From NCBI GenBank assembly GCA_001776545.1, contig MFBZ01000022.1, forward strand, positions 14,065 to 78,064: a stretch of 64,000 nt of DNA. Reading direction: 5' to 3'. Source of the DNA: Candidatus Curtissbacteria bacterium RIFCSPLOWO2_12_FULL_41_16. GTDB lineage: Bacteria; Patescibacteriota; Microgenomatia; Curtissbacterales; GWA2-41-24. A program made the translations under genes and the position numbers. Positions 1 through 64,000 of the stretch are shown here, piece after piece (within the stretch, counting starts at the first letter, position 1; every line of letters begins with the position of its first letter). Below the pieces are notes generated by a model, which worked only from the letters and a program-made list of their open reading frames with translations, did not search any database and had not been told where the DNA came from.

Positions 1-1017
1 GCGAGGTTTGAAAGAAAATTGGGGGATTTTTGAGGTGAGTGGCAGGCGGTTGGCGGACGGTTGACGGTTTACGCGGGGAGAAATTTTCTTTTCAAAAAAC
101 TGTGGACTTGGTTTTGATTCAACTGTTGTTTGGATTTGACCAAGTTTGGCAAAGTATCCAAAAGTATTTTTTAAACCTTCGGTCAATTTAACTTTAGGCT
201 CAAAGCCAAAATCATGGATTCTAATAATCGGTTCTTGCTTGGGGATGAAATTTGCACTACCTGCAAAAAATAATCCCAATTCTTTTCCAAAAAAGAGGCG
301 GGCTGTATTTTGGATTTCATAGGCTACCGAAAGTGATGTTTGGGGACCCTCAGAAATCAGGGTGTGGATGTTTTTAGAATCTTGGCCAAAAACAAACTTA
401 TTGATACCAAAAATGACATCAGTGATATAGGCGGGGTAAATTTCCTTTAAGCCTTCATTTTCCAAAATAACTTTATCCGTCTTGATGGCTTGAAAAATCA
501 TACTGGAAAGCTCACTTTGGATAATTGATGCAGGGTCTTTGCTCTGAACTGTAGCTATGGGCATGCCCGGACCGTAAAGGTCTCCGACTAGAAACATTTT
601 AAGGAATTTATTAGTAAAATCGTCTTTTACGAGGTAGTCATACTGTTCACCCTGGGTAATTGGAGCAAAAACAAATATCTTTGATTGAGCTGATTCGGCC
701 TGAGAAATAATATGGGGGGAGGCAGGTGTGACGCCCGGAAGCCGCAAGGACGATTTGTGAGAAACAGCCTCAAGTAAGTCTAGATAAAAAATCAGGTCAA
801 AGCTGGGTAGATATGACGGTAGAGGCTGAGTAAGATCAAGCTCTAAAAGCGTGAAGTTCTGTTTGGGTAGTATGTCCAAAATAAGGCTTGACTTTCCTTG
901 CCCAAAAACTTCACAATTCTCTCCAAGTAGAGATTTAGCAAGGGCGGCACCAAGATATGACCCGACGCTTGTAATTAAGACCTGAGTTTTTTTCGGTTTT
1001 TGGGCAGAGGGTTCCAT
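1..1017 (-). CDS. NAD-dependent epimerase/dehydratase family protein (partial; C-terminus runs off the window start)
   Basis: Minus-strand ORF starts at the ATG at 1015-1017. It translates as MEPSAQKPKKTQVLITSVGSYLGAALAKSLLGENCEVFGQ..., with a Rossmann-like G-x-x-G-x-x-(G/A) motif near the N-terminus. No in-frame stop occurs before position 1. It is absent from the ORF track, which fits an ORF that is open to the window edge. Confidence 0.55.
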   Translation of the reverse strand, partial: MEPSAQKPKKTQVLITSVGSYLGAALAKSLLGENCEVFGQGKSSLILDILPKQNFTLLELDLTQPLPSYLPSFDLIFYLDLLEAVSHKSSLRLPGVTPASPHIISQAESAQSKIFVFAPITQGEQYDYLVKDDFTNKFLKMFLVGDLYGPGMPIATVQSKDPASIIQSELSSMIFQAIKTDKVILENEGLKEIYPAYITDVIFGINKFVFGQDSKNIHTLISEGPQTSLSVAYEIQNTARLFFGKELGLFFAGSANFIPKQEPIIRIHDFGFEPKVKLTEGLKNTFGYFAKLGQIQTTVESKPSPQFFEKKISPRVNRQPSANRLPLTSKIPQFSFKPR

Positions 1018-1051
1018 TAGTTTATACCTTAAAATATCACCATATTTGCGC

Positions 1052-1621
1052 CTAAAGTCGGAAATATGTTTTTAGACCGGTAACAAAAAGGGCAAATGTA
1101 AAACCCGCGACTGCACCAGCTGAAGCTAAAATTTTTTTATTGGGGAAGTTTGGGACCAGATTTGAATTCTCTCCAATGGCTTTTAATTGAATAGGTTCCG
1201 ACCCGGCAAGATCTTGCAGTTTTTGGTTAAACTTTACGACAGCTTTTTGAATAAGCAATCTCGCGCTTTGGGGCGTTTGGCTTGTGACAGCCAGTTTAAT
1301 TACCTGAGGTGCGATTTTTTGCGCACTAATTGTTTCCGGAAAAGTAATAACTTCTTGAGAAAAATCTTGGCTTTCTAAAATACTAACTGCGGTATCGGTA
1401 AAATTTCTGGCTTTTTCTTGGGCAAAATAATCATCCGGATATGACAAGTTCGGTGAATTGATGGACGTTTGAGATGAAGTTACAAAAAAAAGTTGCTCCA
1501 AATGAATCCCTGACGGGAGCTTGGAAACATAAATTAGGGAGAGCGCGGCGCCGATTATAGTAAAAATGAGAATAAAGAATGAATATTGTTTGAAAACTGC
1601 CAGGTATTGTTTGAGTTCCAT
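1052..1621 (-). CDS. Wzz-like polysaccharide chain-length determinant / small bitopic membrane protein
   Basis: 189 aa. The N-terminus (LKQYLAVFKQYSFFILIFTIIGAALSLIYV) resembles Wzz-family N-termini (a short cytoplasmic segment followed by a TM helix). A second TM helix sits at the C-terminus (ILASAGAVAGFTFALFVTGL). The gene sits next to a flippase and a ligase. Confidence 0.4.
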   Translation of the reverse strand: MELKQYLAVFKQYSFFILIFTIIGAALSLIYVSKLPSGIHLEQLFFVTSSQTSINSPNLSYPDDYFAQEKARNFTDTAVSILESQDFSQEVITFPETISAQKIAPQVIKLAVTSQTPQSARLLIQKAVVKFNQKLQDLAGSEPIQLKAIGENSNLVPNFPNKKILASAGAVAGFTFALFVTGLKTYFRL

Positions 1622-1665
1622 GGTACAAATTTAAAATGTAAAATTTTTACTTTTTCAATTTTCAA

Positions 1666-2064
1666 TTATCTAAGTTGTTCATCTAGTGCTTGATTAACCA
1701 AACGATCTGCCTCTTTATTTTGTCCCCTTGGTATGTGGATGTATTGAACTTGGCCAAAATTTGTCTCAAGGGTTCTAATCTTAAATATCAGGTTGCGGAT
1801 TGTGGCATTTTTGACTTTATAAAGACCTGAGAGTTGCGAAACTACCAATTGTGAATCCAGATAAAACTGTAATTGACCTGGATGGCGACCTTTGGCCCAA
1901 GTCAAGGCCTCAATAACGGCAGTATACTCGGCGACATTATTGGTTGCAATACCAATAAAACCTTGGCCTTGATAAACTACAATAGCTTGTTCTTTGACGA
2001 CAAAACCGTAAGCGGCAGGGCCGGGATTACCTCTGGCGCCGCCATCACAAAAGATTTCTATCAT
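1666..2064 (-). CDS. rnhA: Ribonuclease HI
   Basis: 132 aa beginning MIEIFCDGGARGNPGPAAYGFV..., the classic RNase H N-terminal DGG/GNPG signature. C-terminal catalytic residues (HIPRGQNKEADRL) are present. Confidence 0.85.
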   Translation of the reverse strand: MIEIFCDGGARGNPGPAAYGFVVKEQAIVVYQGQGFIGIATNNVAEYTAVIEALTWAKGRHPGQLQFYLDSQLVVSQLSGLYKVKNATIRNLIFKIRTLETNFGQVQYIHIPRGQNKEADRLVNQALDEQLR

Positions 2065-2924
2065 GACAGTGCAATTAGTATTACCCCTAACACCATAATA
2101 GTTGCGCCTACTAACCTTTGCTTGAGGTTCTTTTCTTTGAAGAGAAAGTAACCAAGTAAAACACTGATGATACTGCTTGTACGTTTGATCGAAATGACAT
2201 AGGCTACTAGGGCAAGATTGATAGCGGTCATTTGAAAGGTTAAACCTAAGGCTGAGACCAAACCAATGGGAACGAGAGCCTGGACATTCTTGGAAACGGT
2301 TTGGAGGCTCTGTGTCGATCTGAGTAACATGATCGGAAACATGGCAATGGCCAAAAAGAGATTAACAGCAATTACCCAAAAGATCGGCGAAGAATTCTGA
2401 ACCCCGACCTTATCGAAATTGGCAGTAATACTCCAAATAAAAGCAACGGCCAACATCAGTCTGGGACCTTTTTGCCTGATTAAGGCTTTGAAAGGAGCAA
2501 GGTTACCTTTTCGTCTTTCTGCGATATTCAAAAAATAGGATCCTGCCACAATGAGCAGAATTCCTAATAAGCCTAAGGTCGGTGGAAACTCATGGACGAT
2601 TAGGGGTGAGGTAACCAGCAGAAATACGGGGGTAAAGGTAATCATGGGCACAGCCAGGGATAAATCTGAGAACTTGAGCGCTTTCATATAAAAGATAGTA
2701 GCGGCAATATTAAGAGTTCCACTAACTGCTAAAGCAAGCCAAAACCCGTCCCCTAGTTGGGGCATTTCTATAAACAACAGAGCCGGCAACAAAAATGGCA
2801 GGGCAAAAACTCTAAGTGACCAAGCAGCGATGTACTCGTCAACTTCTCCCAGACTCCTCTTGCTGAAAACATCTTTTAAGGACTCAAAAAGGGCAGTCAG
2901 AACTGCAAATATGAACCAACTCAT
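2061..2924 (-). CDS. EamA/DMT-family transporter
   Basis: About 10 predicted TM helices, as expected for two EamA-like halves. The start is trimmed to MSWFIFAV (ATG at 2922-2924); the longer listed ORF 2061..3131 would overlap the upstream flippase. The trimmed gene overlaps the upstream stop by 4 bp. Confidence 0.5.
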   Translation of the reverse strand: MSWFIFAVLTALFESLKDVFSKRSLGEVDEYIAAWSLRVFALPFLLPALLFIEMPQLGDGFWLALAVSGTLNIAATIFYMKALKFSDLSLAVPMITFTPVFLLVTSPLIVHEFPPTLGLLGILLIVAGSYFLNIAERRKGNLAPFKALIRQKGPRLMLAVAFIWSITANFDKVGVQNSSPIFWVIAVNLFLAIAMFPIMLLRSTQSLQTVSKNVQALVPIGLVSALGLTFQMTAINLALVAYVISIKRTSSIISVLLGYFLFKEKNLKQRLVGATIMVLGVILIALS

Positions 2925-4177
2925 GGGTTTCTCTTCTTTTTCTGGGATATGTAAAAGCCAGCAGCCAGAAGCAACATAATTAACCCTTCGGAAATTACAG
3001 TAATTGTAGCAGCAGCAAGATAACCATATTGGGGAATAAATATTAAGTTGGCCACAATGTTGAAAAGTGCCCCTGCAGCATAAATGTAAGTCAAATATTT
3101 TTGGCGGTCGTAAATAATTAATAAGTGCCAAAGGAGGGCGGAGATGAAGAAAAATGGAAGCCCTAAAGCTAAGATTCTCAATGCGGGGATAGCACCTTGG
3201 GAACTCGGACCGAAAAATAAAGGGATAAAGTATGAGATGACAAATAAAGCTGTGGCCAATATCAGTGAGGTAAAGGTGAGGATTTTTAGCCAGGAAGAAA
3301 GCTGTTTTTTGTAGACATTTTCGTTCTCTTTGTAAAGATTTGAGAGAGCAGGATAGATGGCATTTGAGAAAAAAATCGGTATGGCAAGTGACGCCTCGAA
3401 AAACAGATAGGCAAGTCCGTAAAGTCCAACTTCCGAAGACGTACGGAAATTTGCAAGAATTAAAACGTCAATTCGAAAGTAGATCAGGTTGAAGATGAGA
3501 GCAACGCCTACCGGCCACGCAGGTCCCAAGAAGCTTAAAAATTGCTGGCGCGAGAATGTTGGGGTAAAGTAAGTTTTAACGCGTCTGGCTATTATTAAGT
3601 AAGCTAAAGCTACTAGTGAAATTCCCCCTAAGACATAAGCTGTAGTATATCCAAGAATAGATTTAGTGGTGAGGGTTACGACTATAGCTGTTGCCAGGAT
3701 GATTAAATATCCAAAGGCAGCAGCAAGAGTAGAGAGATCGTAACGGAGAATTTTTTGGAAAAAGGCATTGGTGGTAGTAAAGAGGGCATGGGTGATAATG
3801 GTTGCAGAAGCAATGATGATGCCGGTTTTGACAAGAGGGCTAAAACCCGTGGCTGCGGCTTGATCGTAAGGAAGGACTTGGGTTATAGTCACTGCCATTA
3901 GAGCAAGGGTTATGCCCATTAAAATTCTCAGACCTAAAAGGGGCTTGAGGTGAGTAACTTCGTTTTCCTTGGCGATTTTGATGTAGATTGTGTTTAAGCC
4001 GAAGTCGGCAAGAGTGTAGAAGTAACCGACAAAAACAAAGATTTTAGTGAAATCGCCATATCCTGAGGCGTCAAGAGTTCTGAAAAGGACGAGGGTGATC
4101 AAAAGGGTGATTGAGGCAGTTATGCCTTTGCCGACAATTTGGGCACCCGTATTAAAGTAGATAACTTTTTTAAACAC
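2921..4177 (-). CDS. Polysaccharide biosynthesis protein / Wzx-type oligosaccharide flippase (MOP superfamily)
   Basis: 418 aa polytopic membrane protein. The N-terminus (MFKKVIYFNTGAQIVGKGITASITLLITLVLFRTLDASGYGDF) is typical of Wzx/MATE-like flippases. Confidence 0.55.
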   Translation of the reverse strand: MFKKVIYFNTGAQIVGKGITASITLLITLVLFRTLDASGYGDFTKIFVFVGYFYTLADFGLNTIYIKIAKENEVTHLKPLLGLRILMGITLALMAVTITQVLPYDQAAATGFSPLVKTGIIIASATIITHALFTTTNAFFQKILRYDLSTLAAAFGYLIILATAIVVTLTTKSILGYTTAYVLGGISLVALAYLIIARRVKTYFTPTFSRQQFLSFLGPAWPVGVALIFNLIYFRIDVLILANFRTSSEVGLYGLAYLFFEASLAIPIFFSNAIYPALSNLYKENENVYKKQLSSWLKILTFTSLILATALFVISYFIPLFFGPSSQGAIPALRILALGLPFFFISALLWHLLIIYDRQKYLTYIYAAGALFNIVANLIFIPQYGYLAAATITVISEGLIMLLLAAGFYISQKKKRNP

Positions 4178-4232
4178 GAAACAATTGTAATTGTTAGATT
4201 GTTAGATTGCTATATTGTTAAATTGATTGAAA

Positions 4233-5459
4233 TCAATTTTTCTGATTACTAAGAATATAGCCTGCCGACAGCCAAAAGAGCAGTTGGCCTTGTTGGAGAG
4301 TCCAGAGGAAATGGTCAAGGCTGGCAAAGACAAGGATGACGATAAAGATAGCAACTTTGGGTTTGGTGGTAATTTGGCGAGCAATAACTAAAAGAAAACT
4401 CACAAAAAGTAAAAGGCCAATAATGCCGTTTTCGGCCAAAATTAGCAAGAAGACATTGTGGACAGGTTGCAAGAGTCGAATTTCGGCAAGAGAAAATAGA
4501 TTAAGTTTGGAAAGCTCGAGGATAAAATTGCCTGAACCAACTCCAAACAAGGGGTTAACTTTTGTGATATCAAGGGACGCCTGGGAAAGCATAAGCCTTT
4601 CGGCAATCGTGGCAAGTTGAAAATCCGATACTGATTTTAAAGATCCAACCGCAATAATAGCTAAAAAGACTAGTCCGAATAGTAAATTTTTGGCGGATCC
4701 ACGCATAATTAAACCCGCAAGAACAATCGCCAAAATTGCCGATTTGGAAAAAGTCAGTAAAGTCGCGACCACCGGGACCAGCAAGCTGAAGATCTGGACT
4801 CTTGTTATTCTTTTCGAAAGCTTCAGGGAAGAGAGGATAATCGCACTGATTACAAAGAAGGCGGCAGCTACGTTAGGATGAGGAAAGGTGCCGTATGGCC
4901 TTAAAAGCTGGTGGCCGAGAATTTGGGCATGGGCGATAGCGGTCGTTGAGGAATCAAATGTTCTTTCACCCAATATCCAAAGCCCCAGGGTTCTTTGAAA
5001 GACAAATTGCCAGATCACTAAAGCAGATTGCCAGAGGACCGAGAAGGTAATAACGTGACGGATCACCCCATGCAGGTTTTTTTTAGAAAATGTAACCGAC
5101 GCAGCAATACTTGTAAGACTAAATTCAAAAATTTTTAAAGTAAACCAGAGAGCTGGAAAGGGTTGGTAAGAGATCAAAAAGGAAGTAAAAAACAAATAGA
5201 GATTAAAAAGCGCCAGGATCCAAATAATAGTTTTGGCGTCTTTGTAAATTTTCGGAAGACTCCTCCAATTCTCCAAGACAAAAATTGCCAAATAAGCAAA
5301 AATTGCCAGATCAGAAAGATAAACAGTAATTGCCCGGTAATCAATGGGCAGGCCTAAAACAAAAGAGTGGCTTGGCCAGAAGAATTTGTTTAACTGAATC
5401 GGAAGAGTAGCCAAAACCGCAAGGAAGAGGAAATCTGATTTGGACATTGAATAGGTCAT
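4233..5459 (-). CDS. O-antigen ligase / polymerase (Wzy/WaaL-like) family membrane protein
   Basis: 408 aa with about 10-12 TM helices and a large loop, the topology typical of the O-antigen ligase family. Confidence 0.5.
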   Translation of the reverse strand: MTYSMSKSDFLFLAVLATLPIQLNKFFWPSHSFVLGLPIDYRAITVYLSDLAIFAYLAIFVLENWRSLPKIYKDAKTIIWILALFNLYLFFTSFLISYQPFPALWFTLKIFEFSLTSIAASVTFSKKNLHGVIRHVITFSVLWQSALVIWQFVFQRTLGLWILGERTFDSSTTAIAHAQILGHQLLRPYGTFPHPNVAAAFFVISAIILSSLKLSKRITRVQIFSLLVPVVATLLTFSKSAILAIVLAGLIMRGSAKNLLFGLVFLAIIAVGSLKSVSDFQLATIAERLMLSQASLDITKVNPLFGVGSGNFILELSKLNLFSLAEIRLLQPVHNVFLLILAENGIIGLLLFVSFLLVIARQITTKPKVAIFIVILVFASLDHFLWTLQQGQLLFWLSAGYILSNQKN

Positions 5460-5518
5460 CGGGTAGATGGGCTATCAGGATAGTCGAAGTTTACCTAATG
5501 ACCCAATTGCCTAATAAC

Positions 5519-5980
5519 CTATCGAGGCTTGATAATTAAATACCTACCTGCACCCTCACCTTCGGAAACAGTCGTAACATCAGGATGATCGGTTAAGGCA
5601 GAATGGATGACACGTCTCTCGAAAGCCTTCAGATTAAAAAATGATTCCGGCTCGCCTGTTGCGACTACTTTTTGGGCGACAGAAAGAGCCATGTTTTTCA
5701 GCTTTTCTTCTTTATGTTTGCGCCAGTTATCAACATCTATAAAGATTTCGAAGTCGTTTGAACCGGTTAGGCTTTTGATCCTGACTGCCAAGATAAAACG
5801 AAGGCTTTCTAAATTACTACCATTTTTGCCAATTAAAAGCGGGGAGTCTTCCGAGGCGATGTCGATAAAAAAAGTGTTGTCGGCTCGTGAAACTTCGGCG
5901 GTTGCCGAAACTCCAAGTTTTTCAATAATCGCGGCAATATTTTTGGCTACAAAATTTTCATCTAGCTTTGCTTTTGCCAT
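5519..5980 (-). CDS. jag: Jag/KhpB RNA-binding protein (KH + R3H domains)
   Basis: 153 aa with IGKNGSNLESLRFIL (KH-like) and a C-terminal R3H-like segment (RRVIHSALTDHPDVTTVSEGEGAGRYLIIKP). It lies immediately downstream of yidC, as in the conserved yidC-jag arrangement. Confidence 0.75.
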   Translation of the reverse strand: MAKAKLDENFVAKNIAAIIEKLGVSATAEVSRADNTFFIDIASEDSPLLIGKNGSNLESLRFILAVRIKSLTGSNDFEIFIDVDNWRKHKEEKLKNMALSVAQKVVATGEPESFFNLKAFERRVIHSALTDHPDVTTVSEGEGAGRYLIIKPR

Positions 5981-6792
5981 CTTTTTGGTAAATATTTATT
6001 GAGCGCGCCCGGACCTGAAATAACGTATTGTTGAATAATGCCAATTATAGTGAAAGTGTTCCAATAAAGCGAAAGGCCAACCGGAAACCCGTAAGAAAAA
6101 AAGGCAATCATTAAAGGCATAATGAGGGTCATTTGTGAGCTGACTTGGGCCATGGTATCTTCAATTTCACCTTTGCTATCGGTTTTTTTGACTGGCGTAA
6201 TTGACGGAGACGGTGGGAGGGCGGGGGTAAGCATTTTCGACTGAATCAATTGCAATAGACCTGTCAAAATGGGGATAGCAAGAATCAGAATACCCGCCTG
6301 TTGCCATTGGTTAGGTTTATCAGAAAGATTAAAACCTAAAAAGTAAGTATCCGGTACTTTGTCAAGGTGCAGGAACGAAAAATAAAGTTGGCTGTTGATT
6401 TTATTCAAGAAATCTCCGTTGACTTGAACAATTTTCAGAAGAACATTATAAAGGGCGATAAAAACCGGAATCTGTAAAATCATTGGAAGACAACCAGACA
6501 GAGGATTAACGCCGTGCTCCTTGTAAAGTTTACTGACTTCTTGTTGATGACGGATTTTGTCATGACCATGCTCGAGCTTAATGCGATCCAGGTGCGGCTT
6601 TAGGGCGGCCATTTTTTGGGTGCTTTTGAGCTGAACACCGGTTAGAGGCCAAAGTACTAAACGAATAGTGACGGTGAGAAGGATGATTGCAAAACCCAAG
6701 GCCCAGGGGATGAACAGTGTTTTGAGAGCCGCATAGTATGCGATAAGTAAGTTTAGAATCGGTGTAGTTAAAAAAACTTCAAAAGGATTCAT
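5962..6792 (-). CDS. yidC: Membrane protein insertase YidC
   Basis: 276 aa short-form YidC/Oxa1, multi-TM with the conserved C-terminal core. It sits in the conserved rpmH-rnpA-yidD-yidC-jag block. Confidence 0.85.
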   Translation of the reverse strand: MNPFEVFLTTPILNLLIAYYAALKTLFIPWALGFAIILLTVTIRLVLWPLTGVQLKSTQKMAALKPHLDRIKLEHGHDKIRHQQEVSKLYKEHGVNPLSGCLPMILQIPVFIALYNVLLKIVQVNGDFLNKINSQLYFSFLHLDKVPDTYFLGFNLSDKPNQWQQAGILILAIPILTGLLQLIQSKMLTPALPPSPSITPVKKTDSKGEIEDTMAQVSSQMTLIMPLMIAFFSYGFPVGLSLYWNTFTIIGIIQQYVISGPGALNKYLPKRWQKQS

Positions 6793-6930
6793 GTGTCACG
6801 AATTTATGCGAATTAGTTAATCCGAATTTACCCGAATTGAGCCCAGTATTTATCGTTCCATTAACTTTTAGTAACTTTTAGAGCCTCTAATTGGTGATTG
6901 GGAATTGGAAATTTGAAATTGGAAATTATT

Positions 6931-7140
6931 TTAAACTGGGTCATAATAGGGCTTTTTGGAAAACGGGTGACAGGCGATGAGCCTTTTAAAAGTGATCCAT
7001 GAACCGATAATTAATCCATACTTTTTTGTGGCTTGCAGGGCGTATTGAGAGCAGGTCGGGTCGTAGCGACAAGTACGATTTACTGACTGAAAAAGATAAT
7101 GATAAAAAAAATAGAGAAATCTAACAACCTGCGCGGTCAT
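6931..7140 (-). CDS. yidD: Membrane protein insertion efficiency factor YidD
   Basis: 69 aa with the signature YQ(Y)ALQA...G...WIT.KRLIACHPFSK..YDPV. Confidence 0.8.
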   Translation of the reverse strand: MTAQVVRFLYFFYHYLFQSVNRTCRYDPTCSQYALQATKKYGLIIGSWITFKRLIACHPFSKKPYYDPV

Positions 7141-7415
7141 ATTTTAAGATAGTCTTCTAGTTTCTGTTTAACTTGCTCCATTTTGAGATTTGCAATATTT
7201 TTCTTGATGATAACTGTTATTTGGCCATCTTTCAAATTTAGGCTGTCCAGGGCTTGCCTTATGATTCTTTTAATTCTGTTCCTGTCGGTTGCCTTTTTGA
7301 CAGTCTTTTTGGATATAACAACCTTAGGTTTCGGCCAAGATTGATTCGTTTTTGAATCATGCGATTGATTAACAATCAAAATAAGCTCTTGACCTTGTAG
7401 GCGGGTTGGGGACAT
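7137..7415 (-). CDS. rnpA: Ribonuclease P protein component
   Basis: 92 aa basic protein with an RNRIKRIIRQAL motif, located downstream of rpmH. Confidence 0.8.
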   Translation of the reverse strand: MSPTRLQGQELILIVNQSHDSKTNQSWPKPKVVISKKTVKKATDRNRIKRIIRQALDSLNLKDGQITVIIKKNIANLKMEQVKQKLEDYLKI

Positions 7416-7552
7416 CAGACGGTGAGGCGAGTGCGTTTTTTGGCCCTTCTTTTTGCTATGACATCGCGCCCTGCTGATGTACGCATTCTTTTCCGAAATC
7501 CGTGAGTTTTTGCTCTTTTTCTTTTTTTTGGCTGGTAAGTACGTTTGGGCAT
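7415..7552 (-). CDS. rpmH: 50S ribosomal protein L34
   Basis: Hand translation of the minus strand gives [45 protein letters not shown], the canonical L34 sequence. It is too short for the 60-aa ORF track. Confidence 0.85.
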
Positions 7553-7831
7553 GACTACAGAGTACTAGAAATAACCTGGGATATCAAGACCCGTAAGGGG
7601 TTCTTTTTTGGGGGGGGGAGTAAGGCTTTTGAAGAGCGATGATCGACAGCGATCCTTTGTGTTGTTCAAAGCTACTTATTAACATACTTTTTGGCGGGTT
7701 GACAATTGTGGAAAAGTTTTGCGATTATAGAGTTTAGCTCTAAAATTTCAAAGATCTTCTTGGAGTTGATCTTCTTAAACACTTAGCCTGCTTAGAGCAA
7801 ATATTCAATTACTTAAAACTATTTTTAGGGG
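7553..7831. promoter_or_regulatory. rpmH-dnaA intergenic region: candidate oriC half / dnaA promoter
   Basis: It lies between divergently oriented rpmH and dnaA. It contains a DnaA-box-like TTGTGGAAA (~7703), several GATC sites and a G9 homopolymer (~7607-7616). Confidence 0.4.
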
Positions 7832-9190
7832 TTGTTTCATATGGAAGGCCAAAAAATTTGGGCCAGCATTCTAGCAGGCATCAAATCGCAGATTTCATCT
7901 TCAACGTTTAAAACCTGGTTTGCCGGTTCTTTTGTTTTGGACTACAAAAAAAATGATGGCGAGAATCTTTTGATTGTCGGCGTCAAGAATAATTTTCTCA
8001 AAGAACAAGTTGAGACTAGATATCAGCCAATAATTGATAAAACTGTTAAGAAAAATGGGTTTTTGCAAACAAGGGTAATTTTTGTAGTTTCCAAAAATGA
8101 TAGGCAGGAGGTATTGGGTAAAAACGAGCCACTATTTTCGGGCGTGGCACCAACTTATATTGGTATTTCTCGTAAAATTGATGGTCTTAATCCGAATCAC
8201 ACTTTTGAAAACTTTGTTGTCGGGTCTTCCAATAACTTAGCTTTTTTGGCTTTTAACCAGGTGGGGGGCAATTTGGGCTCAGTGTACAATCCACTTTTTG
8301 TTTATGGACCAACGGGTGTCGGTAAAACCCATCTCCTGCAGGCTTGCGGCAATGCTGTCCTTTTGGAAATCGTAGACGCTAAGGTTCTTTATGTCTCGGC
8401 AGAAAAATTTACAAATGATTACATAGAATCGCTCCGCGACAGAACCATGGCGGCTTTTCGCCAGAAATACCGAGGCGTCGACCTTCTCCTGGTTGACGAT
8501 GTCCAGTTTTTAGCCGGCAAAGAAAGTACGCAGGATGAATTTTTTTACACTTTTAATGAGCTCTATCTTTCGGGAAGACAGATTGTTCTGGCGGCGGATC
8601 GTCATCCCAGAGAGCTAGGAAGACTCAAGGAAAGATTAGTCAGCCGGTTTTTGGGTGGGATGGCGGTCGATGTCGCCAGACCCGACCTGGAGCTGCGTAC
8701 GGCAATTCTTAAGGCTAAGTGCAGAGAGAGGAAACTAAATTTAAATGATGAAATAATTGATTATATTGCGCGTCAATGCAGCAATGAAGTGCGAGAATTG
8801 GAGGGAGTTTTGGTGCAGGTTCTTTCTTTAATCCGGATTTCGGGTAAAATTTCTCTTTTGCAAATTAAAACGGCCATTGAAAGAGGCCGGAAAAATGTGG
8901 TTATAAAACCTGCGCCTGGTAAAATTATTGAGGCCGTGTCTCGTCATTTTAAAATTGCCAGCGGTGATATTTGTGGTTTGAGGCGAAAAGCAAGGTTGGT
9001 CCGTGCTAGACAAGTTTTAATGTACCTTTTAAGACAAGAGCTGGGCTTACCGCTTGGGGTTATTGGGGATCTTATTGGGGGTAGAGATCATTCGACTGTT
9101 CTTTACGGCATTGAGAGAGTTTCAAAAGAGATGGCAGCTGACCGGAGCAAGAATGATGAGGTTTTGCGAATTCGTTCTCTTTTCCAATAA
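7832..9190 (+). CDS. dnaA: Chromosomal replication initiator DnaA
   Basis: 452 aa with Walker A GPTGVGKTHL, AAA+ box LLLVDDVQFL and a C-terminal DNA-binding domain (RQVLMYLLRQELGLPLGVIGDLIGGRDHSTVLYGIERV). An alternative start is MEGQ at 7841. Confidence 0.9.
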   Translation: MFHMEGQKIWASILAGIKSQISSSTFKTWFAGSFVLDYKKNDGENLLIVGVKNNFLKEQVETRYQPIIDKTVKKNGFLQTRVIFVVSKNDRQEVLGKNEPLFSGVAPTYIGISRKIDGLNPNHTFENFVVGSSNNLAFLAFNQVGGNLGSVYNPLFVYGPTGVGKTHLLQACGNAVLLEIVDAKVLYVSAEKFTNDYIESLRDRTMAAFRQKYRGVDLLLVDDVQFLAGKESTQDEFFYTFNELYLSGRQIVLAADRHPRELGRLKERLVSRFLGGMAVDVARPDLELRTAILKAKCRERKLNLNDEIIDYIARQCSNEVRELEGVLVQVLSLIRISGKISLLQIKTAIERGRKNVVIKPAPGKIIEAVSRHFKIASGDICGLRRKARLVRARQVLMYLLRQELGLPLGVIGDLIGGRDHSTVLYGIERVSKEMAADRSKNDEVLRIRSLFQ

Positions 9191-9444
9191 TTTAGGCGGC
9201 TTTTGCACAAAAATGTGGGGTTATTAACGATTCCCTGGGTGTTTCCCACAATTTTTTAGACCATAATTCTACTTTGATTGCCGAGGGTTTTTAAAGATCT
9301 GCACATCTATAATAATTTTAATACTGTTTTTTAAACTTATTTATTTTTATTAAGTCTATTAAGTCTATAATGAAAAAAGGGTTTTTAACTCCAGATTGCG
9401 TAACAATAAAGCTTGATATATAATTTTTCGGCCTTGTCGTTTGA
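9191..9444. promoter_or_regulatory. dnaA-dnaN intergenic region: candidate oriC with DnaA-box-like sites and an AT-rich unwinding element
   Basis: TGTGGGGTTAT and TTCCCACAA (reverse-complement TTGTGGGAA) box-like sites lie at 9215-9260. A >80% AT stretch at 9300-9420 includes the tandem ATTAAGTCT ATTAAGTCT. Confidence 0.45.
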
Positions 9445-10608
9445 ATGAAATTCAAGATACAACAAAACGATCTTCTAAAAACATTGCTTGCCGTCAATAG
9501 GTCTATTTTAGCGAAAACAAACCTCCCTATTCTTTCCGGTGTGTTAATTTCAACCTCTGGCGAGGTCCTTGAGGTTCTTTCTACAAACCTTGAAACAGCA
9601 GCCAGGGTGGGGGCTGTATGTAAAACCGAGACGACAGGCAAGGCGGTTCTTCCGGGGAGGATACTCTTGGAGTTTGTGTCGCAACTCCCAGAAGGAGAGG
9701 TTGTTTTTGAGAAGCTGGGCGAGGAAGTTTTAGTAAAACTAGGCAGCTATGGTGCGCGTTTTGCAACAATGCCAACTGAAGACTTCCCAGCAATTCCGAA
9801 GATTGAAAAAGGACAGACTATAAAATTTAGCGCCGGTGATTTTGTGAGGACGGTTTTAAAAGTTGCATTTTGTGCAGCGGCCGATGAAGGACGGCCGGTT
9901 TTAACCGGTGTTCTTTGCGAGCTTGAGAAGAATCTTCTTTCGATGGTAGCAACAGATGGTTACCGTTTAGGTTTCCAAAAAATAGCAACAACAGGAGAAG
10001 CAGTCCCTTTAAAAATTATTATTCCCTCAAAATCACTTATTGAGGCAGCAAAGCTTATTGGTGAGAGAACCGAGGGGAAAACAGATGAGAGCATAGAAAT
10101 GATTATTGCCGATGATTTTAACCAGGTTAACTTCCAGGTCGATAAACTGCCTAGCGCTAAGACAGGCGTCGAATTTACCTCGAGGCTTATTGAGGGCGAA
10201 TTCCCAAACTGGCAAAAGATCATCCCGACAAGTTTTAATTCACTCGCCAGAATTTCCAAAGAGGAGTTTATTAAATTGGTAAGAATCGCCTCAATCTTTG
10301 CTCGAGATTCCGGGAATATTATTAGACTTAAACTTGAGGGTCATGCGGCAAAGGGCGCTGGGTTAATGACCGTTTTTGCTACCAACAATCAGCTAGGATC
10401 AAACCAGGCTGCATGCGAGATAGAGATGACAGGTCGCGGCGGGGAAATCGCCTTTAATTTTCGTTATCTTTTGGAGATGCTCTCTTCGATTGAGGGGGAG
10501 GATGTCAATTTTGAAATGATTGAGAGTTTAAACCCGGGGAAGTTTACGGAAACAGATAGCAGGGACAACTTTTTCCATATAATTATGCCGGTGAGACTGC
10601 AAAGTTAG
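9445..10608 (+). CDS. dnaN: DNA polymerase III beta sliding clamp
   Basis: 387 aa with three clamp domains. It immediately follows dnaA. Confidence 0.9.
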   Translation: MKFKIQQNDLLKTLLAVNRSILAKTNLPILSGVLISTSGEVLEVLSTNLETAARVGAVCKTETTGKAVLPGRILLEFVSQLPEGEVVFEKLGEEVLVKLGSYGARFATMPTEDFPAIPKIEKGQTIKFSAGDFVRTVLKVAFCAAADEGRPVLTGVLCELEKNLLSMVATDGYRLGFQKIATTGEAVPLKIIIPSKSLIEAAKLIGERTEGKTDESIEMIIADDFNQVNFQVDKLPSAKTGVEFTSRLIEGEFPNWQKIIPTSFNSLARISKEEFIKLVRIASIFARDSGNIIRLKLEGHAAKGAGLMTVFATNNQLGSNQAACEIEMTGRGGEIAFNFRYLLEMLSSIEGEDVNFEMIESLNPGKFTETDSRDNFFHIIMPVRLQS

Positions 10609-10674
10609 TTTCTGGTAATGATTAACCGGTAGCTGGTAATTTGTAACCAGATACCGGTTACCAGGTGCACAATC

Positions 10675-10977
10675 GTGTTTACCCCAATTGGAACTTTAAT
10701 CAAAAATTTCCCTCGTCGCTCTAAAACTCCGGAGGCGGTTTTAGCATTGCAAGTTAGACAGGCTGCCAAAGAATCCTTGGGGGAAATTTGTAGAGATTTG
10801 GGAAGCGATGTTTTGGACTCTGCCAAGATCAAATCTTTTAAAAATGGGATATTAGTAATACAGGCCCCGAGTTTGCTTTGCGCAGAGCTTCAGATGCGCT
10901 CTGAGGGGCTGATACGTGAGATTAATCGGGTGTTTGCGAAAAGACTGGTAACTCATTTAAGGTTTAGGGTTGGATAA
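10675..10977 (+). CDS. DUF721/DciA-like small protein (hypothetical)
   Basis: 100 aa located after dnaN. Weak resemblance to DUF721 proteins that are found near dnaN/recF/gyrB in other bacteria. Confidence 0.35.
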   Translation: MFTPIGTLIKNFPRRSKTPEAVLALQVRQAAKESLGEICRDLGSDVLDSAKIKSFKNGILVIQAPSLLCAELQMRSEGLIREINRVFAKRLVTHLRFRVG

Positions 10978-11556
10978 GAAATTTTGAGGCTCTTCTAAAC
11001 TAAGCCCAGGATGTTGTCGGAGAAAATTTTCCAGGGTTGCCGGCGCAAAATACCAAATTTCGACAATAGTTTTGTCGAATTGGCCGGCAAAGACTAAAAT
11101 ACCTGCTTGACCCCAAAAGTGTCCTGGCGCAAAAGTTCCGTGTTCGCCATAAAGTATTTTTTCTGATTGACCGTATTTTTGGATATAATTATCAAGGGTT
11201 CCCTTTTCATTGCCAATGACTTGTTCTTTGATAAGCGCAATTGTATTTTCTGTAAACTCGACCCGATGAGGTCTAAACTCTTGATTTGATCGGTACTTGT
11301 AGATTGTTTGTTCACCGCTTCCCTCGACTCCTTCTGGAGGACCAAGGATTGATTCGAGCTTTTCTTTAGTAGTTTTACCTGCATAAATATTCCCTTGCCA
11401 CGGAGTCCCCGTGGGACTTTCCGGCCCTTTATTTTTTGATGAGAACGAGAAAATTGCTAGCAGGAACATGCCGATGGAAAGAACTCCTAAAAGCAAGAGG
11501 ATCCATTCGGATTTTAGTATATTGGCAACTCGCGTCAAACTTAGTTTCTCCATCAA
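10957..11556 (-). CDS. Hypothetical N-terminally membrane-anchored protein
   Basis: 199 aa with a single N-terminal TM helix (ILLLLGVLSIGMFLLAIFSF). It is the first gene of the minus-strand T4SS-like block. No recognisable domain. Confidence 0.4.
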   Translation of the reverse strand: MMEKLSLTRVANILKSEWILLLLGVLSIGMFLLAIFSFSSKNKGPESPTGTPWQGNIYAGKTTKEKLESILGPPEGVEGSGEQTIYKYRSNQEFRPHRVEFTENTIALIKEQVIGNEKGTLDNYIQKYGQSEKILYGEHGTFAPGHFWGQAGILVFAGQFDKTIVEIWYFAPATLENFLRQHPGLSLEEPQNFLSNPKP

Positions 11557-14500
11557 TATTCAACTCCTCCAAAAATTTGGGTTTTGGCAAAGTTGTAATG
11601 GACAGGCCTATCATTTTTGAAAGTTGTCCACCCAGGCCCAGGGTTGACCCAAGCGCCACCTGGATAACCGGACCAAGATCTGGGGTTAAAGCTGTGGGTT
11701 TTTGAAACCACATAATCACTAATCATCTCGGCAAAAGACTCTGAGGCAACGCCCCAGGTTATTTCTTGAGGGGGGAAAGGATAGGTAGGCATCAAGCCCT
11801 CCTGGTTGTAAATACCTATAAAGTTGTTGTAGATGCCGGTATTGTAGTTACCAAGCACATGGCCCATCTCATGGATAATGACATATTTGGCAAAACTGGT
11901 TGGTGTCATATTACAGGCAACGGTGATTCTGTTGCCGCCGTTTACTGTTCCGCAGACCCCACTCCCAAGTGAGCCGTCAGAGACGCGAATTAAATAAATA
12001 GTGCCGGCGTTTTGGAGCAGAGAGACAGCCTGTGGTGATTGGTCTAAGTCTTTGCAGATTTCGTCGATGTTGTTATTCTCGGTGGAAGACCAAGGGCCTT
12101 GCCGCTCAATTATTCCGCAAATTGTTGGAGGGTTACCAATGACTACTGTGGCAGTTGTATTGCCGGTGATCGTGGGTTCGCTTTCGGGCGTAGCTGTGAC
12201 TGTGACAGTATTGGCAACGACCGAATCTGAGAAGTCATGTCCGGCTTGAGTGTCGGCAGTAATAGTAAATTGACAGCTCCAAGTTGCATTGGCAGCAAGC
12301 GTCTCAGGGATTGTATCTGCACAAGGCGGTGATATCAAATTACCATTTTTATCTTGAGTTACAGTAAAGTTGCCGTTTTTGGCTTGGACTTTTAATTCAT
12401 CGGTAATTTGCAGACCTGTGAGACCCTTTTCTTTGGCTGTTAGGGTTATAAAGAAAGTAATATCAGCGGGCAATTGGTTATTTTCCAGACGGTTAGGAGT
12501 TGCTGATTTGGTTACTGTAAAAAATGGTGTTTCCCCGGGTGGAGCAATTGCTGTTGGTAAGTCTGCTTCCGGATTAAAAAAGGTGGTGGCGGTGACAATG
12601 CCGATGATGGTGCCGCCAATGGCAACGGCGCTAATGCCGCCGACAACTGGAACTGCGGCAAGGGCCGTTGAGGGAGCAAGACCGGTCAAGCCGATGACAA
12701 AATTGGCAGCACCTGAGAGGAATCCGAGTGCGCCACCGGCCGCTGCGGTAATGCCGCCCCAAACGGTAGAAGCAGCGCCAGTAAAAAATCCGCCGATGGT
12801 ACCGATAATCCCGCTGGTTGTTCCTGTTGCTACACTGGTTGTGCCGGCGAAGAAGTTTTTGATTTGGATCAAGCCGCCGGCTGCCAGCCAGCCAATGCCA
12901 GCGCCAATCGCGGCGCCAATGGGGCCTCCTAAGATAAATCCGATAGCCGCGCCAGTGCCAATTGCTCCGATGGCGCTAAGAACATAATGACCAATAACGT
13001 AGCCAAGTGCGCCTCCGATGAAAGATCCGATATAAGCACCGGCAATGACACCAACGAAGGTTCCCAATGGACCGAAAGCACTGCCTAAGATTCCACCGAC
13101 GACTGCTCCGGTTGTGCCACCGACACCAACACCAATGCCGGCGGTGACGGCAGTTGGCGATCCGGTGAATAAACCCAGGGCAATTGCGCCACCAACTGTT
13201 CCACCAACTATCCCCCCAGTGAACATGCTTAGAGGGATGACTACGGGAGCGGCAAGTAGTCCAAACGGACCGAGGGCGACACAGATGCCAATACCGACTC
13301 CAAGACCGATGGTTGCCCCAATGGTTGCGCCGATTAGAAAACCTGTGAAAGCAGCCTGTCCTAGAGCTAGAAAGAAGAGTCCAAGGCCGCCTAAGACGGC
13401 GCCGGCAATATTTCTGATTTTGTGGCCGATCCCTAAGACTATGCCGGCTGGAGTGAAGCCGATAACACCAGCTGGGGCTATGCCCATGCCAAATGACGGC
13501 GCAAGGCTGGTGACTGAGAATCTAAAGCCGGGGTTTATCTTGCCAAAAAAGGAAAGACTTCCGGGGGCAATGGAGGTAAAAGCCGCGCGGGGGCCAAAAC
13601 AGGGGCTGTTGATAATGGTTTGTGGTCTAAAATAATCAAGTCGATACTCCCAAAAGGATTGGGCGCTGTAGGTTGCTTGAAGTAATGCTAGGCGATCTCT
13701 AAAAATATTGCGAAAGGCGGATGCCCTTTTGGGTTTTTTGAGGGCAAGTTCTTGGGCTTTTTGTAACTTGGCTAATTTGATCCGAGACGTTAGGTAAATT
13801 TTTCTTTCCCGATTGGTTAATGACATTTTCTTTTTAAAGTTTCCGGCCTCTAATGTTGTTTTTTTAAGTTCTCTGTTTAGCCACTCCTGATCATGAGCAA
13901 GAAGTGCCAGTTGGGCATCGGACAAATTTTTATCGGAGGATAGAACTAAGCCAGAACCGGTAGGGAGTCGGAACTTTTGTTCGGGTAAAACTTTTGGTGG
14001 TGCCAGTCTTAAATTGGTTGCTAGGGGAGCGGTTAAATTGCCATAGCCGATTTGTAGGCCTACTCTTTTGACACTCTCATTTTGAGAAATCGCTGTACCT
14101 ATTTTAGCTGTAGCTTTGTTGTGGGCGATTTCTTTGTATTTCTGAAGATCTTCAAATGAAGGAATTGTTGTTGGCGAAATCTTTGGAATCTGGCTTGCGA
14201 ATTCGTCAAGATAAGTAACAAGGTAAGTACCAAGACTTGCTTTGAGAATCTCTTGACTTTGGGGAGTAGCAAGAGGTGCGCTAGTTTCTATGATTTGTTT
14301 AACGTTATCTGAAATAGTGTTTAAAGTTTCTTGGGAAGGTTTTCTAAACGTACTGAGCTCTGTAAGTGATCCTAAAACTGCAGATTTTTCCAGTTGAGGC
14401 TTAAGTGATTCGGCGATTTGTGAGGTAATTGGTGTAACTTTTTGGATAAGTTTTTCTTCGTTGAGTTGAATTTCTGGGGGAAGAGTTTTATCTGGGTTTT

Positions 14501-15176
14501 TGGCAGGAAATGATTTGGAAATTGCTGGGCCTAGGTCTGGGTCTGCGATTAATGTTTGAATGACTGAGTCGGTGATGACATCTTGAGTTTGGGCAAGGTC
14601 GGCAATCTTGGGTATATTTTCAAGTGTTTCACGGGTTACTTCATTGGCGATTTCTTCGGAAATTTTGGCTAGTTGATCTTGAGGAATGTCTTTGATGCCT
14701 AAGGACGTGATAAGTGTTTGGACCTGAGGTGTTAATGCTGAAGTTAGCTTGACGGCCGTTTCTTGTTGATGTTTTCTTAATATTGGTTCGATGGCCTCAA
14801 GTTCGGCCAGAACTCCGAGCGCGGACGGACGACCTTTGGCGGCTTTGGCAGCGGTTAGATCTTCACCAGTGAGTCTTGGTACTGCCGACTCCCTTGGTGT
14901 TTCCAGTTTTTGTGATATTTCGTCGATGACCTCCTTGATTTTTTGTTGGTCGCCGACTATTTTTTGAAGATCAGTGGTTTTGAATCTGCTATAAATCCAG
15001 GTGTCGATTTCGTCCGCTGATATTAATTCCAAACCGGTGAATTGTTTCTGGAGCTCTTTTAAACCCGGTAGTTTTTTACCGTTGCCACGCTTAGGATCCA
15101 GTAAATAGTCGATCGACCAAGTTACGGCTTTGAGAAAGAGGGCGGTATCGAGTTTCGCGGCAGCTTCGGCAGGCAT
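11553..15176 (-). CDS. Giant membrane/surface protein with glycine-zipper segment and C-terminal HExxH zinc-metalloprotease motif
   Basis: 1207 aa. The N-terminal ~500 aa are charged and coiled. The central ~300 aa consist of (G/A)xxxG glycine-zipper TM repeats. The C-terminal part contains VIIHEMGHVLG (HExxH), encoded around 11860-11890 on the minus strand, plus Ig-like beta-rich regions. Confidence 0.6.
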   Translation of the reverse strand: MPAEAAAKLDTALFLKAVTWSIDYLLDPKRGNGKKLPGLKELQKQFTGLELISADEIDTWIYSRFKTTDLQKIVGDQQKIKEVIDEISQKLETPRESAVPRLTGEDLTAAKAAKGRPSALGVLAELEAIEPILRKHQQETAVKLTSALTPQVQTLITSLGIKDIPQDQLAKISEEIANEVTRETLENIPKIADLAQTQDVITDSVIQTLIADPDLGPAISKSFPAKNPDKTLPPEIQLNEEKLIQKVTPITSQIAESLKPQLEKSAVLGSLTELSTFRKPSQETLNTISDNVKQIIETSAPLATPQSQEILKASLGTYLVTYLDEFASQIPKISPTTIPSFEDLQKYKEIAHNKATAKIGTAISQNESVKRVGLQIGYGNLTAPLATNLRLAPPKVLPEQKFRLPTGSGLVLSSDKNLSDAQLALLAHDQEWLNRELKKTTLEAGNFKKKMSLTNRERKIYLTSRIKLAKLQKAQELALKKPKRASAFRNIFRDRLALLQATYSAQSFWEYRLDYFRPQTIINSPCFGPRAAFTSIAPGSLSFFGKINPGFRFSVTSLAPSFGMGIAPAGVIGFTPAGIVLGIGHKIRNIAGAVLGGLGLFFLALGQAAFTGFLIGATIGATIGLGVGIGICVALGPFGLLAAPVVIPLSMFTGGIVGGTVGGAIALGLFTGSPTAVTAGIGVGVGGTTGAVVGGILGSAFGPLGTFVGVIAGAYIGSFIGGALGYVIGHYVLSAIGAIGTGAAIGFILGGPIGAAIGAGIGWLAAGGLIQIKNFFAGTTSVATGTTSGIIGTIGGFFTGAASTVWGGITAAAGGALGFLSGAANFVIGLTGLAPSTALAAVPVVGGISAVAIGGTIIGIVTATTFFNPEADLPTAIAPPGETPFFTVTKSATPNRLENNQLPADITFFITLTAKEKGLTGLQITDELKVQAKNGNFTVTQDKNGNLISPPCADTIPETLAANATWSCQFTITADTQAGHDFSDSVVANTVTVTATPESEPTITGNTTATVVIGNPPTICGIIERQGPWSSTENNNIDEICKDLDQSPQAVSLLQNAGTIYLIRVSDGSLGSGVCGTVNGGNRITVACNMTPTSFAKYVIIHEMGHVLGNYNTGIYNNFIGIYNQEGLMPTYPFPPQEITWGVASESFAEMISDYVVSKTHSFNPRSWSGYPGGAWVNPGPGWTTFKNDRPVHYNFAKTQIFGGVEY

Positions 15177-15278
15177 ACTTTAAAGATATCATGAATTGTT
15201 AAATTGTTTTTCATCAATAGAGCAATTTAGCAATATAAGAGAGCTTGGTATCTCGTAAGCTCGATATAGTAATTGAAT

Positions 15279-17099
15279 CTAGAATTGTTTTAAAACGGCG
15301 GCCGATTTTTTCTGCATCTCCAGAAGCTCTTCGGGCTTGGTGGTTACTAAATAGTGTTCGTCTTCCGAGGCGACTATACGAATGGCGACATGGTTTGGTC
15401 CGGCAAAGAAGATGCCTTCACCAACGTCGGCTGCCAGAAGTAAGTGCTTTTCGCCTTCTGATAGATAAAAGACTTCGGCGATCTGATCGATGGCGGCTGG
15501 CGATTGTTTTAGGAGAATCTGGATTGAAGAATTAGTGACGATAGCCTTACCATAATCGGTTCTTAGAAAGTCGGTAACATCCTGAGTGATAGTGGTCAGA
15601 CCCAGATAATACTTTCTGGCCCTTTTGGCGATACTGTACATGAAGGTAGCGCTGTCAGGGTACTGCATCATATACCAGGCCTCATCGACAATGAGAAGGC
15701 GCTTTCTAATATTGTTTTTAATTCTGGTCCAGATAAAGTCTAAAATCAAATACATGGCAATTGGCCGCAGCTCATCCTCCATGTCTTTAATAGAAAAGAC
15801 AGTAAAAGTATTTTTAATGTCGATATTGCTTTGTTGGTTAAAAATGCCAACCAGCGAGCCTTTAACAAATTTCTCAATGCGATCGGCAAGACCGCGGGCG
15901 GCCTGATCTTCCATGCCAAGAAGTATTTTATAGAGATCTTCCATTAGAGGAGGTTCGTTTTTTTGAGTTGCCGGATCAGGGGTAATCCCTTTGGCTTTAT
16001 AGGTGGCAACTAAGGCTCGGTCTAAAAGAGCATCTTCAGTCGGAGTTAAATTGCCCATGATGACTTTGAAAAGTCCATGCAGAGAAAGAATTTTTAGACC
16101 AAGTTCATTTTCGCCTTCTTCATAAACACCGGAGAGGTCAAATGGATTGATTTTAGCGGGTGAGTTGAAATTAAAAGTAATATATTCCCCGCCGATTGCC
16201 TCACAAAGATTTTTATATTCTTCCTCCGGATCGATGACGATAATTTCAGTACCGAACATTAGGGAGCGAAGAGCTTCGAGCTTCACCAGATACGATTTGC
16301 CGGCACCGGATTTGGCAAAAATGACGGAATTGGCGTTTTCTAAAGAAAAGCGGTCAAAAATCACCAGAGAGCCGTTGTGTTCATTGATCCCATACATAAT
16401 GCCGGTATTTGAGGTTAGTGATGAGGAGATGAAAGGGAAAGTGGTCGCAAGGGAGGTGGTATCCATGTTGCGTGTAATATAGATATGGTCAGTGCCCTGC
16501 GGCAGGGTAGTTTTGAAAGCCTCTTCCTGCTGGAGAGTGGCATGTTTGGGGACTAAAAGCAGTGAGCCCAGGGTTGACTCTACTTGTTTGGTGATGGTAT
16601 CCAGTTCTTCACGACTGTCGGCAGGGATAGTGACATAGAGGGCAAACTGAAAGAAGCGTTCGGCTCCTTTGACTAATTCTTCTTGTAGAACCTGTGCATC
16701 TTCCAAAGCAGCTTGGACGGCCGGGTCGAGAACGCGGCCATGTTGGATATCGGTGGCGATGGTAGCTTCCATTTCGGTGATTTTGCGCTTGAGATCATCA
16801 AGAACTCCCTTTGCCTCGACCGGGTAAGAGTACATGGCAATTTCCAGAGTGTGTTCGAAATTAATTAAGGGAGCAAGCCAATTAGCCTGCACAAATCTGG
16901 GGTAGCCTACGACAAAAAGGGTCCTAAAATATGTTGAGCCAACTTTAATGAAGTCGAAATCGACTTCAATTGCCGGAGGCGCAATGATGTCTTTAACTGA
17001 GACGATGCCAGTCGCAAGTGTTTGAACCCACTGCTTCTGCTTATCGGAAAGCTGGGTCTCTCCTGTTTTTTTAGGCGCAAATGGGTTAAATATGCTCAT
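15279..17099 (-). CDS. VirB4/TraC/TrbE-family type IV secretion ATPase
   Basis: 606 aa with Walker A AKSGAGKS and Walker B LLIVDEAW. Size and motif order match VirB4-like conjugation ATPases. Confidence 0.8.
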   Translation of the reverse strand: MSIFNPFAPKKTGETQLSDKQKQWVQTLATGIVSVKDIIAPPAIEVDFDFIKVGSTYFRTLFVVGYPRFVQANWLAPLINFEHTLEIAMYSYPVEAKGVLDDLKRKITEMEATIATDIQHGRVLDPAVQAALEDAQVLQEELVKGAERFFQFALYVTIPADSREELDTITKQVESTLGSLLLVPKHATLQQEEAFKTTLPQGTDHIYITRNMDTTSLATTFPFISSSLTSNTGIMYGINEHNGSLVIFDRFSLENANSVIFAKSGAGKSYLVKLEALRSLMFGTEIIVIDPEEEYKNLCEAIGGEYITFNFNSPAKINPFDLSGVYEEGENELGLKILSLHGLFKVIMGNLTPTEDALLDRALVATYKAKGITPDPATQKNEPPLMEDLYKILLGMEDQAARGLADRIEKFVKGSLVGIFNQQSNIDIKNTFTVFSIKDMEDELRPIAMYLILDFIWTRIKNNIRKRLLIVDEAWYMMQYPDSATFMYSIAKRARKYYLGLTTITQDVTDFLRTDYGKAIVTNSSIQILLKQSPAAIDQIAEVFYLSEGEKHLLLAADVGEGIFFAGPNHVAIRIVASEDEHYLVTTKPEELLEMQKKSAAVLKQF

Positions 17100-18100
17100 A
17101 CCGTTTTTCTTGATTCCGACTGCACGTTGTCGGGAGTACCCACAATTGTGTCATTGGCATTTTGTTGCGGTCGGACGATTTGGGCAACCCTGGCGGTTGC
17201 CTCCTGAAGGTTTTTTAAAGCCTCTACTTGATTATCGGTCGCTGGTCTTTGAGGTACTGGTCTTAAATTTGGACCAGTTTCGTTAAGAGGGTAAGCAGCA
17301 GCCGGCTGGGTTGGTAGGGAAGTTGGGTAGGCACTAAAGGGTTGGTTCGCAGTAATTTGTGACTTGTCGTCTGCTATTTTTGACTGCTCAGTGGCGGGGA
17401 CCGGATTCGGGCCAGAAGGCGGCGGAGCCGGCGAGGGGATTTCAACGGCCGGTTCAACTATCGGGGTGGTGTATGAGGAGGTGTCCAGAAGAATTCTTTG
17501 GGTTCCGGTCGGCGCCGGGTTGTAGATATCGTAGAAAAGCTCGATTAATTCTTGGGTAGTTAATTGTCTGGCCGAAAGTCCTAACCTGGCCATTTGTTTG
17601 ATTAAATGATCACGTTTGGGCAAAAGCGCGATTTTGGCGTCGGCAATAAGCTGCGATTTACCGCCGCTTTTAGTTGGTTTTCTGCCAGTAATGTTTTTGA
17701 AACCGAGTTCAAGCGGGGAGAAGTTAATGATTAAATAAAATTTTTTATCAAGAACCGTTTTTTGCTGGACAGTCGACTCTATAAAATCCAGATATTTTTG
17801 GATTTGTCTTTTAAGATCAGGGTTTGGTTGGGCATGTTCGGCCTCGGAGAGGCTGGCAAAATACGAGGTAATGTCAGCTTTTTTGGAGCGAATAAGAACT
17901 TCTACCGGAAAGGTTAATGAGTTTAGAAGAGCACCATAGGCATAAATCGTGGCATCCTGTTCGGCTTCAGACAAGAGGTCAAAGTTAACGGCAGTTAAAG
18001 ATAAGACAAGAGCAACCCAACCGGTTTTTAAAATTACCAAGTCGTCTATAATATTCTCTATGTCTAAATGTTCTTGAGTAGAGGCTTTAGTTTTTGCCAT
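17096..18100 (-). CDS. Hypothetical protein with a Pro-rich C-terminus (T4SS-locus associated)
   Basis: 334 aa with a 4-bp start/stop overlap with virB4-like. The C-terminal third is Pro/Gln-rich and low-complexity. No assignable domain. Confidence 0.4.
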   Translation of the reverse strand: MAKTKASTQEHLDIENIIDDLVILKTGWVALVLSLTAVNFDLLSEAEQDATIYAYGALLNSLTFPVEVLIRSKKADITSYFASLSEAEHAQPNPDLKRQIQKYLDFIESTVQQKTVLDKKFYLIINFSPLELGFKNITGRKPTKSGGKSQLIADAKIALLPKRDHLIKQMARLGLSARQLTTQELIELFYDIYNPAPTGTQRILLDTSSYTTPIVEPAVEIPSPAPPPSGPNPVPATEQSKIADDKSQITANQPFSAYPTSLPTQPAAAYPLNETGPNLRPVPQRPATDNQVEALKNLQEATARVAQIVRPQQNANDTIVGTPDNVQSESRKTV

Positions 18101-18109
18101 ATATTAGTA

Positions 18110-19666
18110 TCAGTCCTTTGCTTTGACTTCCAGCGGAGCTAAAATTTGGCCTTCTAAGTTGATAGTGAAAGGCTCGAAGTGGGCCTGTTCACTTTCAATT
18201 TCTACTGAATACTTTCCGTTGGCAAGGGAGGTGACTGAAAGAAACTGTCCGAGTTTGTTGGTTTTAAGGGCACGAACGGGAATGCCATTTTCATCTCTGA
18301 CGATAATGATTGCACCAACAATTGGAGTATTATCTTTGCCACTTGTGGCCTGTCCCGAGAGAGTATTTGGATTAGTGGTTAGAGGAATGATTTTGGCCTT
18401 ACCAAGGCCGGCTGCAATTGAGGTTACGTTGGGATTTTGGCCTACAATAGAGATTTTCGAGTCGGCTATTACCTCTTGTTGCTTGAAGGAGGCATTTTGA
18501 GGAGCTGGTCTCTGGTTTGGTTTTGGAACAAAGTAGGCTTGTTTTGCATGAGCTGCGCGTTGGGTGTGTTTTTCAAAAGAGGTTGTGGTGGCCTGATGAG
18601 ATGGACCAGTCCAGACCGGAGGCTGGTTGCCTTTGGCTGGTTTCGGCTGGGGCTCATTAGTTATTGGTTCTGTAGTTTCCGGGAACCGGAAGCGCTTTTT
18701 AAGCTCTTCGGAAATCTCGAATCTGCGCTCGCCCCTGACTGGTAATTTCGACAGGTCAAAATCGACAGGCGGCGCAAAGTGAAGTTTTCTGACCCTGGTT
18801 TTGCCGACTGGCGGCAAAAAGGCTAGACGTTTGTCTGGCGTTTTAATGGGAATGACAAATTCCTGAGAGAAGTTGATATCTGAGGCCAGGTGACGGGGGT
18901 TTTTAGTTTCCTCTTCTTTCGGAGTGGAGTCTGAGAGCATAAGGAGTTCGACGGGGCCAGCATGGCCCGGGCCAAGTTTGGTTTCAAGGCCAGGGAGTAC
19001 GTAAGGCTTGGCATGGGAAGAAATTTTAACTGATGTGCGGGGTGAGAACATAATTGGAGGTTTGGTAGAAGGCAAGGATTCGGGCATGGGGGGAGTTTGG
19101 GCCAGGGTTAACTGGGGCACGGCTTTGATTTGGGGCAGGGCTTCTGAATAAAAGAGAATTGGCGCGGGTAGCTTTCCTTTGGGCACTTGTCCATATTCTT
19201 GGAGTTCAAGTCTTTGGAGCGCGATTTGCTCTTTGACATCAAGTGGCGCTACCTGACCCTTAGGGAGTGAACGTAAATAAGCAAGGAGCCTGGAGCGGCC
19301 TTGGGCGGTGGTTGTTTCTGGAGGATGTTTTTCGGGCAATGGGGCAGAGGTGACAACATTTAAGAACTCTGGTGTTTTTGATTCCTTAATCCAGGTGCGC
19401 AGCGTTGGTGAAAGAACGGAGCGGATAAAGGCGACTAACCATTTATCCAGTGGACGGCCGCCGAATGGCACAAGAGCGGCGATAAAGCCCAGAACGGCGA
19501 AGATGAGACTGGCGGGAATTTTTAAAATTGGGGCGAGAGGAGAGAAAAAAATCAAGGCGGCGACAGAGAGGGGAATTGCCAATGTTATAAACTGGCGAAC
19601 AGTCAGGTTACCAAAAAGTTTAAATTCAAAAGAAGCAATATGTTGCGGGACAGGATGTTGTTCCAT
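18110..19666 (-). CDS. PrgI/VirB3-like membrane protein with a long C-terminal extension
   Basis: The N-terminus (MEQHPVPQHIASFEFKLFGNLTVRQFITLAIPLSVAALIFF) plus a second TM helix resembles the PrgI (VirB3-like) family of Gram-positive T4SS. The remaining ~400 aa are Pro-rich and end in a beta-sandwich-like segment. Confidence 0.5.
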   Translation of the reverse strand: MEQHPVPQHIASFEFKLFGNLTVRQFITLAIPLSVAALIFFSPLAPILKIPASLIFAVLGFIAALVPFGGRPLDKWLVAFIRSVLSPTLRTWIKESKTPEFLNVVTSAPLPEKHPPETTTAQGRSRLLAYLRSLPKGQVAPLDVKEQIALQRLELQEYGQVPKGKLPAPILFYSEALPQIKAVPQLTLAQTPPMPESLPSTKPPIMFSPRTSVKISSHAKPYVLPGLETKLGPGHAGPVELLMLSDSTPKEEETKNPRHLASDINFSQEFVIPIKTPDKRLAFLPPVGKTRVRKLHFAPPVDFDLSKLPVRGERRFEISEELKKRFRFPETTEPITNEPQPKPAKGNQPPVWTGPSHQATTTSFEKHTQRAAHAKQAYFVPKPNQRPAPQNASFKQQEVIADSKISIVGQNPNVTSIAAGLGKAKIIPLTTNPNTLSGQATSGKDNTPIVGAIIIVRDENGIPVRALKTNKLGQFLSVTSLANGKYSVEIESEQAHFEPFTINLEGQILAPLEVKAKD

Positions 19667-19866
19667 GATTGCAATTGCTAGATTGTTACATTGCTAAATT
19701 GTTGAATTGTTTAAAAATAAGCAGAGCTTTTCTTCGAATAACAATCTAACAATGAAACAATATAACAATATCACCCTACCATATGAAACAAGGTGCGGAA
19801 AGTAGATCAAACAGCCTCAAAATAGGCAGATTTTCACAGATGGAGAGTTAGTGTGATTTGCTGGAA

Positions 19867-20510
19867 CTAGTGTTTTGCAAGCATTGAAAGTTGATATCTT
19901 TTGACTTCTGTGAAGATCTTATTCTTGGCTTTTTCCCAAGAGAAGTCCGCGTCAAGGACTTTAATCGACCTGGGATATTTTTCTTTTTCAGCATCCTCAA
20001 GATAGATTAGTGCGCGCAGAATGAGCATCAGTTGATAGCCAGGGTACTTTTTAATAGCGAAGTTAATAAGTTCTCCTAGCGTGTAGAAGTTGAGAAGATA
20101 ATAGATGTCTATAAAATCGCGCCTTGTGCCCCCTTGAATAATGGCAGCCAGTTTCATGGCGGCAACGTCAGCAAGACTAGCAATACTTATGTCTTGATAT
20201 TGTTTCAGAGGTTCAAGTAGTTGATACGAATAGTAAAAAAAGAAAGTTCTGTTTCGCCTATAATACTTTTTAAGGTATCTTCTGCCGTAAGTAGCGTTTT
20301 GGCATTTGGGAAAGTTTTTTTAATGTCTTTGGCAAGTCGAGGACTTGGGAATTTTTTTTGACTATAGAAGTCAAAGTCGATGGATGTCCGGTGACCAATC
20401 TGCAGTGCTAGTGCTGTGCCGCCGGCGAGATAGAAACCCGGGGCCTTTGGCAATTTCAGCTCTTTGACTATTGCAAGCTGATTTTTATTCAGAATGTGCG
20501 AATGCATCAA
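19867..20510 (-). pseudogene. AbiEii/AbiGii-like nucleotidyltransferase toxin, split by a frameshift
   Basis: Piece 20205..20510 carries GFYLAGGTALALQIGHRTSIDFDFYS (GGTAL...D.D nucleotidyltransferase motif). Piece 19867..20157 carries RRDFIDIYYLL and ALIYLEDAE, which are AbiEii C-terminal motifs. The two pieces lie in different frames. The downstream frame remains open upstream of its ATG and reads ...PLKQYQDISIASLADVAA. A T7 homopolymer (~20217-20224) lies just before the upstream stop at 20205. Confidence 0.45.
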
Positions 20511-20833
20511 ATTTTGAAAAGTTTTTTGTAGAGATTAAGATTTGCGTTAGGGTCCAGATTAATGTAGGCTAACTCTTGTTTAAACTTGGGAGCTTCAACA
20601 CCCAAAATTTTTTGCCAATAAAGCAGGCTTATTTTGTACCACATGCCCCTTCTTGGGTTTCGCAACACACGTCTAATGCCGTTGAGGCTGTAATTGTTAA
20701 ATAGCCATAAAACGGCTTTTTGATCACCGAGATTTAAAACTTGGGTGATGATAGTTTCCTTATGGCGTTTTTTCTCCATTTTTTTAATATCGTAAGACCA
20801 AAGATATGGTTGCAAAAAGTTAGGGAGAGCCAT
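20507..20833 (-). CDS. Putative cognate antitoxin/partner of the AbiE-like NTase (hypothetical)
   Basis: 108 aa. Its stop overlaps the NTase start by 4 bp (ATGA), the classic arrangement for a TA operon. No confident family assignment. Confidence 0.35.
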   Translation of the reverse strand: MALPNFLQPYLWSYDIKKMEKKRHKETIITQVLNLGDQKAVLWLFNNYSLNGIRRVLRNPRRGMWYKISLLYWQKILGVEAPKFKQELAYINLDPNANLNLYKKLFKI

Positions 20834-20970
20834 AAGTATAGTTTAGCATATTTTGAGCGTAATTCGCAGGGGCGGAAAGTAGATTTTTTTCACAAAACAG
20901 AATGCTGGGCCTTCCGAGTGTTCTAACTGATTCCTGCTATGGGCTAGAATTATGGTAAAATAGGGGCAAC

Positions 20971-23900
20971 ATGGCAGAAGTACCTTTGCGTCCGACATTG
21001 CCGGGGGATGAGGAGCCCAGAAGAGTTCCCGGAACTGATGGCCCGTCTCGACTTGGTCGATCCGAGGCGGACGAGGAAAAACGCGCAGAAAAAGTCAAAG
21101 ACCTTAACCAGGAGGCGAAAGAGAAGAGATTAAGAGAGGAGCAAAAAAGGGCATATGAGTTTGTCAAGGAAGCTAAAAAGAGGATTGAAGAGACTAAAGC
21201 AAGAGGCGAGCAAGAAAAGATTCGATACAAGGAAGCGAAAAGTTATCTGGAAGCAGTTTCGTCACTTCAGGACGAAAACCCAGTAATAATTAACCCCGAA
21301 GAGCTTAAAACCTACAAAGATTTGCTTATGAAGCACGGCTATCTTAAGGCTTCCGAGATTAATAAATTAGAGCCCGCCCAGGTAGTGGTTATTTTTCAGG
21401 CAGTGGCCCGAGAGGTGGGGTTTGAAGAACCACAAGAAGAGGATTTTTCTTACACTGAAGGAGAAAATCGAGAGCTGGAGAGAAAAAGAGCAAAGAGTTT
21501 AATCAGACAAGCAGAAAGTGTCGACGAGGAAACCTTAAATGTAGAAAAAGTGGGGCAAAATTTAACTGTTGAGGAATTTGAAAAGGCGGCTGAACGTAGC
21601 GGGCCGGGGACGATGGAGAGACCAGAAAGAAAGGCTGAAGCTCATGAGGGGGAACCAGTTTCATTCATTGTCCAGTCGCGGAAACATCTGGCGGTTTTAT
21701 CTCAGGAAGATGTTGCGCAAATTTGTGAAGCACAGGTCGTGCCTGAACAAATTATCGTTGAGGCGACTTCTGGATGGGAAGATAAGGACTATGTTGACCG
21801 CGGGGAGGCTCTTAGGAAGAATGGTATTTTTAACACTCAAGAACTGACGGCCGAAGGGGTAAAATCCGAGAGGTCTGTAAGCGATGCTCAGGCGGGATCC
21901 GAGATTGTTTATGAGGATAAAGCGAAAAAGATTTTAGTCAGTCAGTCGCCATCTGGCAAATATTATGTTGTTGGAGTGACTGATTTGGAGCCAGAGACAA
22001 TAGGGGATTTATTAAAGAGAGCCAATATTGAAAAAGAGCTAAAGCCCCCTAAAGATTGGCAGGCTATGAGTTTCCCCGAAAAGCGGCAATGGTATAAGGA
22101 GACGGGTATCGAAGTGGTCCCGGTATTTTCAGGGGGTGGTACTCGTTGGGGTGACAATGATCGGATAAGTGAAATAAAAGCGGCAAGTCGTCTAGAAACA
22201 TTACATGCTGTCGAGGAAGATTTATTCCAGCAAGGATTAACCAGCGGGCTTAGCGAAGAAGATGCAAAAAGAGAAGCGATACGACAGCTCGAAGCGGAAG
22301 GAGATCGTACCGAGCTGGGTGAGCATTTAGGGCGACTCAGGAATGCCGAGGTGATCTTGCAGAATTTATTCAACGATTCAGTGAGAGGGATCAATGTTCG
22401 CGGGACGCCACAGATGGCTGATTTGGACTCTTTAATTGCTTTTATTCGTAATTATGGCAGGCAAAACTACAGGTTTGTTAATCAGTTTAATCAGGCGGTG
22501 GAGGGTATTGCTTCGTCTGCGGAAGCAGCTGGGCAACTGGCAGCATTGCATCGTTTTTTGCCTGCAAATGTTATTGCGGAACTAAGTAGGATTCGTAGGG
22601 ACGTGCATGACGATTGGCAGCGAGTCTATAAAGCTATGGATCCCAAGATCAGAGACAGGCTCTTCCAAAGACTCAAAGAAGAAACGCAAAGTTATGCCCA
22701 GTCGCTTCGGGCAGGATTTTATGGGACAAGAGAAGTTGAGGCGCGACTGGCACCGACTATTTTAGAGGAATCCAGAAAAGAATTACTAGGGCAAGAAGGG
22801 TTTATAGAATGGCGGGCCACAATTGAAATTGAGGGAATGAAGACTAACCAATTGGAAGCACTTTTAAAGGGGCCGCCAACAGACTGGCGGGAATCTGAGA
22901 GCCATTTAAATAGCATTTTAAGATTTGTGGAATCTACAGATTTTACCCCAGAGCAGATAAGTTCTGCCTTGCAAAGGGCGGTTGCTATTCCAGAGTCGAT
23001 CCCCATCGGAGTACTAACGGGAGATGAATTGAGTGAGGCAAAAGAAATGCAGGATAGGTTAAATAGAATCCTTAAGGCAACTCAGGCAATGCACACTTTG
23101 AGGGTAACAGCGGAGCGCGCGAGCCTAAATCCGGAGGCTATCGGCAAGGTTTTTGAAGGGTTTGACGACGAGACATTCAGAATTTACTTTAGCCGTTTTG
23201 CCAAGGATGCCTATGGGAAAGATTTTGAATTCAAGGATGCAGCCGGAAACATACAAAAATTCAATCTTTTGGATAAAGCACTGCAGGAGATTTTCAAGAG
23301 ACTGAAGAGGGAAAGAATAGATATGAATTTGGTTGAAGAATTATCAAGGTACGATATAAGTCGGAAGTTAACAGCAGGTGAATTGAATGATATTTGGAGC
23401 AGATGGTACAAACGAACGGGGATAATGGGGACCTTGCCAGAGGTAAGAGGTCGGCTGGAGGAGTTAAGAAAAGAGATGGTTTCGAGGATAAGTAGAAGAG
23501 GCTGGGACTCTTCTGATTGGGCGACTAATTTTGACCGCAAAAAGGCGGTGATTGGCGGGTGGCACGTAGAGGCTAATCTTTTAGGTGTAACCAAAGGGAA
23601 GGCTCGCCCGACACCAGGAAGGCCAATGGGCGAAAGGTATTTTGATCAACGCAGACGAGAACTAAGCGAGAGCTTAGAAATGATTTTGCAAGAGCCGGTG
23701 ATCGGCTTGACCGCGCAGCAGATTAAGGATTTAAGAAATACGGGGCTTTTGGATCAGGTTAACAATAATGCTTACTATCTTGCTTGGACTCTGGCTTTTT
23801 CAGAATACGATACGATTAGGGTTTGGGATAATGGCAGACGTGATGCTTTCGGCAATCAAGGAGACTGGCGAGATATAGTTAAAAGTTGGGATTCAAGCAA

Positions 23901-24876
23901 CTGGTACGGTTTCCATGTCGATCACCTGCCGGAATTTTATCTCAATGAAAATCGGGGTAGGCCAAATGATGTGAACCAGGTTTTATGGAAGCACATGCTG
24001 GGTAAAAGAAGGAAGTATGTTTTGCCGCAGTTGCGATTTTTGGTCAGAACAATAGGCCAGTGCGGGCTTTTAGAAGGGGGGAACGATCCGGAAGCATGGG
24101 GGAACGATCCGGAATTGCGTACCGCGGTGAATAATAAAATGACTGAGCTTTTTGAGGCTCATCGTGCCGAAACCGGTTTGGATTTTGTAGAAGGCAATGA
24201 TGAGGCAAGAGGTTGGGCAAGCGGGGCAGCGATAGCGGAGTTGATTATGAACGGCGATGATGTTATTCCTTTTGACAAGCTTAATTGGAGTGAAGTTTTT
24301 GAAAGATTGGACTGGACTAGCGATTATCAAAAGGAGGAAAGTAACATAAGCAAATATAATTTAATCGATATTTTTGATGACCGGACTCAAGGCCGGCGCT
24401 ATTTTGGTGCAGATCATCTGCAGGCCTATTTGGGGCAGCCGAGTACAGCCAGATTTATGGATGTTAACAGCCGCGAAAAGTTTTATTCCAAAAGGAACGT
24501 GCGCATTTGGCCTTGGATGAAAATGGTTTTGCCAGCCCATAGAGAAATTGGCCATTATTGGAAAAGATGGTTTAAGATGCCCGAGAGGATGCCACTTGCA
24601 GAAGCTGAGGGGGCGGTCGATCTGGCTGTTCAGACTGGAGTATTGGACCCCAAGAGTGTATATCCTCTAAAGAGGCAAATGTTAGGTGTGCGACTGGGTG
24701 CATTTCATATCCCTGGGTGGTGGTGGTTACGAGGCTTAAGGGAGTCAGGGGAGGCTACTCACATTCTCGCTAAAGAGACGGGGAGGGGATATCTGACTTC
24801 GCCTTTGGGGATGTTTTTTGAGTTTCTTCGGCAATTATTTAAGTATAGTGCCGGTGCTTTGGGTGGGCAGTCTTAA
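20971..24876 (+). CDS. Giant hypothetical protein (1301 aa), candidate secreted/T4SS-associated protein
   Basis: Single long ORF on the opposite strand to its neighbours. The N-terminal ~120 aa are extremely K/E/R-rich and coiled. No TM helix and no recognisable catalytic motif. Confidence 0.55.
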   Translation: MAEVPLRPTLPGDEEPRRVPGTDGPSRLGRSEADEEKRAEKVKDLNQEAKEKRLREEQKRAYEFVKEAKKRIEETKARGEQEKIRYKEAKSYLEAVSSLQDENPVIINPEELKTYKDLLMKHGYLKASEINKLEPAQVVVIFQAVAREVGFEEPQEEDFSYTEGENRELERKRAKSLIRQAESVDEETLNVEKVGQNLTVEEFEKAAERSGPGTMERPERKAEAHEGEPVSFIVQSRKHLAVLSQEDVAQICEAQVVPEQIIVEATSGWEDKDYVDRGEALRKNGIFNTQELTAEGVKSERSVSDAQAGSEIVYEDKAKKILVSQSPSGKYYVVGVTDLEPETIGDLLKRANIEKELKPPKDWQAMSFPEKRQWYKETGIEVVPVFSGGGTRWGDNDRISEIKAASRLETLHAVEEDLFQQGLTSGLSEEDAKREAIRQLEAEGDRTELGEHLGRLRNAEVILQNLFNDSVRGINVRGTPQMADLDSLIAFIRNYGRQNYRFVNQFNQAVEGIASSAEAAGQLAALHRFLPANVIAELSRIRRDVHDDWQRVYKAMDPKIRDRLFQRLKEETQSYAQSLRAGFYGTREVEARLAPTILEESRKELLGQEGFIEWRATIEIEGMKTNQLEALLKGPPTDWRESESHLNSILRFVESTDFTPEQISSALQRAVAIPESIPIGVLTGDELSEAKEMQDRLNRILKATQAMHTLRVTAERASLNPEAIGKVFEGFDDETFRIYFSRFAKDAYGKDFEFKDAAGNIQKFNLLDKALQEIFKRLKRERIDMNLVEELSRYDISRKLTAGELNDIWSRWYKRTGIMGTLPEVRGRLEELRKEMVSRISRRGWDSSDWATNFDRKKAVIGGWHVEANLLGVTKGKARPTPGRPMGERYFDQRRRELSESLEMILQEPVIGLTAQQIKDLRNTGLLDQVNNNAYYLAWTLAFSEYDTIRVWDNGRRDAFGNQGDWRDIVKSWDSSNWYGFHVDHLPEFYLNENRGRPNDVNQVLWKHMLGKRRKYVLPQLRFLVRTIGQCGLLEGGNDPEAWGNDPELRTAVNNKMTELFEAHRAETGLDFVEGNDEARGWASGAAIAELIMNGDDVIPFDKLNWSEVFERLDWTSDYQKEESNISKYNLIDIFDDRTQGRRYFGADHLQAYLGQPSTARFMDVNSREKFYSKRNVRIWPWMKMVLPAHREIGHYWKRWFKMPERMPLAEAEGAVDLAVQTGVLDPKSVYPLKRQMLGVRLGAFHIPGWWWLRGLRESGEATHILAKETGRGYLTSPLGMFFEFLRQLFKYSAGALGGQS

Positions 24877-24888
24877 TTCTCAACTTTT

Positions 24889-26409
24889 TTAACCGCCTCC
24901 TTGTTCCAATGGTGGAGGTCTTGTTCCGACACCGCTTTTGAGAGATCTATTTAAGAATGGGACACGCTCTCCATATTTCGCAACCACTCCTTGAGCCATG
25001 CCCCAACTGGCGGCTTGACCGACTGCTCTGATGGGTGCGCCCAGAGGTCTACCAATGACGGCTGCCCCCGCACCGAGGGCGGCAGCTCCGGCACCACCGA
25101 ATTGTGGGCCTTTGGCGCCGATGGCGTTTTTGACAAGATTGGCCGCTTCGGGTGTCATGAAGAGAAATCCGAGAGCTATTATTTTACCAATTGCGCCAGG
25201 ATTAAGTCCACCGACAAGCAATGGGAACTTGAGAGCTTCGGAGGCGACTCCTTGAAGCTCGCCTGCTCCGGTTCCTCCAAATGCCGAAATTCCACCGATT
25301 GCCCCGGCAAATATAATCATTAAGGAAACCGTGGGGAAAACGGCGATATTGGCGGCCATTTGTTTAAACCATTCTTTGGCGCCGGTGTTGCCAGGAAGTG
25401 CCTGGATTAAAAAGAAAAAAGGTGCGACCATTGTCAAAATAATAATCATGACATAGGCCATCAGCAGCATTAAGAAAACCCTAAACATAATAAAAAGAGC
25501 GGCGATGCCGACGATTAAACCGGCTATTCCCCCTACGCCCCATTTAATTAAACCAAGTACAGCGCCGCCAGAGATGACGCTGTCCAATAGGCCCTTGATT
25601 GCTTCAGCTGTTGTAGTGAAAACATCTTTCCAGCCACCGACGATTACACCGAAGATACTTTTGTCAAAAATTACAGATGAAGCTTTAGGGGCAGCAATAA
25701 CACCTGCTTCTGCTAATAATTGAATTATGATGTTTATTACAAGGAACATGAGATCGATCATGAGACCGGCGATGGCATAACTGAAAGTAACTAAGATTAG
25801 AGCCACGACAATTCTGGGAATTGAGTCCTGAACGGTGGCTACGGCTTGCGGTGAAATATGGGCGCGGAACATGATCATGAAGCCGATGATCACAAAGACA
25901 ATAACAAAACCTACGTAGGAGGCATTTCTGAAGACTCTCCAGAGGTTAATTACTGGACTTAAAGCTTTGTATCCTTCTCCTTGGGCATAAACAGGTTGTA
26001 CTGGATTAAACTTTTGGAATTCTTGGGCGAAATATTGGACTCCTGAAGCGGGCGGGTTTCCATATAAACTTGCTACTAAGTTCGATGTTGCAGCTAAGGC
26101 TCCTCTACCTGCGGTGAGTTCATTTGTTTCTGGATGAAGGAGCGAGAATCCTAGGATTTGAGTATTTAAACTGTCAACCGTTCCGGCAATTTGGTTAAAG
26201 TTAAAAATTTTATCATCGAAGATATTTTTATCAATCGCACAGCGGTTAAATTGGTTAATAAGTTCTTGATCTGTTGCGTTTGGGTTGTAAGTGCATTGGG
26301 CGTGGACGGGAGAGATGGTAGCGAGTAGCATGTAGCTGGTAACTAGTAGAAAGGTAACTAGTAACTTGCAACTAGTAACTAGTGACCAGATTTTGGCAGC
26401 TAATTTCAT
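24889..26409 (-). CDS. VirB6/TrbL-like polytopic membrane protein
   Basis: 506 aa with a signal/TM N-terminus, a periplasmic segment, 6 or more TM helices and a Gly-rich C-terminal tail, the organisation typical of VirB6/TrbL. It lies in the same locus as virB4-like. Confidence 0.55.
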   Translation of the reverse strand: MKLAAKIWSLVTSCKLLVTFLLVTSYMLLATISPVHAQCTYNPNATDQELINQFNRCAIDKNIFDDKIFNFNQIAGTVDSLNTQILGFSLLHPETNELTAGRGALAATSNLVASLYGNPPASGVQYFAQEFQKFNPVQPVYAQGEGYKALSPVINLWRVFRNASYVGFVIVFVIIGFMIMFRAHISPQAVATVQDSIPRIVVALILVTFSYAIAGLMIDLMFLVINIIIQLLAEAGVIAAPKASSVIFDKSIFGVIVGGWKDVFTTTAEAIKGLLDSVISGGAVLGLIKWGVGGIAGLIVGIAALFIMFRVFLMLLMAYVMIIILTMVAPFFFLIQALPGNTGAKEWFKQMAANIAVFPTVSLMIIFAGAIGGISAFGGTGAGELQGVASEALKFPLLVGGLNPGAIGKIIALGFLFMTPEAANLVKNAIGAKGPQFGGAGAAALGAGAAVIGRPLGAPIRAVGQAASWGMAQGVVAKYGERVPFLNRSLKSGVGTRPPPLEQGGG

Positions 26410-26510
26410 GCAGACTGAAAGGACTCCTTTTTGGGAAGGCTTAATTTAATAGTAGCACGTGGGGAAATACGCAACAAGTAACACGTAACAGGTGACAGGT
26501 GGCAGGGTGA

Positions 26511-27893
26511 TTAGCCACAGGTTGCTTCCATACCGCATTCGGGGCATTTTCTGACTCCGCTGCCGTAGCGGATAATATAGGTGCATTTTTCTTTCTTGTC
26601 TGTTTCGGGATCTACTTTCCAGCCTGGGCACTGAAAATCGCTTGTATCTTCATCTTCGTCATCGGTAAATGGAGCAAAATCCAAGACTGACTTAGCACCT
26701 ATGGCTCTTGCAAGTTGTTTGAGGAGTGGTGGTTGACTGACATTGAATCCTTTCTGACCGCCCGGACAACCCCGAGCGACGGGGCGAACAGGCTGTCTAC
26801 CGAAATGATTGATAAGATTATTAGTATTTTGAGGTCCGACCTCTGAGAATTCAAACTCTCTTTTGGAGGTCGGACCTCTTAAAAAACAAGTGGCATACGT
26901 GGTCTTTTTTTCTTCTCGGAGCTGTTTTTCAGTTAAGTCCGCCACATTATAGATGGCATTTAAGGTCAGTTTTATTTTTTCGATATCAAGAGGGTTTTCG
27001 ATTAAAGTTCGGATATAGGCAAGGATAAAGGGCGTACAGGCTTCAATGATCTGCTGGTTCACCTGATATTTTTGGGCCGATTTGTCAAAGCCAAAAACAG
27101 CCAAAATTTCCTCAAGAGATTTTTGGGATCTAATGGGAGTTTTTAAGAAGAAGGCCGCATTTAATCCTTCGGATGGGTCTCTAAATTGGGGACTAACAGC
27201 CTGGGCGGCTTTCAGAAAACTTTCAAGTGAATGTGTTGAGTGATATCTCGTCATATTTATTTTGCCCGACTTTTTTTGATAAACATCAAAAAGGTTTTCC
27301 GTGTAGAGGCTACCTTCGGGACTTTGTGGTGAGATGACAATGATTTTGGCTTCTTCCACCTCCGAGGAGCCAGGGCTCACCTCGGAGGTGTTGGTAAAGA
27401 GTTCTTGAATCTTGGCAATGCCTTCGACTTCTGCGGTTTCTCTTTCAGTTTCTGTACTGCCATTTGTGGTCAAGAACCTTCTGCCTTTTTCATATTCTTC
27501 AACGATTGGCCCCGGGTAATCTGGACTATAGAGCCTGCCATCCGTAACAATGAAGTATTCGATGGTACTTTTTTCGACGCCGAATCTTTCTCCTAATGCT
27601 TTTTCTATTTGACGTTTGGTGCGGTTATTGGTTTGGATTAATAATTGGGCGTATTCTTCGGGTGGAATTTTGCCGTTTAGACTCTTAAGATCCAGATAAT
27701 CTTGAATATCGTGGCGGGGATTGTAGCCCATGATGCCCTTGAATTCTTTGGGTATTTCCCAGAAAACGGGTTCTGCTTTTATTAAGACACCCCTGGGGTG
27801 TAAGGCTACTCCCACCCCAGGAGTGGACGTGAAAGGCGAGTCCACCTTGGAGGTGTCATGAGTGTGAGGGATAATGATTGTTCTTTCGGGCAC
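26511..27893 (-). CDS. Hypothetical protein with a C-terminal Cys cluster
   Basis: 460 aa. The C-terminus contains CPGG...CPGW...CPECGMEATCG (putative zinc ribbon). No other assignable domain. Confidence 0.4.
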   Translation of the reverse strand: MPERTIIIPHTHDTSKVDSPFTSTPGVGVALHPRGVLIKAEPVFWEIPKEFKGIMGYNPRHDIQDYLDLKSLNGKIPPEEYAQLLIQTNNRTKRQIEKALGERFGVEKSTIEYFIVTDGRLYSPDYPGPIVEEYEKGRRFLTTNGSTETERETAEVEGIAKIQELFTNTSEVSPGSSEVEEAKIIVISPQSPEGSLYTENLFDVYQKKSGKINMTRYHSTHSLESFLKAAQAVSPQFRDPSEGLNAAFFLKTPIRSQKSLEEILAVFGFDKSAQKYQVNQQIIEACTPFILAYIRTLIENPLDIEKIKLTLNAIYNVADLTEKQLREEKKTTYATCFLRGPTSKREFEFSEVGPQNTNNLINHFGRQPVRPVARGCPGGQKGFNVSQPPLLKQLARAIGAKSVLDFAPFTDDEDEDTSDFQCPGWKVDPETDKKEKCTYIIRYGSGVRKCPECGMEATCG

Positions 27894-28208
27894 AAAAAAA
27901 CCTCCGTGTGCCCGAGTAGGAGGTTAGTTGTGCTTCTTAGGCAACTATCCTGCTCGGGATTCGACTTCGCCATTGCGGTATTCGGACTCCTCACTGCGTT
28001 CGGAGTAAACTATTACTTTGTCTAGTTGCTAAACAATTGTTAACAACATTCGAAGTTAATAATTTATGTCGAACGTATGCGAGACACCGTTGCGGCACAG
28101 TGGGAGAGTTGCACTCCACTTCCCCGCAATGGGAATAAATTACTTAATTTACATTAGCATTTATGGCGAGTGGTAGCAAGAGGAATTTTGTTATAAAGGG
28201 ATTGTCTG

Positions 28209-29981
28209 TTAAGGCTGTTGACCACAGTCAATTTTAACACCGAGAGAATCCTGTAAGGCTTTGGGTTTGAGGGCCAAATCACGGACGATTTCTTTACCGC
28301 AATCGGTAGCGCCAATAAATCTTTTCTTGAGATCCTCATCTCCACTTTCAATTTGTTTGCCAGGTAAGCTTTTGGAAAGAAGATCGGGTAGGCAGTACTT
28401 GACTAAGCGCTCGGCATCACCTTGGGCGCATTCACTAGCAATCTTGCTAGTTTGATTGCAGGCTGCTTGGTTACCATCTTTACATCTTTGCACAAGACTG
28501 GCAAAGGTCGGCGGTAAGAAATAATCGCCGACCGCTTGAGGTGTAAAGAAACTATAAACCCCCGGCCTGCCGGTTTCTTGTAAAGACTGAGTTCCTGTTT
28601 CTGCCTGATCCGAGTAAAGGGTACTATTCCAAATTTCTGCAAGCCAGGGGACGCGAAAGACCGGCCAGATTTTTAGAGGTAAAAAGCAAGTGTACGTACC
28701 GTCGCCGTTATCGTCACAGTGATCAAATATCTTAGCTTTATTTTCTGGATCGATAGTAACTTCGCCTATCCAGGTAATATTAAAGGTACAAACTACGTTG
28801 GGATTATCCTGATCGAGTTTATTCTCGTCAGTTTTATTTTGACAAGTTTCACCAGGTAAAAGTTGATCAGCTGGTAAGGCACAATACTTCTCATTGCCTT
28901 CTTTGGCGGGCTTGGAGATTTTAAAACAGCCTGTCGGAGTAGTATCTGTTTGGGCAAAAGCGGTTTTGATAGGATTGGCCGAATCAAGAGAGATTTTAAT
29001 CACCCGCCGTAAGCTTTTGAGGAGAGCTTCTGGTGTTTGGTCAAGTAGCTTCTTACAGAGCGAGAGAGCTTTGGAAAGAATATTACCCGCATCAGCTTGT
29101 TGAGTGATAGTCCCGTGGTCTCGAAATGATTGGGCGGCATAAGGAACAATCATTTGATTAAGCTGATCAGAGGTGGCAGTGGTTCGCCAAAATTGGGGGA
29201 GGATAAATTCGATTACTCGAGGGAGCGATAAAAGACAAAGTTTGCCTGCCTCGAATTGTCTGATGGTTTCCTTGCCCACAGCTTGTTTAAATTCTAATTT
29301 ACCGACATAGAATTCGCTATAAGCTGTGGGGATTTTTTCCCAGTAGCGGCCCCAAGTGGCCAGCCATTGAGTTCTATCCTCATTGGCCTCGGGTGGGTCA
29401 GGGAGCCCAAATTCGCCAACCAGATCATAAATAGTTTTGGGATCACCCTTACCTTCAATATCTGTGTATTTATTGGTAGATTCGAGAAGTGTGGGTTTAT
29501 TGTAGACATACTCCACATATTTTTTTCTCAAGTCATCAATAAGGATTTTGGCAGAAGTCTTTTGGCCAGGCCCATGGAAAAGATTAAAATTTTGGCTGGA
29601 AAGATTGACAATGTTGGCTAGACGGTGGGCATCATCTTGGAATTTGCCCTCAAGGTAATTGGAATTGGTTGTGGAGAAAAGAGCTTGGAGATTGGAAAAA
29701 TCGACTGTAAAACTAAAAGATTGGGAAACGATGACATCCTCATCGCGTTTACCCTTAACTTGAATTGCTTGATCATCAGTGAATTTGATAGGCGCATCTC
29801 TATTTTCGTCGGTGATGTAATTGTCGGTTAATTTATCGGTTTCAACGGCATTTTCGCATGGTTGAGGATTAGGGGGGCCAGCGGCGCTTGCGCCGCTAGT
29901 GATAAGTGATAAGTGATAAGTGATAAGTAAAAAAAATACTATAAGAGAAATGCGAAAAGTGCTTATGATCATACTTTGCAC
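28209..29981 (-). CDS. Secreted cysteine-rich hypothetical protein
   Basis: 590 aa with an N-terminal signal peptide and about 20 Cys residues. The signal-peptide region is encoded by a (GTGATAA)4 repeat plus a T8 tract. Confidence 0.5.
   Translation of the reverse strand: MQSMIISTFRISLIVFFLLITYHLSLITSGASAAGPPNPQPCENAVETDKLTDNYITDENRDAPIKFTDDQAIQVKGKRDEDVIVSQSFSFTVDFSNLQALFSTTNSNYLEGKFQDDAHRLANIVNLSSQNFNLFHGPGQKTSAKILIDDLRKKYVEYVYNKPTLLESTNKYTDIEGKGDPKTIYDLVGEFGLPDPPEANEDRTQWLATWGRYWEKIPTAYSEFYVGKLEFKQAVGKETIRQFEAGKLCLLSLPRVIEFILPQFWRTTATSDQLNQMIVPYAAQSFRDHGTITQQADAGNILSKALSLCKKLLDQTPEALLKSLRRVIKISLDSANPIKTAFAQTDTTPTGCFKISKPAKEGNEKYCALPADQLLPGETCQNKTDENKLDQDNPNVVCTFNITWIGEVTIDPENKAKIFDHCDDNGDGTYTCFLPLKIWPVFRVPWLAEIWNSTLYSDQAETGTQSLQETGRPGVYSFFTPQAVGDYFLPPTFASLVQRCKDGNQAACNQTSKIASECAQGDAERLVKYCLPDLLSKSLPGKQIESGDEDLKKRFIGATDCGKEIVRDLALKPKALQDSLGVKIDCGQQP
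29882..29925. repeat. (GTGATAA)x4 heptanucleotide tandem repeat followed by an A8/T8 homopolymer, inside the signal-peptide coding region
   Basis: The plus strand reads agtgataagtgataagtgataagtgataagtaaaaaaaa. The minus-strand translation is FFLLITYHLSLITSG. Confidence 0.8.
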
Positions 29982-30029
29982 TTTGCACTTAGTACTTCTT
30001 TGAATCCGGGCAGCAGACTCATTCCTTAA

Positions 30030-30140
30030 GTATAATTGCTACATTGCTACATTGCTACATTGTTTGGTTAAGTTTCTAAATTAAATAATGATGATGTTTT
30101 TCTAAAACAATTTAACAATGGAACAATTTAACAATTTCTA
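30030..30140. repeat. Intergenic 8-bp-period tandem repeat (ATTGCTAC)x3 plus a CAATTTAACAAT cluster
   Basis: attgctacattgctacattgctacattg, then acaatttaacaatggaacaatttaacaattt. It belongs to the (ATTGYTAN)n family seen at nine or more intergenic sites. Confidence 0.7.
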
Positions 30141-30142
30141 TC

Positions 30143-30487
30143 TTACTTTGGTATTTCGACTGTGGTGACATCGACGCCGGTGAGGCCAGCGATTAACTTA
30201 AGGATAAGCCAAGAGGCCACAACTAAAATGATGCCAATGACAGCCATGGTGAGGGTACTACGGGCCTGGCCGGCGGCTTTAGGATCGCCGCCTGAGGTGA
30301 CAAACTGGAAGCCGCCAACCAAAAGCATTACAAAAAAAGCAATACCGGCCGCCGGGGCCAGAAGCTTAATGATTCTTTGAAGAATATCCACGACATCCAA
30401 AAGCTTGGCTGGTGGTGGATCAGTTTGGGCATAGACAGGCGAAACAAAAGCTGTCAAAAGCCCAACCAAAGTTAAGAAAATCCGCAT
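30143..30487 (-). CDS. T4SS pilin-like small membrane protein (paralog 1)
   Basis: Start trimmed to MRIFLT (ATG at 30485-30487). Signal peptide, a hydrophobic helix, a TSGGDPKAAGQAR motif and a second hydrophobic helix, resembling TrbC/VirB2-like and CPR T4SS pilins. Confidence 0.55.
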   Translation of the reverse strand: MRIFLTLVGLLTAFVSPVYAQTDPPPAKLLDVVDILQRIIKLLAPAAGIAFFVMLLVGGFQFVTSGGDPKAAGQARSTLTMAVIGIILVVASWLILKLIAGLTGVDVTTVEIPK

Positions 30488-30497
30488 GAGTTTCTGG

Positions 30498-30887
30498 TTA
30501 TGGTTCGACAGTAGGAATCGTAAACGTACCGCTGATAATGGTGACTCCGAAGAAAGTTTCCACCAATTTAATAATGGCAAAAGCAACCAAGACAATCACC
30601 AGACCAATTAACGCAGCAGTAATCGTATTTCTGGCACCCGCAACCGCTTTTTCGTCTCCACCCGCCAGAATCCAGCGGATGCCTCCCACCAGAAGCATAA
30701 TGAAAGCGATAATGAAGGCGACTACAAGGATAAACTGGATAATTGCCCGGATGATCTTAATAATATCCGCGTTTTTGCTAAGTTGTTCCGGTACAAGATT
30801 ATTCTGGGCAGCGGCTATGGTTGGGAATACAAGAGAACCGGTAAGAATCGCAAGCGGCCCCAGCAATCTTTTGGCATATTTAAACAT
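30498..30887 (-). CDS. T4SS pilin-like small membrane protein (paralog 2)
   Basis: 129 aa with the AGGDEKAVAGAR motif between two hydrophobic helices. Confidence 0.55.
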   Translation of the reverse strand: MFKYAKRLLGPLAILTGSLVFPTIAAAQNNLVPEQLSKNADIIKIIRAIIQFILVVAFIIAFIMLLVGGIRWILAGGDEKAVAGARNTITAALIGLVIVLVAFAIIKLVETFFGVTIISGTFTIPTVEP

Positions 30888-30914
30888 CAGATTCTTTTCA
30901 CCTCCCTTTTAGAT

Positions 30915-31319
30915 TTATCTTTGTGGCAGATTGAATTGGCCAGAGATGATTTGAACATTGAAAAAGGTTTCTACTAATTTGATTATAGCAAAAGCGCCGA
31001 CAACCACAACCAGTCCGATTAAGCCCCAGTAGATTTGGCCCCAGGCGGAAGCGATGGCTTTTTCGTCGCCGCCGGCGAAGATGAATCGGAGACCGGCAAA
31101 AATCATCCAGATGACACCGATGATGAAGGCTGCAATTACTAACAGGAAAATACCGTTCCTGATGAGGCTGGCAACAAAGCCTGAGGGGTTGGTTCCGGCA
31201 GAGGGAATTGAGGACGGGGCCGAGATTTTGCCGAGATCTTGGGCGAGGGCGAGTGAGGGAAGAATAAATAAACTGAAAAAAATTGCGAGGATGGTGATTA
31301 ATTGCTTCATTTTATTCAA
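30915..31319 (-). CDS. T4SS pilin-like small membrane protein (paralog 3)
   Basis: 134 aa with an AGGDEKAIASAW motif and the same architecture. Confidence 0.55.
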   Translation of the reverse strand: MNKMKQLITILAIFFSLFILPSLALAQDLGKISAPSSIPSAGTNPSGFVASLIRNGIFLLVIAAFIIGVIWMIFAGLRFIFAGGDEKAIASAWGQIYWGLIGLVVVVGAFAIIKLVETFFNVQIISGQFNLPQR

Positions 31320-31356
31320 ATAACAATTTAGCCATTTAGCAATTTAACAATTTGTA

Positions 31357-31656
31357 CTATGTTATCGGTACACTTGACCTTAAGAAATATTGGACTACTT
31401 GCAAAATGACAAAAGCCAAAATGGTAACCGTCAAACCAATAATAGCATAGGTTAAGGTTGCTTGGGCCGCAGCCAGTTTTTTTTGGTCTCCTGAGGCAGT
31501 GACGATTTTAATGCCGGAAATAATAATAAAAATAATGGCGATGGCGCCGGCGATGCTGGTTAGGATGAGAATGATGTCGCTGGCGAGAGCGCCGAAAGTT
31601 TCAAAGCGGGCTGGAGGGAAGATAGTTTTGTCAATTGTAAAAGCTAATTGGTTCAT
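31357..31656 (-). CDS. T4SS pilin-like small membrane protein (paralog 4)
   Basis: 99 aa with an ASGDQKKLAAAQ motif and the same architecture. Confidence 0.5.
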   Translation of the reverse strand: MNQLAFTIDKTIFPPARFETFGALASDIILILTSIAGAIAIIFIIISGIKIVTASGDQKKLAAAQATLTYAIIGLTVTILAFVILQVVQYFLRSSVPIT

Positions 31657-31829
31657 GGTTTCTTCCTTCGACCGACTAACGACTAAAGCCGTTCAATAAT
31701 TTTTAATTTTCAATTCACATTCAATTCTTAATGACTTAATTTTGAAATTTAGAAAATGAAAATTCATTGAAAATTGCAAATTGAAAATTACTAAAAGCGC
31801 TAGTCTTTAGTTGGTAGTCGTTAAGCATT

Positions 31830-32204
31830 TTAAACTACCCCACTGTTTCCTAAAAATATCTTGTCAACAATCTGCAAAATGGCAAAGGCCAGGATAATGA
31901 TCACGAAGCCGATGACGGCAAAGGTCAGCCGGCCGCGGGCGGCTGCTGCGGCTTCGGGATTGCCGCCGGAAGTAATAAATTGAATGCCGGAGATGATAAT
32001 GACAATGACGGTGATAAAGCCGGCAATACCCAGAACTACAGGCAAGAATTCGCTAATAATTTTGCCTATCAGTCCTTGTGCAGAAAACTTTTTTTCAACA
32101 TCTGACTTGGGTAAAGTGATTTGGGCAATTATCGCCGTCAGGCCCGTCGGCGCAAGAAGTTTTCTTAATTGATTTTGCATAGTTTTATCCAAAGGTAATT
32201 CCAA
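31830..32204 (-). CDS. T4SS pilin-like small membrane protein (paralog 5)
   Basis: 124 aa with a TSGGNPEAAAAARGR motif and the same architecture. Confidence 0.5.
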   Translation of the reverse strand: MELPLDKTMQNQLRKLLAPTGLTAIIAQITLPKSDVEKKFSAQGLIGKIISEFLPVVLGIAGFITVIVIIISGIQFITSGGNPEAAAAARGRLTFAVIGFVIIILAFAILQIVDKIFLGNSGVV

Positions 32205-33219
32205 GTATATTAAGACCGATAAATTTGAGTATCAAAACCGAGAATATCAAAAACAGCAGTCCGGCGACTGCTCCCACAATTATGTCGCGGCCGCCTGCCA
32301 GTTTTTGCTGGTCGCCGGAAGAAGTCAAGACACGGACTGAGCCGATAACCATTAGAATTAAGGCAATACCGCCGGCAAGGCCAATGGCAATGCCCAAGAT
32401 TTTGCCGGCAAAGGCTGTGGGGTTGGTGGGGATGTCTCCAAGGGCAGTTTCACAGACTCCTCCCGGACAGGGATTTTGGCCGGAAGTTCCGGTACTGGTG
32501 CCCCCACCAGGAGTTTTCCCTTCTTTGACAGTGATGGCTGGTAATTGATAACAAAATTCTGTTGTTGGAGGTATGGTATTAGGAGCAAAATAAAGTTTTA
32601 GGATATGATTGCCCTTTTTTAGTTTTCCGATATTTGCTTGCCACCCTCCTGGGCCAACTGGAGCACCTGCTGTTAAACTTTTAAAATCTTTATCATCAAT
32701 TTTGACACCAAATGATGCAGGATTTGTTCTCAAGGGATCAGAACCTGTAACAGGTTCAAAATATGCCGTAATATCGGTATCTTCATAAAATTCAGCTGGG
32801 CTATAGGCGTCAAACTGAGGACAAGCCCCAGCTCCGGTAGTTGCCTGGACAGTAAAGGTTGAGGAACATTCAATACTGCCATCTGGGCGCTGGAAATCGA
32901 AGGTATAGACGGCATTCACATCGAATGGTCCAACTGACCTTGAGAAATTGCCGTTCGCGTCTGTGGTAATCGGATCACTTATAACGACAAAACCAGGTCT
33001 TCTGACCACAAGCGTGTAAGATTTGTTGGCGAGTGCTGGGTTATTCGAAGTAAACGAAACAGTTGTCTGCTGAGTTGTAGAAATAAAATTGGGAGAAGCA
33101 CCACAACTCCCTACCGCCCTCGCGGTATTATTTAAACCTATAATGCTCCAAAGAAAAATGAGTATTACGAATGAAATAATGAAAGAAATCTTCTTGAAAT
33201 TAAAAATGTTCATCGTCAA
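32185..33219 (-). CDS. Pilin-like protein with an N-terminal beta-sandwich (Ig/adhesin-like) domain
   Basis: 344 aa with a signal peptide and a ~250-aa beta-rich domain. The C-terminus carries the pilin module (TSSGDQQKLAGGRD) flanked by hydrophobic helices. Confidence 0.5.
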   Translation of the reverse strand: MTMNIFNFKKISFIISFVILIFLWSIIGLNNTARAVGSCGASPNFISTTQQTTVSFTSNNPALANKSYTLVVRRPGFVVISDPITTDANGNFSRSVGPFDVNAVYTFDFQRPDGSIECSSTFTVQATTGAGACPQFDAYSPAEFYEDTDITAYFEPVTGSDPLRTNPASFGVKIDDKDFKSLTAGAPVGPGGWQANIGKLKKGNHILKLYFAPNTIPPTTEFCYQLPAITVKEGKTPGGGTSTGTSGQNPCPGGVCETALGDIPTNPTAFAGKILGIAIGLAGGIALILMVIGSVRVLTSSGDQQKLAGGRDIIVGAVAGLLFLIFSVLILKFIGLNILGITFG

Positions 33220-33451
33220 TTTCAGTGTAGCATTAGATAGATAAATTGTTAAATTGTTACATTGCTAAATTGCCGAGTTGGCTATTTGAAGATTTCGGTT
33301 TCGAGAGATTTGGCAAAGGCTTACTTTTTCTCTTGGATATTGTTTTTTCAATTTTTCGTAGTTATTGCTCCCATATATGAATGTGTATGAATGTGTGAAT
33401 CATATCAAGAATCTAGTTTAACACAAAATTAGGCCATGGTATTAAATTGTG

Positions 33452-34027
33452 TTAGATTCCGAAGTAATCACGGTATGGTTTTTCGTTTTCGATGCTGGCT
33501 ACTTTTAGAATTTTGACATCGTCACCTATGTTCAAAAGCTGTCTTAGAAATTCGATTTCATTTTCACAAGGATGGGGTGTTAGGTAGACGCTTTTTTGTA
33601 ATTGAAAGCACTCAAGGCGCTTGAGGATTTCTCTAAGGTAGTTTCTTTCTTTTTTCTTATGTTTGGGAACATCGTAGATAATAAGTCTCCATTTACCGTC
33701 CCACTTTTTGTTCAGTTGCATGTCTTCAAGATTAAACTTCAGTACTTTTATTTTGCCTTTTTCGGTGATTTTAATCGTTTCGTCACCTACAACCTCAACA
33801 ATTTTCCGTTCTTTTAATCTCCTTAAGACTTGCTTGAGCCTTGATTGATTAAACTGGCGCCATTTTTGATAGTCCTTCTCGCGCTTGTAATCCAAGAATG
33901 GCTTTAGAGCAAGGGGAAGGCCTGGTGCAATAATTGTGGCAGCCAAGAACGTGCCGGCTGCCAAAAGAGTAAGTACATTCTTGACCGTTGGACTGATTAA
34001 TTCCTTTTTCGACTTTGTTTTAGCCAT
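33452..34027 (-). CDS. Membrane-anchored protein with a Cas2/PaaX-C-terminal-like domain (hypothetical)
   Basis: Start trimmed to MAKTKSK (ATG at 34025-34027). One TM helix. WRLIIYDVPKHKKKERNYLREILKRLECFQLQKSVYLT resembles the Cas2/VapD-like fold found in PaaX C-terminal domains. Palindromic elements flank the gene. Confidence 0.4.
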   Translation of the reverse strand: MAKTKSKKELISPTVKNVLTLLAAGTFLAATIIAPGLPLALKPFLDYKREKDYQKWRQFNQSRLKQVLRRLKERKIVEVVGDETIKITEKGKIKVLKFNLEDMQLNKKWDGKWRLIIYDVPKHKKKERNYLREILKRLECFQLQKSVYLTPHPCENEIEFLRQLLNIGDDVKILKVASIENEKPYRDYFGI

Positions 34028-34312
34028 AGAGCAATAGTAACACAAATTTAGGCCATGGCATATTTTTGTGTTATTCTTTGATTCATTATTTAATGGGTTT
34101 ATGAGATAATAGAGTCTAATAAACTTCCGAGGGCACTAAAGCCCTCGGTATTGTTCTTTAAGTTTACATGAGCGCAGAAAACCACCAACGTTTGAGATTT
34201 TTATCCCTCGGAAGTATGTATTCGCTTTTTTGCATTCATCCCCGCCTAAATATTCAATTTTTGGCGGGGATATCTAGCAAGCGAATATAAAATTGAGTCT
34301 TTAGCCAACTTT

Positions 34313-35953
34313 ATGAGAAAATTTCTCACCTTTTTGTTAATTTTTGTTTTGGGGCTTTTTTTTATAGTGACTAGTAGTCGGGCGGATGAGCTTGAAGAGT
34401 TGCAAAAGCAGATTAATGATCTAGGGCATCAACTGGAACTTTCCAAAAACGCAACAACACCATTGGTTCTCGAGGTTAAAAATTTGGAGACTCAGTTGGC
34501 ATCAATTAATTCAAGATTATTTCAAATTCAAGAAGATTTGGACAAAGGCGAGGAAGACTTAACTTTTCAAAAACAAATTTTGGCGGCAACTGTGCGCAAT
34601 TTTTATATTCGGAGTTTTGTGGATATTCCACTGTTGACATTTTTTGCCTCAAATGACGCAACAGAGGTGATGAGACTGATCGCTTATCAGGCAGGTCAAA
34701 GTAAGAATGACCGGCAAGTGATAAAAGATATTTCTGAAAAAATTTCCAAACTTGCCAGTGATAAAAAAAGACTGGCGTCTTTACAGGCACAAACCACCAA
34801 GCAATCGCAGTTTTTAAAGGGGGAAATCGCTTCGGCGCGGGCGTACCAATCCGAGCTTGAAGGGAAAATCGCGGCACTGACTGCCCGGCAGCAGGAGATT
34901 TTGGCTGAAAAATCGGGTACGTTTCAGACAACGGTTGGCGATGTTCCGTTGGCAGACGATCCTAACTCCCGGCCTGACTATAACCCGGGATTTTCGCCTG
35001 CATTTGCGGCATTCTCTTTCGGGGCGCCGCATTTTAAAGGTATGAGTCAGTATGGAGCGTTTGGAAGGGCAAAGCTGGGGCAAAATTATGAACAGATTCT
35101 GAAAGCGTATTACGGAGAAGGAGTTGAAATCAAAGACCATAATCCTGACGCGCAAATAACCGTAGATGGGTATGGGACGTATTCACTTGAGGAATATGCA
35201 AAGCGGATTTACGAGATGCCTGGATCGTGGGGCGATGAAGGAGGGATGGAGGCTCTTAGGGCACAAGTGGTAGCAGCGAGGAGCTATGCTTTGGCTCGCG
35301 GCGGGTCGATTTGCGCAACCGAGAGTTGTCAAGTGTTTAAACCAAGTCCCAAGGGTGGTAAATGGGAAGAAGCGGTAAACCAGACGAGGGGGAAAGTCGT
35401 TTATGCAAACGGGGCGCCATTCTCTACATGGTATGCCTCAACGAGCGGCGGATATCAGGAATCGTATAGCAGTAATGGTTACTCAACGCCGGGTTTCTGG
35501 GATACACCTAGCGGTAGAAGTGGGTGGACGAGCCAAGCCTATGAAAAAACCGCGAGCAGCCCGTGGTTTTATAAAGGGTGGTATAAGAGTCGCAGTGGAG
35601 ATAGTTGCGGAAGGAATCATCCCTGGTTGACCAGCGAAGAAATGGCAGATGTTTTGAATGGATGGAAGGTTCTTTTTGAAGGCGGGGGTGATAGTTCAAG
35701 GGTGACACCCCAAGGCTCCTGCTGGGGAGGGAATCCTTATAGTATAAGTGAGTTGCAGTCTATAGGGGGTTATACCAGCGTGTCTGGGGTGAGCGTGGCC
35801 TATTCAGAAAGCGGAGCAACGGCGAATGTGACTTTTCAAACCAATAAGGGGAGCGTGACTATTGGCGGCAATGATTTTTATAAGGCATTTAATTTGCGGG
35901 CTCCCGGGAGGATAGCATTGAAGTCGGGGTTGTTTAATATAGAAAAAAAGTAG
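34313..35953 (+). CDS. Coiled-coil + SpoIID/LytB-domain cell-wall hydrolase-like protein
   Basis: 546 aa with a signal peptide and an N-terminal coiled coil. The C-terminus carries GMSQYGAFGRAK and ALRAQVVAARSYAL motifs characteristic of SpoIID/LytB. Confidence 0.6.
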   Translation: MRKFLTFLLIFVLGLFFIVTSSRADELEELQKQINDLGHQLELSKNATTPLVLEVKNLETQLASINSRLFQIQEDLDKGEEDLTFQKQILAATVRNFYIRSFVDIPLLTFFASNDATEVMRLIAYQAGQSKNDRQVIKDISEKISKLASDKKRLASLQAQTTKQSQFLKGEIASARAYQSELEGKIAALTARQQEILAEKSGTFQTTVGDVPLADDPNSRPDYNPGFSPAFAAFSFGAPHFKGMSQYGAFGRAKLGQNYEQILKAYYGEGVEIKDHNPDAQITVDGYGTYSLEEYAKRIYEMPGSWGDEGGMEALRAQVVAARSYALARGGSICATESCQVFKPSPKGGKWEEAVNQTRGKVVYANGAPFSTWYASTSGGYQESYSSNGYSTPGFWDTPSGRSGWTSQAYEKTASSPWFYKGWYKSRSGDSCGRNHPWLTSEEMADVLNGWKVLFEGGGDSSRVTPQGSCWGGNPYSISELQSIGGYTSVSGVSVAYSESGATANVTFQTNKGSVTIGGNDFYKAFNLRAPGRIALKSGLFNIEKK

Positions 35954-36226
35954 TAAAAGAACGCTATATTCTTTCTGGGGGGAACGAAATTCGAATAAGG
36001 GTTTTTAATTTACGAGCCCCGGGGTATATTTCGATAAGATCACCTCTTTTTAATATTGAACAAAAGTGACGATACGTTAAAAACTTAGCGACTAAGGACT
36101 AAAGGACCATGGGGATTTATTTAGAAATTATGATTTAGACATTAAAGTAATTAGAAGTTTGAGATTATTGGAGAACGTTAGTTATTGGTCTTTAGACGTT
36201 AAGCACCTCTCAAGTATATAATTGAT

Positions 36227-36811
36227 TTGATGGCAACCCATAATCCCTTTGCGATGTTTGCGCCCCAGCCGGTTGGGGTGAGGTTTGAGAATCAAGAAGA
36301 AGGCGAAAAAATCATTTTGCTTTTGCGCGCACACATTGTAACTTTAATCCCAGCAGTTTTGACAACAATTTTTCTGGTTGTGGGGCCAATTTTTGTACCA
36401 AGATTATTAACTTTGGCTAATATTGATCTTACAGATCTTTTGCGAGGTGGGCGGTTATTTTTAATCACATTATTCTGGTATCTGGTGACCTTTGGTTATG
36501 CTTTTTATAAATTTGTTTTTTGGTATTTTAACGTTTACCTTCTGACGAACGAACGCATTATCGACTTTGATTTTAGAGGCGTGCTGCATAAAGAAATTTC
36601 CTATGCGACACTTTTACACATTGAAGACGTAGAGCCAAAGACCGTAGGCTTTTTTGGGACATTTTTTAATTACGGTGATGTTTTCGTGCAAACAGCAGGG
36701 ACTAGGCCGAAATTTGAATTTGAAAAAGTTCCAAGACCAGACGCCGTAGCCGAGGCTATTTTGGATGAGGCGAGAAAGGAAGAGGCTGAGGCGCCGGGAG
36801 AAATAGCTTGA
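36227..36811 (+). CDS. Membrane protein with a bacterial PH (YdbS/YdbT-like) domain
   Basis: 194 aa with two TM helices followed by a LTNERIIDFDFRG...VFVQTAG segment typical of bPH_2 domains. Confidence 0.45.
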   Translation: MMATHNPFAMFAPQPVGVRFENQEEGEKIILLLRAHIVTLIPAVLTTIFLVVGPIFVPRLLTLANIDLTDLLRGGRLFLITLFWYLVTFGYAFYKFVFWYFNVYLLTNERIIDFDFRGVLHKEISYATLLHIEDVEPKTVGFFGTFFNYGDVFVQTAGTRPKFEFEKVPRPDAVAEAILDEARKEEAEAPGEIA

Positions 36812-36815
36812 TAAT

Positions 36816-37043
36816 ATGCCGATTGATGATTTAACAAATGGACTACAGGTAATTTTGGGGGTAAAAGCTTTTTTTGTTTTGTTTTTAATTTTTTTTGCAA
36901 TTTTTGCGCTGATACTTTTTCGACAGATCCAATTGATGGGTAGGTCATTGCCAACTGTGATTAACCCCTATTTGGCGTTTGTGGCAATTTTGCACCTGGG
37001 TGTTTCTTTGGCTCTTCTTTTTGTAGTCATTGGAGTTTTTTAA
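36816..37043 (+). CDS. Small membrane protein (hypothetical)
   Basis: 75 aa with two hydrophobic helices, 4 bp after the upstream stop. Confidence 0.3.
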   Translation: MPIDDLTNGLQVILGVKAFFVLFLIFFAIFALILFRQIQLMGRSLPTVINPYLAFVAILHLGVSLALLFVVIGVF

Positions 37044-38889
37044 AATGGAAGAGTTTTCTTTAAAGATAGAGAAGATTGCCGGTGTTGCCAGTGAACATTC
37101 GGCTTGCGGTGTTTTTAATAAGAAAGTAACTCTTGCCGATGGTACCTTGGGGACGGTTGTTAGCTGTATTTTGGTGAAGTGTGAAGAAGAAGAGGATGCG
37201 CAGGTTGTTCTTCGAGACATCTTCGAGCTGATCACCACTAAATTGGAAGGAGCGGAAGGAAGTATTCTGGCGGCTGTTTGCAAAGTTAGCGAGGCGATGC
37301 AAGAGCTGGTTTTAGGGAGGAAACTTGAGGTTAGTTTTATCGACACTTTTTTCTATGAGAATGTTTGTTATATTGCAAAGTTCGGTGACGGTGTCAGGAT
37401 TTTGGTTTTTGAGACACCCCGCTTTTCTGAAATTAAATTTGAGGCCGGTTCGGGGCCGATTGCGGCGGGGCAGATTTATTTAATTGCAACCGACGCATTT
37501 CTTTCTATTTTTGATTCTTCAGTTTTGACAGATAATCAAAATATCGATCTTGAGGGGATTATCGATGGTTTGGCAACTAAGATTTCCGTGGAGGATAATC
37601 AGAGCGAGACAGGAGCAGCCTTTGTTTATGTGAGGGGTGAAGAGTTGGATGGTGTAAAAGAGACAGGGGGTACAAAGGGAACAGAGGGTATTTTGCAGAT
37701 TGAGGATACTAGGGAAATTAGGGAAGAAGAAATGGTTGAGGCTCGTGAGGAGCAAAAAGTCGAATCGCCTTCTAAATTTAAAAATCCTCTGCCTGGATTT
37801 TTCAAAATAATTTTTGGGGGGCTTTCCAAGCTGCAAAGAGGTGATATCAGGGCGGTTCTTGCGTTACGCAGAAATATCGTGGTTTTTGCCCTTGTTATCC
37901 TTTTAATTTTGGTGATTTCTGTTGGCTGGACTTTGGTTCAAAAATCCCGGAGAGAAAAAATTGCTGAGTTTGAGGCTCATCTTGCGACCGCCTCTTCTAA
38001 GTACCAGGAAGGGGTGGCCATTGCAGAGCTTAACAAAGTTCGAGCAAGGGAAATATTAATTGCGGCAGATCATGAAGCTGGTCTGGCACTGGGAATTTTG
38101 AATGACGAGAAGGCTAAAAAACTGGTTAGTGAGATTTCTGCCAAATTAAAGGAGACAGAGACGACCAGTAATGTTAATTTTGAGGTTATTAGTGAAGTTG
38201 CCAGTCCATTAATCGGGCTTGCAATTTCCGGCAAAAATTTAATCGGCATTTCGGACGATAAAATATTTGAAGTTGAGACGGGCGAGAAAAAGATTCGCGA
38301 AATTAAGAGTTCGGGCAATACAAAAGGCGGTTTTGTTTATGATGAGAGAGTATTTATTTTGACTGACGATAAAGTTTACAGAGTCGATTTAGCAGGTGAA
38401 TCAAAAAAGATTATTGAAGCCGCGGGTTATCATGACATCTCAGTTTTTCTAGGGAATGTCTATCTTCTTTCCGGTGAGCAGATCGCCAAGTTCGTGCCAC
38501 TTGAAGGAGGTGACTTTTGGCCGACAGATTATTTAAATGCGAAAGAAGATTTTGGCATTAAAGGGCGATTTGCCATTGATGGATCGGTTTGGGTGACAGC
38601 CCGGGATAAAATCTTTAAATTCACGAGAGGCGTCAGGCAAAACTTTGAAATTTCCGGCTTAACAAGTAAAGTGGGAGAGTTTGGAGTAATTTACACAAGT
38701 AGTCAGCTGGATAACTTGTATGTAATTGACAGCGTAAATTCAGCCCTTTTGGTTATTGGCAAGGATGGAATTTATAAGCGTGTTTATCAATCTGGTGAGT
38801 TTGCAAGGACAGCGGACATTGTTGTTAACCCTGGCGAGAAGACAATGTATCTAGTTTCCGCGAACAAAATATTAATGGGCAAGCTTTAA
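37030..38889 (+). CDS. Hypothetical protein with one central TM helix (619 aa)
   Basis: The N-terminal ~280 aa are cytoplasmic and possibly PP2C/SpoIIE-like (weak). One TM helix (VVFALVILLILVISVGW). The C-terminal ~320 aa are beta-rich. Confidence 0.4.
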   Translation: MEFFKMEEFSLKIEKIAGVASEHSACGVFNKKVTLADGTLGTVVSCILVKCEEEEDAQVVLRDIFELITTKLEGAEGSILAAVCKVSEAMQELVLGRKLEVSFIDTFFYENVCYIAKFGDGVRILVFETPRFSEIKFEAGSGPIAAGQIYLIATDAFLSIFDSSVLTDNQNIDLEGIIDGLATKISVEDNQSETGAAFVYVRGEELDGVKETGGTKGTEGILQIEDTREIREEEMVEAREEQKVESPSKFKNPLPGFFKIIFGGLSKLQRGDIRAVLALRRNIVVFALVILLILVISVGWTLVQKSRREKIAEFEAHLATASSKYQEGVAIAELNKVRAREILIAADHEAGLALGILNDEKAKKLVSEISAKLKETETTSNVNFEVISEVASPLIGLAISGKNLIGISDDKIFEVETGEKKIREIKSSGNTKGGFVYDERVFILTDDKVYRVDLAGESKKIIEAAGYHDISVFLGNVYLLSGEQIAKFVPLEGGDFWPTDYLNAKEDFGIKGRFAIDGSVWVTARDKIFKFTRGVRQNFEISGLTSKVGEFGVIYTSSQLDNLYVIDSVNSALLVIGKDGIYKRVYQSGEFARTADIVVNPGEKTMYLVSANKILMGKL

Positions 38890-38905
38890 ACCCATCTTTT
38901 GCTTC

Positions 38906-39355
38906 ATGAAGATATTCAACAAAAGAGCCCGTTATAAATACCAAATTCTGGAGAAGGTTGAGGCAGGTGTTGTTTTGACAGGGGCTGAGATTAAATCGAT
39001 AAGGGCAGGACGGGTTGATCTTTCGCAGTCTTTCGGGCGGATTGGCGATGGCGAGGTTTTCTTGGTTAATGCCTATATCAATCCCTGGATGGGGTCGGAG
39101 AGGTTTACTAACGAGAGACGTTCGCGTAAACTCCTGCTTCATAAAAAGCAGATTTTGGCATGGCAGGGGAAAATGGCAGGAGGCAGATTGACGCTGGTTC
39201 CCCTTTCAATTTATATCAAGGGGAATCTGGCTAAAGTTGAGCTGGCACTGGCCAAGAGTAGGGCAAAATTTGACAGACGAGCGGTTTTGAAGATGGAAGC
39301 TATCGAAAGGGATGTCGAGCGGGAGCTTAGGGGTGATAAGTCGGGGGGTTTTTGA
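38906..39355 (+). CDS. smpB: SsrA-binding protein SmpB
   Basis: 149 aa with the typical SmpB N-terminus (KYQILEKVEAGVVLTGAEIKSIRAG) and a basic C-terminal tail. Confidence 0.85.
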   Translation: MKIFNKRARYKYQILEKVEAGVVLTGAEIKSIRAGRVDLSQSFGRIGDGEVFLVNAYINPWMGSERFTNERRSRKLLLHKKQILAWQGKMAGGRLTLVPLSIYIKGNLAKVELALAKSRAKFDRRAVLKMEAIERDVERELRGDKSGGF

Positions 39356-40814
39356 CAAAAATGATAGCTTGATTGTCTTGGTAAACTATTTGCCAATCGG
39401 GCTTTAATTTTAGAACTGCTATCAATGGAAAACTTGGTGGTAAAAAAACAGCGTCGATTTGATACCTTTCAATTTTTTCTTCCCAATCTGGCGCAGCCTG
39501 AATTAAGTTGAGGTATTCGAGGACGAAAGAGCGGCCATTGATGATGAAATTATCCATAGCTCCCCAGTAGAAAACCTTGCGATTTTGGTTTTGGAAAATC
39601 ATAAAATTGCCCCAGTTGGCGTCGTTTAGGATTCGTTTTTCTGGTAAGTTTTTTTCAAGATACAAATTGGCCCTATAAGGCCATGGCCCATAAAATTTGA
39701 TGGTGGACTTGGTTGCCAAAAAGCGACTGTAGTTTTCAGGTGATAAGTAGGCTTGATTTATTTCGAGCAAATTTTTGGCTGCAGTCAAAAATAAGACTGT
39801 GAAGAGGGCAAAGACAGCAAAACGAACTGAAATTGAATTTAATATTTGACTTGCCAATTTTCCCTTAAATTCGAGATAAAGCTGATTGGCAATTGGGACC
39901 AGAAAGACAAACAGTGCAATCGTAAAACGAGATGTGATAAGAGATAAAAGTGAAAAAAGTAAGAGGAAAAACTTTTGCAAAGAGCCGATTTTTGTTTTAA
40001 AGAAGAAAAGAAAAAAGATTATGGCAAAGACTATCACTGCTAGAATCCAGCCGGTTCCCCCAGGTGTAATCAGAGGTTGCCAATCTAAATTGATGCTTGA
40101 GAGGTAAAGATAAGAATTTGAGGTCATAGTGATGGCTTGTAGCCAAGCGCTTAAAAAGTATGGATTGATTAAAGTAGCTAAGATGGAAAGCGTTGATACA
40201 GATAAAAGTGTCCTGGTTTTTTTAAACTGACGTTTTTTATCCTGCGCAAACACTTGCGAGGCAACTATAAGAGCCAAGAGGGTCACTATTCCTAAAATGA
40301 AAGAGCCATGGAAGTTGACCCAAAGAAAAAAGACAAGCGGCATTGCCCAAATAATTTTAGAATTCTGTTTTTGAAATTTGAGGAATAAGAAATAGGTTAT
40401 GGAGAGATAAAGAAGGCCAAAAACTCTCATCCTGCCGCCGGCAATAGTACTTGCCAATAGGACTGCCAATATTAAAAGAGGGTAGCTTACTTTGTTATCT
40501 GATAAAATTTGGGTTATTTTATAAATGAAAAAAAGACAAATAGTTAAGATCAATGAAAATAAGATACTAACCCCATAAAGTCCGAGTAATTTGTAACTTG
40601 CAAAAACTAATATTTCGCCTGCCCATGAGTGATATACGTATGGGTAATTAGATTGGGAGAATGAGAACAAATCTTTTTTGGGGATCGTCTGAGTGTTGAT
40701 GATGTATTCACCAACTCTTAAGTGCCAGCCAAAATCGGTGTCGGTGATGACTTGGAGAGAGAGGAAGAAGATGAAGACGAATGTCAAAAAAAGCAGGAAA
40801 GTTTTCTTGGTCAC
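39327..40814 (-). CDS. GT-C-fold membrane glycosyltransferase-like protein
   Basis: 495 aa with about 12 TM helices in the N-terminal two-thirds and a soluble C-terminal domain. The N-terminal DFGWHL motif suggests a PMT/ArnT/YfhO-like superfamily member. Confidence 0.4.
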   Translation of the reverse strand: MTKKTFLLFLTFVFIFFLSLQVITDTDFGWHLRVGEYIINTQTIPKKDLFSFSQSNYPYVYHSWAGEILVFASYKLLGLYGVSILFSLILTICLFFIYKITQILSDNKVSYPLLILAVLLASTIAGGRMRVFGLLYLSITYFLFLKFQKQNSKIIWAMPLVFFLWVNFHGSFILGIVTLLALIVASQVFAQDKKRQFKKTRTLLSVSTLSILATLINPYFLSAWLQAITMTSNSYLYLSSINLDWQPLITPGGTGWILAVIVFAIIFFLFFFKTKIGSLQKFFLLLFSLLSLITSRFTIALFVFLVPIANQLYLEFKGKLASQILNSISVRFAVFALFTVLFLTAAKNLLEINQAYLSPENYSRFLATKSTIKFYGPWPYRANLYLEKNLPEKRILNDANWGNFMIFQNQNRKVFYWGAMDNFIINGRSFVLEYLNLIQAAPDWEEKIERYQIDAVFLPPSFPLIAVLKLKPDWQIVYQDNQAIIFVKNPPTYHP

Positions 40815-40861
40815 TAAATACAGATTATAAACTTAATGTAACACTTGAGCGGAGGAGAATG

Positions 40862-41259
40862 TGGAGATGGAGGGTTTTGAGCCCTCGTCCAAGATTACAA
40901 ATAAAAAACATCTACAAGCATAGTCCAAGCTAAAAGCTAGTCCGCCTGTGGCGGAAATCTTTAAAGTCTCGTTTGAATTTTTAGCCGATTGACGAGCGAA
41001 ACTCAAACAAAGATCGATAGCTTCGATTTTTAATCTGATCAGAATTAAGAATCTACTCCCGGCTGAGTTTGTGCCCCAATGGCTTCACCGAGAAAAAGCC
41101 AAAGAGACAGGTTCTTAAGCTTTATGCAAAAGCCAAAGCTGGTCGAACCGGTGCGACATCTCTGTCTGCACTTAATTTTGATTCAAAGTTTAACGCACTT
41201 TAGAATCGTGTTCGGCTTGCAGTTTTTAAAGTGCAATCCTGTCGAAACGATACATCCCC
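40862..41259 (-). ncRNA. ssrA: tmRNA (transfer-messenger RNA)
   Basis: The minus strand reads 5' GGGGATGTATCGTTTCGACAGGATTGCAC... at the 5' end and ...GGACGAGGGCTCAAAACCCTCCATCTCCA at the 3' end. The acceptor stem GGGGATG pairs with CATCTCC, with one G-U pair. A T-arm (GAGGG/CCCTC) and the conserved UUCGAC(A/G)GG 5' motif are present. The internal tag-like frame reads GCA CCG GTT CGA CCA GCT TTG GCT TTT GCA TAA, giving APVRPALAFA*. smpB lies 1.5 kb away. CCA is not encoded. Confidence 0.75.
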
Positions 41260-41417
41260 TCGTCGAAGCAAGGCTTTGCTTCGACGACCTTAGACCTTCG
41301 GTCTTTGGTCTAGCGCAAGCCTGCTTCTCCTCTCAAAAATTCTGACGAATTTTTGGAAGACTAGAAGGAATTTTAGCAGAAATTAGCTTCAAAATCAAGC
41401 GGCGATGTAATATAAAT

Positions 41418-42134
41418 GTGATGGTCAATTTGCTCTTTGATTTTCTTTTCCCCAAACGCTGTGTTTCCTGCGGAAAGTTTGGCGCCTACATTTGTAAGGG
41501 TTGTTTTTCAAAAATTGAATATATCGAAAAGCCAGTTTGTTCAGTTTGCCAAAGACAGGCAATAGGCGGCAAGACTCATCCGGGATGTCGGAGCCGGTAT
41601 GGCCTTGATGGTTTGGTGGTGGCTTGTCGGTATCGAGGGCCGGTTAAGCGGGCAATTACCAAAGTTAAGTACAAATGGATCTATGATATTGAGAAAATCT
41701 TTGTGGATTTGACAGCAGACAATCTTTGGCGTTTTGATCTTCCGTCTGATCTGACAATAGTACCAGTACCTCTGCATTCAAAAAGAAAGCGATGGAGGGG
41801 TTTTAACCAAAGCGAGATTTTGGCCAAGTCTTTGGCCAAAAAGTTTGGGGTAGACTTGCGAGATGTTCTCATAAGAACTAGGGAAACCAAGAGTCAAGTT
41901 GGACTCAAAAGAGACGAGAGAAAAGAGAATGTCAAAGGGGCTTTTAGTCTCAACGCTATCCAAACCCGGTTTGGAATAGCTTCACAAACCGGGTTTGTTA
42001 GGAGTGTGGAAGGCAAAAACTTTATGCTTGTCGATGATGTCTATACCAGCGGCGCAACCATGGCGGAATGTTGTCGGGTTCTTAAAAAAGCAGGGGCAAG
42101 GCAAGTTTGGGGACTGACAGTGGCTTTGGGTTAG
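41418..42134 (+). CDS. ComF-family phosphoribosyltransferase (competence protein ComFC-like)
   Basis: 238 aa with two N-terminal CxxC pairs and a C-terminal PRTase motif (LVDDVYTSGATM). Confidence 0.75.
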   Translation: MMVNLLFDFLFPKRCVSCGKFGAYICKGCFSKIEYIEKPVCSVCQRQAIGGKTHPGCRSRYGLDGLVVACRYRGPVKRAITKVKYKWIYDIEKIFVDLTADNLWRFDLPSDLTIVPVPLHSKRKRWRGFNQSEILAKSLAKKFGVDLRDVLIRTRETKSQVGLKRDERKENVKGAFSLNAIQTRFGIASQTGFVRSVEGKNFMLVDDVYTSGATMAECCRVLKKAGARQVWGLTVALG

Positions 42135-42517
42135 GCTTTCAAAACATCAATGTCATATTGCCAAATCTTTTGGTCACTTGTAATTAGGGTTAAACTTTCG
42201 ATCTGAGATTGAGAAATTAACAATCTGTCGAATGGGTCTGCGTGGTAGTGAGGCAATTTTTGTATACCCAAGACGTGCGTCATTTGTATTGGTAATATAA
42301 TAAATCCGGATTGTTTTATTCCTTTTTCAAGAGTTATTGAAGTTTTTAATTTACCTTTCGCTCTTTTTATTACTATTTCCCAGATAGTGGCGGCGGATAA
42401 AATTATTGTGTTTTTAGGATTTTTGAGGATGTTGAATAAGTTTTTATCGAGTCTTTTTTTGTTTTCCATCCACCATATGAAGATATGGGTGTCCAACAAA
42501 AAGCCTTTGCTACTCAC
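42131..42517 (-). CDS. vapC: PIN-domain toxin VapC
   Basis: 128 aa with an LLDTHIFIW N-terminus and the acidic residues of a PIN fold. Its start overlaps the antitoxin stop. Confidence 0.7.
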   Translation of the reverse strand: MSSKGFLLDTHIFIWWMENKKRLDKNLFNILKNPKNTIILSAATIWEIVIKRAKGKLKTSITLEKGIKQSGFIILPIQMTHVLGIQKLPHYHADPFDRLLISQSQIESLTLITSDQKIWQYDIDVLKA

Positions 42518-42743
42518 CGTAAAATAGCTTGTTTATTTCTGGGTCTTCTTCATCAAAATCATCAGAAACCCAAATCTTCCCTTTCCATAAGCCTGGCTTG
42601 CGCGGCTTGAGTTCTTCTTTGTAGGGAGTGAGTTTGACGACGGGTTTGCCGGCTTTGGCAATTATAACCTCTTCGCCTTTTTGTGTCTTTTCTATAAGTT
42701 TTGAAAGATTGGTTTTTGCTTGGTGAATATTAAATATTTGCAT
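42510..42743 (-). CDS. Phd/YefM-family antitoxin
   Basis: Start trimmed to MQIFNIHQAKTNLSKLIE..., the typical Phd/YefM N-terminus. The gene is 8 bp into the VapC ORF. The longer 115-aa ORF would run into the tRNA region. Confidence 0.65.
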   Translation of the reverse strand: MQIFNIHQAKTNLSKLIEKTQKGEEVIIAKAGKPVVKLTPYKEELKPRKPGLWKGKIWVSDDFDEEDPEINKLFYGE

Positions 42744-42831
42744 ATTAACTCCCTTAGCTAACTTAGCTAAGTATAACTTATAAACGTAGCTTTCGTCAAG
42801 ACTTGATTTTTGGTAAAATGTGTTGTTGCTT

Positions 42832-42915
42832 GGAGGGTGGGCCGGACGGCAAGGCACAAGTTTGCTAAACTTGCTGGGCGAAAGTCCAGAGTGGGTTCGA
42901 CTCCCACACCCTCCG
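42832..42915 (+). tRNA. tRNA-Ser (anticodon GCT)
   Basis: Hand-folded cloverleaf: acceptor GGAGGGT/ACCCTCC, anticodon stem CAAGT/ACTTG with loop TTGCTAA, a long variable arm, T-arm GTGGG-TTCGACT-CCCAC and discriminator G. Confidence 0.8.
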
Positions 42916-42923
42916 CTTGATTA

Positions 42924-43010
42924 GGTGGGGTGCGAGAGTGGATTAATCGGATTGTCTTGAAAACAATTGTGGCAGCAATGTCACCGTGGGTTCGAATCCC
43001 ACCCCCACCG
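42924..43010 (+). tRNA. tRNA-Ser (anticodon TGA)
   Basis: Acceptor GGTGGGG/CCCCACC, anticodon stem ATTGT/ACAAT with loop CTTGAAA, an 18-nt variable arm and T-arm GTGGG-TTCGAAT-CCCAC. Confidence 0.8.
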
Positions 43011-43228
43011 CCGAAACCCTTGGGTTGCTCCAAGTCCCATCCACTATGGTCAATTAGCCTATTGGGGCTTGCCAAAAATTCGCAGAAAAGCTTCAGTGTC
43101 CCAGTTATAGCCTGTAATGTTTAAAATCGCCCAAAATGCCCTAAAGGTAATCGCCCACGGTTCTAAGCTTTTGTCGAAAAACAGCCAAAACTAGCAATTT
43201 TTTGTTGAAAAGAGGCTTATTGAAGAAG

Positions 43229-44548
43229 TTATTGGATATTAAGTTGGCGGTCGATTAGCTTGAACCTTGAATTAACACCTTTGAGGATTTTGATGCGTTC
43301 TTCCGGGCTTCCAAACTGTAGTATGTGTAGTAAATAATCTCTCAACATATCAGTTTGTGTTTGGGTATATTCCATCTTGATTTGTGATCCAGCATTATTG
43401 TGAGGCGTCATTTCAAATCTTGATGATTGGTCAGACATCACTGCAAATTTGAGATTCTGTAATCTCTTAATTTCAATCTTGAATTCCTGCATGAGATATG
43501 AGGTATTCAGTCTTATTTCGGGAAGATAGCCGATTAGTTGTTTTATCAATTCTTGCTCGGTAATGTATGGCTCAGGACAATCATACTTTTTGATCCTGTT
43601 GCAATGGTAGTAAATATGGGAGTTTACGATATTTGCTCTTGTCCTCCTGTATTTAATCTCAGCAGTGACACTGCCGCCGCAGCTTCCGCAGATACATATT
43701 TTCTTAAAAGGGAATAATTGTTTATTCCATTGCCTCGGTGCGACCTGAAGCTGTATTTGCACCTTTTCAAAAGTCTGTTTTGATATTAGCGGTGGGTGAG
43801 TACCCTTATACCAGGTGTCCCCATACTTAAACTCACCGTAGTAAAAGGGGTTTTGCAGAACAAAGTATACTTTGCTAAGCGCCAGTCTGCAGCCGTTTTT
43901 GGTTGTAAATTTAACGTCATCAAGCCATTTTTTAACCATCCTGCCGGAAAATCCTTTGTATGCAACCTTGTAAAACATTTCCTTCACAACTGGTGCCCGT
44001 TCAGGATCAAGTTCTACTATTGATATCCGGTTTTCTTTAAGAATATTTTTGTAACCAATTGGTGCTACTCCTGGCCGAATGCCAATCTCGCACTTATTTC
44101 TAAGCCCCCGTTTTACATTTACTCCCCGGTTGTCGTTTTCTAGTTTGGCCTGAGAGCAGAGAATCATAAGTAGAAATTTCTCGTTTGGGTTATTACTAAA
44201 TGTTTGTGAGTAGGTTTTAATTTGAACCAGTTTCTCTTGATCCATCAAATCAACAATTTTTCCCAAATCTCCGGCATTTCTGCTTAAGCGGTCTGGTGCC
44301 CAAGTTATAATGCCGCTAAGTTCACCTTGCTCGATATCAATTAGGAGTTGGTTGAATACTGGCCTTTGCCCGGAGAGTTTTGCCGAATGGCTTTCTTCTC
44401 TAATTTCCTTAATATGTAAGCCTTCTCGGTTAGCCAAAGTCTGCATTTCCTTTATTTGAGAATCGATGCTCATTGCTTGTCTTTCATCAGATTCAGAAGA
44501 TTTGCGGGCATAGAGGCAATAGTTTATCTTTGGGCTTTGACTATCCAT
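43229..44548 (-). CDS. Large serine recombinase (resolvase N-terminal domain + recombinase domain + zinc ribbon)
   Basis: YARKSSESDERQAMSIDSQ catalytic-serine motif at the N-terminus. About 440 aa with a C-terminal Cys cluster (CICGSCGG...CNRIKKYDC). It lies directly downstream of a tRNA-Ser pair. Start trimmed to MDSQ. Confidence 0.8.
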   Translation of the reverse strand: MDSQSPKINYCLYARKSSESDERQAMSIDSQIKEMQTLANREGLHIKEIREESHSAKLSGQRPVFNQLLIDIEQGELSGIITWAPDRLSRNAGDLGKIVDLMDQEKLVQIKTYSQTFSNNPNEKFLLMILCSQAKLENDNRGVNVKRGLRNKCEIGIRPGVAPIGYKNILKENRISIVELDPERAPVVKEMFYKVAYKGFSGRMVKKWLDDVKFTTKNGCRLALSKVYFVLQNPFYYGEFKYGDTWYKGTHPPLISKQTFEKVQIQLQVAPRQWNKQLFPFKKICICGSCGGSVTAEIKYRRTRANIVNSHIYYHCNRIKKYDCPEPYITEQELIKQLIGYLPEIRLNTSYLMQEFKIEIKRLQNLKFAVMSDQSSRFEMTPHNNAGSQIKMEYTQTQTDMLRDYLLHILQFGSPEERIKILKGVNSRFKLIDRQLNIQ

Positions 44549-44721
44549 ATTCAGGGGTACAGAGTACCGCAATAAACATGGAAGTCTAGCTAGGGGAACT
44601 ACTATGGCCAATTGCGAAAGCCTCTCCTCTCGATAATCAAGCCTCTGTTTAGTATAATTCTGGCTCTAATATATGCTTGGCAAATAGATATTTAAAATCC
44701 GTTGATTGTTAAGGAGATTGA

Positions 44722-46023
44722 ATGCATAATGAAGTTGACATGCCTGGTCAAGGACAAAAAGAGATTCAGCTAGATGAGAATCAAAGAGAATTATCTCAAC
44801 GAGTTTTTCAAAGGGCAAGGCAATTAATACAAAAATTCGGAGAAGACTCTACTTGGGGTGAAAGTTTACCAAAAGAAGTAGTTTATCTAGATGTTGAAGA
44901 TTCTGGAGATAGACGAGGCAAAAATAGAATAGTGATTTGGGGAGATGGTGAAGGTGACAAAGTAATCATTTTTTACAATAAAACTTATTCGAAGGGTGTT
45001 TACTTAAATAATCAAGTTACTCTAAAGGACGGTGAGGTAGTAAGACATAATGCCGATATTGAAGATTGGCATGGCGACTCTCCAATTATTAATCCCCCGT
45101 GGCAAGAGCCACCTACACCTGAGATGGTAAAAGTCATGGGCTCCCGTTTTCACCCAGCAGAGTATTCTCACGGTTCACTTAACCTTTCTGAGATTGATAG
45201 ATTTTTATCAGAGGGTAAAGTGGTCTCGAATCCGAAAAAGGATCGAATAGTTGAAGAAGCTATAAAAAGATTAAGTGAGGTTGAGAAAGAAAGAGTGTTT
45301 GGCAAACCCCAAGATGCTGCCCAAAAAGCGAGAGATATATGGTCGGAAGAAGCGATTTTAAGAGATTTAGAAAGAATTAAAAGTTTACCAGAGGAAGAAC
45401 AAAGAGATGTTGAAGAAAGATTAGCCTTATCTTACGTAGAAGCTGCTTTTAAAGAGCTTTCCGCTATAAATTCCCTTGCCAACGACACTCCTGAAGCCGA
45501 AACAAGGCAAAGAATTTTGGATGAAGCAAGAGAGGCAATCAGACGAGAGAAGAAGTTTCATGTCCTAGCGAAGCAGCTTTCTAGAACTGTTTCCGGTGAA
45601 CCGATTGATTGGTCAAAGATCAAGCTTAGAGAGTTTGGCCGGATGTACGAGAGGCATGAGACTTCAGAGTATTGGCAACTTGCAAGACTCGTTTATAAAA
45701 AAGTAATCCAGCTTTCCGAAAAAGATGGCGATACAGCTATTCAAGCTGCGGCTACAATGGAGCTTGCAAGAGTGTTAGAAAAGTTGGGTAGTGACATTAC
45801 TGAAGTCGATAGACTTTATCAGTCTGCGCATCAACTTAATTGGGCTTCAAGAGGTGATAGAAACTACAATAGGCAGGTAACCATTGAAGGTAATATCTTA
45901 AGAAGAAATTTGAAAAAAGGGGATGTTGGTGGTACTTTAAACTCAGCTAAAAGTTTAGGCTGGATGCTGCTTCACGACCCCAAGCAGGCAATCGTACTAG
46001 GTAAGAAGGTTTTAGGTGGTTAA
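44722..46023 (+). CDS. Hypothetical protein (433 aa), island cargo
   Basis: No recognisable motif; charged and helical. A TPR-like gene follows 4 nt later. Confidence 0.4.
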   Translation: MHNEVDMPGQGQKEIQLDENQRELSQRVFQRARQLIQKFGEDSTWGESLPKEVVYLDVEDSGDRRGKNRIVIWGDGEGDKVIIFYNKTYSKGVYLNNQVTLKDGEVVRHNADIEDWHGDSPIINPPWQEPPTPEMVKVMGSRFHPAEYSHGSLNLSEIDRFLSEGKVVSNPKKDRIVEEAIKRLSEVEKERVFGKPQDAAQKARDIWSEEAILRDLERIKSLPEEEQRDVEERLALSYVEAAFKELSAINSLANDTPEAETRQRILDEAREAIRREKKFHVLAKQLSRTVSGEPIDWSKIKLREFGRMYERHETSEYWQLARLVYKKVIQLSEKDGDTAIQAAATMELARVLEKLGSDITEVDRLYQSAHQLNWASRGDRNYNRQVTIEGNILRRNLKKGDVGGTLNSAKSLGWMLLHDPKQAIVLGKKVLGG

Positions 46024-46026
46024 TTT

Positions 46027-46722
46027 ATGAGTGAACAAAAACTTAGTGCAAAAGAACACCACAGGCAAGCAGAAGAGTTAAGGGAAAGCGACAGACATCT
46101 GGAAGCTTTAAAGGAGCTAGATCAAGCTGTCGTTCTATACCAGGAAGATAAAGACTATCAAGGTATTTGTGAAGCATTGCAAAGTAGAGTGCTAACTTTT
46201 AAGCATCTTTATTTTCTTTCAAAAGATACAGCCTTTGCGATAATTGCCCAAAAGGAGGCGGAGGCAAGTCTTGAGGTTGCCCAGCAACATAGTGTTGGCA
46301 ATAAATTGGGGTCTTGTTACTTTAGACTCGGAGAAATTGCAATGATCTTTGACAACTTTCCTCAAGCAATTGATTGGTATCAAAAGGCGCTTGAGGATTA
46401 TCAGGGTAGCCTTTCAGAAAAAGGTGACTATAGATATCATCTAGGTGAAGCACTATACAAAAATGGCCAAAAAGAAGAAGGCAAGAAAACAATTCTGGCA
46501 GGACTTGATGAGATACAAAGAGGTGCACCCGAAGTTGATCCTTTTTTAGTGCATGTTTGGGAATCAGGTCTTCATATGAAGCTAGCCGATCTTTTAAGAG
46601 ACGATGAGCCAGAAGAAGCAAGAAAGCATCTAGATGAAGCCAGGAAAATTGCTGATTCTGACCAAAGACTTATCATTCGCAGAAGACAGATTGAAGAGGT
46701 CGGGAAATCTTTTCGAAATTAG
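46027..46722 (+). CDS. TPR-repeat protein
   Basis: 231 aa with tetratricopeptide-like repeats (AIDWYQKALEDYQG..., YHLGEALYKNGQ...). Confidence 0.5.
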   Translation: MSEQKLSAKEHHRQAEELRESDRHLEALKELDQAVVLYQEDKDYQGICEALQSRVLTFKHLYFLSKDTAFAIIAQKEAEASLEVAQQHSVGNKLGSCYFRLGEIAMIFDNFPQAIDWYQKALEDYQGSLSEKGDYRYHLGEALYKNGQKEEGKKTILAGLDEIQRGAPEVDPFLVHVWESGLHMKLADLLRDDEPEEARKHLDEARKIADSDQRLIIRRRQIEEVGKSFRN

Positions 46723-46743
46723 CTTGTTATTTTCCTAATAATT

Positions 46744-47553
46744 ATGTTTGGAAACACTATTATTTCTAAGTTGGAAGCGGAAATTTCAAAAAAACCATCT
46801 GTCATTGGTCTCGTTTTGGTTGGATCTTACGCTCGAGAAAAAATATACAGTGCAAATGAATATTCCGACATGGAAGTTTACGTCATAGTTTTGGACGGCA
46901 ATGTATCCAAAGTCGAGAAAGATTTAATTGAAATTGCAAAACAACTGGGAGAGATTATATTCCACTACAAAAATAGGTGGGCTGGATTTTCGGTTGTTTT
47001 TGATAACTTATTTCGTCTTGAGCTTCCAGTGATTAAACAGTCAGATATTAAAAGTGTTTTTTTAAGACCGATTGCGCAACCAGTCAAAATTTTGATAGAC
47101 AAAACCAACGGTGAATTAAAGAAGGCTTTGGATACTAGACAAAAAGAAATAGATATCGAATCTCTGTTTCAAGAAACCTTTTTTGATTTCTGGTATATGG
47201 CTGTTTTGGCAGTGCAATATCTTAAAAAAGGAGAATATTGGAATGCCAGACACGCTCAGGAAGTTGTTCTTGTACCTGCACTTATAAAACTTTTTGAGAT
47301 TCTGGATAACAAAGAAGCTTTAATGCTTGAAACCAATAAAAGAATAGAGCAATTTCTTAGCGAAGAAAGACTAAATGTTCTAAAAAAGATTTCCAGTGTT
47401 TACAATTCAGACAACATAAAGGATGTTTTAAAAATCAGTATGGGGGAGTTTGTAAGCGTTTGTAACGAAATTAAGAAAAAATATGGCTTCAGGTACGAGG
47501 AAGATGTTGTGGATAAAGTTAAACCAAAATTAGACAAACTGCTTGGTTCCTGA
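46744..47553 (+). CDS. Nucleotidyltransferase, ANT(6)/streptomycin-adenylyltransferase-like
   Basis: 269 aa. The N-terminal LVGSYAREKIYSANEYSDMEVYVIV segment fits the Pol-beta-type NTase motif (GS...D.E/D) and the overall size and pattern of aminoglycoside 6-adenylyltransferase-family proteins. Confidence 0.45.
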   Translation: MFGNTIISKLEAEISKKPSVIGLVLVGSYAREKIYSANEYSDMEVYVIVLDGNVSKVEKDLIEIAKQLGEIIFHYKNRWAGFSVVFDNLFRLELPVIKQSDIKSVFLRPIAQPVKILIDKTNGELKKALDTRQKEIDIESLFQETFFDFWYMAVLAVQYLKKGEYWNARHAQEVVLVPALIKLFEILDNKEALMLETNKRIEQFLSEERLNVLKKISSVYNSDNIKDVLKISMGEFVSVCNEIKKKYGFRYEEDVVDKVKPKLDKLLGS

Positions 47554-47887
47554 GTTAAAGCATTAAATATATCGAACTATATCAAATCTTAATTTGAGAC
47601 AAGCCCTTTTTATAATCGCTTGCGATTACATCGCGCGCTCTTGTAACGCAAGAGCGATATAGTGTCTCATTTGTCTCATTTAGCCTCGAAGATGAGACAC
47701 TAAACCTCTCCGATTTGGTACAATACCCATCGGGTGACTATGGGAGCGTTGGGTCCCAGACCCACATGCTCCGCCAAGCGAAGGAAGGTTCGTTCATAGT
47801 GCAAACGAAGTGCACTATGCTTCGCAAAGCGAACATCCTGCCGCCTCCGCTGAAGTGCCGTTTGCGACGGTTTGATTCTGCTACAAT

Positions 47888-48556
47888 TTGGCTGTGAAAC
47901 TCTTGCTTACATCTTCCGGCTTCAGAAATAAGTCTATTGCCAAGGCTCTTGCAGACTTAGTTGGCAGATCTTTTGCTAAAACAAATTTGGCATTTATTCC
48001 TACTGCCGCAAATGTGGAGGAGGGTGACAAGTGTTGGTTGATTGATGACTTAACGAACTGTAAGAAACTTGGATTTAAGATGATAGATATTGTAGACATT
48101 TCTGCCATAGCTAAAGAACTTTGGGAGCCAAGATTAAGTGCTGCAGATGTTTTGATGTTTGGGGGAGGAAATACTTTTCATTTAATATACTGGATTCGAA
48201 AGTCTGGGCTGGAGAAACTTCTACCCCGTTTACTCAAACAGAGGGTGTATGTGGGAATTAGCGCTGTAAGTATGGTCACGAGCAAAAGAATCCTTCTAAG
48301 TGAATCCAAGAAGCTATACTATGAGGACCTGAAAGGTCATCAGGACGAAAGAGGGCTTGGTTTTGTAAGTTTCCAGATTCGGCCACATCTGAATAATAGC
48401 TTTTTCCCAAATGTAAAAGAAGAAATTTTAAAAGAACAGGCGAAAAAGATTCCGGAGCAGATTTATGCTCTTGATGACGAGATGGCAATTAAGGTTGAAG
48501 ATAAGAACATCGAGGTTGTAGGAGAAGGTAAGTATTTACTGCTTAATGTAAGTTAA
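47888..48556 (+). CDS. Peptidase S51 (dipeptidase E / cyanophycinase-like) family protein
   Basis: 222 aa with LLLTSSGF at the N-terminus and FGGGNTFHL..., resembling the S51 Ser-His-Glu triad context. Confidence 0.55.
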   Translation: MAVKLLLTSSGFRNKSIAKALADLVGRSFAKTNLAFIPTAANVEEGDKCWLIDDLTNCKKLGFKMIDIVDISAIAKELWEPRLSAADVLMFGGGNTFHLIYWIRKSGLEKLLPRLLKQRVYVGISAVSMVTSKRILLSESKKLYYEDLKGHQDERGLGFVSFQIRPHLNNSFFPNVKEEILKEQAKKIPEQIYALDDEMAIKVEDKNIEVVGEGKYLLLNVS

Positions 48557-48778
48557 ATCGATGAACCGCACGTGGGAGCTTTACCCGCCCGAATTTTTGA
48601 GGCTGCCAGCTCGGGTGCTATCCCTCCGGGTAGGTGAATTGAAAACCCGCAAATAGTATAATCTATACTCACTCGAACGGTGACTGGTTGCAGAGCGATT
48701 TGCTCTAATTGCTCTCGGAAAAAAGTTCCAACATAGTCAACTAGGCACCGCCGAAGCCCTATAACATTTGACTTCCTA

Positions 48779-49606
48779 GTGTGGGTTAAGTATAATTCGC
48801 ATATGTCGTCAGTTGAAAGAGGTTTTATACCAATAACTGAAGCCCAAAGCGAACGAGTCCGATTCCAGGTTGGTTTACCTGATTTTGTGGACCAAGACAG
48901 GATTGGGGTGAATCTTCGTGAGATTCAGAGGCTGTGCCAAATCGGGGGAATTCACAGGCTTGTGGTTCTTGGTGTTGAAGATTTAGATACTTCCAAGACT
49001 GTGCCTCAAATACTTGGTTTTAATAGCCAAGGTTCTACCTACATGGGGAAAGCCGCCTCTAAGGCTGATGTGTCACCATCAGAAAGTTTTTCTGCACCGG
49101 GGTGGGAAGGTAAAAGTCATCCACAACAGTGGTCAGATGCACTCATTGCTGTCAATATGAACCAAGTAAGAGATAGAATTGGAAATGACAAGAGATGGAG
49201 TGAAGGAATTCGTTCTCCAAAAGCATGGTCGCATTATTTGAACAGAGGTATAAAAGATGGGATTTCAAAAGAGGGGATTGCTCAATTGCTAAACTTGAGA
49301 AATAAAGTTGATTTGGCTATTTTTGCTGCTTTTGTCGGTGCTGCTGCAACAGATGCGGTTCCGCTACCGCGGTGGTTTGACCCACACATACCGAGTGTTC
49401 GCGAGGCTATACAAGCCTACTTTACATGGTCCATAACGTGGAATGTTATAGAGAGGTTCATGGATGGCAAGAGGCCTTTCCTAAGTGATGGGAATAATAG
49501 ATACACCGCCTTCTACGGGCCTGAAGTTGATAGGGCTGTACTCCTCAAGGTTCTTACTAAAACTAGAACGCTGGTAAAGCAAATTGAAGGTCAAGCAACA
49601 CAATAA
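48779..49606 (+). CDS. Hypothetical protein (275 aa)
   Basis: No known motif. Preceded by a repeated ~120-nt upstream module. Confidence 0.35.
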   Translation: MWVKYNSHMSSVERGFIPITEAQSERVRFQVGLPDFVDQDRIGVNLREIQRLCQIGGIHRLVVLGVEDLDTSKTVPQILGFNSQGSTYMGKAASKADVSPSESFSAPGWEGKSHPQQWSDALIAVNMNQVRDRIGNDKRWSEGIRSPKAWSHYLNRGIKDGISKEGIAQLLNLRNKVDLAIFAAFVGAAATDAVPLPRWFDPHIPSVREAIQAYFTWSITWNVIERFMDGKRPFLSDGNNRYTAFYGPEVDRAVLLKVLTKTRTLVKQIEGQATQ

Positions 49607-49879
49607 TTCCCTAAAATTGTATAATCTATACTCGAACGGTGACTGGTTGAAGGGCAATTTGTTCTAATTGCTTTTGGAAAAAAGTTCCAACATAGTCAAA
49701 CAGACACCGCTTGTTAAAACTAAACTTTGCTTATCGCCGAGCCTGACTCGGCTTATCGCAAGTTTGTTTTTCCTCTTCAAAATCGCAAGCGATTTTGAGA
49801 TTTTTACTCTTCTCTTTTAAAATTCATTCCGGCAATTTTGATAGTTGTTTTGTGATAAACTTGTAGTTGGATAGTTTTT

Positions 49880-50455
49880 ATGCCCAAGTTTCATAAAACA
49901 GATCATCATGAGGATCATCATACGGGGAGAATTCTCTCCAAAGAAGAACTTGACGCAAAGCATGCGGCAGCACTTGAGGCCAAAGCGATTATTTCCTGGA
50001 AATCTCCGGAGAGAATTTTTAAGGCAAGATCCAAAAAGTATTTTACCAAGGTCGCTCTCTATGGGTTGATTTTTGTGCTGGCGGCAATTGCTTTTGGCGA
50101 GTTTTTCCTGGTAGGGGTAATTATTGCGGTGGTTTTTGTGGTTTATGTTTTGGCGACGGTTGCGCCACACGTTATCGAGCATAAGATTACCAATATGGGC
50201 ATTATCTCCGGGGGACGGGCGTTTTTGTGGGAAGAGCTGGACTCTTTTTGGTTTGATAAGCGCGGCGATGACAGGCTTTTGGTGGTTGCGACTAATTTAC
50301 ATTTCCCGACTCGCTTGATTATTCTGTTAACGACTGTTTCCGAGCGGACACTCCTAGATATTTTGGAAAAACATATCCATTTTCATCATGGCCCGGTGCA
50401 CACGCTTTTTGACAAATGGGCCAATTCGCTACAGAAGAGAATTAACCTCGAGTAA
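49880..50455 (+). CDS. Hypothetical membrane protein (191 aa)
   Basis: Two TM helices in the centre. Preceded by copies of the R2 and R3 modules. Confidence 0.35.
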   Translation: MPKFHKTDHHEDHHTGRILSKEELDAKHAAALEAKAIISWKSPERIFKARSKKYFTKVALYGLIFVLAAIAFGEFFLVGVIIAVVFVVYVLATVAPHVIEHKITNMGIISGGRAFLWEELDSFWFDKRGDDRLLVVATNLHFPTRLIILLTTVSERTLLDILEKHIHFHHGPVHTLFDKWANSLQKRINLE

Positions 50456-50617
50456 AAATTCAATTGTTAAATTGTTTCATTGTTGAATTGTTAGACTGTT
50501 TTGAGTATCTAGTTCCCTTGTAGTAAAATTCCACTGGGTGCTTGTAGTTTCCGCCAGAGGCGGATCAGCCCATGGGTTCTGAGATCCTCAGGATCGAATG
50601 ACCTTTGGCTGACATTT

Positions 50618-50691
50618 GTCCCTGTAGTTCAATTGGACAGAACGCTTCCCTGCGAAGGAAGAGATTGGCCGTTCGAGTCGGCCCAGGGACA
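50618..50691 (+). tRNA. tRNA-Arg (anticodon GCG)
   Basis: Acceptor GTCCCTG/CAGGGAC, D-arm GTTC/GAAC, anticodon stem CTTCC/GGAAG with loop CTGCGAA, T-arm GGCCG-TTCGAGT-CGGCC and discriminator A. Confidence 0.7.
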
Positions 50692-50850
50692 CAATTGGAA
50701 AGGAAGGTTTTATCCCGACGAAATCTTCTGCAAATTCTATTCGATTAAGAAGAAAAAATGATGTTAAGAATTTTTTTGAAATTATAGGGAGTAGTAACCC
50801 GAAACATTTAGATAAATTTAAACGATTCATGTAAAATATACGGGTATTAC

Positions 50851-50941
50851 GGAGGAGTACCCAAGAGGTCGTACGGGCACCGTCTCGAAAACGGTTGGGG
50901 CCGCAAGGCTCACGTGGGTTCGAATCCCACCTCCTCCGCCA
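50851..50941 (+). tRNA. tRNA-Ser (anticodon CGA), CCA encoded
   Basis: Acceptor GGAGGAG/CTCCTCC, anticodon stem ACCGT/ACGGT with loop CTCGAAA, long variable arm and T-arm GTGGG-TTCGAAT-CCCAC, then GCCA. Confidence 0.75.
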
Positions 50942-51099
50942 CGTAATAGATTGCTTGAGCAATTTAAACGTGGCTGGGACGTTAAATTTTATAGAATAAA
51001 ATTTAACGTCTCGCCTAAGATGTATTATGTTTACATACTCCAAAGTCAGAAAAATAGCATTTTGTCAAGTACCCCTTTTAGTAGACAATCATTCTTCGT

Positions 51100-51965
51100 C
51101 TAGGTTTGCGTTTCTTTAAGCCTGTATTGTTCCGGTGACATTTTCAGTCTTGTATGGATTCTTGCCCTGTTGTAGTAGTTGATTGTTAAATGGATTGCCG
51201 CAATGAACTCACCAAGCGTATCGAATCTGTTAAACTCAAGACCTAAATCAGTCTTAAAGTTGTTGTAGAAAGACTCCTGAAAACCATTTTCCCAAGGTGA
51301 TGATTTGGCGCTCATGGATATTTGAATACCCAGTGAATTAAGGAACTTCGTGTACTCTTTTGATGTGTACTCTGATCCTTGATCGGTATGGATAATTCTG
51401 GGCAAGCTGCCCAGCGTCTTTATCGCATCTACAATCGCCTCAATTACCATTTCTTTAGTATGTCTTGCGGCAACAAACCAACCCACAATTTCCCTGGTTA
51501 CCAGATCCATATATGTTGCCAGGTATACTACCTTTGAAAAGTAGATCATGTGGGTAAAATCTCCAACCAAGACTGTACCGGGTATAATCGGGCAGGTACC
51601 TTTGATTAGGTTTTGATATGGCGCTGGAGCTTTTTTCAAATCCCTTCTTTTCGTCCATCTGGCCTTCCTTTTGTATGGCTTTATGTTATACAGCTTCATT
51701 ACTCGACTCGCCTTACCCTTTTCTTGCCAAGGGAAAGGGCAAGAGCTATTCTTCTGTGGCCATAAGCGGGATTGAGAGCCAAAGTTGATAGAATCTGCTC
51801 CCTTAAAAGTTCATCCTGACGGATTCTGGCTTGGCTATTGGTTTTATATGTTGTTGATCTGGATATTTTAAGAAGACGGCAGAGGAAGGTATGACCAAGG
51901 CTTTTGACCTTAGACTGGATTAAAGCGAGGATTTCCCTTCTTTTTTTTTGACTTCTCAAGTTCAA
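51100..51965 (-). pseudogene. IS3-family transposase OrfB, interrupted (two ORF pieces in different frames)
   Basis: Piece 51699..51965 ends in RRVE, followed by TAATG. Piece 51100..51699 continues with the integrase core. Together the two pieces resemble a full IS3 OrfB. Confidence 0.55.
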
Positions 51966-52182
51966 AGGTTAATACTCCAATGATCTGTTTGAGCTGCGAG
52001 TTTTCATTTTTTAGCCTGTTATACTCAAGGAGGCTGATTGTACCCATGGCTTTTCGAGATAGCCAGGTGTAGATGGTTTTCTCGCTGACTCCATACTGGG
52101 CAGCAACTGCTGCTACTTTCTCGCCGCTCTTTACTTTTGTAAGTATTTCGGCCTTAACTTCGGGATTAACCGGTTTAAACAT
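51910..52182 (-). CDS. IS3-family transposase OrfA (HTH)
   Basis: 90 aa with an HTH segment (AAQYGVSEKTIYTWL) and a leucine-zipper-like C-terminus. Confidence 0.7.
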   Translation of the reverse strand: MFKPVNPEVKAEILTKVKSGEKVAAVAAQYGVSEKTIYTWLSRKAMGTISLLEYNRLKNENSQLKQIIGVLTFELEKSKKKKGNPRFNPV

Positions 52183-52253
52183 TTATTTCACCTCCCAATT
52201 GAAGTATATTTTATGAAGAACTACTGTCTATTTTAAGGGGTACCTGTCGTTTG

Positions 52254-52520
52254 TTAGTTTAACCCTACGCCTTTCTCGATATACTTTTGAATGAGGTGTT
52301 GATATGGAACATGTAGCTTACCTGCTTCTACTTTTACTTTAAGAAGTAACTGTTCTGGAAGCCTTATTGAAATTAGCCGCTTGGTTTTCTTAAGGCTTGG
52401 AAAGACCATGCCTCTTTTGAAATCTGATGGTTCAAAGTACTGCGACAGGTCAAGATTAGCCCAAAATTCTGCTTCCTCTTCCTCACTTTTGAACTTTGGT
52501 ACGACGAGTTGTTTTTTCAT
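52254..52520 (-). CDS. brnA: BrnA-like antitoxin
   Basis: 88 aa with an N-terminal MKKQLVVPKFKSEEEEAEFWANLDLSQY motif and a C-terminal RHH-like segment, located downstream of BrnT. Confidence 0.6.
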   Translation of the reverse strand: MKKQLVVPKFKSEEEEAEFWANLDLSQYFEPSDFKRGMVFPSLKKTKRLISIRLPEQLLLKVKVEAGKLHVPYQHLIQKYIEKGVGLN

Positions 52521-52797
52521 ATAAATTCACCTCCTTTTTATTGATGTCGCGCGAAGAAATAATTCTAATTTTGTCTCCTCTTCTGGTAAAAATCTGGTAC
52601 AGCAATCTTCTATTTTGCGTTTTCCCGATGATAATGAAACGTTTTTCTATTGTTGAGTGCCTAATATCTTCATCAAGGGCATTGTCTGTATCAAAGAATA
52701 CCTGTTCTGCTTCCTCTGGTGTAACATTATGACGTGCGATATGAGCTATATTCGCTTCATCCCATTCAAACCCTGCAACATCATCAAGTAAGCTCAT
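52483..52797 (-). CDS. brnT: BrnT-like (DUF497, RelE-fold) toxin
   Basis: Start trimmed to MSLLDDVAGFEWDEANIAHIARHNVTPEEAEQVF, the hallmark BrnT N-terminus. Confidence 0.6.
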   Translation of the reverse strand: MSLLDDVAGFEWDEANIAHIARHNVTPEEAEQVFFDTDNALDEDIRHSTIEKRFIIIGKTQNRRLLYQIFTRRGDKIRIISSRDINKKEVNLYEKTTRRTKVQK

Positions 52798-53179
52798 TAC
52801 TGTATATACAATATATGTATATATTACTATAATGTTCAGTATTTTGTCAATGATCCGCAACCAGCAGTAAGTAAGAAGAAATGAGACACCCTTTTTTACA
52901 GTGTCACATTTGTTCCATTTAGCCTCGCACGTGAGACACCATGTTCTGAAGATTTGATACAATACGATGGTTAGGAGTAGTGGGGACTATAGGAGCGCTG
53001 GGCTCCAGACCCACGTGCTCCGCTCGTCGAAACAAAGCTTTGCTTGTCGCCGAGTCTGACTCGGCTTAGCGCAAGCTTGTTTCTCCTCTTCAAAATTGCT
53101 TCGCAATTTTGAGATTTTTCTTGTTTCGTAGAATTTTCCTAAATCTGGTAAAATCCCATTGTGCCGATTAAGCGGATTT

Positions 53180-53581
53180 TTAGCTCTCAAGGCGTTTGAT
53201 TTGAGAAAATTTGTCAAAATCGTGATCAAAAGAATAGATTTCTTTGATTTTTTTCTTCTGCATTAAAGCGATATGGTAAGCATCGATAAAACTGATGTTT
53301 TGTTCCATGTAGAAAGTAAAAATTCCCGGAAGTAGTTTGTAATTTTCTATGATAATGTTTGGAATTTGTCCAATAGCAATCATTTTATCAGTTATCTCTT
53401 TTTTGGGAAGTTTGTAAGATCTTTCTAAAGTAAAGATTACCTCCGAAAGCGTTAAAAGACTGATGAAGACTTTATTTTTTTCTTGCTCGATCTTTTTAAA
53501 GATTGTTTTAGTCTTGGATGAAAGTATAGGGTCATCGTCCAAAATAAATCGGAGAATAATATTAGTATCAAGAAGAATCAT
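53180..53581 (-). CDS. vapC: PIN-domain toxin VapC (second copy)
   Basis: 133 aa with an MILLDTNIILRF N-terminus and conserved acidic residues. Overlaps the antitoxin by 4 bp. Confidence 0.7.
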   Translation of the reverse strand: MILLDTNIILRFILDDDPILSSKTKTIFKKIEQEKNKVFISLLTLSEVIFTLERSYKLPKKEITDKMIAIGQIPNIIIENYKLLPGIFTFYMEQNISFIDAYHIALMQKKKIKEIYSFDHDFDKFSQIKRLES

Positions 53582-53901
53582 CGATTAGTTTTTGAAAGAG
53601 TTCCAAGCTGACGGAGTATTTTACGGTCTCTTTCAACGGCTGCTTTTGGCCACGCCTGTTCTTCCCATTTGATCAATTTTTGACCAGTAAGTTTCGGTTT
53701 AATTTTAGGTTTTAGCGAGCCGTAGAGGGACATTATTGAGAAACGTTTGGCGGTTTTCACTTTAACCTCTTTCTTTTTAGTGACAATGAATCTTACTTGA
53801 TCGCCACGTTTCAAGCCGAGCACTTTGCGTACTTGGGCCGGAATAGTTACTTGGCCTTTTTGAGTTATAGTCGTAGGTTGTACTTGCATGGTAATACCCA
53901 A
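53578..53901 (-). CDS. AbrB/MazE-family antitoxin (VapB-like)
   Basis: The N-terminal swapped-hairpin segment (TITQKGQVTIPAQVRKVLGLKRGDQVRFIV) is followed by a basic tail. Upstream partner of the PIN toxin. Confidence 0.6.
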   Translation of the reverse strand: MGITMQVQPTTITQKGQVTIPAQVRKVLGLKRGDQVRFIVTKKKEVKVKTAKRFSIMSLYGSLKPKIKPKLTGQKLIKWEEQAWPKAAVERDRKILRQLGTLSKTNR

Positions 53902-53954
53902 ATTTTAGTATTACTAATGCTGATTGTCAATAGACCTTCTAAATCTGTTAAAAT

Positions 53955-54518
53955 TTGCCTGTCATGGCGATTAAGAGGATTTTTAGTGCTGGAGGAATTG
54001 TTATCAGACCCTTAGGCTACGATCCCGTTTCGAAATTTGACGAAACGGGATCGGGAAAAGAGGCTGAAAAGTGGGAGGTTTTGGTGACTCAGCATTCCAA
54101 ACATAAAGGCTGGGATTTTCCCAAAGGCCATCGGGAAATTTATGAATCGGAGGAGCAAACGGCTCTGCGGGAGGTTGAGGAAGAAGCTGGTGTTAAGGCG
54201 GAAATTATCGAGAGGGTTGGCCAAACGCAGTATTTCTACTGGGAAACGGAAGAGCCCGTCTTCGCCCCTTCGACCCTTCGGTTATACTCAGGGCCATTGG
54301 CTTCGCTCAGGGCTACGGTGGGGAAAGAAAAGGTATTAAAAACTGTTGCTTATTATTTGATGAAGTACGTTGGAGAAGGAGAAGCTACAACTGCTTTTGA
54401 GGTTAGTGCTAAAGTTTGGCTACCAATTGATAAGGTTGAGGAGAAATTGACATTTAAGGATACCAAGGAATTGTGGGAGAAGGCGAAAATCAAGATAGAA
54501 GCGATCAGTGACAAGTGA
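53955..54518 (+). CDS. NUDIX hydrolase
   Basis: Nudix box GHREIYESEEQTALREVEEEAGV. The coding sequence contains an embedded copy of a short GC-rich repeat (~54262-54312). Confidence 0.7.
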   Translation: MPVMAIKRIFSAGGIVIRPLGYDPVSKFDETGSGKEAEKWEVLVTQHSKHKGWDFPKGHREIYESEEQTALREVEEEAGVKAEIIERVGQTQYFYWETEEPVFAPSTLRLYSGPLASLRATVGKEKVLKTVAYYLMKYVGEGEATTAFEVSAKVWLPIDKVEEKLTFKDTKELWEKAKIKIEAISDK

Positions 54519-54579
54519 CAAGTTATAAATTAGAGAGAAGCTCCTTGGGAATATAGTCTTCTGGTATAATTTTGGCGCT

Positions 54580-54669
54580 GGAGAGGTCGCATAGTGGACT
54601 AGTGCGCAGACCTGGAAAGTCTGTATACTCGCAAGGGTATCGAGGGTTCGAATCCCTCCCTCTCCGCCA
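54580..54669 (+). tRNA. tRNA-Ser (anticodon GGA), CCA encoded
   Basis: Acceptor GGAGAGG/CCTCTCC, anticodon stem CAGAC/GTCTG with loop CTGGAAA, 18-nt variable arm and T-arm GAGGG-TTCGAAT-CCCTC, then GCCA. Confidence 0.75.
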
Positions 54670-54761
54670 TCCTTCGCCAAGTCGCCGACGCTCCATAGCT
54701 TTGGCGACGGAGCGGCTATAGGGGTGGCTATGCTGGTGGATTGGAAAGAAGTAAGAAATTC

Positions 54762-54834
54762 GCGCCCATAGTTCAATGGACAGAACGTTAGGTTCCGGAC
54801 CTAGAGGCTAGAGGTTCGAGTCCTCTTGGGCGCA
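54762..54834 (+). tRNA. tRNA-Arg (anticodon CCG)
   Basis: Acceptor GCGCCCA/TGGGCGC, D-arm GTTC/GAAC, anticodon stem TTAGG/CCTAG with loop TTCCGGA and T-arm AGAGG-TTCGAGT-CCTCT. Confidence 0.7.
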
Positions 54835-54839
54835 CACTG

Positions 54840-55619
54840 ATGGAAAGGCAAGAGCCTGAGGTACCAATGATTGTCAAAAAGCGCTGGTTTTTAGATTTTA
54901 AGCCAGAAGAAATTGAGATAATCCGGCAAAATCGAGAAACTGTGGTGGTTGTTGATCTTTGGGCGGCAACAACCAACATTGTTTTGATGCTTGCCAAAAA
55001 ACCTCAAAGATTGATTTTAGTCAGCGACGATAAATTTCCGGAAGCCGAAAAAGTTTATCCCCAGTCAGTTCTAATTGGTCAGAGCAAGGTCATCCCCGAG
55101 GAAAAGTTTGCTTCCTCATCTAATAAATCTTCGGATGTGGATAAGGTGGATATTGCGGGAAAAGTAGTCTTATATGTGACGTTTAACGGGACACGAGTTT
55201 TGGAGGCATTTTCCAGTAATGAGAAGGGGTTAATCTTTGCGGGGTCGATGACAAATCTTGAGGCGCTTGTCTTACGACTGAGGGGTTTGAGCCCCAGTAA
55301 GGTAAATGTTGTGGCGTCTGGAAATTTGACCGGTGAAATGGGGGGTGTGGTTTTTATCGAAGATTTTCTTGGAGCGGAGATTATTGAAAAGAAGCTGAAA
55401 GGTCAGGAGCTTGATTTTCAGGCGGCTGCCGAAATGATGAAGCAGGAGATGCTAAAGTATTACCCAGCTGATTTAGAAGAAGCAGAAGACAAAGTTTGGC
55501 CCTACATTTTTGGGCAACAGACCAACATTTTGCCGACAGCTTTTATCAATAACGAGGGTTTTGTGGAGGCGGTTCGACCCTTCGGTTATACTCAGGGCCA
55601 TTGGCTTCGTTCAGGATAA
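54840..55619 (+). CDS. 2-phosphosulfolactate phosphatase (ComB) family protein
   Basis: 259 aa whose size and pattern (VVVVDLWAATTNIV..., FAGS, VVASGN) resemble ComB-family phosphatases. The start is probably the internal MIVKK at 54867. The C-terminal 16 aa are encoded by a copy of the short GC-rich repeat. Confidence 0.5.
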   Translation: MERQEPEVPMIVKKRWFLDFKPEEIEIIRQNRETVVVVDLWAATTNIVLMLAKKPQRLILVSDDKFPEAEKVYPQSVLIGQSKVIPEEKFASSSNKSSDVDKVDIAGKVVLYVTFNGTRVLEAFSSNEKGLIFAGSMTNLEALVLRLRGLSPSKVNVVASGNLTGEMGGVVFIEDFLGAEIIEKKLKGQELDFQAAAEMMKQEMLKYYPADLEEAEDKVWPYIFGQQTNILPTAFINNEGFVEAVRPFGYTQGHWLRSG

Positions 55620-55625
55620 ATTGTT

Positions 55626-57506
55626 ATGGATCAGAAGGACGAGGTTAAAAGTAAGGTTGATTTGGTTGAAGTTATTGCTTCATATATTCCCCTAAAAAAA
55701 ATGGGCAGGAATTTTGCCGGACTTTGCCCGTTTCATTCCGAGAAGACCCCCTCGTTTATGGTTTCTGCCGAAAGGCAGGCTTTTAAATGTTTTGGGTGTA
55801 ACGAGTCAGGTGACGTCTATACTTTTTTAGAAAAAATGGAAGGATGGGATTTTCGGGAAGCCCTGGAGGAGATGGCCAAGAAGGCAGGAGTTGTGCTTGC
55901 CGACTTTAAACCGAGCGGAGTCCAAAAAAATAAGGAAAAGTTAATTGAGATAAATAAGAAAGCCCTGCAATTTTACAAATATTTATTAAATAAACATCCG
56001 ATAGGCGAGACGGCAAGAAAATACCTTATTAGCCGTGGAGTGACCCAAGAGTTTTGGGAGAAATTTGATTTGGGGTATGCTCCGGCTGGCTGGGAAAATC
56101 TTTCCAAATTTTTAAAAAAAAGAGGGTACGACCTTGCGGATATGGCAACAGCAGGGCTTATGATTGCCCGCCTGATGGTGCCTCGAGTGCAGGCGAGCGG
56201 CGGGCAGGGAAGAGACACAAAAGGACCCGGCTTTTCGGAAGGCGGGTATTATGACAGGTTTCGTAATCGGATTATTTTTCCCCTCAAAGACGGGCGGGGT
56301 ACGGTCCTGGGATTTTCGGGCAGGACTATCGATGACGCACAGAAAGAGGCCCCACTTCGCTCAAAGAGTTTCGAGGGGCAAGCAAAGTACATTAATTCTC
56401 CAGAGACGTCTATTTATAACAAGGGTTCGTTGCTTTTTGGTTTGGACGTGGCAAGAGGCGCAATTCGAGACAAGAAAGAAACTGTTTTGGTTGAAGGCGA
56501 ATTTGACGTGATTTCGGCACATAAGGCAGGCGTTTTTAATGTAGTGGCATCTAAAGGGACGGCCCTGACAGAAAGGCAAGTTGTAATCCTTTCGCGGCTT
56601 GCAGAGAAGGTGGTACTTTGTTTTGATACAGATTTGGCGGGAGACGCAGCAGCCAGGCGAGGCATTGAGCTATTGGATCTTGCGGGTCTTGATATTTGTG
56701 TGGTTAGACTTGGAAAGCATAAAGATCCTGACGATTTTGCCCAAAAGGATCCTGCCGGTTTTAAAAAGGCAATAAGTAATGCTTTGAATGTTTATGATTA
56801 TTTTCTTGAATCGGCAACGGCAAGATATGATCCGAAAACGGCAGACGGCAAAAAGAAAATAGGTCAGGAAATTCTACCTGTTCTTGCAAGAATTTCAGAT
56901 GATTTGGTAAGGGCTCATTATACGGATAAGCTCGCGAGGGTTTTGGATTTGGAAGTGACTCTGGTCGCGGCAGCAGTTGACAAAAAAATGGGCAGTCTTT
57001 TTACAACTTTGCAAACAGGGGGAGTTGGAGCGTCCGTCAAAAGCAAGTTAAGCCTTGAGGAATATTTTTTGGCCCTTTTTATTTCACAAGACGAAATAGT
57101 GACTAGTTTTGTGGTTGATGTTAAACCTGGCGATTTTGAAAATGAAAAGGCGGCAAGTTTTTGGAAATGGCTTCGTGATATAATCAGGGCTTCCCAAGCG
57201 CGGACAGGCCATCGTTTGGGCGAAAAGCCCAAAAGTTTAAAAAGGTTACTAGAAAAGCTACCTGGCGATTTGGGAAGTTTTGTTGACCATCTTTATCTTG
57301 CAAATATAAGTCCTGCTTTTGGCGAAAAGGAATTTTGGGCTCAGGAAGTGGCTAAAATTGCTCAAAGAATTAAGAAAGAATCTTTAAAGCGGCAACTTTT
57401 TGAAGTGTCACGGCGTTTAAAAACGGCCCAAGCTGAAAAGAACATGCGCAAGATGACGATTTTGACAAAAAGATTTGATCAGATAGCAAAATATCTTAAA
57501 TCTTAA
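55626..57506 (+). CDS. dnaG: DNA primase DnaG
   Basis: 626 aa with an N-terminal zinc finger ([11 protein letters not shown]...CFGC), a TOPRIM domain (EGEFDVIS) and a C-terminal helical domain. rpoD follows. Confidence 0.85.
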
Positions 57507-57517
57507 GGAGGTCAGTC

Positions 57518-58648
57518 ATGAAAAAGATATCGAGGCGAGGCGACAAACAAGTAACAGAAAAAGAAGAAAAAAAGATCGACATAAAGCTTGAAATTCGCAA
57601 GCTCGTAAAACGAGGGCGAGAACAAGGCTTTGTGACTCAAGATGATGTTTTGGCAATATTTACCAACCCTGAAAATTCAGTAAGCGAAGTTGATGATTTG
57701 TATCATAAGTTTCTCGAAGAGGGGATAGATGTTTTTGACACAACAGAGTTTGACGTCGGTGAGGCGGCAAAGCCGATTTCAGAACTTGAAAAAGAACTGG
57801 AAAGTTTGACAGCGCTCGAGGAAGGTTATCTTTCTGATCCGGTTAGGATGTATCTTCGGGAGATCGGCAGAGTTTCGCTTTTAACCTATGAGGAGGAAGT
57901 TGCACTGGCAAAGAGAATTGAAAAAAATGACAAGCGCGCAAGGGAGAGATTAATCAATGCTAACTTGCGGCTGGTGGTTTCTATCGCCAAGAAGTATGTC
58001 AATCGAGGCTTGACCCTTCTGGATCTTATTGAGGAAGGGAACATTGGATTGATGCGTGCCGTTGTCAAGTATGATTGGCGGCGAGGCTATAAATTCTCAA
58101 CCTATGCGACCTGGTGGATTCGGCAGGCGATAACGCGGGCGATTGCCGATCAGGCACGGACAATTCGAATCCCGGTGCACATGGTTGAGACTATCAATAA
58201 GTTCAATCGAATTTCCAGGAAATTAATGCAGGAGTTGGGCAGGGAGCCTGGACCCGAAGAAGTGGCTGGCGAAATGGGAGTTGGGGAGGATAAGGTACGG
58301 GAAATTATTAAAGTTTCCCAGGAGCCGGCATCTTTGGAGGCACCGGTTGGGGAGGAAGAGGATAGCCGGCTTGGCGATTTTATTCAAGATGTTTCAGCAA
58401 GTCCAACAGATCAGGCAACACAGGCGCTTTTAAAGGATCACATCCGTGAGGTACTTTCGACTTTATCGCCGCGTGAAGCTAAGGTTTTGGAATACCGGTT
58501 TGGTCTTGAGGACGGGAAGCAGAGGACTTTGGAGGAGGTTGGTCGGGAGTTTGGGGTGACCCGAGAGCGAATTAGGCAAATTGAGGCTAAGGCTATTCGC
58601 AAATTGCGACATCCAACCCGGGCAAAAAAACTACGGGATTATTTGTAA
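57518..58648 (+). CDS. rpoD: RNA polymerase sigma-70 factor RpoD/SigA
   Basis: 376 aa with region 2 ([28 protein letters not shown]), region 3 and region 4 ([12 protein letters not shown]...[26 protein letters not shown]). Confidence 0.9.
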
Positions 58649-58752
58649 TTCTCAGCACATTGAGTCAGACTCGATGGGGAGCCCGAAAGGAATAGATTTC
58701 AAATTCGACTTTGTGAGTTTGACAAAGGTGGGCTTGTGATGACAAACTGAGA

Positions 58753-59028
58753 TTGATGTTAACTAATTTGTCGACCGTTGTTTTGGTGGTGGTTATTCTG
58801 GTTTCTATCTCTGCCACATACAATGCTTATCTGCTGCGCGGGGGCAAACTTGCCTGGAGTGAAATCCTGATTGTTTTGGGAATGGTTTCCTTTGTATTTT
58901 CGGTTGTGCTTTCTAAAGTTTTCCCCCAGCAACAGCTTATGGGAGTAACTCTTGCCGATCTTGCCAACGTTTTGGGTTTTGTTTTTTTGCTTTTCGCTTC
59001 TTTGAAAATGCGCTTTGCCCTTAGATAG
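58753..59028 (+). CDS. Small membrane protein (hypothetical)
   Basis: 91 aa with three hydrophobic helices. Confidence 0.3.
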   Translation: MMLTNLSTVVLVVVILVSISATYNAYLLRGGKLAWSEILIVLGMVSFVFSVVLSKVFPQQQLMGVTLADLANVLGFVFLLFASLKMRFALR

Positions 59029-59075
59029 TATTTTCGTGCTTTCCAGATTAATTCTCCACGTGGTTTAATATCAGC

Positions 59076-59339
59076 ATGGATTTTTTGAAGTGGCTTTTTT
59101 CACATCGGACTTGGCTTTGGCATAAATGGCTGGTTATTGCCCAAGCAATTGGTAATTTCCAGGCGCAGGTAATTTTGAGCCTGTTTTATCTGGTGATTCT
59201 TTTGCCAGTCGGATTGATGTTCAGGTTTTTGGCAGACCCGCTTCGCTTACGCTGGCAGAAAGCCCTTCGCCAGAAAACTAATTTCGGAAAGTGGGAGCAT
59301 CCGAAAGAGAACCTTGGGGAGGCAAGGAAGCAGTATTAG
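59076..59339 (+). CDS. Small membrane protein (hypothetical)
   Basis: 87 aa with one or two hydrophobic helices. Confidence 0.3.
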   Translation: MDFLKWLFSHRTWLWHKWLVIAQAIGNFQAQVILSLFYLVILLPVGLMFRFLADPLRLRWQKALRQKTNFGKWEHPKENLGEARKQY

Positions 59340-59409
59340 TAAGAATTTTCAATATTCAAAAATTAAATTTTCAATGAAAATTTCAAATTTCAAATTTCAA
59401 ATTTAAAGA

Positions 59410-61197
59410 ATGTACATTCTTGGGATTTCCTGTTTTTATCATGAGTCGGCAGCTTGCCTTTTAAAAGATGGAAAAGTGGTAGCGGCCAGCGCTGAGGAGC
59501 GGTTTAGTCGCAAAAAACATGACAGTGAATTTCCGAAATTGGCGGTGGGGTTTTGTCTTAAAAAAGCGGGAATTACCGCCGCTGATCTTGATTTTGTGGT
59601 TTTTTACGAAAAGCCTTTTTGGAAATTTTCCAGAATTTTACTTTCTACTTTGGTCTCGTGGCCTTTGGCTTTCCGGCTTTTCGCTAAAGCAATGATTACT
59701 TGGATTTCCGGCAAGCTTTGGGTGAGATCGATTATTGGTGAGGAGTTGAGGGTTGACGTAAAAAAGATTTTGTTTGTGCCTCATCATGTTTCGCACGCGG
59801 CGGCGAGTTTTTATCCTTCAGGTTTTCGTGAAGCGGCGATTTTAACTTGCGATGCGGTAGGGGAATGGACTACAACAACGCTGGGGTTTGGTGAAGGAAC
59901 AAATATAAAGATTGAAAAAGAAATTAAATTTCCACACAGTTTGGGACTTTTGTATTCGGTCTTTACGGCATTTTTGGGATTTGAGGTAAACGACGGCGAG
60001 TACAAAGTTATGGGTATGGCGCCGTATGGCAAACCAAAGTATCTGGATCGGGTCAAGAAACTGGTCAAGGTTTATCCGGACGGCTCGTTTTCTTTGAAAA
60101 TGGAGTATTTTAAGTTTCATAAGTCGGTAGAGTACGCTTACGGCGAAAAGTTTGTCGAGCTTTTCGGCAATCCGAGGACCCGCGATTTGCACTTTTTTAC
60201 AAAGGGCTCCGGTTATCCTTCTTACTTTGGAGAAAGACCTGAGAACTATAAAGAGCTTTGCGGGTTGAATCAGAAGTATGCCGATATTGCTGCTTCCATC
60301 CAGGCGTTTACAGAGGAGACAATTTTGAAGTTGGCTGATTATGTACATCAGCAGACCAAGATGGAAAATCTGTGCATCGGCGGCGGCGTTGGATTAAATA
60401 GCGTGGCCAACGGTTTGCTCTTGAGGCGCGGGCCTTTTAAGCGGATTTTTGTGCAGCCGGCGGCGGGGGATGACGGCGGAAGTATTGGAGCGGCTTTGTA
60501 TGTTTATCATCAGATATTGGGTAAAAGACGAATCTTTGTTCAGGATAATTGTTATTTCGGGGCTGAATTTGGTGAGGCTGAGATTGAAAGTTTTCTTAAA
60601 AAGAAGCGAGTTAAGTACAGAAAAATTGGGACTGAGGAAAAGTTAGTTGACTATCTATCTGGCGAGATTGTTTCCGGGAAAGTTGTCGGTTTTTTCCACG
60701 GGAGAGCGGAGTGGGGTCCGCGGGCACTTGGAGCAAGATCAATAATTGCTGATCCGAGGCGGGAGGAAATGAAGGAGATAGTCAATACAAAAATAAAATT
60801 CAGGGAACCTTACCGGCCTTTTGCGCCGGTAGTTTTGGCTGAATATGCAGGCGATTATTTTGAGGTCGATGGATTGGCACACGAGGATTTAACTAAATTT
60901 ATGCTGGGTGTGTTTCCGGTGAAGAAGTCAGCAAAGAAAGTGATTCCGGCAGTGACTCATGTGGACGGGAGCGGCCGGCTACAGATAATAAGACGTGATC
61001 AAAACGCCCGCTACTACGATTTGATTAAGCGCTTCGGGGATTTGACGGGAGTCTACGTTTTGATGAATACCTCTTTTAATTTAAAAGGTGAACCGATTGT
61101 CAATTCGCCCGAGGATGCTTTGAATACTTTTTCAAAATCGGGCCTCGACATTTTGGCGCTGGAGAGATATATTGTTTTGAAAGAAGATGTTAAGTAA
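59410..61197 (+). CDS. Carbamoyltransferase (NodU/CmcH/TobZ family)
   Basis: 595 aa with an N-terminal MYILGISCFYHESAACLLKDGKVVAASAEERFSRKKHD segment and a C-terminal YrdC-like/Kae1-like arrangement, typical of the family. Confidence 0.75.
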   Translation: MYILGISCFYHESAACLLKDGKVVAASAEERFSRKKHDSEFPKLAVGFCLKKAGITAADLDFVVFYEKPFWKFSRILLSTLVSWPLAFRLFAKAMITWISGKLWVRSIIGEELRVDVKKILFVPHHVSHAAASFYPSGFREAAILTCDAVGEWTTTTLGFGEGTNIKIEKEIKFPHSLGLLYSVFTAFLGFEVNDGEYKVMGMAPYGKPKYLDRVKKLVKVYPDGSFSLKMEYFKFHKSVEYAYGEKFVELFGNPRTRDLHFFTKGSGYPSYFGERPENYKELCGLNQKYADIAASIQAFTEETILKLADYVHQQTKMENLCIGGGVGLNSVANGLLLRRGPFKRIFVQPAAGDDGGSIGAALYVYHQILGKRRIFVQDNCYFGAEFGEAEIESFLKKKRVKYRKIGTEEKLVDYLSGEIVSGKVVGFFHGRAEWGPRALGARSIIADPRREEMKEIVNTKIKFREPYRPFAPVVLAEYAGDYFEVDGLAHEDLTKFMLGVFPVKKSAKKVIPAVTHVDGSGRLQIIRRDQNARYYDLIKRFGDLTGVYVLMNTSFNLKGEPIVNSPEDALNTFSKSGLDILALERYIVLKEDVK

Positions 61198-61489
61198 TTG
61201 TTATATTGCTATATTGTTAAATTGTTAAATTGTTAAAGAACAATAAGCGAAGCTTTTCTTTGAATAAAAAAATTCAACAATCTAACAATTGAAATTATGC
61301 GGTTTTTTAAATCATTTTTTTCAAGAGGTTCAGAAGCAAGAGACTTAATTGAGTTTTTGTGGAAGGCAAAACTTTGGTTTTTGATTCCTTTTGTGGCGGT
61401 GCTTTTATTATTTGGGTTCCTTCTGATTTTTGCCCAGGCTACAGGTGTCGCCCCTTTTATCTACACCCTTTTTTAGTCAAAGAGGAAAT

Positions 61490-61840
61490 TTATTTAAAGG
61501 TAAATATAAGAATTGAGAGAATAGTTAGAATAACATAGTGGATAATTGCAGCGAAAAAGAAACTCACGGGAATAGTTTTGAATTCTAAGGTGTGTTGTCT
61601 AAAAGATTCTACTAAGAAAGAAAAGATACTAGCGATTATTGCAAACGCAAATGCAACGTAGGCAGTTATGAAGAAGAGTGTTATATCTGGTTTCCCTTCA
61701 AAAAAACCCCAAAGATAACCGAAGAAGAATATGAAGGGATAACCGATAATGGGAATAAAAAGAGGCCAAATTTGAATCTTTCTCATTGCAGTCGTTTCAT
61801 ATAATGTAGCTCCTTCAATTTTAGAACCAGCTCGTGTCAC
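61490..61840 (-). CDS. Small polytopic membrane protein (hypothetical)
   Basis: 116 aa with three or four TM helices. Confidence 0.3.
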   Translation of the reverse strand: MTRAGSKIEGATLYETTAMRKIQIWPLFIPIIGYPFIFFFGYLWGFFEGKPDITLFFITAYVAFAFAIIASIFSFLVESFRQHTLEFKTIPVSFFFAAIIHYVILTILSILIFTFK

Positions 61841-61880
61841 GTTGCAAAGATTGCATGAAACTTGGCATAATTTGCGCTAA

Positions 61881-64000
61881 GTGAAAAAGTTTCCCTCCGA
61901 TTCAAAATTTCTGCTTTTAATTGTTGCAATTTTTACTTTTCTTTCGCTTCTTTTGTTCTGGCCGGTTTTTTTAGGGAAAGTTAATTTAAACGGTAATCTT
62001 TTGGTTTCTTTTTACGCGCCGTTTGGCCAGAATTTGCCTTTTAAAAATACCGGCTGGGATCAGCTTAGAATATACTTTCCCTTTTACAGAGTTGCCCTTG
62101 ATGCAATAAAAAATTTTAGTTTGCCGCTTTGGAATCCTTACGCGTTTTCCGGACATCCGCACATGGCGGATTTCCAGACTGCGGTATTTTACCCACTTTC
62201 CATCTTTGGGTTAGTATTGCCCCAGATTGAATTTTGGCACCTGTTGCGTATTACACCGACAATTCTAGCTTCATTTTTTACCTTTCTGTTTCTTAAGAAT
62301 TTGAGATTGTCGATGCTCGCCGCCATTTTTGGATCGCTGACTTTCGGCTTTAGCCCTTTTATTTTGACTTGGGGGGAGGAAGTGGTGATGAGCCCGCATT
62401 CAATTGTTTGGCTGCCGTTAATTCTATGGGCGATTGATCGATATTTAGGTTTTCTGGCTCACCACCGGGGAGTCCCCTTCGGCTTCGCTCAGGGCAAGCA
62501 AGCCCACCACGGGGGTATTGCTGGGCGGTTTTTCTTGGTAATCATTGCCCTTTCCACGGCCTCCTCCTTTTTTGGCGGCTATATGCAGACTACAATTTAT
62601 ATGTTTATTTTTATTTTTGCCTATCTTATCCTTAGAATTTGGCGTAATTCCGTACGTGTCAACTCAAGACACCCTTGGGGTGAATTAGCTTTACACCTGC
62701 GGATTTTGGGAAGTTTTGGTGTTGGAGTTGGCTTGGCGGCCGTTCAACTTTTGCCTTCTGCCGAACTTTATTTTAGCTCTGCCAGATCGCAAATTGTTCT
62801 CCGTCAGACCTTGTTCGATTTTTTACTGCCCATAGAATCGCTTTTAACCTACCTGGCCCCCGATTTTTTTGGGCATCCGGCCACGGGAAACTTCTTTAGA
62901 CCAGGCGTTGCCCAGTACTATGAAGGAATCTTGTTTGTAGGAGTGGCGGCCCTGATTTTTGCAGCCTATGCAATCCTTAATCAGAAGCAGGATAAGTTGG
63001 TCGGCTTTTTGGCAATTTTTGGATTGGTTGCTGCCTCGACAACATTTGATTTGCCAACCGCAAGACTTTTTTTATCTTTGCCGGTTCCATTTCTTTCGAC
63101 ATCGATTGCCAGCAGAGTTCTTTTTATTCCGGCTTTTTGTCTTTCAATTTTGGCAGCCATTGGCCTTGAACGGTGGCTGGCAAGTAAAGACAGAATGGTA
63201 CTGAAAATTATTTTTAGCTTTGGCGTAGTTTACGCGGTAATTATTTTGATTCTTTTGGTGATTAAGTTTTTTCACCTTAATTACTTTGAACATGCCAAAT
63301 TTTTCTCCCAACAGAACGTGCTGGTTAGCTTGAGAAATTTAGTGGTGCCGATTTTCGTCTTCGGGCTAACGGCTACTTTAATCTTTTATGCTAGTTTTAA
63401 GGGGAAATTTAAACAACAGGCGGCTTTTTTGATTACTATTTTGGCCTTTTTGCATATTTTTTACTTTAGTCAAAAATATTTGTCGTTTAGTGAGCGAAAA
63501 TATGTTTTCCCCGAAAACCATGCTCTGAGTTTTATGGCTGAAAATCAAGGAATTTTCCGCTCCTGGGGAATCGGGGATGCTTTTTTGGAAAATAATTTTG
63601 CCAGCCAATACGGTATCTTTTGGCCCGAAGGTTACGATTCTTTGAACAATAGATCTTATGGGGAATTTACGTACGCGATGCAGGGAAATAAACTTTCTGA
63701 TTTCGTTTTTAGGGCCGATGCTGGATTTGGACGAGGGAAGACTGAGGAGCTACTTGGGAATCCAGACAGGCGAAGGCTTATCGATATGGTGGGAATTAAA
63801 TATGTAGTAGCCTTGAGTGATGAAGGGGAAGTGATGAGTCTTTATAACTTCAAAAAGGTTTTTTCAGATGGCAAATATGCGGTATTTGAAAATTTACAAG
63901 TTATGCCCAGAGTTTTTTTGGCTTCAAATTATGAAGGACCCCCGCCAGTTGAGGATGAAGGATTAAGGATTAAGGATGAAGGAAAAATGAGAAGAAGGTT
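61881..64000 (+). CDS. YfhO-family membrane protein (putative glycosyltransferase), partial at the 3' end
   Basis: GTG start at 61881, directly after an in-frame TAA. The translation (VKKFPSDSKFLLLIVAIFTFLSLLLFWPVFLGKVNLNGNLLVSFYAPFGQNLPFKNTGWDQLRIYFPFYRVALDAIKNFSLPLWNPYAFSGHPHMADFQ...) is typical of a YfhO N-terminus. The frame is open to the window end. It contains an in-frame 45-nt insert-like segment at about 62448-62505. Confidence 0.6.
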   Translation, partial: MKKFPSDSKFLLLIVAIFTFLSLLLFWPVFLGKVNLNGNLLVSFYAPFGQNLPFKNTGWDQLRIYFPFYRVALDAIKNFSLPLWNPYAFSGHPHMADFQTAVFYPLSIFGLVLPQIEFWHLLRITPTILASFFTFLFLKNLRLSMLAAIFGSLTFGFSPFILTWGEEVVMSPHSIVWLPLILWAIDRYLGFLAHHRGVPFGFAQGKQAHHGGIAGRFFLVIIALSTASSFFGGYMQTTIYMFIFIFAYLILRIWRNSVRVNSRHPWGELALHLRILGSFGVGVGLAAVQLLPSAELYFSSARSQIVLRQTLFDFLLPIESLLTYLAPDFFGHPATGNFFRPGVAQYYEGILFVGVAALIFAAYAILNQKQDKLVGFLAIFGLVAASTTFDLPTARLFLSLPVPFLSTSIASRVLFIPAFCLSILAAIGLERWLASKDRMVLKIIFSFGVVYAVIILILLVIKFFHLNYFEHAKFFSQQNVLVSLRNLVVPIFVFGLTATLIFYASFKGKFKQQAAFLITILAFLHIFYFSQKYLSFSERKYVFPENHALSFMAENQGIFRSWGIGDAFLENNFASQYGIFWPEGYDSLNNRSYGEFTYAMQGNKLSDFVFRADAGFGRGKTEELLGNPDRRRLIDMVGIKYVVALSDEGEVMSLYNFKKVFSDGKYAVFENLQVMPRVFLASNYEGPPPVEDEGLRIKDEGKMRRR

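What the first reader, a model, noticed from the sequence alone, without database searches (positions are those of the whole stretch)
29880..29930. Heptanucleotide repeat (GTGATAA)4 plus T8 tract in the signal-peptide codons of a secreted Cys-rich protein: potential phase-variation switch
Four perfect 7-nt repeats immediately followed by an 8-nt homopolymer lie within codons 18-30 of gene 28209..29981. A 7-nt unit is not a multiple of 3, so gain or loss of one unit shifts the frame. Homopolymer slippage does the same. This is the classic slipped-strand-mispairing architecture of contingency loci. It is unexpected in a small-genome organism and suggests on/off switching of a surface protein.
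Basis: seen in the sequence. Interest (0 to 1): 0.6.

Follow-up and report, generated by a model that had tools for sequence, protein, structure and literature searches.

The report
Heptamer repeats in a signal peptide
A perfect 7-base repeat really does sit inside the export signal of a secreted protein in a tiny groundwater bacterium (Curtissbacteria). It belongs to a widespread class of 7-base repeats that shift reading frames over evolutionary time, and I found no sign that it flips the gene on and off today.

Summary
(AGTGATA)x4.4 is perfect at 29898-29928, and A8 follows at 29929-36 (T8 on the gene strand). Both lie in the signal-peptide codons of a 587-aa secreted protein of unknown fold, in a CPR type IV secretion/pilin cluster.

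The "phase switch" reading is only partly supported.

**For:**
- The unit is not a multiple of 3.
- A change of one unit abolishes the start codon and signal peptide in silico.
- Heptamer arrays occupy the same two positions in most homologs, with different units. That implies ongoing slippage.
- In this genome the ancestral start (ATG 30022, MSLLPGF) is already out of frame with the body.

**Against:**
- Nine loci from at least 8 assemblies, and 23 contigs at protein level, show no repeat-number change.
- About 2 of 19 DNA-checked orthologs are frame-broken.
- Arrays never exceed about 5 units.
- The replacement start, ATG 29972, is lineage-specific (TTA in orthologs). That points to a fixed rearrangement.
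- T8 is ordinary: about 15 such tracts occur in the window.

(CTTATCA)n occurs in at least 120 unrelated metagenome contigs, where period 7 dominates all other periods. Best reading: a member of the known heptamer-SSR class that was co-opted as the signal-peptide core. It is evolutionarily unstable, and it is not shown to be a contingency locus.

The parts
29898..29928 (-). Zone-2 heptamer array, (ACTTATC)x4.4 perfect on the gene strand. It encodes LITYHLSLIT, part of the h-region of the signal peptide. This is the array in the finding.
   Evidence: The same array at the same place is in L006, and a broken version is in L007. Orthologs carry other units at the same position.
29929..29936 (-). 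T8 tract (A8 on the + strand), encoding FF(L) of the h-region.
   Evidence: about 15 A/T>=8 tracts in the window. It is T7 in L007, T6 in L011 and absent in L006.
29973..29990 (-). Zone-1 heptamer array, (AAGTGCA)x2.6 perfect. It lies between the ancestral start and the hydrophobic core, and the reading frame is broken here.
   Evidence: The same unit (GTGCAAA) occurs in L011 and L012 in frame. Adding 1 unit fuses ATG 30022 to the body as a 606-aa product.
29969..30022 (-). Ancestral initiation codon ATG 30022 plus 17 codons (MSLLPGFKEVLSAKCKV) ending in TGA 29971..29969. The stop overlaps ATG 29972 as ATGA. In this allele it is a separate short ORF.
   Evidence: ATGAGTCTGCTGCCCGGATTC is identical in L006 and L157, and the first 18 bases are identical in L009. 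It is in frame with the body in all three.
30002..30020 (-). Small hairpin GAGUCUG-CUGCC-CGGAUUC directly after the AUG.
   Evidence: It is present in about 8 of 17 orthologs. The stem is AAAAUCG/CGAUUUU with the same CUGCC loop in L015 and L022.
30029..30034 (-). -10-like hexamer TATACT, 6 nt upstream of ATG 30022. This implies a leaderless or near-leaderless mRNA.
   Evidence: TATACT/TATAAT lies 6-19 nt before the first ATG in most orthologs. SD-like motifs at only about 10 of 48 ORF starts.
30035..30062 (-). Octamer array (CAATGTAG)x3.5 abutting the -10 hexamer.
   Evidence: L157 has (CAATGTAR)x4 and L006 has CAATTNNN x4 at the same place.
30106..30137 (.). Distal octamer array (AATTGTTA-type, x4) about 85-115 nt upstream of ATG 30022.
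28209..29972 (-). Body ORF, 587 aa from ATG 29972. Predicted signal peptide (residues 1-30; ASA|AG), then a Cys-rich secreted protein of a Curtissbacteria-specific family. No Pfam domain and no PDB fold match.
30143..33219 (-). Context: six consecutive T4SS_pilin (PF18895) paralogs upstream on the same strand.
   Evidence: The arrangement is conserved in orthologous loci.

Best explanation
The (TTATCAC)4 tract is a genuine heptanucleotide simple-sequence repeat that has been co-opted as part of the hydrophobic core of a signal peptide.

It is one of two heptamer arrays that lie between a 5'-terminal (leaderless-type) start codon and the signal-peptidase site of a T4SS-cluster secreted protein. 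The two arrays are zone 1 at 29973-29990 and zone 2 at 29898-29928. Octamer arrays in the promoter complete the 5' module.

Such arrays belong to the heptamer-specific SSR class already known to be over-represented in many bacteria. That class is attributed in the literature to polymerase slippage.

This unit is tolerated in coding sequence for two reasons. It is stop-free in all three sense frames, and it encodes L/I/T/Y/H/L/S.

Slippage keeps the arrays homogeneous within a lineage while the unit drifts between lineages (concerted evolution). Selection for signal-peptide length and reading frame holds them at about 3-5 units. Occasionally a slip breaks the frame.

In this genome that has happened at zone 1. 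The ancestral AUG now yields a 17-residue peptide. The body is most likely translated by re-initiation at a newly evolved AUG (29972, TTA in orthologs) that overlaps the stop as AUGA.

The tract is therefore a latent, low-frequency frameshift site, not a demonstrated rapid on/off switch.

Shown: the anatomy, the family-wide and metagenome-wide distribution, the frame states, and the invariance among assemblies.
Inferred: slippage as the cause, leaderless initiation, re-initiation at AUG 29972, and a low switching rate.
For: Anatomy and excess over chance:
- The array is perfect.
- In the window, perfect tandem arrays occur only with period 7 (4 arrays) or period 8 (3 arrays), against 0.14 and 0.02 expected.

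Family-wide trait:
- Very many of the 89 homolog N-termini show 7-aa-periodic h-regions, such as LITYHLSLIT, LFTIHYSLFT, LFTFHFSLF and LVTSYLLLVTS.
- At DNA level, zone-2 arrays sit at -60..-30 nt before the PxPxxC motif in most orthologs. They have 2.4-4.9 copies and different units: TTATCAC, TTCACTA perfect x4.9 in L012, and TTTTCAA perfect x4.0 in L025.
- Zone-1 arrays likewise differ in unit: GTGCAAA, GAAAGTG, GTCAATT and AATCGTA.

General class:
GC ranges from 26 to 71%.
- Those 743 kb hold 286 perfect period-7 arrays, against 2-19 for most other periods from 4 to 12 (one of period 11, none of period 10). 66 loci carry heptamer arrays of other units.
- Several arrays form signal-peptide cores of unrelated proteins (L062, L076, L113, L119).
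- Heptamer over-representation and the slippage idea are in PMC4692102. TAACTGA arrays of 2-6 copies lie next to start codons, and in the reverse orientation they encode LSVISYQ at protein termini (PMC4679880).

Frame states:
- The first ATG is in frame in about 17 of 19 DNA-checked loci, even through inserted hairpin elements.
- It is out of frame in the window allele and in L156.
- ATG 29972 aligns with TTA in L006 and L011.

Stability:
- There is no indel in 9 same-species loci that carry SNPs.
- 23 contigs encode the identical product.
- All 5 cluster members are 587 aa.
Against: - Assemblies give only the majority allele, so a minority of switched cells cannot be excluded.
- The same-species samples are nearly clonal (<=0.2% divergence), which makes the stability test weak.
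- Perfect arrays with lineage-specific units require repeated unit gains and losses. Each single step is a frameshift, which is what a contingency locus does.
- The gene is in a surface-structure (T4SS/pilin) cluster, the typical place for phase variation.
- Re-initiation at AUG 29972 and leaderless initiation have no transcript or protein data behind them.
Confidence: 0.55

Rival explanations
1. True contingency locus. Slipped-strand mispairing in one or both heptamer arrays switches the T4SS-associated surface protein ON and OFF at high frequency within the population. The window allele is caught in an OFF (or low) phase at zone 1.
For: - The unit is not divisible by 3, and it lies in the 5' coding region of a secreted protein in a pilin/T4SS cluster.
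- The in-silico toggle works for both arrays.
- The tract passes the >=3-copy cut-off for 6-9-mers (PMC5953494).
- Two frame-broken alleles with intact bodies exist.
- Lineage-specific perfect units imply frequent slippage.
- N-terminal SSR bias is a signature of phase variation (PMC3315296).
Against: - No repeat-number variant appears in 9 DNA loci from at least 8 assemblies or in 23 contigs, and no length variant appears in the protein cluster.
- Only about 2 of 19 loci are out of frame, whereas neutral switching would give about 2 of 3.
- Arrays never exceed about 5 units, compared with 13-24 for hmw heptamers (PMC8262952) and 3-26 for Neisseria CATTTCT (PMC5953494).
- The neighbouring intergenic 7/8-mer arrays, which have no frame constraint, are equally invariant.
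- The lineage-specific new start codon suggests the broken state is old and compensated.
Confidence: 0.2
2. The arrays are cis-acting nucleic-acid elements, and their coding content is incidental. They could be binding sites for an RNA- or DNA-binding regulator, or an unstructured or structured 5' mRNA segment that tunes initiation on a leaderless transcript.
For: - A translational-regulator role was proposed for TAACTGA heptamer arrays next to start codons (PMC4679880).
- Other heptamer arrays in the window lie just upstream of start codons: (AAATTTC)x3.9 sits 6 nt before ATG 59410, and (AAGGATT)-type repeats lie before an ATG near 63990.
- The 31-nt array is nucleotide-identical in a 48%-identical ortholog.
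- Zone 1 (AAGUG) is partly complementary to zone 2 (CACUU).
- A conserved hairpin follows the AUG.
Against: - Units differ from array to array within this genome (AGTGATA, ACTTTGC, AAATTTC, AAGGATT, AATTGGA, GTAACTA) and between orthologs. No single binding motif emerges.
- Folds of the 5' 138 nt are not more stable than shuffles (z = -1.3 and -1.2), and the MFE does not pair zone 1 with zone 2.
- The frame is maintained through the arrays in nearly all orthologs, so they are translated.
Confidence: 0.12
3. Chance repeat or assembly artefact.
For: Short-read assemblers can mis-size tandem repeats.
Against: - The sequence is identical in at least 8 independent assemblies made with different assemblers.
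- 0.14 perfect period-7 arrays are expected per window, against 4 seen.
- The array is 31 nt, shorter than a read.
Confidence: 0.02
4. Programmed ribosomal frameshifting joins the MSLLPGF ORF to the body.
For: The two ORFs overlap, and the body lies in the -1 frame.
Against: - There is no X XXY YYZ slippery heptamer and no prfB-like +1 site at AAA GUA UGA (read directly).
- Orthologs are simply in frame.
Confidence: 0.02

Closest known systems
Over-represented heptameric SSRs / STRR-type heptanucleotide arrays: cyanobacterial STRR, Xanthomonas/Nostoc GGGAATC, Beggiatoaceae-Cyanobacteria-Bacteroidetes TAACTGA (PMC2670836, PMC4692102, PMC4679880)
   Same: - Tandem 7-nt units, typically in 2-6 copies.
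- A genome-wide excess of period 7 over other periods.
- Location at or near gene 5' ends.
- When inside ORFs they sit at protein termini, in the stop-free orientation.
- Our unit CACTTAT differs by one base from the reverse TAACTGA unit CAGTTAT (LSLITYH versus LSVISYQ).
   Different: - Here the arrays are inside a functional signal peptide, at a position conserved across a whole protein family.
- Units are diverse rather than one dominant heptamer per genome.
- The host is a CPR bacterium, and I found no report of such arrays in CPR.
- Two arrays in one 5' coding module set the frame jointly.
Neisseria opa-type coding repeats (CTCTT/CTTCT pentamers in the signal-peptide codons; 5-24 copies listed in PMC5953494; mechanism from own knowledge)
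   Same: The repeat unit is not divisible by 3. It lies in the signal-peptide-coding region of a surface protein and encodes hydrophobic residues in every frame. Copy number decides the frame.
   Different: - opa tracts are long and demonstrably polymorphic within and between strains, and most copies are OFF.
- Here there are 4.4 copies, invariant in all assemblies, and nearly all orthologs are ON.
Haemophilus influenzae hmw1A/hmw2A heptanucleotide (ATCTTTC)n phase variation (PMC8262952)
   Same: A heptanucleotide unit controls an adhesin/surface protein.
   Different: The hmw repeats are in the promoter/5' region. They have 13-24 or more copies and grade transcription. Here the repeats are coding, short and frame-setting.
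Hypervariable in-frame 9-mer repeat gene of a Gracilibacterium (PMC6851277)
   Same: This was the only repeat-driven hypervariation in a CPR genome that my literature search returned.
   Different: That repeat is in frame (a PTD repeat), long, and visibly heterogeneous in reads. It is not a frameshift switch.

Membership tests
SSR contingency (phase-variable) locus | SSR with a unit not divisible by 3 inside the 5' coding region or promoter | tested here: met
SSR contingency (phase-variable) locus | Tract length at or above the empirically mutable threshold | tested here: inconclusive
   The heptamer at x4.4 passes the >=3 cut-off for 6-9-mers, and T8 fails the T>=11 cut-off (PMC5953494). However, proven heptamer switches have 13-24 copies (PMC8262952).
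SSR contingency (phase-variable) locus | Repeat-number polymorphism among strains of the species or within a population | tested here: not met
   There is no indel in 9 loci from at least 8 assemblies that differ by SNPs. 23 contigs encode the identical product. All cluster members are 587 aa. Read-level heterogeneity is not testable here.
SSR contingency (phase-variable) locus | Both ON and OFF alleles with otherwise intact ORFs among relatives | tested here: inconclusive
   Two frame-broken alleles (the window species and L156) occur among about 19 DNA-checked loci. Both have intact bodies. The window allele has a compensating new start codon.
SSR contingency (phase-variable) locus | Reversible phenotypic switching at high frequency | not testable with these tools
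   The organism is uncultured, and no reads or expression data are available.
Heptameric SSR / STRR-like arrays | Tandem direct repeats of a 7-nt unit | tested here: met
Heptameric SSR / STRR-like arrays | Period 7 specifically over-represented relative to other periods in the genome or lineage | tested here: met
   Window: only periods 7 and 8 occur. Curtissbacteria loci: 18 period-7 arrays against 1 each of periods 6, 8 and 12. Metagenome loci: 286 period-7 arrays against 2-19 for most other periods (one of period 11, none of period 10).
Heptameric SSR / STRR-like arrays | Preferential location in intergenic regions, next to start codons or at protein termini | tested here: met
   compare PMC4679880.
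Heptameric SSR / STRR-like arrays | One dominant unit per genome (as for TAACTGA in BOGUAY) | tested here: not met
   At least 7 different units occur in the window.
Sec-type signal peptide | Charged n-region, hydrophobic h-region and an AxA cleavage motif ahead of a conserved mature N-terminus | tested here: met
   MIISTFR / ISLIVFFLLITYHLSLITS / GASA|AGPPNPQPC. The AxA + PxPxxC pattern is conserved in most of the 89 homologs whose N-terminus was recovered. AF2 predicts a helix at residues 2-24. No dedicated predictor was run.
CPR/Gram-positive-type T4SS gene cluster (context) | VirB4-like ATPase, PrgI/VirB3-like protein and pilin genes adjacent | tested here: met
   PF19044/PF12846 at 15279-17099, PF12666 at 18110-19666, and PF18895 six times at 30143-33219.

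The most novel reading that the evidence does not exclude
Curtissbacteria (CPR) may place two heptamer arrays between a leaderless start codon and the signal-peptidase site of T4SS/pilus-associated secreted proteins, forming a two-array frame lock. Slippage in either array would then reversibly switch the protein, so that the broken state seen here and in L156 represents an OFF phase. That would be the first SSR contingency locus in the Candidate Phyla Radiation, and it would control a structure thought to mediate attachment to or DNA uptake from hosts. A second, independent novel reading is that stop-free heptamer arrays are a general evolutionary source of signal-peptide cores across phyla, since LITYHLSLIT also occurs in unrelated signal peptides.
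Probability: 0.2. Interest if true: 0.7.

Novelty: new variant of a known kind. Interest (0 to 1): 0.42.

Why it matters
CPR bacteria are uncultured episymbionts. How they vary the surface structures that contact hosts is unknown, and my literature search returned no SSR-based phase variation in them.

If the arrays do switch, this locus would be a directly testable example, because read pile-ups over a 150-nt region would settle it.

Even without switching, the data show something useful for annotation and evolution. Heptamer arrays can build the hydrophobic core of signal peptides. They persist at a fixed position in a protein family while their unit sequence turns over. They also displace start codons, so gene callers mis-place or truncate N-termini (P0001, P0030, P0046, P0062).

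Tried and rejected
- **Paralogy with the neighbouring 506-aa gene.** This gene shares the 5' build, but BLASTP found no similarity.
- **A shared 'AAATTAAGCC' leader motif in the window.** It is not enriched (12 matches against 11.5 expected).
- **An RNA structure pairing zone 1 with zone 2.** The MFE folds do not use it, and the z-scores are -1.3 and -1.2. I rejected it as a supported feature.
- **Three homologs with apparently truncated N-termini as OFF alleles.** P0030 and P0046 are in frame with the upstream ATG, so these are gene-caller artefacts. Only P0062 is truly out of frame.
- **Programmed frameshifting.** There is no slippery site.
- **DnaA-box resemblance of TTATCAC.** The match is out of register after 5 bases, so I dropped it.
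- **The metagenome scan.** It therefore added nothing on within-species variation.
Full report
**1. What is there**

On the + strand, 29898..29928 is a perfect (AGTGATA)x4.4 array. It is followed by A8 at 29929..29936. On the gene (-) strand this reads T8 followed by (ACTTATC)x4.4. It encodes FFLLITYHLSLIT within MIISTFRISLIVFFLLITYHLSLITSGASA|AGPPNPQPC, the N-terminus of ORF 28209..29972/29981.

The array is far beyond chance. In the 64-kb window the only perfect tandem arrays (>=2.5 copies, >=16 nt) have period 7 (four arrays) or period 8 (three arrays). Third-order Markov simulations give 0.14 and 0.02 expected.

The T8 tract is ordinary, because about 15 A/T tracts of 8 or more occur in the window.

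**2. The gene and its setting**

- The protein has no Pfam domain.
- It has no relative among solved structures.
- Its AF2 model (pLDDT 67) has no PDB fold match.
- It has 89 homologs, and those that are named are almost all from Candidatus Curtissbacteria (CPR/Microgenomates).
- The mature N-terminus (A)PGPPNPQPC and at least nine cysteines are conserved.
- The gene lies directly downstream of six T4SS_pilin paralogs. It is near a PrgI-like gene and a VirB4-like ATPase gene. Orthologous loci conserve this arrangement.

The window also holds rpmH-rnpA-yidD and dnaA, so it is the chromosomal origin region.

**3.

Orthologs start with MSLLPGF/MPALPRF or MKIAARF. In the window that start exists at ATG 30022, six bases after a TATACT hexamer. 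It encodes MSLLPGFKEVLSAKCKV and then stops at a TGA that overlaps ATG 29972 as ATGA.

Between the two starts lies a second perfect heptamer array, (AAGTGCA)x2.6 at 29973..29990. Adding one unit there fuses ATG 30022 to the body as a 606-aa protein with the architecture of the orthologs.

The upstream region carries an octamer array (CAATGTAG)x3.5 that abuts the -10 hexamer, and a second octamer array about 90 nt further up.

SD-like motifs precede only about 10 of 48 ORF starts in the window, and many starts lie 6-15 nt after a -10-like hexamer. Leaderless or near-leaderless initiation is therefore likely in this organism. This is an inference.

**4. Comparative anatomy**

At DNA level, 19 orthologous or related loci were examined.

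- Most have a zone-1 heptamer array after the start. The units are GTGCAAA in L011 and L012 (the same as here), GAAAGTG in L006, GTCAATT/GTCAATG in L015, L017, L019 and L022, and AATCGTA in L027.
- Most have a zone-2 array at -60..-30 nt before the PxPxxC motif. The units are TTATCAC x4.4 in L006 (identical to the window although the proteins are 48% identical), an interrupted version in L007, TTCACTA perfect x4.9 in L012, TTTTCAA perfect x4.0 in L025, and imperfect versions elsewhere.
- The closest species (L157, 77% identity) has the same promoter octamers, -10 hexamer and first 21 nt. It has no zone-1 array and only an imperfect TTTCTAG-type zone 2.
- At protein level, very many of the 89 N-termini show the corresponding 7-residue periodicity.

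Perfect arrays with lineage-specific units, at a fixed position and with a narrow size range (2.4-4.9 units), are best explained by continuing slippage with homogenisation, under selection for signal-peptide length and reading frame. This is an inference.

**5. Frame states**

The first ATG is in frame with the body in about 17 of 19 loci. This holds even where one to three GC-rich hairpin elements are inserted in the n-region (L011, L015, L017, L022, L154). That argues translation really starts at the first ATG.

Two alleles are broken, and both have intact bodies:
- The window species is broken at zone 1.
- L156 (a single contig) is broken between zones 1 and 2.

In the window, the codon used as the replacement start (ATG 29972) aligns with TTA (Leu) in L006 and L011. 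The new start is therefore lineage-specific. That fits a fixed, compensated rearrangement better than a transient OFF phase.

**6.

Nine same-species loci from at least eight assemblies differ from the window by 1-10 SNPs over 2.2-7 kb. They contain no indel, so every 7- and 8-mer array in that span is identical. At protein level, 23 contigs encode the identical 587-aa product, and the 90%-identity cluster holds five sequences, all of 587 aa. No 606-aa (ON) variant or truncated variant exists in the collection.

This is a negative result at consensus level. It cannot exclude minority alleles in reads, and the samples are nearly clonal.

**7. The wider class**

GC ranges from 26 to 71%, and copy number from 3.1 to 18.9.

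In those 743 kb, perfect arrays of period 7 number 286, against 2-19 for most other periods from 4 to 12 (one of period 11, none of period 10). 66 loci carry additional heptamer arrays of other units.

Most arrays are outside long ORFs or lie just upstream of start codons. Several form the h-region of signal peptides of unrelated proteins, for example MKNIITVFLAILITYHLSLITSSAQ and MKKIALVLITYHLSLITSLAC.

This matches published knowledge:
- Heptameric SSRs are over-represented in many bacteria, possibly because of the footprint of the replicative polymerase (PMC4692102, citing Mrazek 2007).
- Cyanobacterial STRRs are 7-bp repeats of unknown function (PMC2670836).
- TAACTGA arrays of 2-6 copies lie next to start codons in Beggiatoaceae, Cyanobacteria and Bacteroidetes. 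In reverse orientation they encode LSVISYQ at protein termini (PMC4679880).

The unit here, CACTTAT (LSLITYH), is one base away from that reverse unit, CAGTTAT.

**8. Mechanism**

In silico, +/-1 unit in zone 2 or T8+/-1 leaves the body without a start codon and hydrophobic core. Adding one unit in zone 1 restores the ancestral fusion. The tract is therefore a possible frameshift switch.

Four points weigh against a rapid switch:
- The tract is short compared with proven heptamer switches: hmw has 13-24 copies (PMC8262952) and Neisseria CATTTCT has 3-26 (PMC5953494).
- It is invariant in all assemblies.
- Nearly all orthologs are in frame.
- The broken state here is compensated by a new start codon.

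I therefore rate 'evolutionarily unstable heptamer SSR co-opted as signal-peptide core; latent, low-frequency frameshift site' at 0.55. I rate a true contingency locus at 0.2.

A cis-regulatory reading gets 0.12. It is weakened by the diversity of units and by unremarkable fold energies. Artefact and programmed frameshifting each get 0.02.

**9. Novelty**

Heptamer arrays and signal-peptide SSR switches (opa) are both known. The new points are the CPR host, the conserved two-array layout inside a leaderless-type signal-peptide module of a T4SS-cluster protein family, and the unit turnover at a fixed position. My literature search found no SSR phase variation reported for CPR.

The verdict is a new variant of a known kind. 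Interest is moderate, and it would be high if read data showed switching.

Noticed in passing
window 4190-4225, 15215-15234, 19673-19711, 19738-19771, 30035-30062, 30106-30137, 31324-31353, 33242-33272, 50462-50493, 61196-61237: Octamer arrays with phased CAAT (consensus about RRCAATNT, 3-5 copies) give 20 matches to CAAT-N4-CAAT-N4-CAAT against 0.02 expected. Several directly abut a -10-like hexamer of T4SS/pilin-cluster genes and occupy the spacer/-35 region. The same layout is seen in orthologous loci (L006, L012, L024, L157). They look like a lineage-specific promoter or activator-site architecture.
   Followed up: partly
window 30002-30020 (- strand); L006, L007, L009, L011, L015, L022: A 7-bp hairpin with a CUGCC loop lies directly after the start AUG. 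The stem is GAGUCUG/CGGAUUC in MSLLPGF-type genes and AAAAUCG/CGAUUUU in MKIAARF-type genes. The nucleotide motif GCTGCCCG is thus kept in two different reading frames, with compensatory stem changes. It is present in about 8 of 17 loci and its energies are weak (-4 to -8 kcal/mol).
   Followed up: partly
window 24889-26560 (- strand): The neighbouring, unrelated 506-aa membrane/secreted protein gene has the same 5' build. It starts with ATGAAATTAGCTGCCAAA. Its signal peptide (SLVTSCKLLVTFLLVTSYMLLAT) carries degenerate (TTACTAG)-type heptamers. CACCTGT/TACGTGT heptamers lie upstream at 26469-26506.
   Followed up: partly
window 59378-59404 and 63952-63983: Two heptamer arrays lie immediately upstream of start codons, where an SD would sit. 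(AAATTTC)x3.9 ends 6 nt before ATG 59410. (AAGGATK)x4.6, which repeats an SD-like AAGGA, lies before an ATG near 63990. This resembles the TAACTGA arrays of Beggiatoaceae (PMC4679880).
   Followed up: no
L011, L015, L016, L017, L022, L154, L156 (n-region of orthologs): GC-rich hairpin elements are inserted one to three times between the start codon and the h-region. Translated, they read PFDKLRMTLS, PERSRRV, LSEVEGL, PSASLRAR and HPSKSGQTRQSKS. They stay in frame in all of these loci except L156, the frame-broken allele. This gives unusually long signal-peptide n-regions.
   Followed up: no
L009 2640-3011 and L156 212-595: In two orthologous loci a 23S_rRNA_IVP/bAvd-like four-helix-bundle gene sits immediately upstream, in divergent orientation. 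bAvd is the accessory protein of diversity-generating retroelements. No such gene was seen next to the window copy.
   Followed up: no
window 7415-9190; G9 at 7610-7618: The window holds rpmH, rnpA, yidD and dnaA, so it is the chromosomal origin region. A G9 homopolymer, the longest G/C tract in the window, lies in the rpmH-dnaA spacer.
   Followed up: no
window, 48 ORF starts: SD-like motifs precede only about 10 of 48 ORF starts, and many start codons lie 6-15 nt after a -10-like hexamer. This suggests widespread leaderless or short-leader mRNAs in this Curtissbacterium.
   Followed up: partly
L097 (metagenome contig Ga0315280_10111746): A (CTTATCA)x4.3 array lies in frame inside what looks like the leader peptide of a type IV prepilin (MTKRQNLSLITYHLSRVSG|FTLIELLVV).
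   Followed up: no
window 33452-34045 (- strand): A 197-aa protein with a PaaX central/Cas2-like domain (PF20803, PF09827) is encoded just upstream of the pilin cluster.
   Followed up: no

Follow-up and report, generated by a model that had tools for sequence, protein, structure and literature searches.

Six consecutive genes of Candidatus Curtissbacteria (Microgenomatia, Patescibacteria) probably encode VirB2-like pilin paralogues (PF18895) of a chromosomal, oriC-proximal T4SS. As judged from sequence identities, the six form an ordered set of ancient origin, in which every gene is far more diverged from its neighbours than from its positional orthologue. It belongs to an already described kind of system and adds no new kind; its less ordinary point is the first gene, in which a fast-evolving head of two Ig-like domains is carried on a highly conserved pilin anchor. 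The window analysed here is a stretch of 64,000 nucleotides, in which ORF calling showed positions 30143–33219 (minus strand) to be filled by six consecutive ORFs, running from G6 to G1:

32185..33219, minus strand: G6, the "long pilin", ORF of 344 aa, likely start ATG at 33213
31830..32180, minus strand: G5, position-2 pilin, 116 aa from ATG; a TTG at 32204 would give 124 aa
31357..31656, minus strand: G4, position-3 pilin, 99 aa, hydrophilic over its N-terminal 27 aa, then with two hydrophobic helices
30915..31319, minus strand: G3, position-4 pilin, 134 aa from TTG or 131 aa from the ATG at 31310
30498..30887, minus strand: G2, position-5 pilin, 129 aa, with a GGAGG ribosome-binding site upstream
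30143..30487, minus strand: G1, position-6 pilin, 114 aa from ATG; a 150-aa ORF from TTG overlaps G2

These six minus-strand ORFs confirm the original prediction of six paralogous genes, five of 99–134 aa and one of 344 aa, and the multiple alignment bears out the shared core that it described: all six proteins align over two hydrophobic helices flanking a Gly-rich charged loop, and two hydrophobic 19-mers are visible in the hydropathy profile of each. The loop motif, given at the time as GGD-x-x-K...AR, is indeed Gly-rich and charged, but looser than that: across the six it reads (S/G)G(D/N)-x(1-2)-(K/E)-x(4-5)-(R/W/Q), with one Gly alone invariant, and the Arg is absent from G4 and from G3, where Trp stands instead. 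A signal peptide, expected in all six, is found in a canonical, putative form (n-region, hydrophobic stretch and A/V-x-A motif, from sequence and hydropathy) in only four of them, with predicted cleavage motifs VYA↓Q (G1), AAA↓Q (G2), ALA↓Q (G3) and ARA↓V (G6). The N-terminal hydrophobic region of G5 is weak on hydropathy, and its signal peptide is doubtful; hydropathy revealed no N-terminal hydrophobic segment or signal peptide in G4, and the position-3 orthologues of two other Curtissbacteria (comparison loci L001 and L002) likewise have none. A search of Rfam identified no RNA family in or beside the array, with only a tmRNA and tRNAs elsewhere in the window.

The family assignment is carried by PF18895 (T4SS_pilin; 71 profile positions, gathering score 26.6 bits), which is matched above its gathering score, over profile positions ~4–71, by G1 (44.6 bits), G5 (36.1 bits), G4 (35.2 bits) and G2 (31.3 bits). 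G3 (21.9 bits, E = 1.8e-4) and G6 (20.1 bits, E = 6.8e-4, residues 268–333) score below it, but are considered divergent relatives, because both align with the other four and many G6 homologues bear a precomputed PF18895 match. None of the six reaches the gathering score of TrbC (PF04956, 27.9 bits) in the Pfam scan; the best match is that of G3 (22.5 bits, E = 1.4e-4, profile positions 1–96 of 98), with 10.8 bits for G4 and no match for G1, G2, G5 or G6. G5 exceeds the cut-off of 40 for NCBIfam NF045849 (Mbov_0395 family pilin-like conjugal transfer protein) with 41.1 bits, G1–G4 remain below it at 23–28 bits (E 1e-5 to 1e-6) and G6 is not matched. The original prediction of VirB2/TrbC-type or CPR T4SS pilins is therefore supported by the PF18895 scores, by T4SS genes on the same strand and by orthologous arrays, although of the two profiles then named, T4SS_pilin and TrbC, only the former has its threshold passed. 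A profile of 18 such pilins searched against PDB sequences retrieved no solved pilin, only noise (E ≥ 0.39). The AlphaFold2 model of G1 (pLDDT 69.8) is a helix hairpin at residues 27–64 and 69–103. Among its Foldseek matches in the PDB, the conjugation pilus of Aeropyrum pernix (8dfu) ranks first, without significance (E = 2.7; probability 0.75; target TM 0.71 over 76 columns; 13% identity).

The VirB4, TrsD-like and PrgI genes lie 10–15 kb from the array, on the same strand. The neighbourhood comprises:

18110–19666, minus strand: PrgI/VirB3-like protein (PrgI, 2.4e-9)
17096–18100, minus strand: TrsD-like protein (TrsD, 6.9e-8, below the NCBIfam cut-off)
15279–17099, minus strand: VirB4-like ATPase (P-loop_TraG, 1.9e-29)
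24889..26409, minus strand: candidate VirB6 analogue, a 506-aa polytopic membrane protein with a putative signal peptide and a weak NCBIfam match to the MMCAP2_0566 conjugal transfer protein (E = 0.035)
28209..29981, minus strand: secreted Cys-rich protein of 590 aa, directly downstream of the array and conserved, with 38–42% identity to the genes following the array in L001 and L002

No Pfam family was found for this 590-aa protein or for the neighbours of 460, 506 and 1301 aa, and the scanned ORFs of the window yielded no coupling protein or relaxase. The genes dnaA, dnaN and yidC lie at 5.9–10.6 kb, in agreement with the T4SS location near oriC described for Patescibacteria (PMC12102498).

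The long pilin can be divided, by residues, as follows:

to ~35: signal peptide (ARA↓V)
36–125: Ig-like domain 1
133–232: Ig-like domain 2
233–248: G/S/T linker
249–266: NPCxGGxCxTALGxIPT beta-hairpin
267–300 and 304–339: pilin helices

In the AlphaFold2 model of G6 (mean pLDDT 83.9), the N-terminal ~230 aa form two Ig-like beta-sandwiches, so the beta-sandwich fused to the pilin module that had been predicted from the letters (as a single domain of ~250 aa) is present, but as two domains. No Pfam family was found for this ectodomain, and its Foldseek matches are to tandem Ig-like folds, including KIR, invasin InvD, SiiE and Big/FN3 domains of phage fibres. A conserved Cys-x4-Cys hairpin stands between the ectodomain and the pilin hairpin. 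The C-terminal module is shared by at least 150 homologues; in the 150 best representatives, from a library clustered at 50% identity, it is always located at the extreme C-terminus, with 59–88% identity, in proteins of 152–458 aa. Mean pairwise identity among 40 G6 homologues is 0.71 for the helices and 0.60 for the Cys hairpin, versus 0.18–0.20 for the ectodomain, and this pairing of a conserved anchor with a divergent ectodomain suggests, at the level of sequence, a host-recognition module. A role for G6 as a tip adhesin is plausible, given the hypervariability of the ectodomain and the tandem Ig-like domains of the model, which would face outward. A diversity-generating retroelement was considered as the source of ectodomain variability and rejected for this locus: no template/variable repeat pair with G6 was found in the window, and no reverse transcriptase among its scanned ORFs.

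The six proteins are built alike: an amphipathic/hydrophobic helix, preceded in some by a putative signal peptide, is joined through a short Gly/Asp/Lys/Arg loop to another helix, which is hydrophobic. By analogy with Gram-negative VirB2/TraA and with the pilins of Southlakia epibionticum, they would be inserted via Sec/YidC so that the loop faces the cytoplasm, and then extracted by a VirB4-powered machine to form a surface filament or stalk, of which the short paralogues would be structural subunits, each with a distinct fixed role. The Ig-like domains and two-cysteine hairpin of G6 would sit on the outward-facing N-terminus of its very conserved pilin hairpin, and the long pilin would, on the same analogies, expose a module, specific to the lineage, that binds the surface of the host cell. 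We infer the formation of a filament, because no pilus has so far been shown for any Patescibacterial T4SS (PMC12857230). Another reading, which seems rather unlikely, is that the proteins are associated with the T4SS without being filament subunits, the hairpin serving as a permanent membrane anchor or as a component of an envelope channel or stalk, and the long member being a hairpin-anchored cell-surface protein rather than a pilus-borne adhesin. The nearest curated monoderm relative, the Mycoplasma ICE "pilin-like" protein of NF045849, is consistent with such an anchor, and we know of no demonstrated pilus for it. An ectodomain of 230 aa would also be hard to pack in a VirB2-type helical filament, except at low stoichiometry. 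Monoderm (MPF-FATA-like) T4SSs, the kin of Patescibacterial VirB4, are generally without pili (PMC12102498; PMC10633639). However, a simple anchor would need fewer than six conserved and distinct paralogues, similarity at the family level points to pilin families, and the best structural neighbour, 8dfu, is a conjugation pilin, albeit at E = 2.7.

The reading of the array as pilins has a tentative extension, which is possible but doubtful: the long pilin could represent a large undescribed Microgenomatia class of modular host-recognition proteins, with the near-invariant pilin anchor and disulfide hairpin as a universal socket on which Ig-like, dockerin-containing and other lineage-specific ectodomains are swapped or rapidly diversified. 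Specificity would then be built into the pilin, rather than residing in a separate adhesin of the VirB5, PrgB or TraN type, and a heteromeric stalk would be made up of the five remaining fixed paralogues. If this is true, the long pilin would provide a sequence-readable host-range marker for uncultured CPR bacteria, and ectodomain type, read from metagenomes, could predict host specificity in uncultured CPR lineages.

Identities were compared with L001 and L002, and layout with L001–L003. Each pilin of the window is 62–80% identical to the gene at the same position in L001 or L002, versus 29–45% to its own paralogues: G5 is 80% identical to the position-2 gene of L002 and 65% to that of L001 (both of these orthologues bear a 100–130-aa ectodomain that G5 does not have), G4 is 62–63% identical to the position-3 genes, G3 64–65% to the position-4 orthologues, G2 67–77% to those at position 5 and G1 68–74% to those at position 6. 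The layout is alike in L001–L003, with SpoIID followed by the long pilin, five further pilins and a large secreted protein, and the orthologous arrays of other Curtissbacteria carry equivalent annotation. The longest exact DNA tract shared by any two paralogues is 11 nt, and the best of their longer DNA alignments reaches 73% over 63 nt. Identity thus follows position rather than paralogy and no exact tract exceeds 11 nt, which points to an old fixed set that is neither recombining nor variable in copy number; recombination between paralogues was rejected on the length of the shared tract.

The array had instead been thought open to recombination or variable expression through its intergenic repeats, and tandem paralogues with short tandem repeats near some gene starts could suggest a variation system of the type proposed for the virB2 paralogue arrays of Bartonella and Anaplasma, with recombination, changes in copy number or phase-variable expression driven by the 8-bp repeats and the likeness of the paralogues; versatility towards different hosts has also been proposed in the literature (PMC12102498). 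Such a system is very improbable here. In addition to the shortness of the shared tracts, the six genes are conserved in number, order and identity, with one-to-one positional orthology, across the three Curtissbacteria loci compared, and no retroelement repeat pair was found in the window. Nor do the repeats stand before each gene, as was first reported; around the array, the 8-mers occur only upstream of G6, in the 46-nt gap between G4 and G3, and downstream of G1:

33242..33272, unstranded: 8-bp tandem repeat upstream of G6 (TAAATTGT x3.9), which overlaps the -35 element
31324..31353, unstranded: 8-bp tandem repeat CAATTTAG x3.8, within the G4–G3 gap
30035..30137, unstranded: inverted pair of 8-bp arrays between G1 and the next gene, ATTGCTAC x3.5 at 30035–30062 and AACAATTT x4 at 30106–30137

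The gaps before G5 (4 nt), G2 (27 nt) and G1 (10 nt) contain no repeat, and the AT-rich repeat upstream of G4 differs from the 8-mer. Arrays of the 8-mer are found at ~12 intergenic sites across the 64 kb (36 matches versus 1.7 expected), including the flanks of unrelated genes, and a pilin-specific role was rejected because of this window-wide occurrence; the 8-mer repeats were not found at the orthologous locus L002.

It can hardly be credited that these are unrelated small membrane proteins (holin-like or T4P pilins) matching pilin HMMs through mere hydrophobic composition: weak matches to many membrane families are typical of short hydrophobic proteins, long sub-threshold Pfam lists were obtained here and solved pilins are not matched by sequence, but four of the six exceed the curated threshold of PF18895 and cover almost the whole profile, G5 passes NF045849, the charged loop is conserved, synteny with T4SS genes is kept, and the class III prepilin leader of T4P pilins, G↓F(T/S)LxE, is present in none of the six, which have two hydrophobic helices near the C-terminus instead of a single N-terminal one.

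A series of essential pilin subunits has been described in the T4SS of S. epibionticum ML1 (Wang 2023, PMC10633639), six pilins being counted in a 2025 review (PMC12857230), and 441 arrays of 2–11 pilin genes, with a mean identity of 25%, have been reported as abundant in Microgenomatia (Quinonero-Coronel 2025, PMC12102498). An array, as the latter study defines it, has two or more pilin genes, arranged in tandem or one gene apart, with low identity (~25% on average, 54% at most) and a VirB4 in the assembly; here, six genes are adjacent, their identity is 22–45% and the VirB4-like ATPase is encoded at 15279–17099. Like other Patescibacterial arrays, this one consists of tandem divergent PF18895/VirB2-like pilins in a chromosomal, relaxase-less, MPF-FATA-like T4SS near dnaA. 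It shares six pilin genes with S. epibionticum, but belongs to the class Microgenomatia rather than to the experimentally studied Saccharimonadia. In the literature on these arrays (PMC12102498, PMC10633639, PMC12857230), we found no mention of a fixed positional orthology of six genes or of a pilin with a hypervariable Ig-like ectodomain and a conserved Cys hairpin.

Gram-negative VirB2/TrbC/TraA pilins are similarly small, with a Sec signal peptide (putative in four of the six here), two hydrophobic helices and a short charged loop, and are encoded with a VirB4 ATPase; the near full-length TrbC match of G3 is sub-threshold. Unlike those systems, the array has a monoderm host and six paralogues instead of one, and no VirB5-type tip protein or VirB7/9/10 outer-membrane complex was detected among the ORFs scanned. 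The NF045849 protein of the Mycoplasma ICE is also a two-helix module of ~80 residues in a monoderm MPF-FATA-type T4SS, but its gene is on a mobile conjugative element, whereas the array is chromosomal, with no relaxase nearby. Archaeal Ced/Ted pilins (A. pernix CedA1, PDB 8dfu) have a helix hairpin like that of the G1 model, a likeness that is not significant (E = 2.7), and they belong to an archaeal system for the import of DNA. The virB2 arrays of Bartonella and Anaplasma phagocytophilum also place several divergent tandem pilin genes inside a T4SS locus; they are thought to broaden host-surface interaction. Those systems are Gram-negative and translocate effectors, and antigenic variation is invoked for them, whereas the paralogues here are ancient, are each conserved and show nothing on which gene conversion could act. 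In the sole genetically tractable Patescibacterium, epibiotic growth depends on the T4SS and its pilin series, whose function has been described as completely unknown (PMC11665869; PMC10633639). The array provides a clean Microgenomatia example and speaks for six pilins with non-redundant roles, not for antigenic variation.

Judging by sequence, a conserved promoter with an extended -10 element, in front of the first gene, appears to drive transcription of the array:

33224..33252, minus strand: putative operon promoter, -35 TTAACA, 17-nt spacer, extended -10 TGcTACACT

Scanning this region for promoter and terminator consensus sequences returned no more sites than expected from shuffled sequences, so this call is based on conservation across genomes: a TGCTA(C/A)ACTG(A/G)AATT element is conserved just 5' of the long-pilin ATG in L001 and L002. 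The putative promoter lies ~10 nt before the ATG of G6, giving a near-leaderless transcript, and the 173-nt gap ahead of G4 may hold the start of a second transcription unit.

The region from 30143 to 33219 is filled by six minus-strand ORFs (ORF calling), the operon starting with the long pilin G6 (position 1) and ending with G1 (position 6):

32185-33219, minus strand, G6, 344 aa
31830-32180, minus strand, G5, 116 aa from an ATG, 124 aa from a TTG at 32204
31357-31656, minus strand, G4, 99 aa
30915-31319, minus strand, G3, 134 aa
30498-30887, minus strand, G2, 129 aa
30143-30487, minus strand, G1, 114 aa

G1 can also be read from a TTG, as a 150-aa protein that overlaps G2; this version is probably not genuine. 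In alignments of all six proteins a common core was found, a short glycine-rich charged loop between two hydrophobic helices that are visible in every hydropathy profile. The original prediction, of six paralogous pilin-like genes with a helix-loop-helix core, is borne out by ORFs, alignment and hydropathy, and was largely correct. The proposed loop motif stood as a Gly-rich charged loop, but its consensus, (S/G)G(D/N)-x(1-2)-(K/E)-x(4-5)-(R/W/Q), is looser than first written, with a single invariant glycine.

The main interpretation, as VirB2/TrbC-type or CPR T4SS pilins, is largely correct: the T4SS_pilin profile (PF18895, gathering score 26.6) matches all six proteins, four of them above the gathering score (G1, 44.6 bits; G2, 31.3; G4, 35.2; G5, 36.1) and two below it (G3, 21.9; G6, 20.1). 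G6 has no other family match. The best match to TrbC/VirB2 (PF04956, gathering score 27.9) was that of G3, near full length and sub-threshold at 22.5 bits. NF045849, the NCBIfam ‘Mbov_0395 family pilin-like conjugal transfer protein’ of Mycoplasma ICEs (cut-off 40), matches G5 above its cut-off (41.1 bits) and G1, G2, G3 and G4 with E values of 1e-5 to 1e-6. These matches matter because the T4SS of Mycoplasma ICEs is of the monoderm MPF-FATA type, and VirB4 of Patescibacteria is a relative of this class (PMC12102498). A sequence profile built from 18 window and related pilins retrieved no solved structure from the PDB. AF2 folds G1 as a helix hairpin, and the top-ranked match of this model among 350,542 PDB chains was the Aeropyrum pernix conjugation pilus 8dfu (TM 0.71 on target), but with an E value of 2.7, so that the match agrees with a pilin fold and is no proof of it.

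Four T4SS genes lie on the same strand as the pilins:

15279-17099, minus strand, VirB4-like ATPase (P-loop_TraG, E = 1.9e-29)
17096-18100, minus strand, TrsD-like protein
18110-19666, minus strand, PrgI/VirB3-like protein
24889-26409, minus strand, candidate VirB6 (506 aa, polytopic)

This T4SS is chromosomal and oriC-proximal, as in many Patescibacteria, because yidC, dnaA and dnaN (5962-10608) directly adjoin the cluster; dnaG and rpoD are found further along the window. Neither a coupling protein nor a relaxase was found among the window ORFs scanned. The locus is arranged like the known Patescibacterial T4SS, a chromosomal, relaxase-less, oriC-proximal system with VirB4, TrsD, PrgI, VirB6 and VirB2-like pilins (PMC12102498). 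The same survey described 441 pilin arrays of 2-11 genes, with a mean identity of 25%, especially abundant in Microgenomatia (PMC12102498), and the T4SS cluster of Southlakia epibionticum encodes an essential series of pilins that diverge in sequence (PMC10633639), counted as six in a later review (PMC12857230). The window array therefore belongs to a published kind. Beside VirB4, a 1207-aa protein (11553-15176) combines a long polytopic membrane region, rich in Gly, with a zinc-metallopeptidase-like motif (HEMGH) in its C-terminal part; it has no significant Pfam family.

Signal peptides, initially expected in all six proteins, were predicted by inspection and hydropathy as canonical Sec-type leaders in G1 (VYA↓Q), G2 (AAA↓Q), G3 (ALA↓Q) and G6 (ARA↓V), but the N-terminus of G5 is only weakly hydrophobic and G4 has no leader by the same means. 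A mis-called start does not explain this: the leader is likewise missing from the positional orthologues of G4 in two other genomes, and its absence is therefore conserved.

The layout of the array is common to the window, L001 (GCA_024654445.1) and L002/L003 (groundwater), the latter two being orthologous pilin loci of other Curtissbacteria: a divergent SpoIID gene, the long pilin, five pilins and a large secreted protein. The best BLASTP match of every window pilin is the same-position gene of the other loci (62-80% identity), identities to its own paralogues being 29-45%, and the longest exact nucleotide tract common to any two paralogues is 11 nt. From these comparisons the array is a fixed and ancient set, and positional orthology together with such short shared tracts argues for six specialised, non-redundant subunits as opposed to gene conversion or copy-number variation. 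No variation in paralogue number was seen in L001 and L002/L003, and the suggestion that the array is subject to recombination or variable expression is not supported, given these tracts, the same-position orthology and the window-wide distribution of the repeats on which it drew.

These repeats, of the 8-mer ATTGYTWN (36 pattern matches in the 64-kb window, against 1.7 expected), form tandem arrays of 3-5 copies, often arranged pairwise in opposite orientation with 25-45 nt between them, and occupy about 12 intergenic sites, including 4190-4227, 15195-15234, 19674-19769, 30035-30137, 31322-31351, 33245-33274, 50463-50500 and 61197-61289. They are not pilin-specific. Claimed to precede each pilin gene, they occur in the array only flanking G6, in the G4/G3 gap and at the 3' end of G1; G5, G2 and G1 follow the preceding gene after 4, 27 and 10 nt, respectively. 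CAAT-reading copies usually come right before gene starts and ATTG-reading copies right after stops, and the arrays are possibly promoter-associated or terminator-like. L001 has one array before the long pilin; none was found at the L002 locus. An extended -10-like element, TGCTA(C/A)ACTG(A/G)AATT, precedes the long pilin in the window (33224-33232), L001 (~7973-7990) and L002 (~7979-7992), about 10 nt before the ATG in all three Curtissbacteria genomes, and its conservation points to an operon start that is nearly leaderless and to the ATG at 33213, rather than the TTG at 33219, as the start of G6.

Differences between loci were also observed. The position-2 pilin, G5 in the window (31830-32180; 116 aa, with a weak N-terminal hydrophobic segment), has orthologues (L001 9145-9777; L002 8733-9458) with a variable N-terminal ectodomain of 100-130 aa bearing the Cys motif CxGFxDCLxDIAV; the window copy of the pilin is without this ectodomain. 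In L002, pilins 2 and 3 are separated by an inserted 23S_rRNA_IVP (four-helix-bundle) gene (9497-9865), at the site where the window has an AT-rich gap of 173 nt (31657-31829). The secreted Cys-rich protein after the array (window 28209-29981; L001 11721-13838; L002 11532-13859; 38-42% identity) is 115-185 aa longer in L001 and L002, where a C-terminal extension with an ES...G(L/I)FQ motif resembles lytic transglycosylases (VirB1-like); the window protein is without this part. A gene for a 197-aa PaaX_M/Cas2-like-domain protein (33452-34045, minus strand) lies between SpoIID and the pilin operon in the window; L001 and L002 have no such gene there. A 36-nt palindrome stands on each side of it, the two copies being almost the same (TAACACAA...TTGTGTTA; 33419-33454 and 34038-34073). 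The gene may encode an autoregulated regulator or form a small inserted module (33419-34073).

The part of the array worth following up is the long pilin, with its conserved anchor and variable head. The AF2 model of G6 (mean pLDDT 83.9) consists of a signal helix, beta-sandwich domains at 36-125 and 133-232, a low-confidence G/S/T linker, a beta-hairpin around C251-x4-C256 and a helix hairpin (267-300, 304-339). The predicted fusion of a pilin module to a beta-sandwich is thus recovered, but with two domains instead of one; in the sequence, a pair of cysteines encloses each of the two. Foldseek matches to this part are generic tandem Ig-like modules, including KIR receptors, Yersinia invasin InvD, the SiiE adhesin and Big/FN3 domains of phage fibres. 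Homologues of G6 carry the name Candidatus Curtissbacteria. A word-indexed search gave at least 150 homologues, and when a library clustered at 50% identity was searched exhaustively, the 99-residue C-terminal module matched 8,068 proteins at E ≤ 1e-3, a set that is the wider pilin family. In all of the best 150 of these 8,068 representatives (152-458 aa) the module lies at the extreme C-terminus, with 59-88% identity, and it is only the divergence of their N-terminal parts that keeps them in different clusters. Mean pairwise identity, from an alignment of 40 sequences, was 0.71 in the pilin helices, 0.60 in the NPCxGGxCxTALGxIPT hairpin and 0.18-0.20 in the two ectodomain regions; some relatives have a dockerin domain. 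The N-terminus of VirB2-type pilins is extracytoplasmic in F and T pili, and the G6 ectodomain would therefore face outward, which would fit a putative adhesin or host-recognition role. The 2025 survey reported no adhesins from Patescibacterial T4SS loci (PMC12102498), and no mention of ectodomain-bearing pilins was found in that survey or in PMC12857230, PMC10633639 and PMC11665869.

Beyond the family membership, T4SS context, positional orthology, domain architecture and mosaic conservation established here, the pilins would be inserted via Sec/YidC with the charged loop in the cytoplasm, extracted in a VirB4-dependent manner and assembled into a heteromeric surface filament or stalk, on which the Ig-like module may be displayed for host-cell contact. 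The main rival, which we consider less likely, has no pilus at all, the hairpins remaining membrane-bound as anchors or parts of a channel; it is in keeping with the usual lack of pili in monoderm T4SSs (PMC12102498, PMC10633639) and with the fact that no pilus has been observed so far in Patescibacteria (PMC12857230).

Elsewhere in the window, several 40-80-nt modules are repeated at 84-89% identity between 47658 and 53111 (48671/49630, 49707/53020, 47658/52897, 47733/52982). This region has tRNA genes, with a serine recombinase gene (43229-44611) about 3 kb upstream, and may be a mobile or duplicated segment.

What the first reader, a model, noticed from the sequence alone, without database searches (positions are those of the whole stretch)
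40862..41345. tmRNA on the minus strand whose upstream (promoter-side) 85 nt is a copy of an island repeat module (R3)
The tmRNA call rests on three things. The 5' end reads GGGGATGTATCGTTTCGACAGG. There is a 3' T-arm and acceptor. There is an internal tag-like frame ending ALAFA*. Immediately upstream of its 5' end, the plus-strand segment 41258-41345 (ctcgtcgaagcaaggctttgcttcg…hairpin…tagcgcaagcctgcttctcctctcaaaaatt) is about 85-90% identical to segments at 53020-53130 and 49730-49810 inside the recombinase island. Each copy keeps a hairpin (AGACC-TTCG-GGTCT, or GCCGAG-NNNNN-CTCGGC) followed by TAGCGCAAGCYTG-YTTCTCCTCT. The shared unit may be a portable promoter or leader. It could also mark recombination between the island and the ssrA locus, since ssrA is a classical island integration target.
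Basis: partly seen in the sequence, partly recalled or inferred. Interest (0 to 1): 0.55.

Follow-up and report, generated by a model that had tools for sequence, protein, structure and literature searches.

The report
Hairpin insert flush against tRNA-like genes
The tmRNA gene is real, and the ~100 bases in front of it are one copy of a small, previously undescribed hairpin-forming insert. In Curtissbacteria (CPR bacteria) this insert sits exactly at the ends of tRNA and tmRNA genes, where RNA processing would trim it off.

Summary
**Observation.** The tmRNA gene is confirmed at 40859-41259 (-): Rfam 117.9 bits, tag ADRDVAPVRPALAFA, smpB nearby. The upstream repeat "R3" is also real, with three copies: 41259-41358, 49710-49801 and 53023-53115. 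The tmRNA copy is only 52-60% identical to the other two, not 85-90%.

**What R3 is.**
- It is a ~95-105-nt three-helix module with strong covariation (21 of 29 pairs changed on both sides). It matches no Rfam family.
- I found 14 distinct copies in the window and in Curtissbacteria relatives. In every copy the TCGTCGAAAC end abuts the acceptor-stem end of a tRNA-like gene. That is either the 5' end (tmRNA x5, tRNA-Val x2, tRNA-Ser x1) or the 3' end (tmRNA, tRNA-Ser).

**At ssrA.** Four relatives have the conserved promoter only ~10 nt from G1. The window and four other genomes keep that promoter and short leader, with R3 inserted exactly at -1/+1. R3 is therefore a transcribed leader insert, not the promoter.

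**The island copies.** The two "island" copies are the original 3' trailers of tRNA-Ser(tga) and tRNA-Ser(cga). Elements that integrated at those tRNA 3' ends pushed them away. They are not evidence of island-ssrA recombination.

**Best reading (0.5).** R3 is a non-autonomous hairpin insertion element that targets the ends of tRNA-like genes. RNase P or 3' processing removes it from the transcript, so it does no harm. How it moves is unknown.

The parts
40859..41259 (-). tmRNA (ssrA) gene. The mature 5' end G1 is at 41259. Tag peptide ADRDVAPVRPALAFA*.
   Evidence: ARAGORN. Rfam RF00023, 117.9 bits, E 1.9e-45, full-length model match.
41259..41358 (+). R3 copy 1, coordinates and strand as matched by model R1. 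It has three helices: a bulged stem P1, a variable cap P2, and a distal hairpin P3, with conserved unpaired CTCCTCT. It lies flush with tmRNA G1. Read on the minus strand, it is the body of the predicted ~105-nt pre-tmRNA leader.
   Evidence: CM R1, 83.1 bits. Fold z-scores -5.4 (+) and -5.2 (-). Junction shown.
41370..41398 (-). Predicted ssrA promoter, TTGATT-17-TAAAAT with an upstream TG. It is homologous to the ssrA promoters of relatives both with and without the insert.
   Evidence: Consensus scan. Aligned leaders of 11-15 ssrA loci. Function is inferred, not shown.
38906..39355 (+). smpB, the protein partner of tmRNA.
   Evidence: Pfam PF01668, E 4.1e-45.
49710..49801 (+). R3 copy 2. 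It is interpreted as the original 3' trailer of tRNA-Ser(tga). It now lies 6.7 kb from that gene, behind the pseudo-tRNA end ...GACACCGC, and upstream of the conserved 191-aa gene.
   Evidence: CM 97 bits. Synteny with L005. Junctions.
53023..53115 (+). R3 copy 3. It is interpreted as the original 3' trailer of tRNA-Ser(cga). It now lies 2.1 kb away, behind a pseudo-tRNA-Ser 3' half (D10, ...GTGCTCCGC).
   Evidence: CM 100 bits. D10 aligns with the T-arm and acceptor 3' halves of real tRNA-Ser genes.
42924..43012 (+). tRNA-Ser(tga), the integration target. The island begins right after ...CACCGCC with GAAACCCT.
   Evidence: ARAGORN. The junction motif CCGCC|GAAnCCCT recurs at window 48751 and at the L016 serine-recombinase island.
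43013..49709 (.). Tandem inserted elements between tRNA-Ser(tga) and R3 copy 2. They carry a large serine recombinase (43229-44611, -), a TPR protein, a nucleotidyltransferase, a peptidase S51 and a 275-aa ORF. Pseudo-tRNA-Ser ends lie inside the array at 47733-47774, 48671-48751 and 49630-49710.
   Evidence: Pfam. Repeats D3, D9 and D10. Alignment A2.
50851..50941 (+). tRNA-Ser(cga), the presumed original neighbour of R3 copy 3.
   Evidence: ARAGORN. Inference from the junction alignment.
50942..53022 (.). Inserted segment between tRNA-Ser(cga) and R3 copy 3. It carries an IS3-type transposase (51100-52182, -), BrnT/BrnA (52254-52800, -) and the D9/D10 pseudo-tRNA end (52897-53023).
   Evidence: Pfam. 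Repeats.

Best explanation
**What it is.** The ~100 nt upstream of the tmRNA 5' end is one copy of a small, structured, non-coding insertion module, R3.
- It has a bulged stem capped by a variable hairpin, then a conserved unpaired CTCCTCT, then a second hairpin.
- In Curtissbacteria it is found only against the acceptor-stem terminus of tRNA-like genes.
- The same end (TCGTCGAAAC) always faces the gene.

**At ssrA.** It was inserted exactly at the leader/G1 junction, which is the RNase P cleavage site, downstream of the pre-existing promoter. The inferred consequences are:
- tmRNA is made with a ~105-nt structured leader instead of a leader of a few nucleotides.
- RNase P removes that leader.
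- The insert is therefore tolerated.

**At tRNA 3' ends.** There it would be a trailer removed by 3' processing (inferred).

**The 'island' copies.** Both are such trailers of tRNA-Ser genes. Later integration of genomic islands at the tRNA 3' termini displaced them.

**Nature of the module.** Most likely it is, or was, a non-autonomous mobile hairpin element that targets the end of the tRNA-like fold on one DNA strand. The enzyme that moves it is unidentified.

**Shown:** the family, its structure, the flush junctions, and filled versus empty sites. **Inferred:** transcription from the conserved promoter, removal by RNase P or 3' processing, and mobility together with its mechanism.
For: **Family and structure.**
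- There are 14 distinct copies at 61-104 bits with CM R1. The next-best hit in 264 kb scores 17.8 bits.
- 96.8% of helix cells are paired, against 76.7% in shuffles (0/500 shuffles reach it) and 29-56% when partners are slid. 21 of 29 pairs changed on both sides (MAFFT-based version).

**Adjacency is unbiased.** All 8 loci recovered with patterns containing no tRNA sequence abut a tRNA-like end. Seven are intact genes and one is a duplicated tRNA-Ser 3' end.

**Filled versus empty at ssrA.**
- L014, L016, L018 and L019 have the -10 box 9-10 nt from G1.
- The window, L020, L022, L002 and L017 keep the same promoter and leader, with R3 between them and G1.

**Filled versus empty at tRNA-Ser(gga).** L010 versus L014 shows this on the 5' side, and L007 versus L019 on the 3' side. 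L004 versus window/L007/L019 shows it in the Ser(gct)-Ser(tga) spacer. None has a target duplication.

**Occupancy is not monophyletic.** Filled L017 is sister to empty L019 in both the ComF and tmRNA trees.

**Decay and a hot spot.** L021 retains only the distal hairpin. A second, unrelated ~105-nt insert (R4) occupies the same junction in L004 and L010.

**Side bias.** R3 lies on the same side of its gene, relative to the ComF->DnaG backbone, in 11 of 12 loci (p 0.006; 8 of 9, p 0.04, if orthologues are merged).
Against: - No transposase or recombinase is linked to R3 in the window or in any locus (Pfam).
- Copy number is low, at 2-3 per genome sampled, unlike typical MITEs.
- Copies within one genome are not near-identical. 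c1 versus c2/c3 is 52-60%.
- Structure is preserved by compensatory change even between distant genomes at the same locus. That also fits a selected function.
- The sequence left of the insert is not a constant short motif. It is CCGC, CCAC, CCCC, GTCC or CTCC.
- No excised or circular form and no within-population polymorphism has been seen.
- Transcription and RNase P processing of the leader are untested.
- Loci fetched through ComF are biased towards the ssrA/tRNA-Ser neighbourhood.
Confidence: 0.5

Rival explanations
1. R3 is a selected, functional RNA module of tRNA/tmRNA transcripts. As a structured leader or trailer it would control processing, stability, termination or expression. It would spread among loci by duplication or gene conversion rather than by transposition.
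For: - All three helices show strong structure-preserving covariation.
- The unpaired motif CTCCT (AGGAG on the other strand) is invariant.
- The module has been retained in the ssrA leader of five genomes whose ComF proteins are only ~62-75% identical.
- The distal hairpin looks terminator-like in copies c2 and c3.
Against: - The module is transcribed in opposite senses in the two configurations: R3 sense as a trailer and its complement as a leader. A sequence-specific RNA function therefore cannot be common to both.
- There is no strand signal from wobble pairs. G.U-only versus A.C-only cells number 8 v 9 (A3) and 2 v 7 (A4).
- A T-run follows hairpin 3 in only 2 of 14 copies.
- Most ssrA and tRNA-Ser genes in relatives lack it and instead have a 9-10-nt gap between the -10 box and G1.
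- A short SD-TTG-CGN-stop reading frame on the minus strand is absent in L001, L010 and L017.
Confidence: 0.3
2. R3 is the chromosomal half of an attachment site (attB), or a remnant of an element arm, for the recombinases that integrate islands at tRNA-Ser and tmRNA 3' ends.
For: - In the window, the serine-recombinase island joins the chromosome exactly at the tRNA-Ser(tga) 3' terminus.
- Its far junction is ...CACCGC|TTGTTAAAAC, which is the start of R3 c2. The first ~20 nt of R3 would therefore have been the right half of attB.
- Several other small elements with duplicated tRNA ends occupy the same termini.
Against: - R3 also sits at the 5' ends of tmRNA, tRNA-Val and tRNA-Ser, where no island is present and where the adjoining sequence differs from a tRNA 3' half.
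- R3 occurs at island-free 3' ends (L004, L007, L003).
- Covariation maintains hairpins, which attB half-sites do not need.
- R3 itself is not flanked by duplicated tRNA ends.
Confidence: 0.1
3. One reading: R3 is a portable promoter, or it marks recombination between the recombinase island and the ssrA locus.
For: - R3 lies upstream of ssrA.
- Two copies lie within or next to inserted DNA.
- The end of hairpin 3 (TTGAGA) can serve as a -35-like hexamer for a predicted promoter downstream of c2.
Against: - The ssrA promoter lies outside R3 and is conserved in genomes without R3.
- R3 contains no conserved -35/-10 pair.
- In six copies R3 lies downstream of the tRNA-like gene.
- The island copies are explained by displacement of tRNA-Ser trailers.
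- The flanks of ssrA are backbone genes, with smpB on one side and comF on the other.
Confidence: 0.04

Closest known systems
IS200/IS605-derived non-autonomous elements (PATEs) and their 'peel-out-paste-in' single-strand transposition
   Same: - No coding capacity.
- Stem-loops near both ends.
- No terminal inverted repeats of note.
- No target-site duplication.
- Filled and empty sites that differ cleanly, compatible with scarless excision.
- Polar insertion with one defined end next to the target.
- A suggestive one-strand or one-side bias.

The family features are as described in PMC10055086.
   Different: - No constant 4-5-nt target-adjacent motif. The flanks are CCGC, CCAC, CCCC, GTCC or CTCC.
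- No TnpA (Y1) gene was found nearby.
- Copy number is low.
- The target appears to be the end of a tRNA-like fold rather than a short sequence.
Bacterial TIR-type MITEs that are co-transcribed with neighbouring genes (e.g. Neisseria Correia elements, Rickettsia palindromic elements; from my own knowledge and the review PMC10969869 listed, not read)
   Same: - About 100-150 nt long and able to fold into a long hairpin.
- Carried inside transcripts of adjacent genes.
- Sporadic presence or absence among relatives.
   Different: - Those elements have clear terminal inverted repeats and target duplications. They are also numerous and scattered.
- R3 has neither feature.
- R3 is confined to the termini of tRNA-like genes.
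Repetitive hairpin-forming / double-hairpin elements of mitochondrial genomes (RHE/DHE)
   Same: - Small one- or two-hairpin repeats in intergenic regions, many next to tRNA genes.
- Complementary substitutions between copies.
- No duplications at insertion sites in the Allomyces case.
- Mobility inferred from presence or absence between relatives, by an unknown mechanism.

Source: PMC2800124.
   Different: - Those elements are organellar, usually shorter and much more numerous.
- They have not been reported to lie flush and polar against tRNA termini.
- There is no sequence relationship to R3.
Genomic-island att sites at tRNA/tmRNA 3' ends
   Same: The location is the same. The window itself shows islands joined at tRNA-Ser 3' termini.
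   Different: - R3 is not flanked by a duplicated tRNA end.
- R3 carries no integrase.
- R3 also occupies 5' termini.

Membership tests
tmRNA (Rfam RF00023) | Full-length match to the covariance model above the gathering score | tested here: met
   117.9 bits against a gathering score of 47, model positions 1-374.
tmRNA (Rfam RF00023) | tRNA-like domain plus an internal tag reading frame that ends in a hydrophobic tail and a stop | tested here: met
   ARAGORN tag ADRDVAPVRPALAFA*.
tmRNA (Rfam RF00023) | SmpB partner encoded in the genome | tested here: met
   PF01668, E 4.1e-45, at 38906-39355.
IS200/IS605-type non-autonomous element (PATE) | Stem-loops near both ends, and no terminal inverted repeats | tested here: met
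   P1/P2 starts 7 nt from the left end. P3 ends 3-7 nt from the right end. The ends share only a weak TCRAAAY similarity.
IS200/IS605-type non-autonomous element (PATE) | No target-site duplication; clean (scarless) empty sites | tested here: met
   Filled/empty pairs L010/L014, L007/L019 and the ssrA leaders.
IS200/IS605-type non-autonomous element (PATE) | A constant short target-adjacent motif 5' of the left end, matched by a guide in the left end | tested here: not met
   The left flanks vary: CCGC, CCAC, CCCC, GTCC, CTCC. No guide complementarity was found.
IS200/IS605-type non-autonomous element (PATE) | A cognate Y1 (TnpA) transposase in the same genome | not testable with these tools
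   None in the 64-kb window or the fetched loci. Whole genomes could not be scanned.
TIR-type MITE (e.g. Correia-like) | Terminal inverted repeats and a target-site duplication | tested here: not met
   No duplication at any filled/empty pair. The termini are not inverted repeats.
Integron attC site | R''/R' core sites (RYYYAAC ... GTTRRRY) and linkage to an integron integrase or cassette array | tested here: not met
   The corresponding positions read TCGAAAC ... GTTTCTC. No IntI is present: the only recombinases are a large serine recombinase and an IS3 transposase.
Intrinsic (rho-independent) terminator | GC-rich hairpin followed by a T-run | tested here: not met
   Only c2 and c3 have the T-run. 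12 of 14 copies lack it.
Sigma70 promoter module | Conserved -35/-10 hexamers at a fixed position in the module, upstream of the gene served | tested here: not met
   No conserved hexamer pair in A3/A4. The ssrA promoter lies outside the module. Six copies lie downstream of the gene.
Any described RNA family (Rfam 15) | Match at the gathering score, or a suggestive E-value | tested here: not met
   Nothing overlaps R3 at the gathering threshold or at E<=5 on 40800-55000.

The most novel reading that the evidence does not exclude
R3 (and perhaps R4) may represent a previously undescribed kind of bacterial mobile element. It would recognise the end of a tRNA-like fold, probably as single-stranded DNA where both the sense and antisense strands of a tRNA gene form a cloverleaf. 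It would insert precisely at the acceptor-stem terminus. That would use the host's RNase P and 3'-processing sites as a safe harbour, much as IStrons use self-splicing. This would be structure-directed targeting of tRNA gene termini in bacteria.
Probability: 0.25. Interest if true: 0.75.

Novelty: new variant of a known kind. Interest (0 to 1): 0.55.

Why it matters
- **Mobile DNA in CPR bacteria.** Few mobile or repeated elements have been characterised in these very small genomes. This adds a family with a sharp, unusual rule: it sits flush and polar against the ends of tRNA-like genes, at exactly the RNase P and 3'-processing junctions.
- **A possible new targeting principle.** If the element is mobile, that rule points to a targeting principle not known for bacterial elements.
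- **tmRNA maturation.** tmRNA in some Curtissbacteria would be made from a precursor with a ~105-nt structured leader. That bears on ssrA annotation and on how tmRNA matures.
- **Reconstructing island history.** A module found behind a pseudo-tRNA end marks the original tRNA flank, so it helps trace island integration. In this window it shows that about 6.7 kb and about 2.1 kb of DNA were added at two tRNA-Ser genes.
- **A reusable search tool.** The covariance model built here can be used to annotate the family.

Tried and rejected
1. **R3 as a promoter.** There are no conserved hexamers, and the real promoter lies outside it.
2. **A conserved mini-ORF on the minus strand (AGGAG, 8 nt, TTG-CGN-stop).** It is present in most copies but absent in L001, L010 and L017, so it is probably a by-product of the junction sequence.
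3. **A fourth, diverged R3 copy at 47775-47880.** The CM finds nothing there. It belongs to another small element family (E2) that ends in a duplicated tRNA 3' end.
4. **In-place inversion of the tRNA-like gene next to a static R3, as the source of the 5' configuration.** This is rejected for ssrA. The promoter and short leader are continuous with empty-site genomes, and R3 lies between them and G1.
5. **Using G.U versus A.C cells to decide which strand is the RNA.** There is no asymmetry.
6. **All-against-all clustering of tRNA flanks to find more module families.** Neighbouring tRNA genes swamped the result.
7. **GC skew to place the origin.** Skew is positive across the whole window, with no switch at dnaA.
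8. **Database searches.** There is no match in Rfam, viral contigs, phage records or plasmid records.
9. **Literature searches for a described tRNA-terminus repeat in bacteria or CPR.** Nothing relevant was found.
10. **Integron attC and intrinsic-terminator readings.** The defining features are not met.

Full report
**1. The observation**

The tmRNA gene is genuine. ARAGORN places it at 40861-41259 on the minus strand with the tag ADRDVAPVRPALAFA*. The Rfam tmRNA model matches full-length at 40859-41259 with 117.9 bits, E 1.9e-45. smpB lies 1.5 kb away at 38906-39355.

The repeat is also genuine.
- A profile built from the copies finds exactly three, at about 41257-41358, 49707-49806 and 53020-53120, with E 6e-23 to 2e-31.
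- All three lie in the same orientation.
- Identity was overstated. Copies 2 and 3 are 84% identical, but the tmRNA copy is only 60% and 52% identical to them over the whole unit. About 90% holds only in the core.

**2. Anatomy of the module**

Each copy folds, on either strand, far better than shuffled sequence, with z from -4.4 to -5.4. The layout, read on the + strand, is:
- a 7-nt lead-in, (C)TCGTCG;
- a bulged 13-bp stem, P1;
- a variable hairpin cap, P2;
- an unpaired, invariant CTCCTCT;
- a second hairpin, P3 (CAAAAT...ATTTTG).

No Rfam family matches it at the gathering threshold or at E<=5.

**3. Copies elsewhere**

I searched public collections with two patterns that contain no tRNA sequence. 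They recovered 2 genome loci and 6 metagenome loci, and nothing in viral contigs. The ComF protein next to ssrA identifies the organism as Candidatus Curtissbacteria, in the CPR. I used it to fetch 15 syntenic loci.

A covariance model built from 12 copies finds 14 distinct copies at 61-104 bits. The next-best hit in 264 kb scores 17.8 bits.

Covariation is strong.
- 96.8% of helix cells pair, against 76.7% in shuffles (0/500 shuffles reach it) and 29-56% when partners are slid.
- 21 of 29 pairs show changes on both sides.
- The unfitted MAFFT alignment gives 94.5% paired and 18 of 29 pairs.
- The helices are almost purely Watson-Crick: 388 WC cells, 2 G.U and 7 A.C. There is no strand asymmetry.

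**4. The rule**

In every copy the TCGTCGAAAC end lies against the acceptor-stem terminus of a tRNA-like gene.

| Configuration | Gene | Loci |
|---|---|---|
| Flush with the 5' end, gene on the opposite strand | tmRNA | window, L020, L022, L017; L002 with a 5-6-nt gap |
| Flush with the 5' end, gene on the opposite strand | tRNA-Val(gac) | L001, L008 |
| Flush with the 5' end, gene on the opposite strand | tRNA-Ser(gga) | L010 |
| Flush with the 3' end, gene on the same strand, after N73-C | tmRNA | L003 |
| Flush with the 3' end, gene on the same strand, after N73-C | tRNA-Ser(gct) | L004 |
| Flush with the 3' end, gene on the same strand, after N73-C | tRNA-Ser(gga) | L007 |
| Behind a tRNA-Ser-3'-end-like sequence | none intact | window c2, window c3, L005 |

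All 8 loci found by pattern alone obey the rule, so the adjacency is not a sampling artefact.

**5. ssrA: filled versus empty sites**

I compared 15 ssrA loci.
- Four (L014, L016, L018, L019) have a conserved promoter (TTGATT-like, 17 nt, then TAAAAT, TACAAT or TAGAAT) whose -10 box lies 9-10 nt from G1.
- Five (window, L020, L022, L002, L017) keep this promoter and short leader. R3, read as its complement, sits exactly between them and G1.
- L003 has R3 at the 3' end instead.
- L004 and L010 carry a different, mutually homologous ~105-nt structured insert (R4) at the same junction.
- L021 keeps only a hairpin that matches the distal hairpin of L020's R3, so it looks like an internally deleted remnant.
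- L012 and L023 have other leaders of about 50 and 37 nt.

Occupancy is not monophyletic. Filled L017 is sister to empty L019 in both the ComF and tmRNA trees.

Clean filled/empty pairs also exist at other sites: the tRNA-Ser(gga) 5' side (L010 v L014), its 3' side (L007 v L019), and the Ser(gct)-Ser(tga) spacer (L004 v window/L007/L019). None shows a target duplication.

In the window, then, R3 is an insertion into the ssrA leader and not the promoter. I infer, but have not shown, that the gene is transcribed from 41398-41370 as a precursor with a ~105-nt leader that RNase P removes at 41259.

**6. The 'island' copies**

The backbone order in relatives is smpB-tmRNA-comF-tRNA-Ser(gct,tga)-191-aa gene-tRNA-Arg(gcg)/Ser(cga)-NUDIX-tRNA-Ser(gga)-dnaG-rpoD.

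In the window, 6.7 kb lies between tRNA-Ser(tga) and R3 c2.
- This DNA carries a large serine recombinase and other cargo.
- It starts right after ...CACCGCC with GAAACCCT.
- The same junction (CCGCC|GAAGCCCTATAAC) recurs at 48751. It also occurs at the serine-recombinase island of L016 (CCGCC|GAACCCTATAATG).
- The inserted DNA ends in ...GACACCGC, directly followed by R3 c2 and then the 191-aa backbone gene.

In L005 the same R3/191-aa arrangement is preceded by 18 nt identical to the tRNA-Ser(tga) 3' end of L020.

R3 c3 is preceded by a sequence (D10) that aligns with the T-arm and acceptor 3' halves of real tRNA-Ser genes. It lies 2.1 kb from tRNA-Ser(cga), beyond an IS3 transposase and a BrnT/BrnA pair.

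The simplest reading is that c2 and c3 were the 3' trailers of these two tRNA-Ser genes and were displaced by later integrations. This explains why the module appears both 'in the island' and at ssrA without any exchange between them.

**7. Mechanism and rivals**

I favour a non-autonomous insertion element that targets tRNA-like gene termini and is tolerated because RNA processing removes it (confidence 0.5).
- For: sporadic, non-monophyletic occupancy; clean empty sites; constant polarity; decay remnants; a hot spot shared with another insert; and a side bias. R3 lies on the same side relative to the backbone in 11 of 12 loci (p 0.006; 8 of 9, p 0.04, with orthologues merged). GC skew is positive throughout the window.
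- Against: no associated enzyme, low copy number, no constant target motif, and long-term maintenance of structure.

The rivals:
- **A selected RNA function (0.3).** Covariation and the invariant CTCCT/AGGAG motif fit it. However, the module is transcribed in opposite senses in the two configurations, shows no wobble-pair strand signal, and is absent from most orthologous genes.
- **An att-site role (0.1).** The window's island junction fits it. The 5'-end copies, the island-free copies and the hairpin covariation do not.
The comparative data contradict both.

**8. Comparison with known systems**

The closest mechanistic resemblance is to IS200/IS605-derived PATEs. These have stem-loops near both ends, no target duplication, scarless donor sites and polar insertion next to the target (PMC10055086). 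One defining feature, a constant target-adjacent motif, was tested and not met. A cognate transposase could not be sought genome-wide. I therefore do not file R3 as a member.

TIR-type MITEs, integron attC sites and intrinsic terminators each fail a defining feature.

Mitochondrial repetitive hairpin or double-hairpin elements are a functional analogue of equally uncertain mobility (PMC2800124).

I found no description of a bacterial repeat that lies flush and polar against tRNA and tmRNA termini.

**9. Verdict**

The tmRNA is ordinary. The repeat is a real, new, structured element family with an unusual and sharply defined location rule.

The main caveats are:
- the sample is modest (14 copies, mostly from one chromosomal neighbourhood);
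- whole genomes could not be scanned;
- there is no expression or mobility data.

Noticed in passing
window 43013-49709: This looks like a tandem array of inserted units at tRNA-Ser(tga). Each unit ends in a pseudo-tRNA-Ser 3' end (47733-47774, 48671-48751, 49630-49710). Two left junctions share CCGCC|GAARCCCT. Only the first unit carries a recombinase, a large serine recombinase at 43229-44611. The L016 serine-recombinase island has the same left junction.
   Followed up: partly
window 47775-47860; L016 ~13904-14030; L017 between 11132 and 11268: A second family of small elements (E2, 75-125 nt, hairpin ATAGTGCA...TGCACTAT) sits at tRNA-Ser 3' ends. Unlike R3, each ends in a duplicate of the tRNA 3' end. 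A third family (E3) occurs in L010, downstream of tRNA-Ser(gga), and in L005 1-65.
   Followed up: partly
L004 1731-1840 (= L006 2910-3019); L010 9252-9361 (= L011): R4 is a different ~105-nt structured insert, predicted MFE -33 kcal/mol. It lies exactly between the ssrA promoter/short leader and tmRNA G1. I found it only at ssrA.
   Followed up: partly
window 53130-53192 v 53933-53995: The promoter and first codons of the NUDIX gene are duplicated. A PIN/MazE-type toxin-antitoxin pair (53180-53901, minus strand) lies between the two copies, suggesting the cassette inserted with a local duplication.
   Followed up: no
window 47658-47774 and 52897-53023: A ~120-nt repeat (D9/D10, 84-86% identical) combines three parts: an inverted repeat GTGTCTCA...TGAGACAC, a TGnTACAAT extended -10-like box on the + strand, and a pseudo-tRNA-Ser 3' half. 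One copy lies upstream of the peptidase S51 gene and the other precedes R3 c3.
   Followed up: partly
L009-L023 compared with the window: Single tRNA-Ser genes, the Ser(gct)/Ser(tga) pair, tmRNA and smpB flip orientation between otherwise syntenic Curtissbacteria genomes. Small HNH or GIY-YIG endonuclease genes sit next to several of them (L009, L010, L014, L017, L021).
   Followed up: no
L001/L002 (contigs CAZLVB010000026.1 and CAZLVB010000002.1): This MAG is labelled 'uncultured Gammaproteobacteria'. Its ComF (64% identical to the window's), synteny and tmRNA mark it as a Curtissbacteria relative, so the label looks wrong.
   Followed up: partly
window 51100-52182 (-): An IS3-family transposase is split into three ORFs: HTH at 51910-52182, an 88-aa ORF with no hit at 51699-51965, and rve at 51100-51699. 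It is either frameshift-expressed or decayed.
   Followed up: no
window 5962-10608: The classical origin-region genes are present: yidC-like, dnaA (7832-9190) and dnaN (9445-10608). However, GC skew stays positive (0.05-0.25) on both sides of them, so the window shows no skew switch.
   Followed up: partly
window 50463-50495 and 61197-61237: Short tandem arrays of an 8-nt unit (ATTGTTAA-like) occur in two intergenic regions.
   Followed up: no
window 33452-34045 (-): A 197-aa protein has a PaaX-central/Cas2-like domain (E 8e-20; Cas2 E 5e-6). It lies among type IV secretion pilin-like genes, and no CRISPR array was noticed.
   Followed up: no
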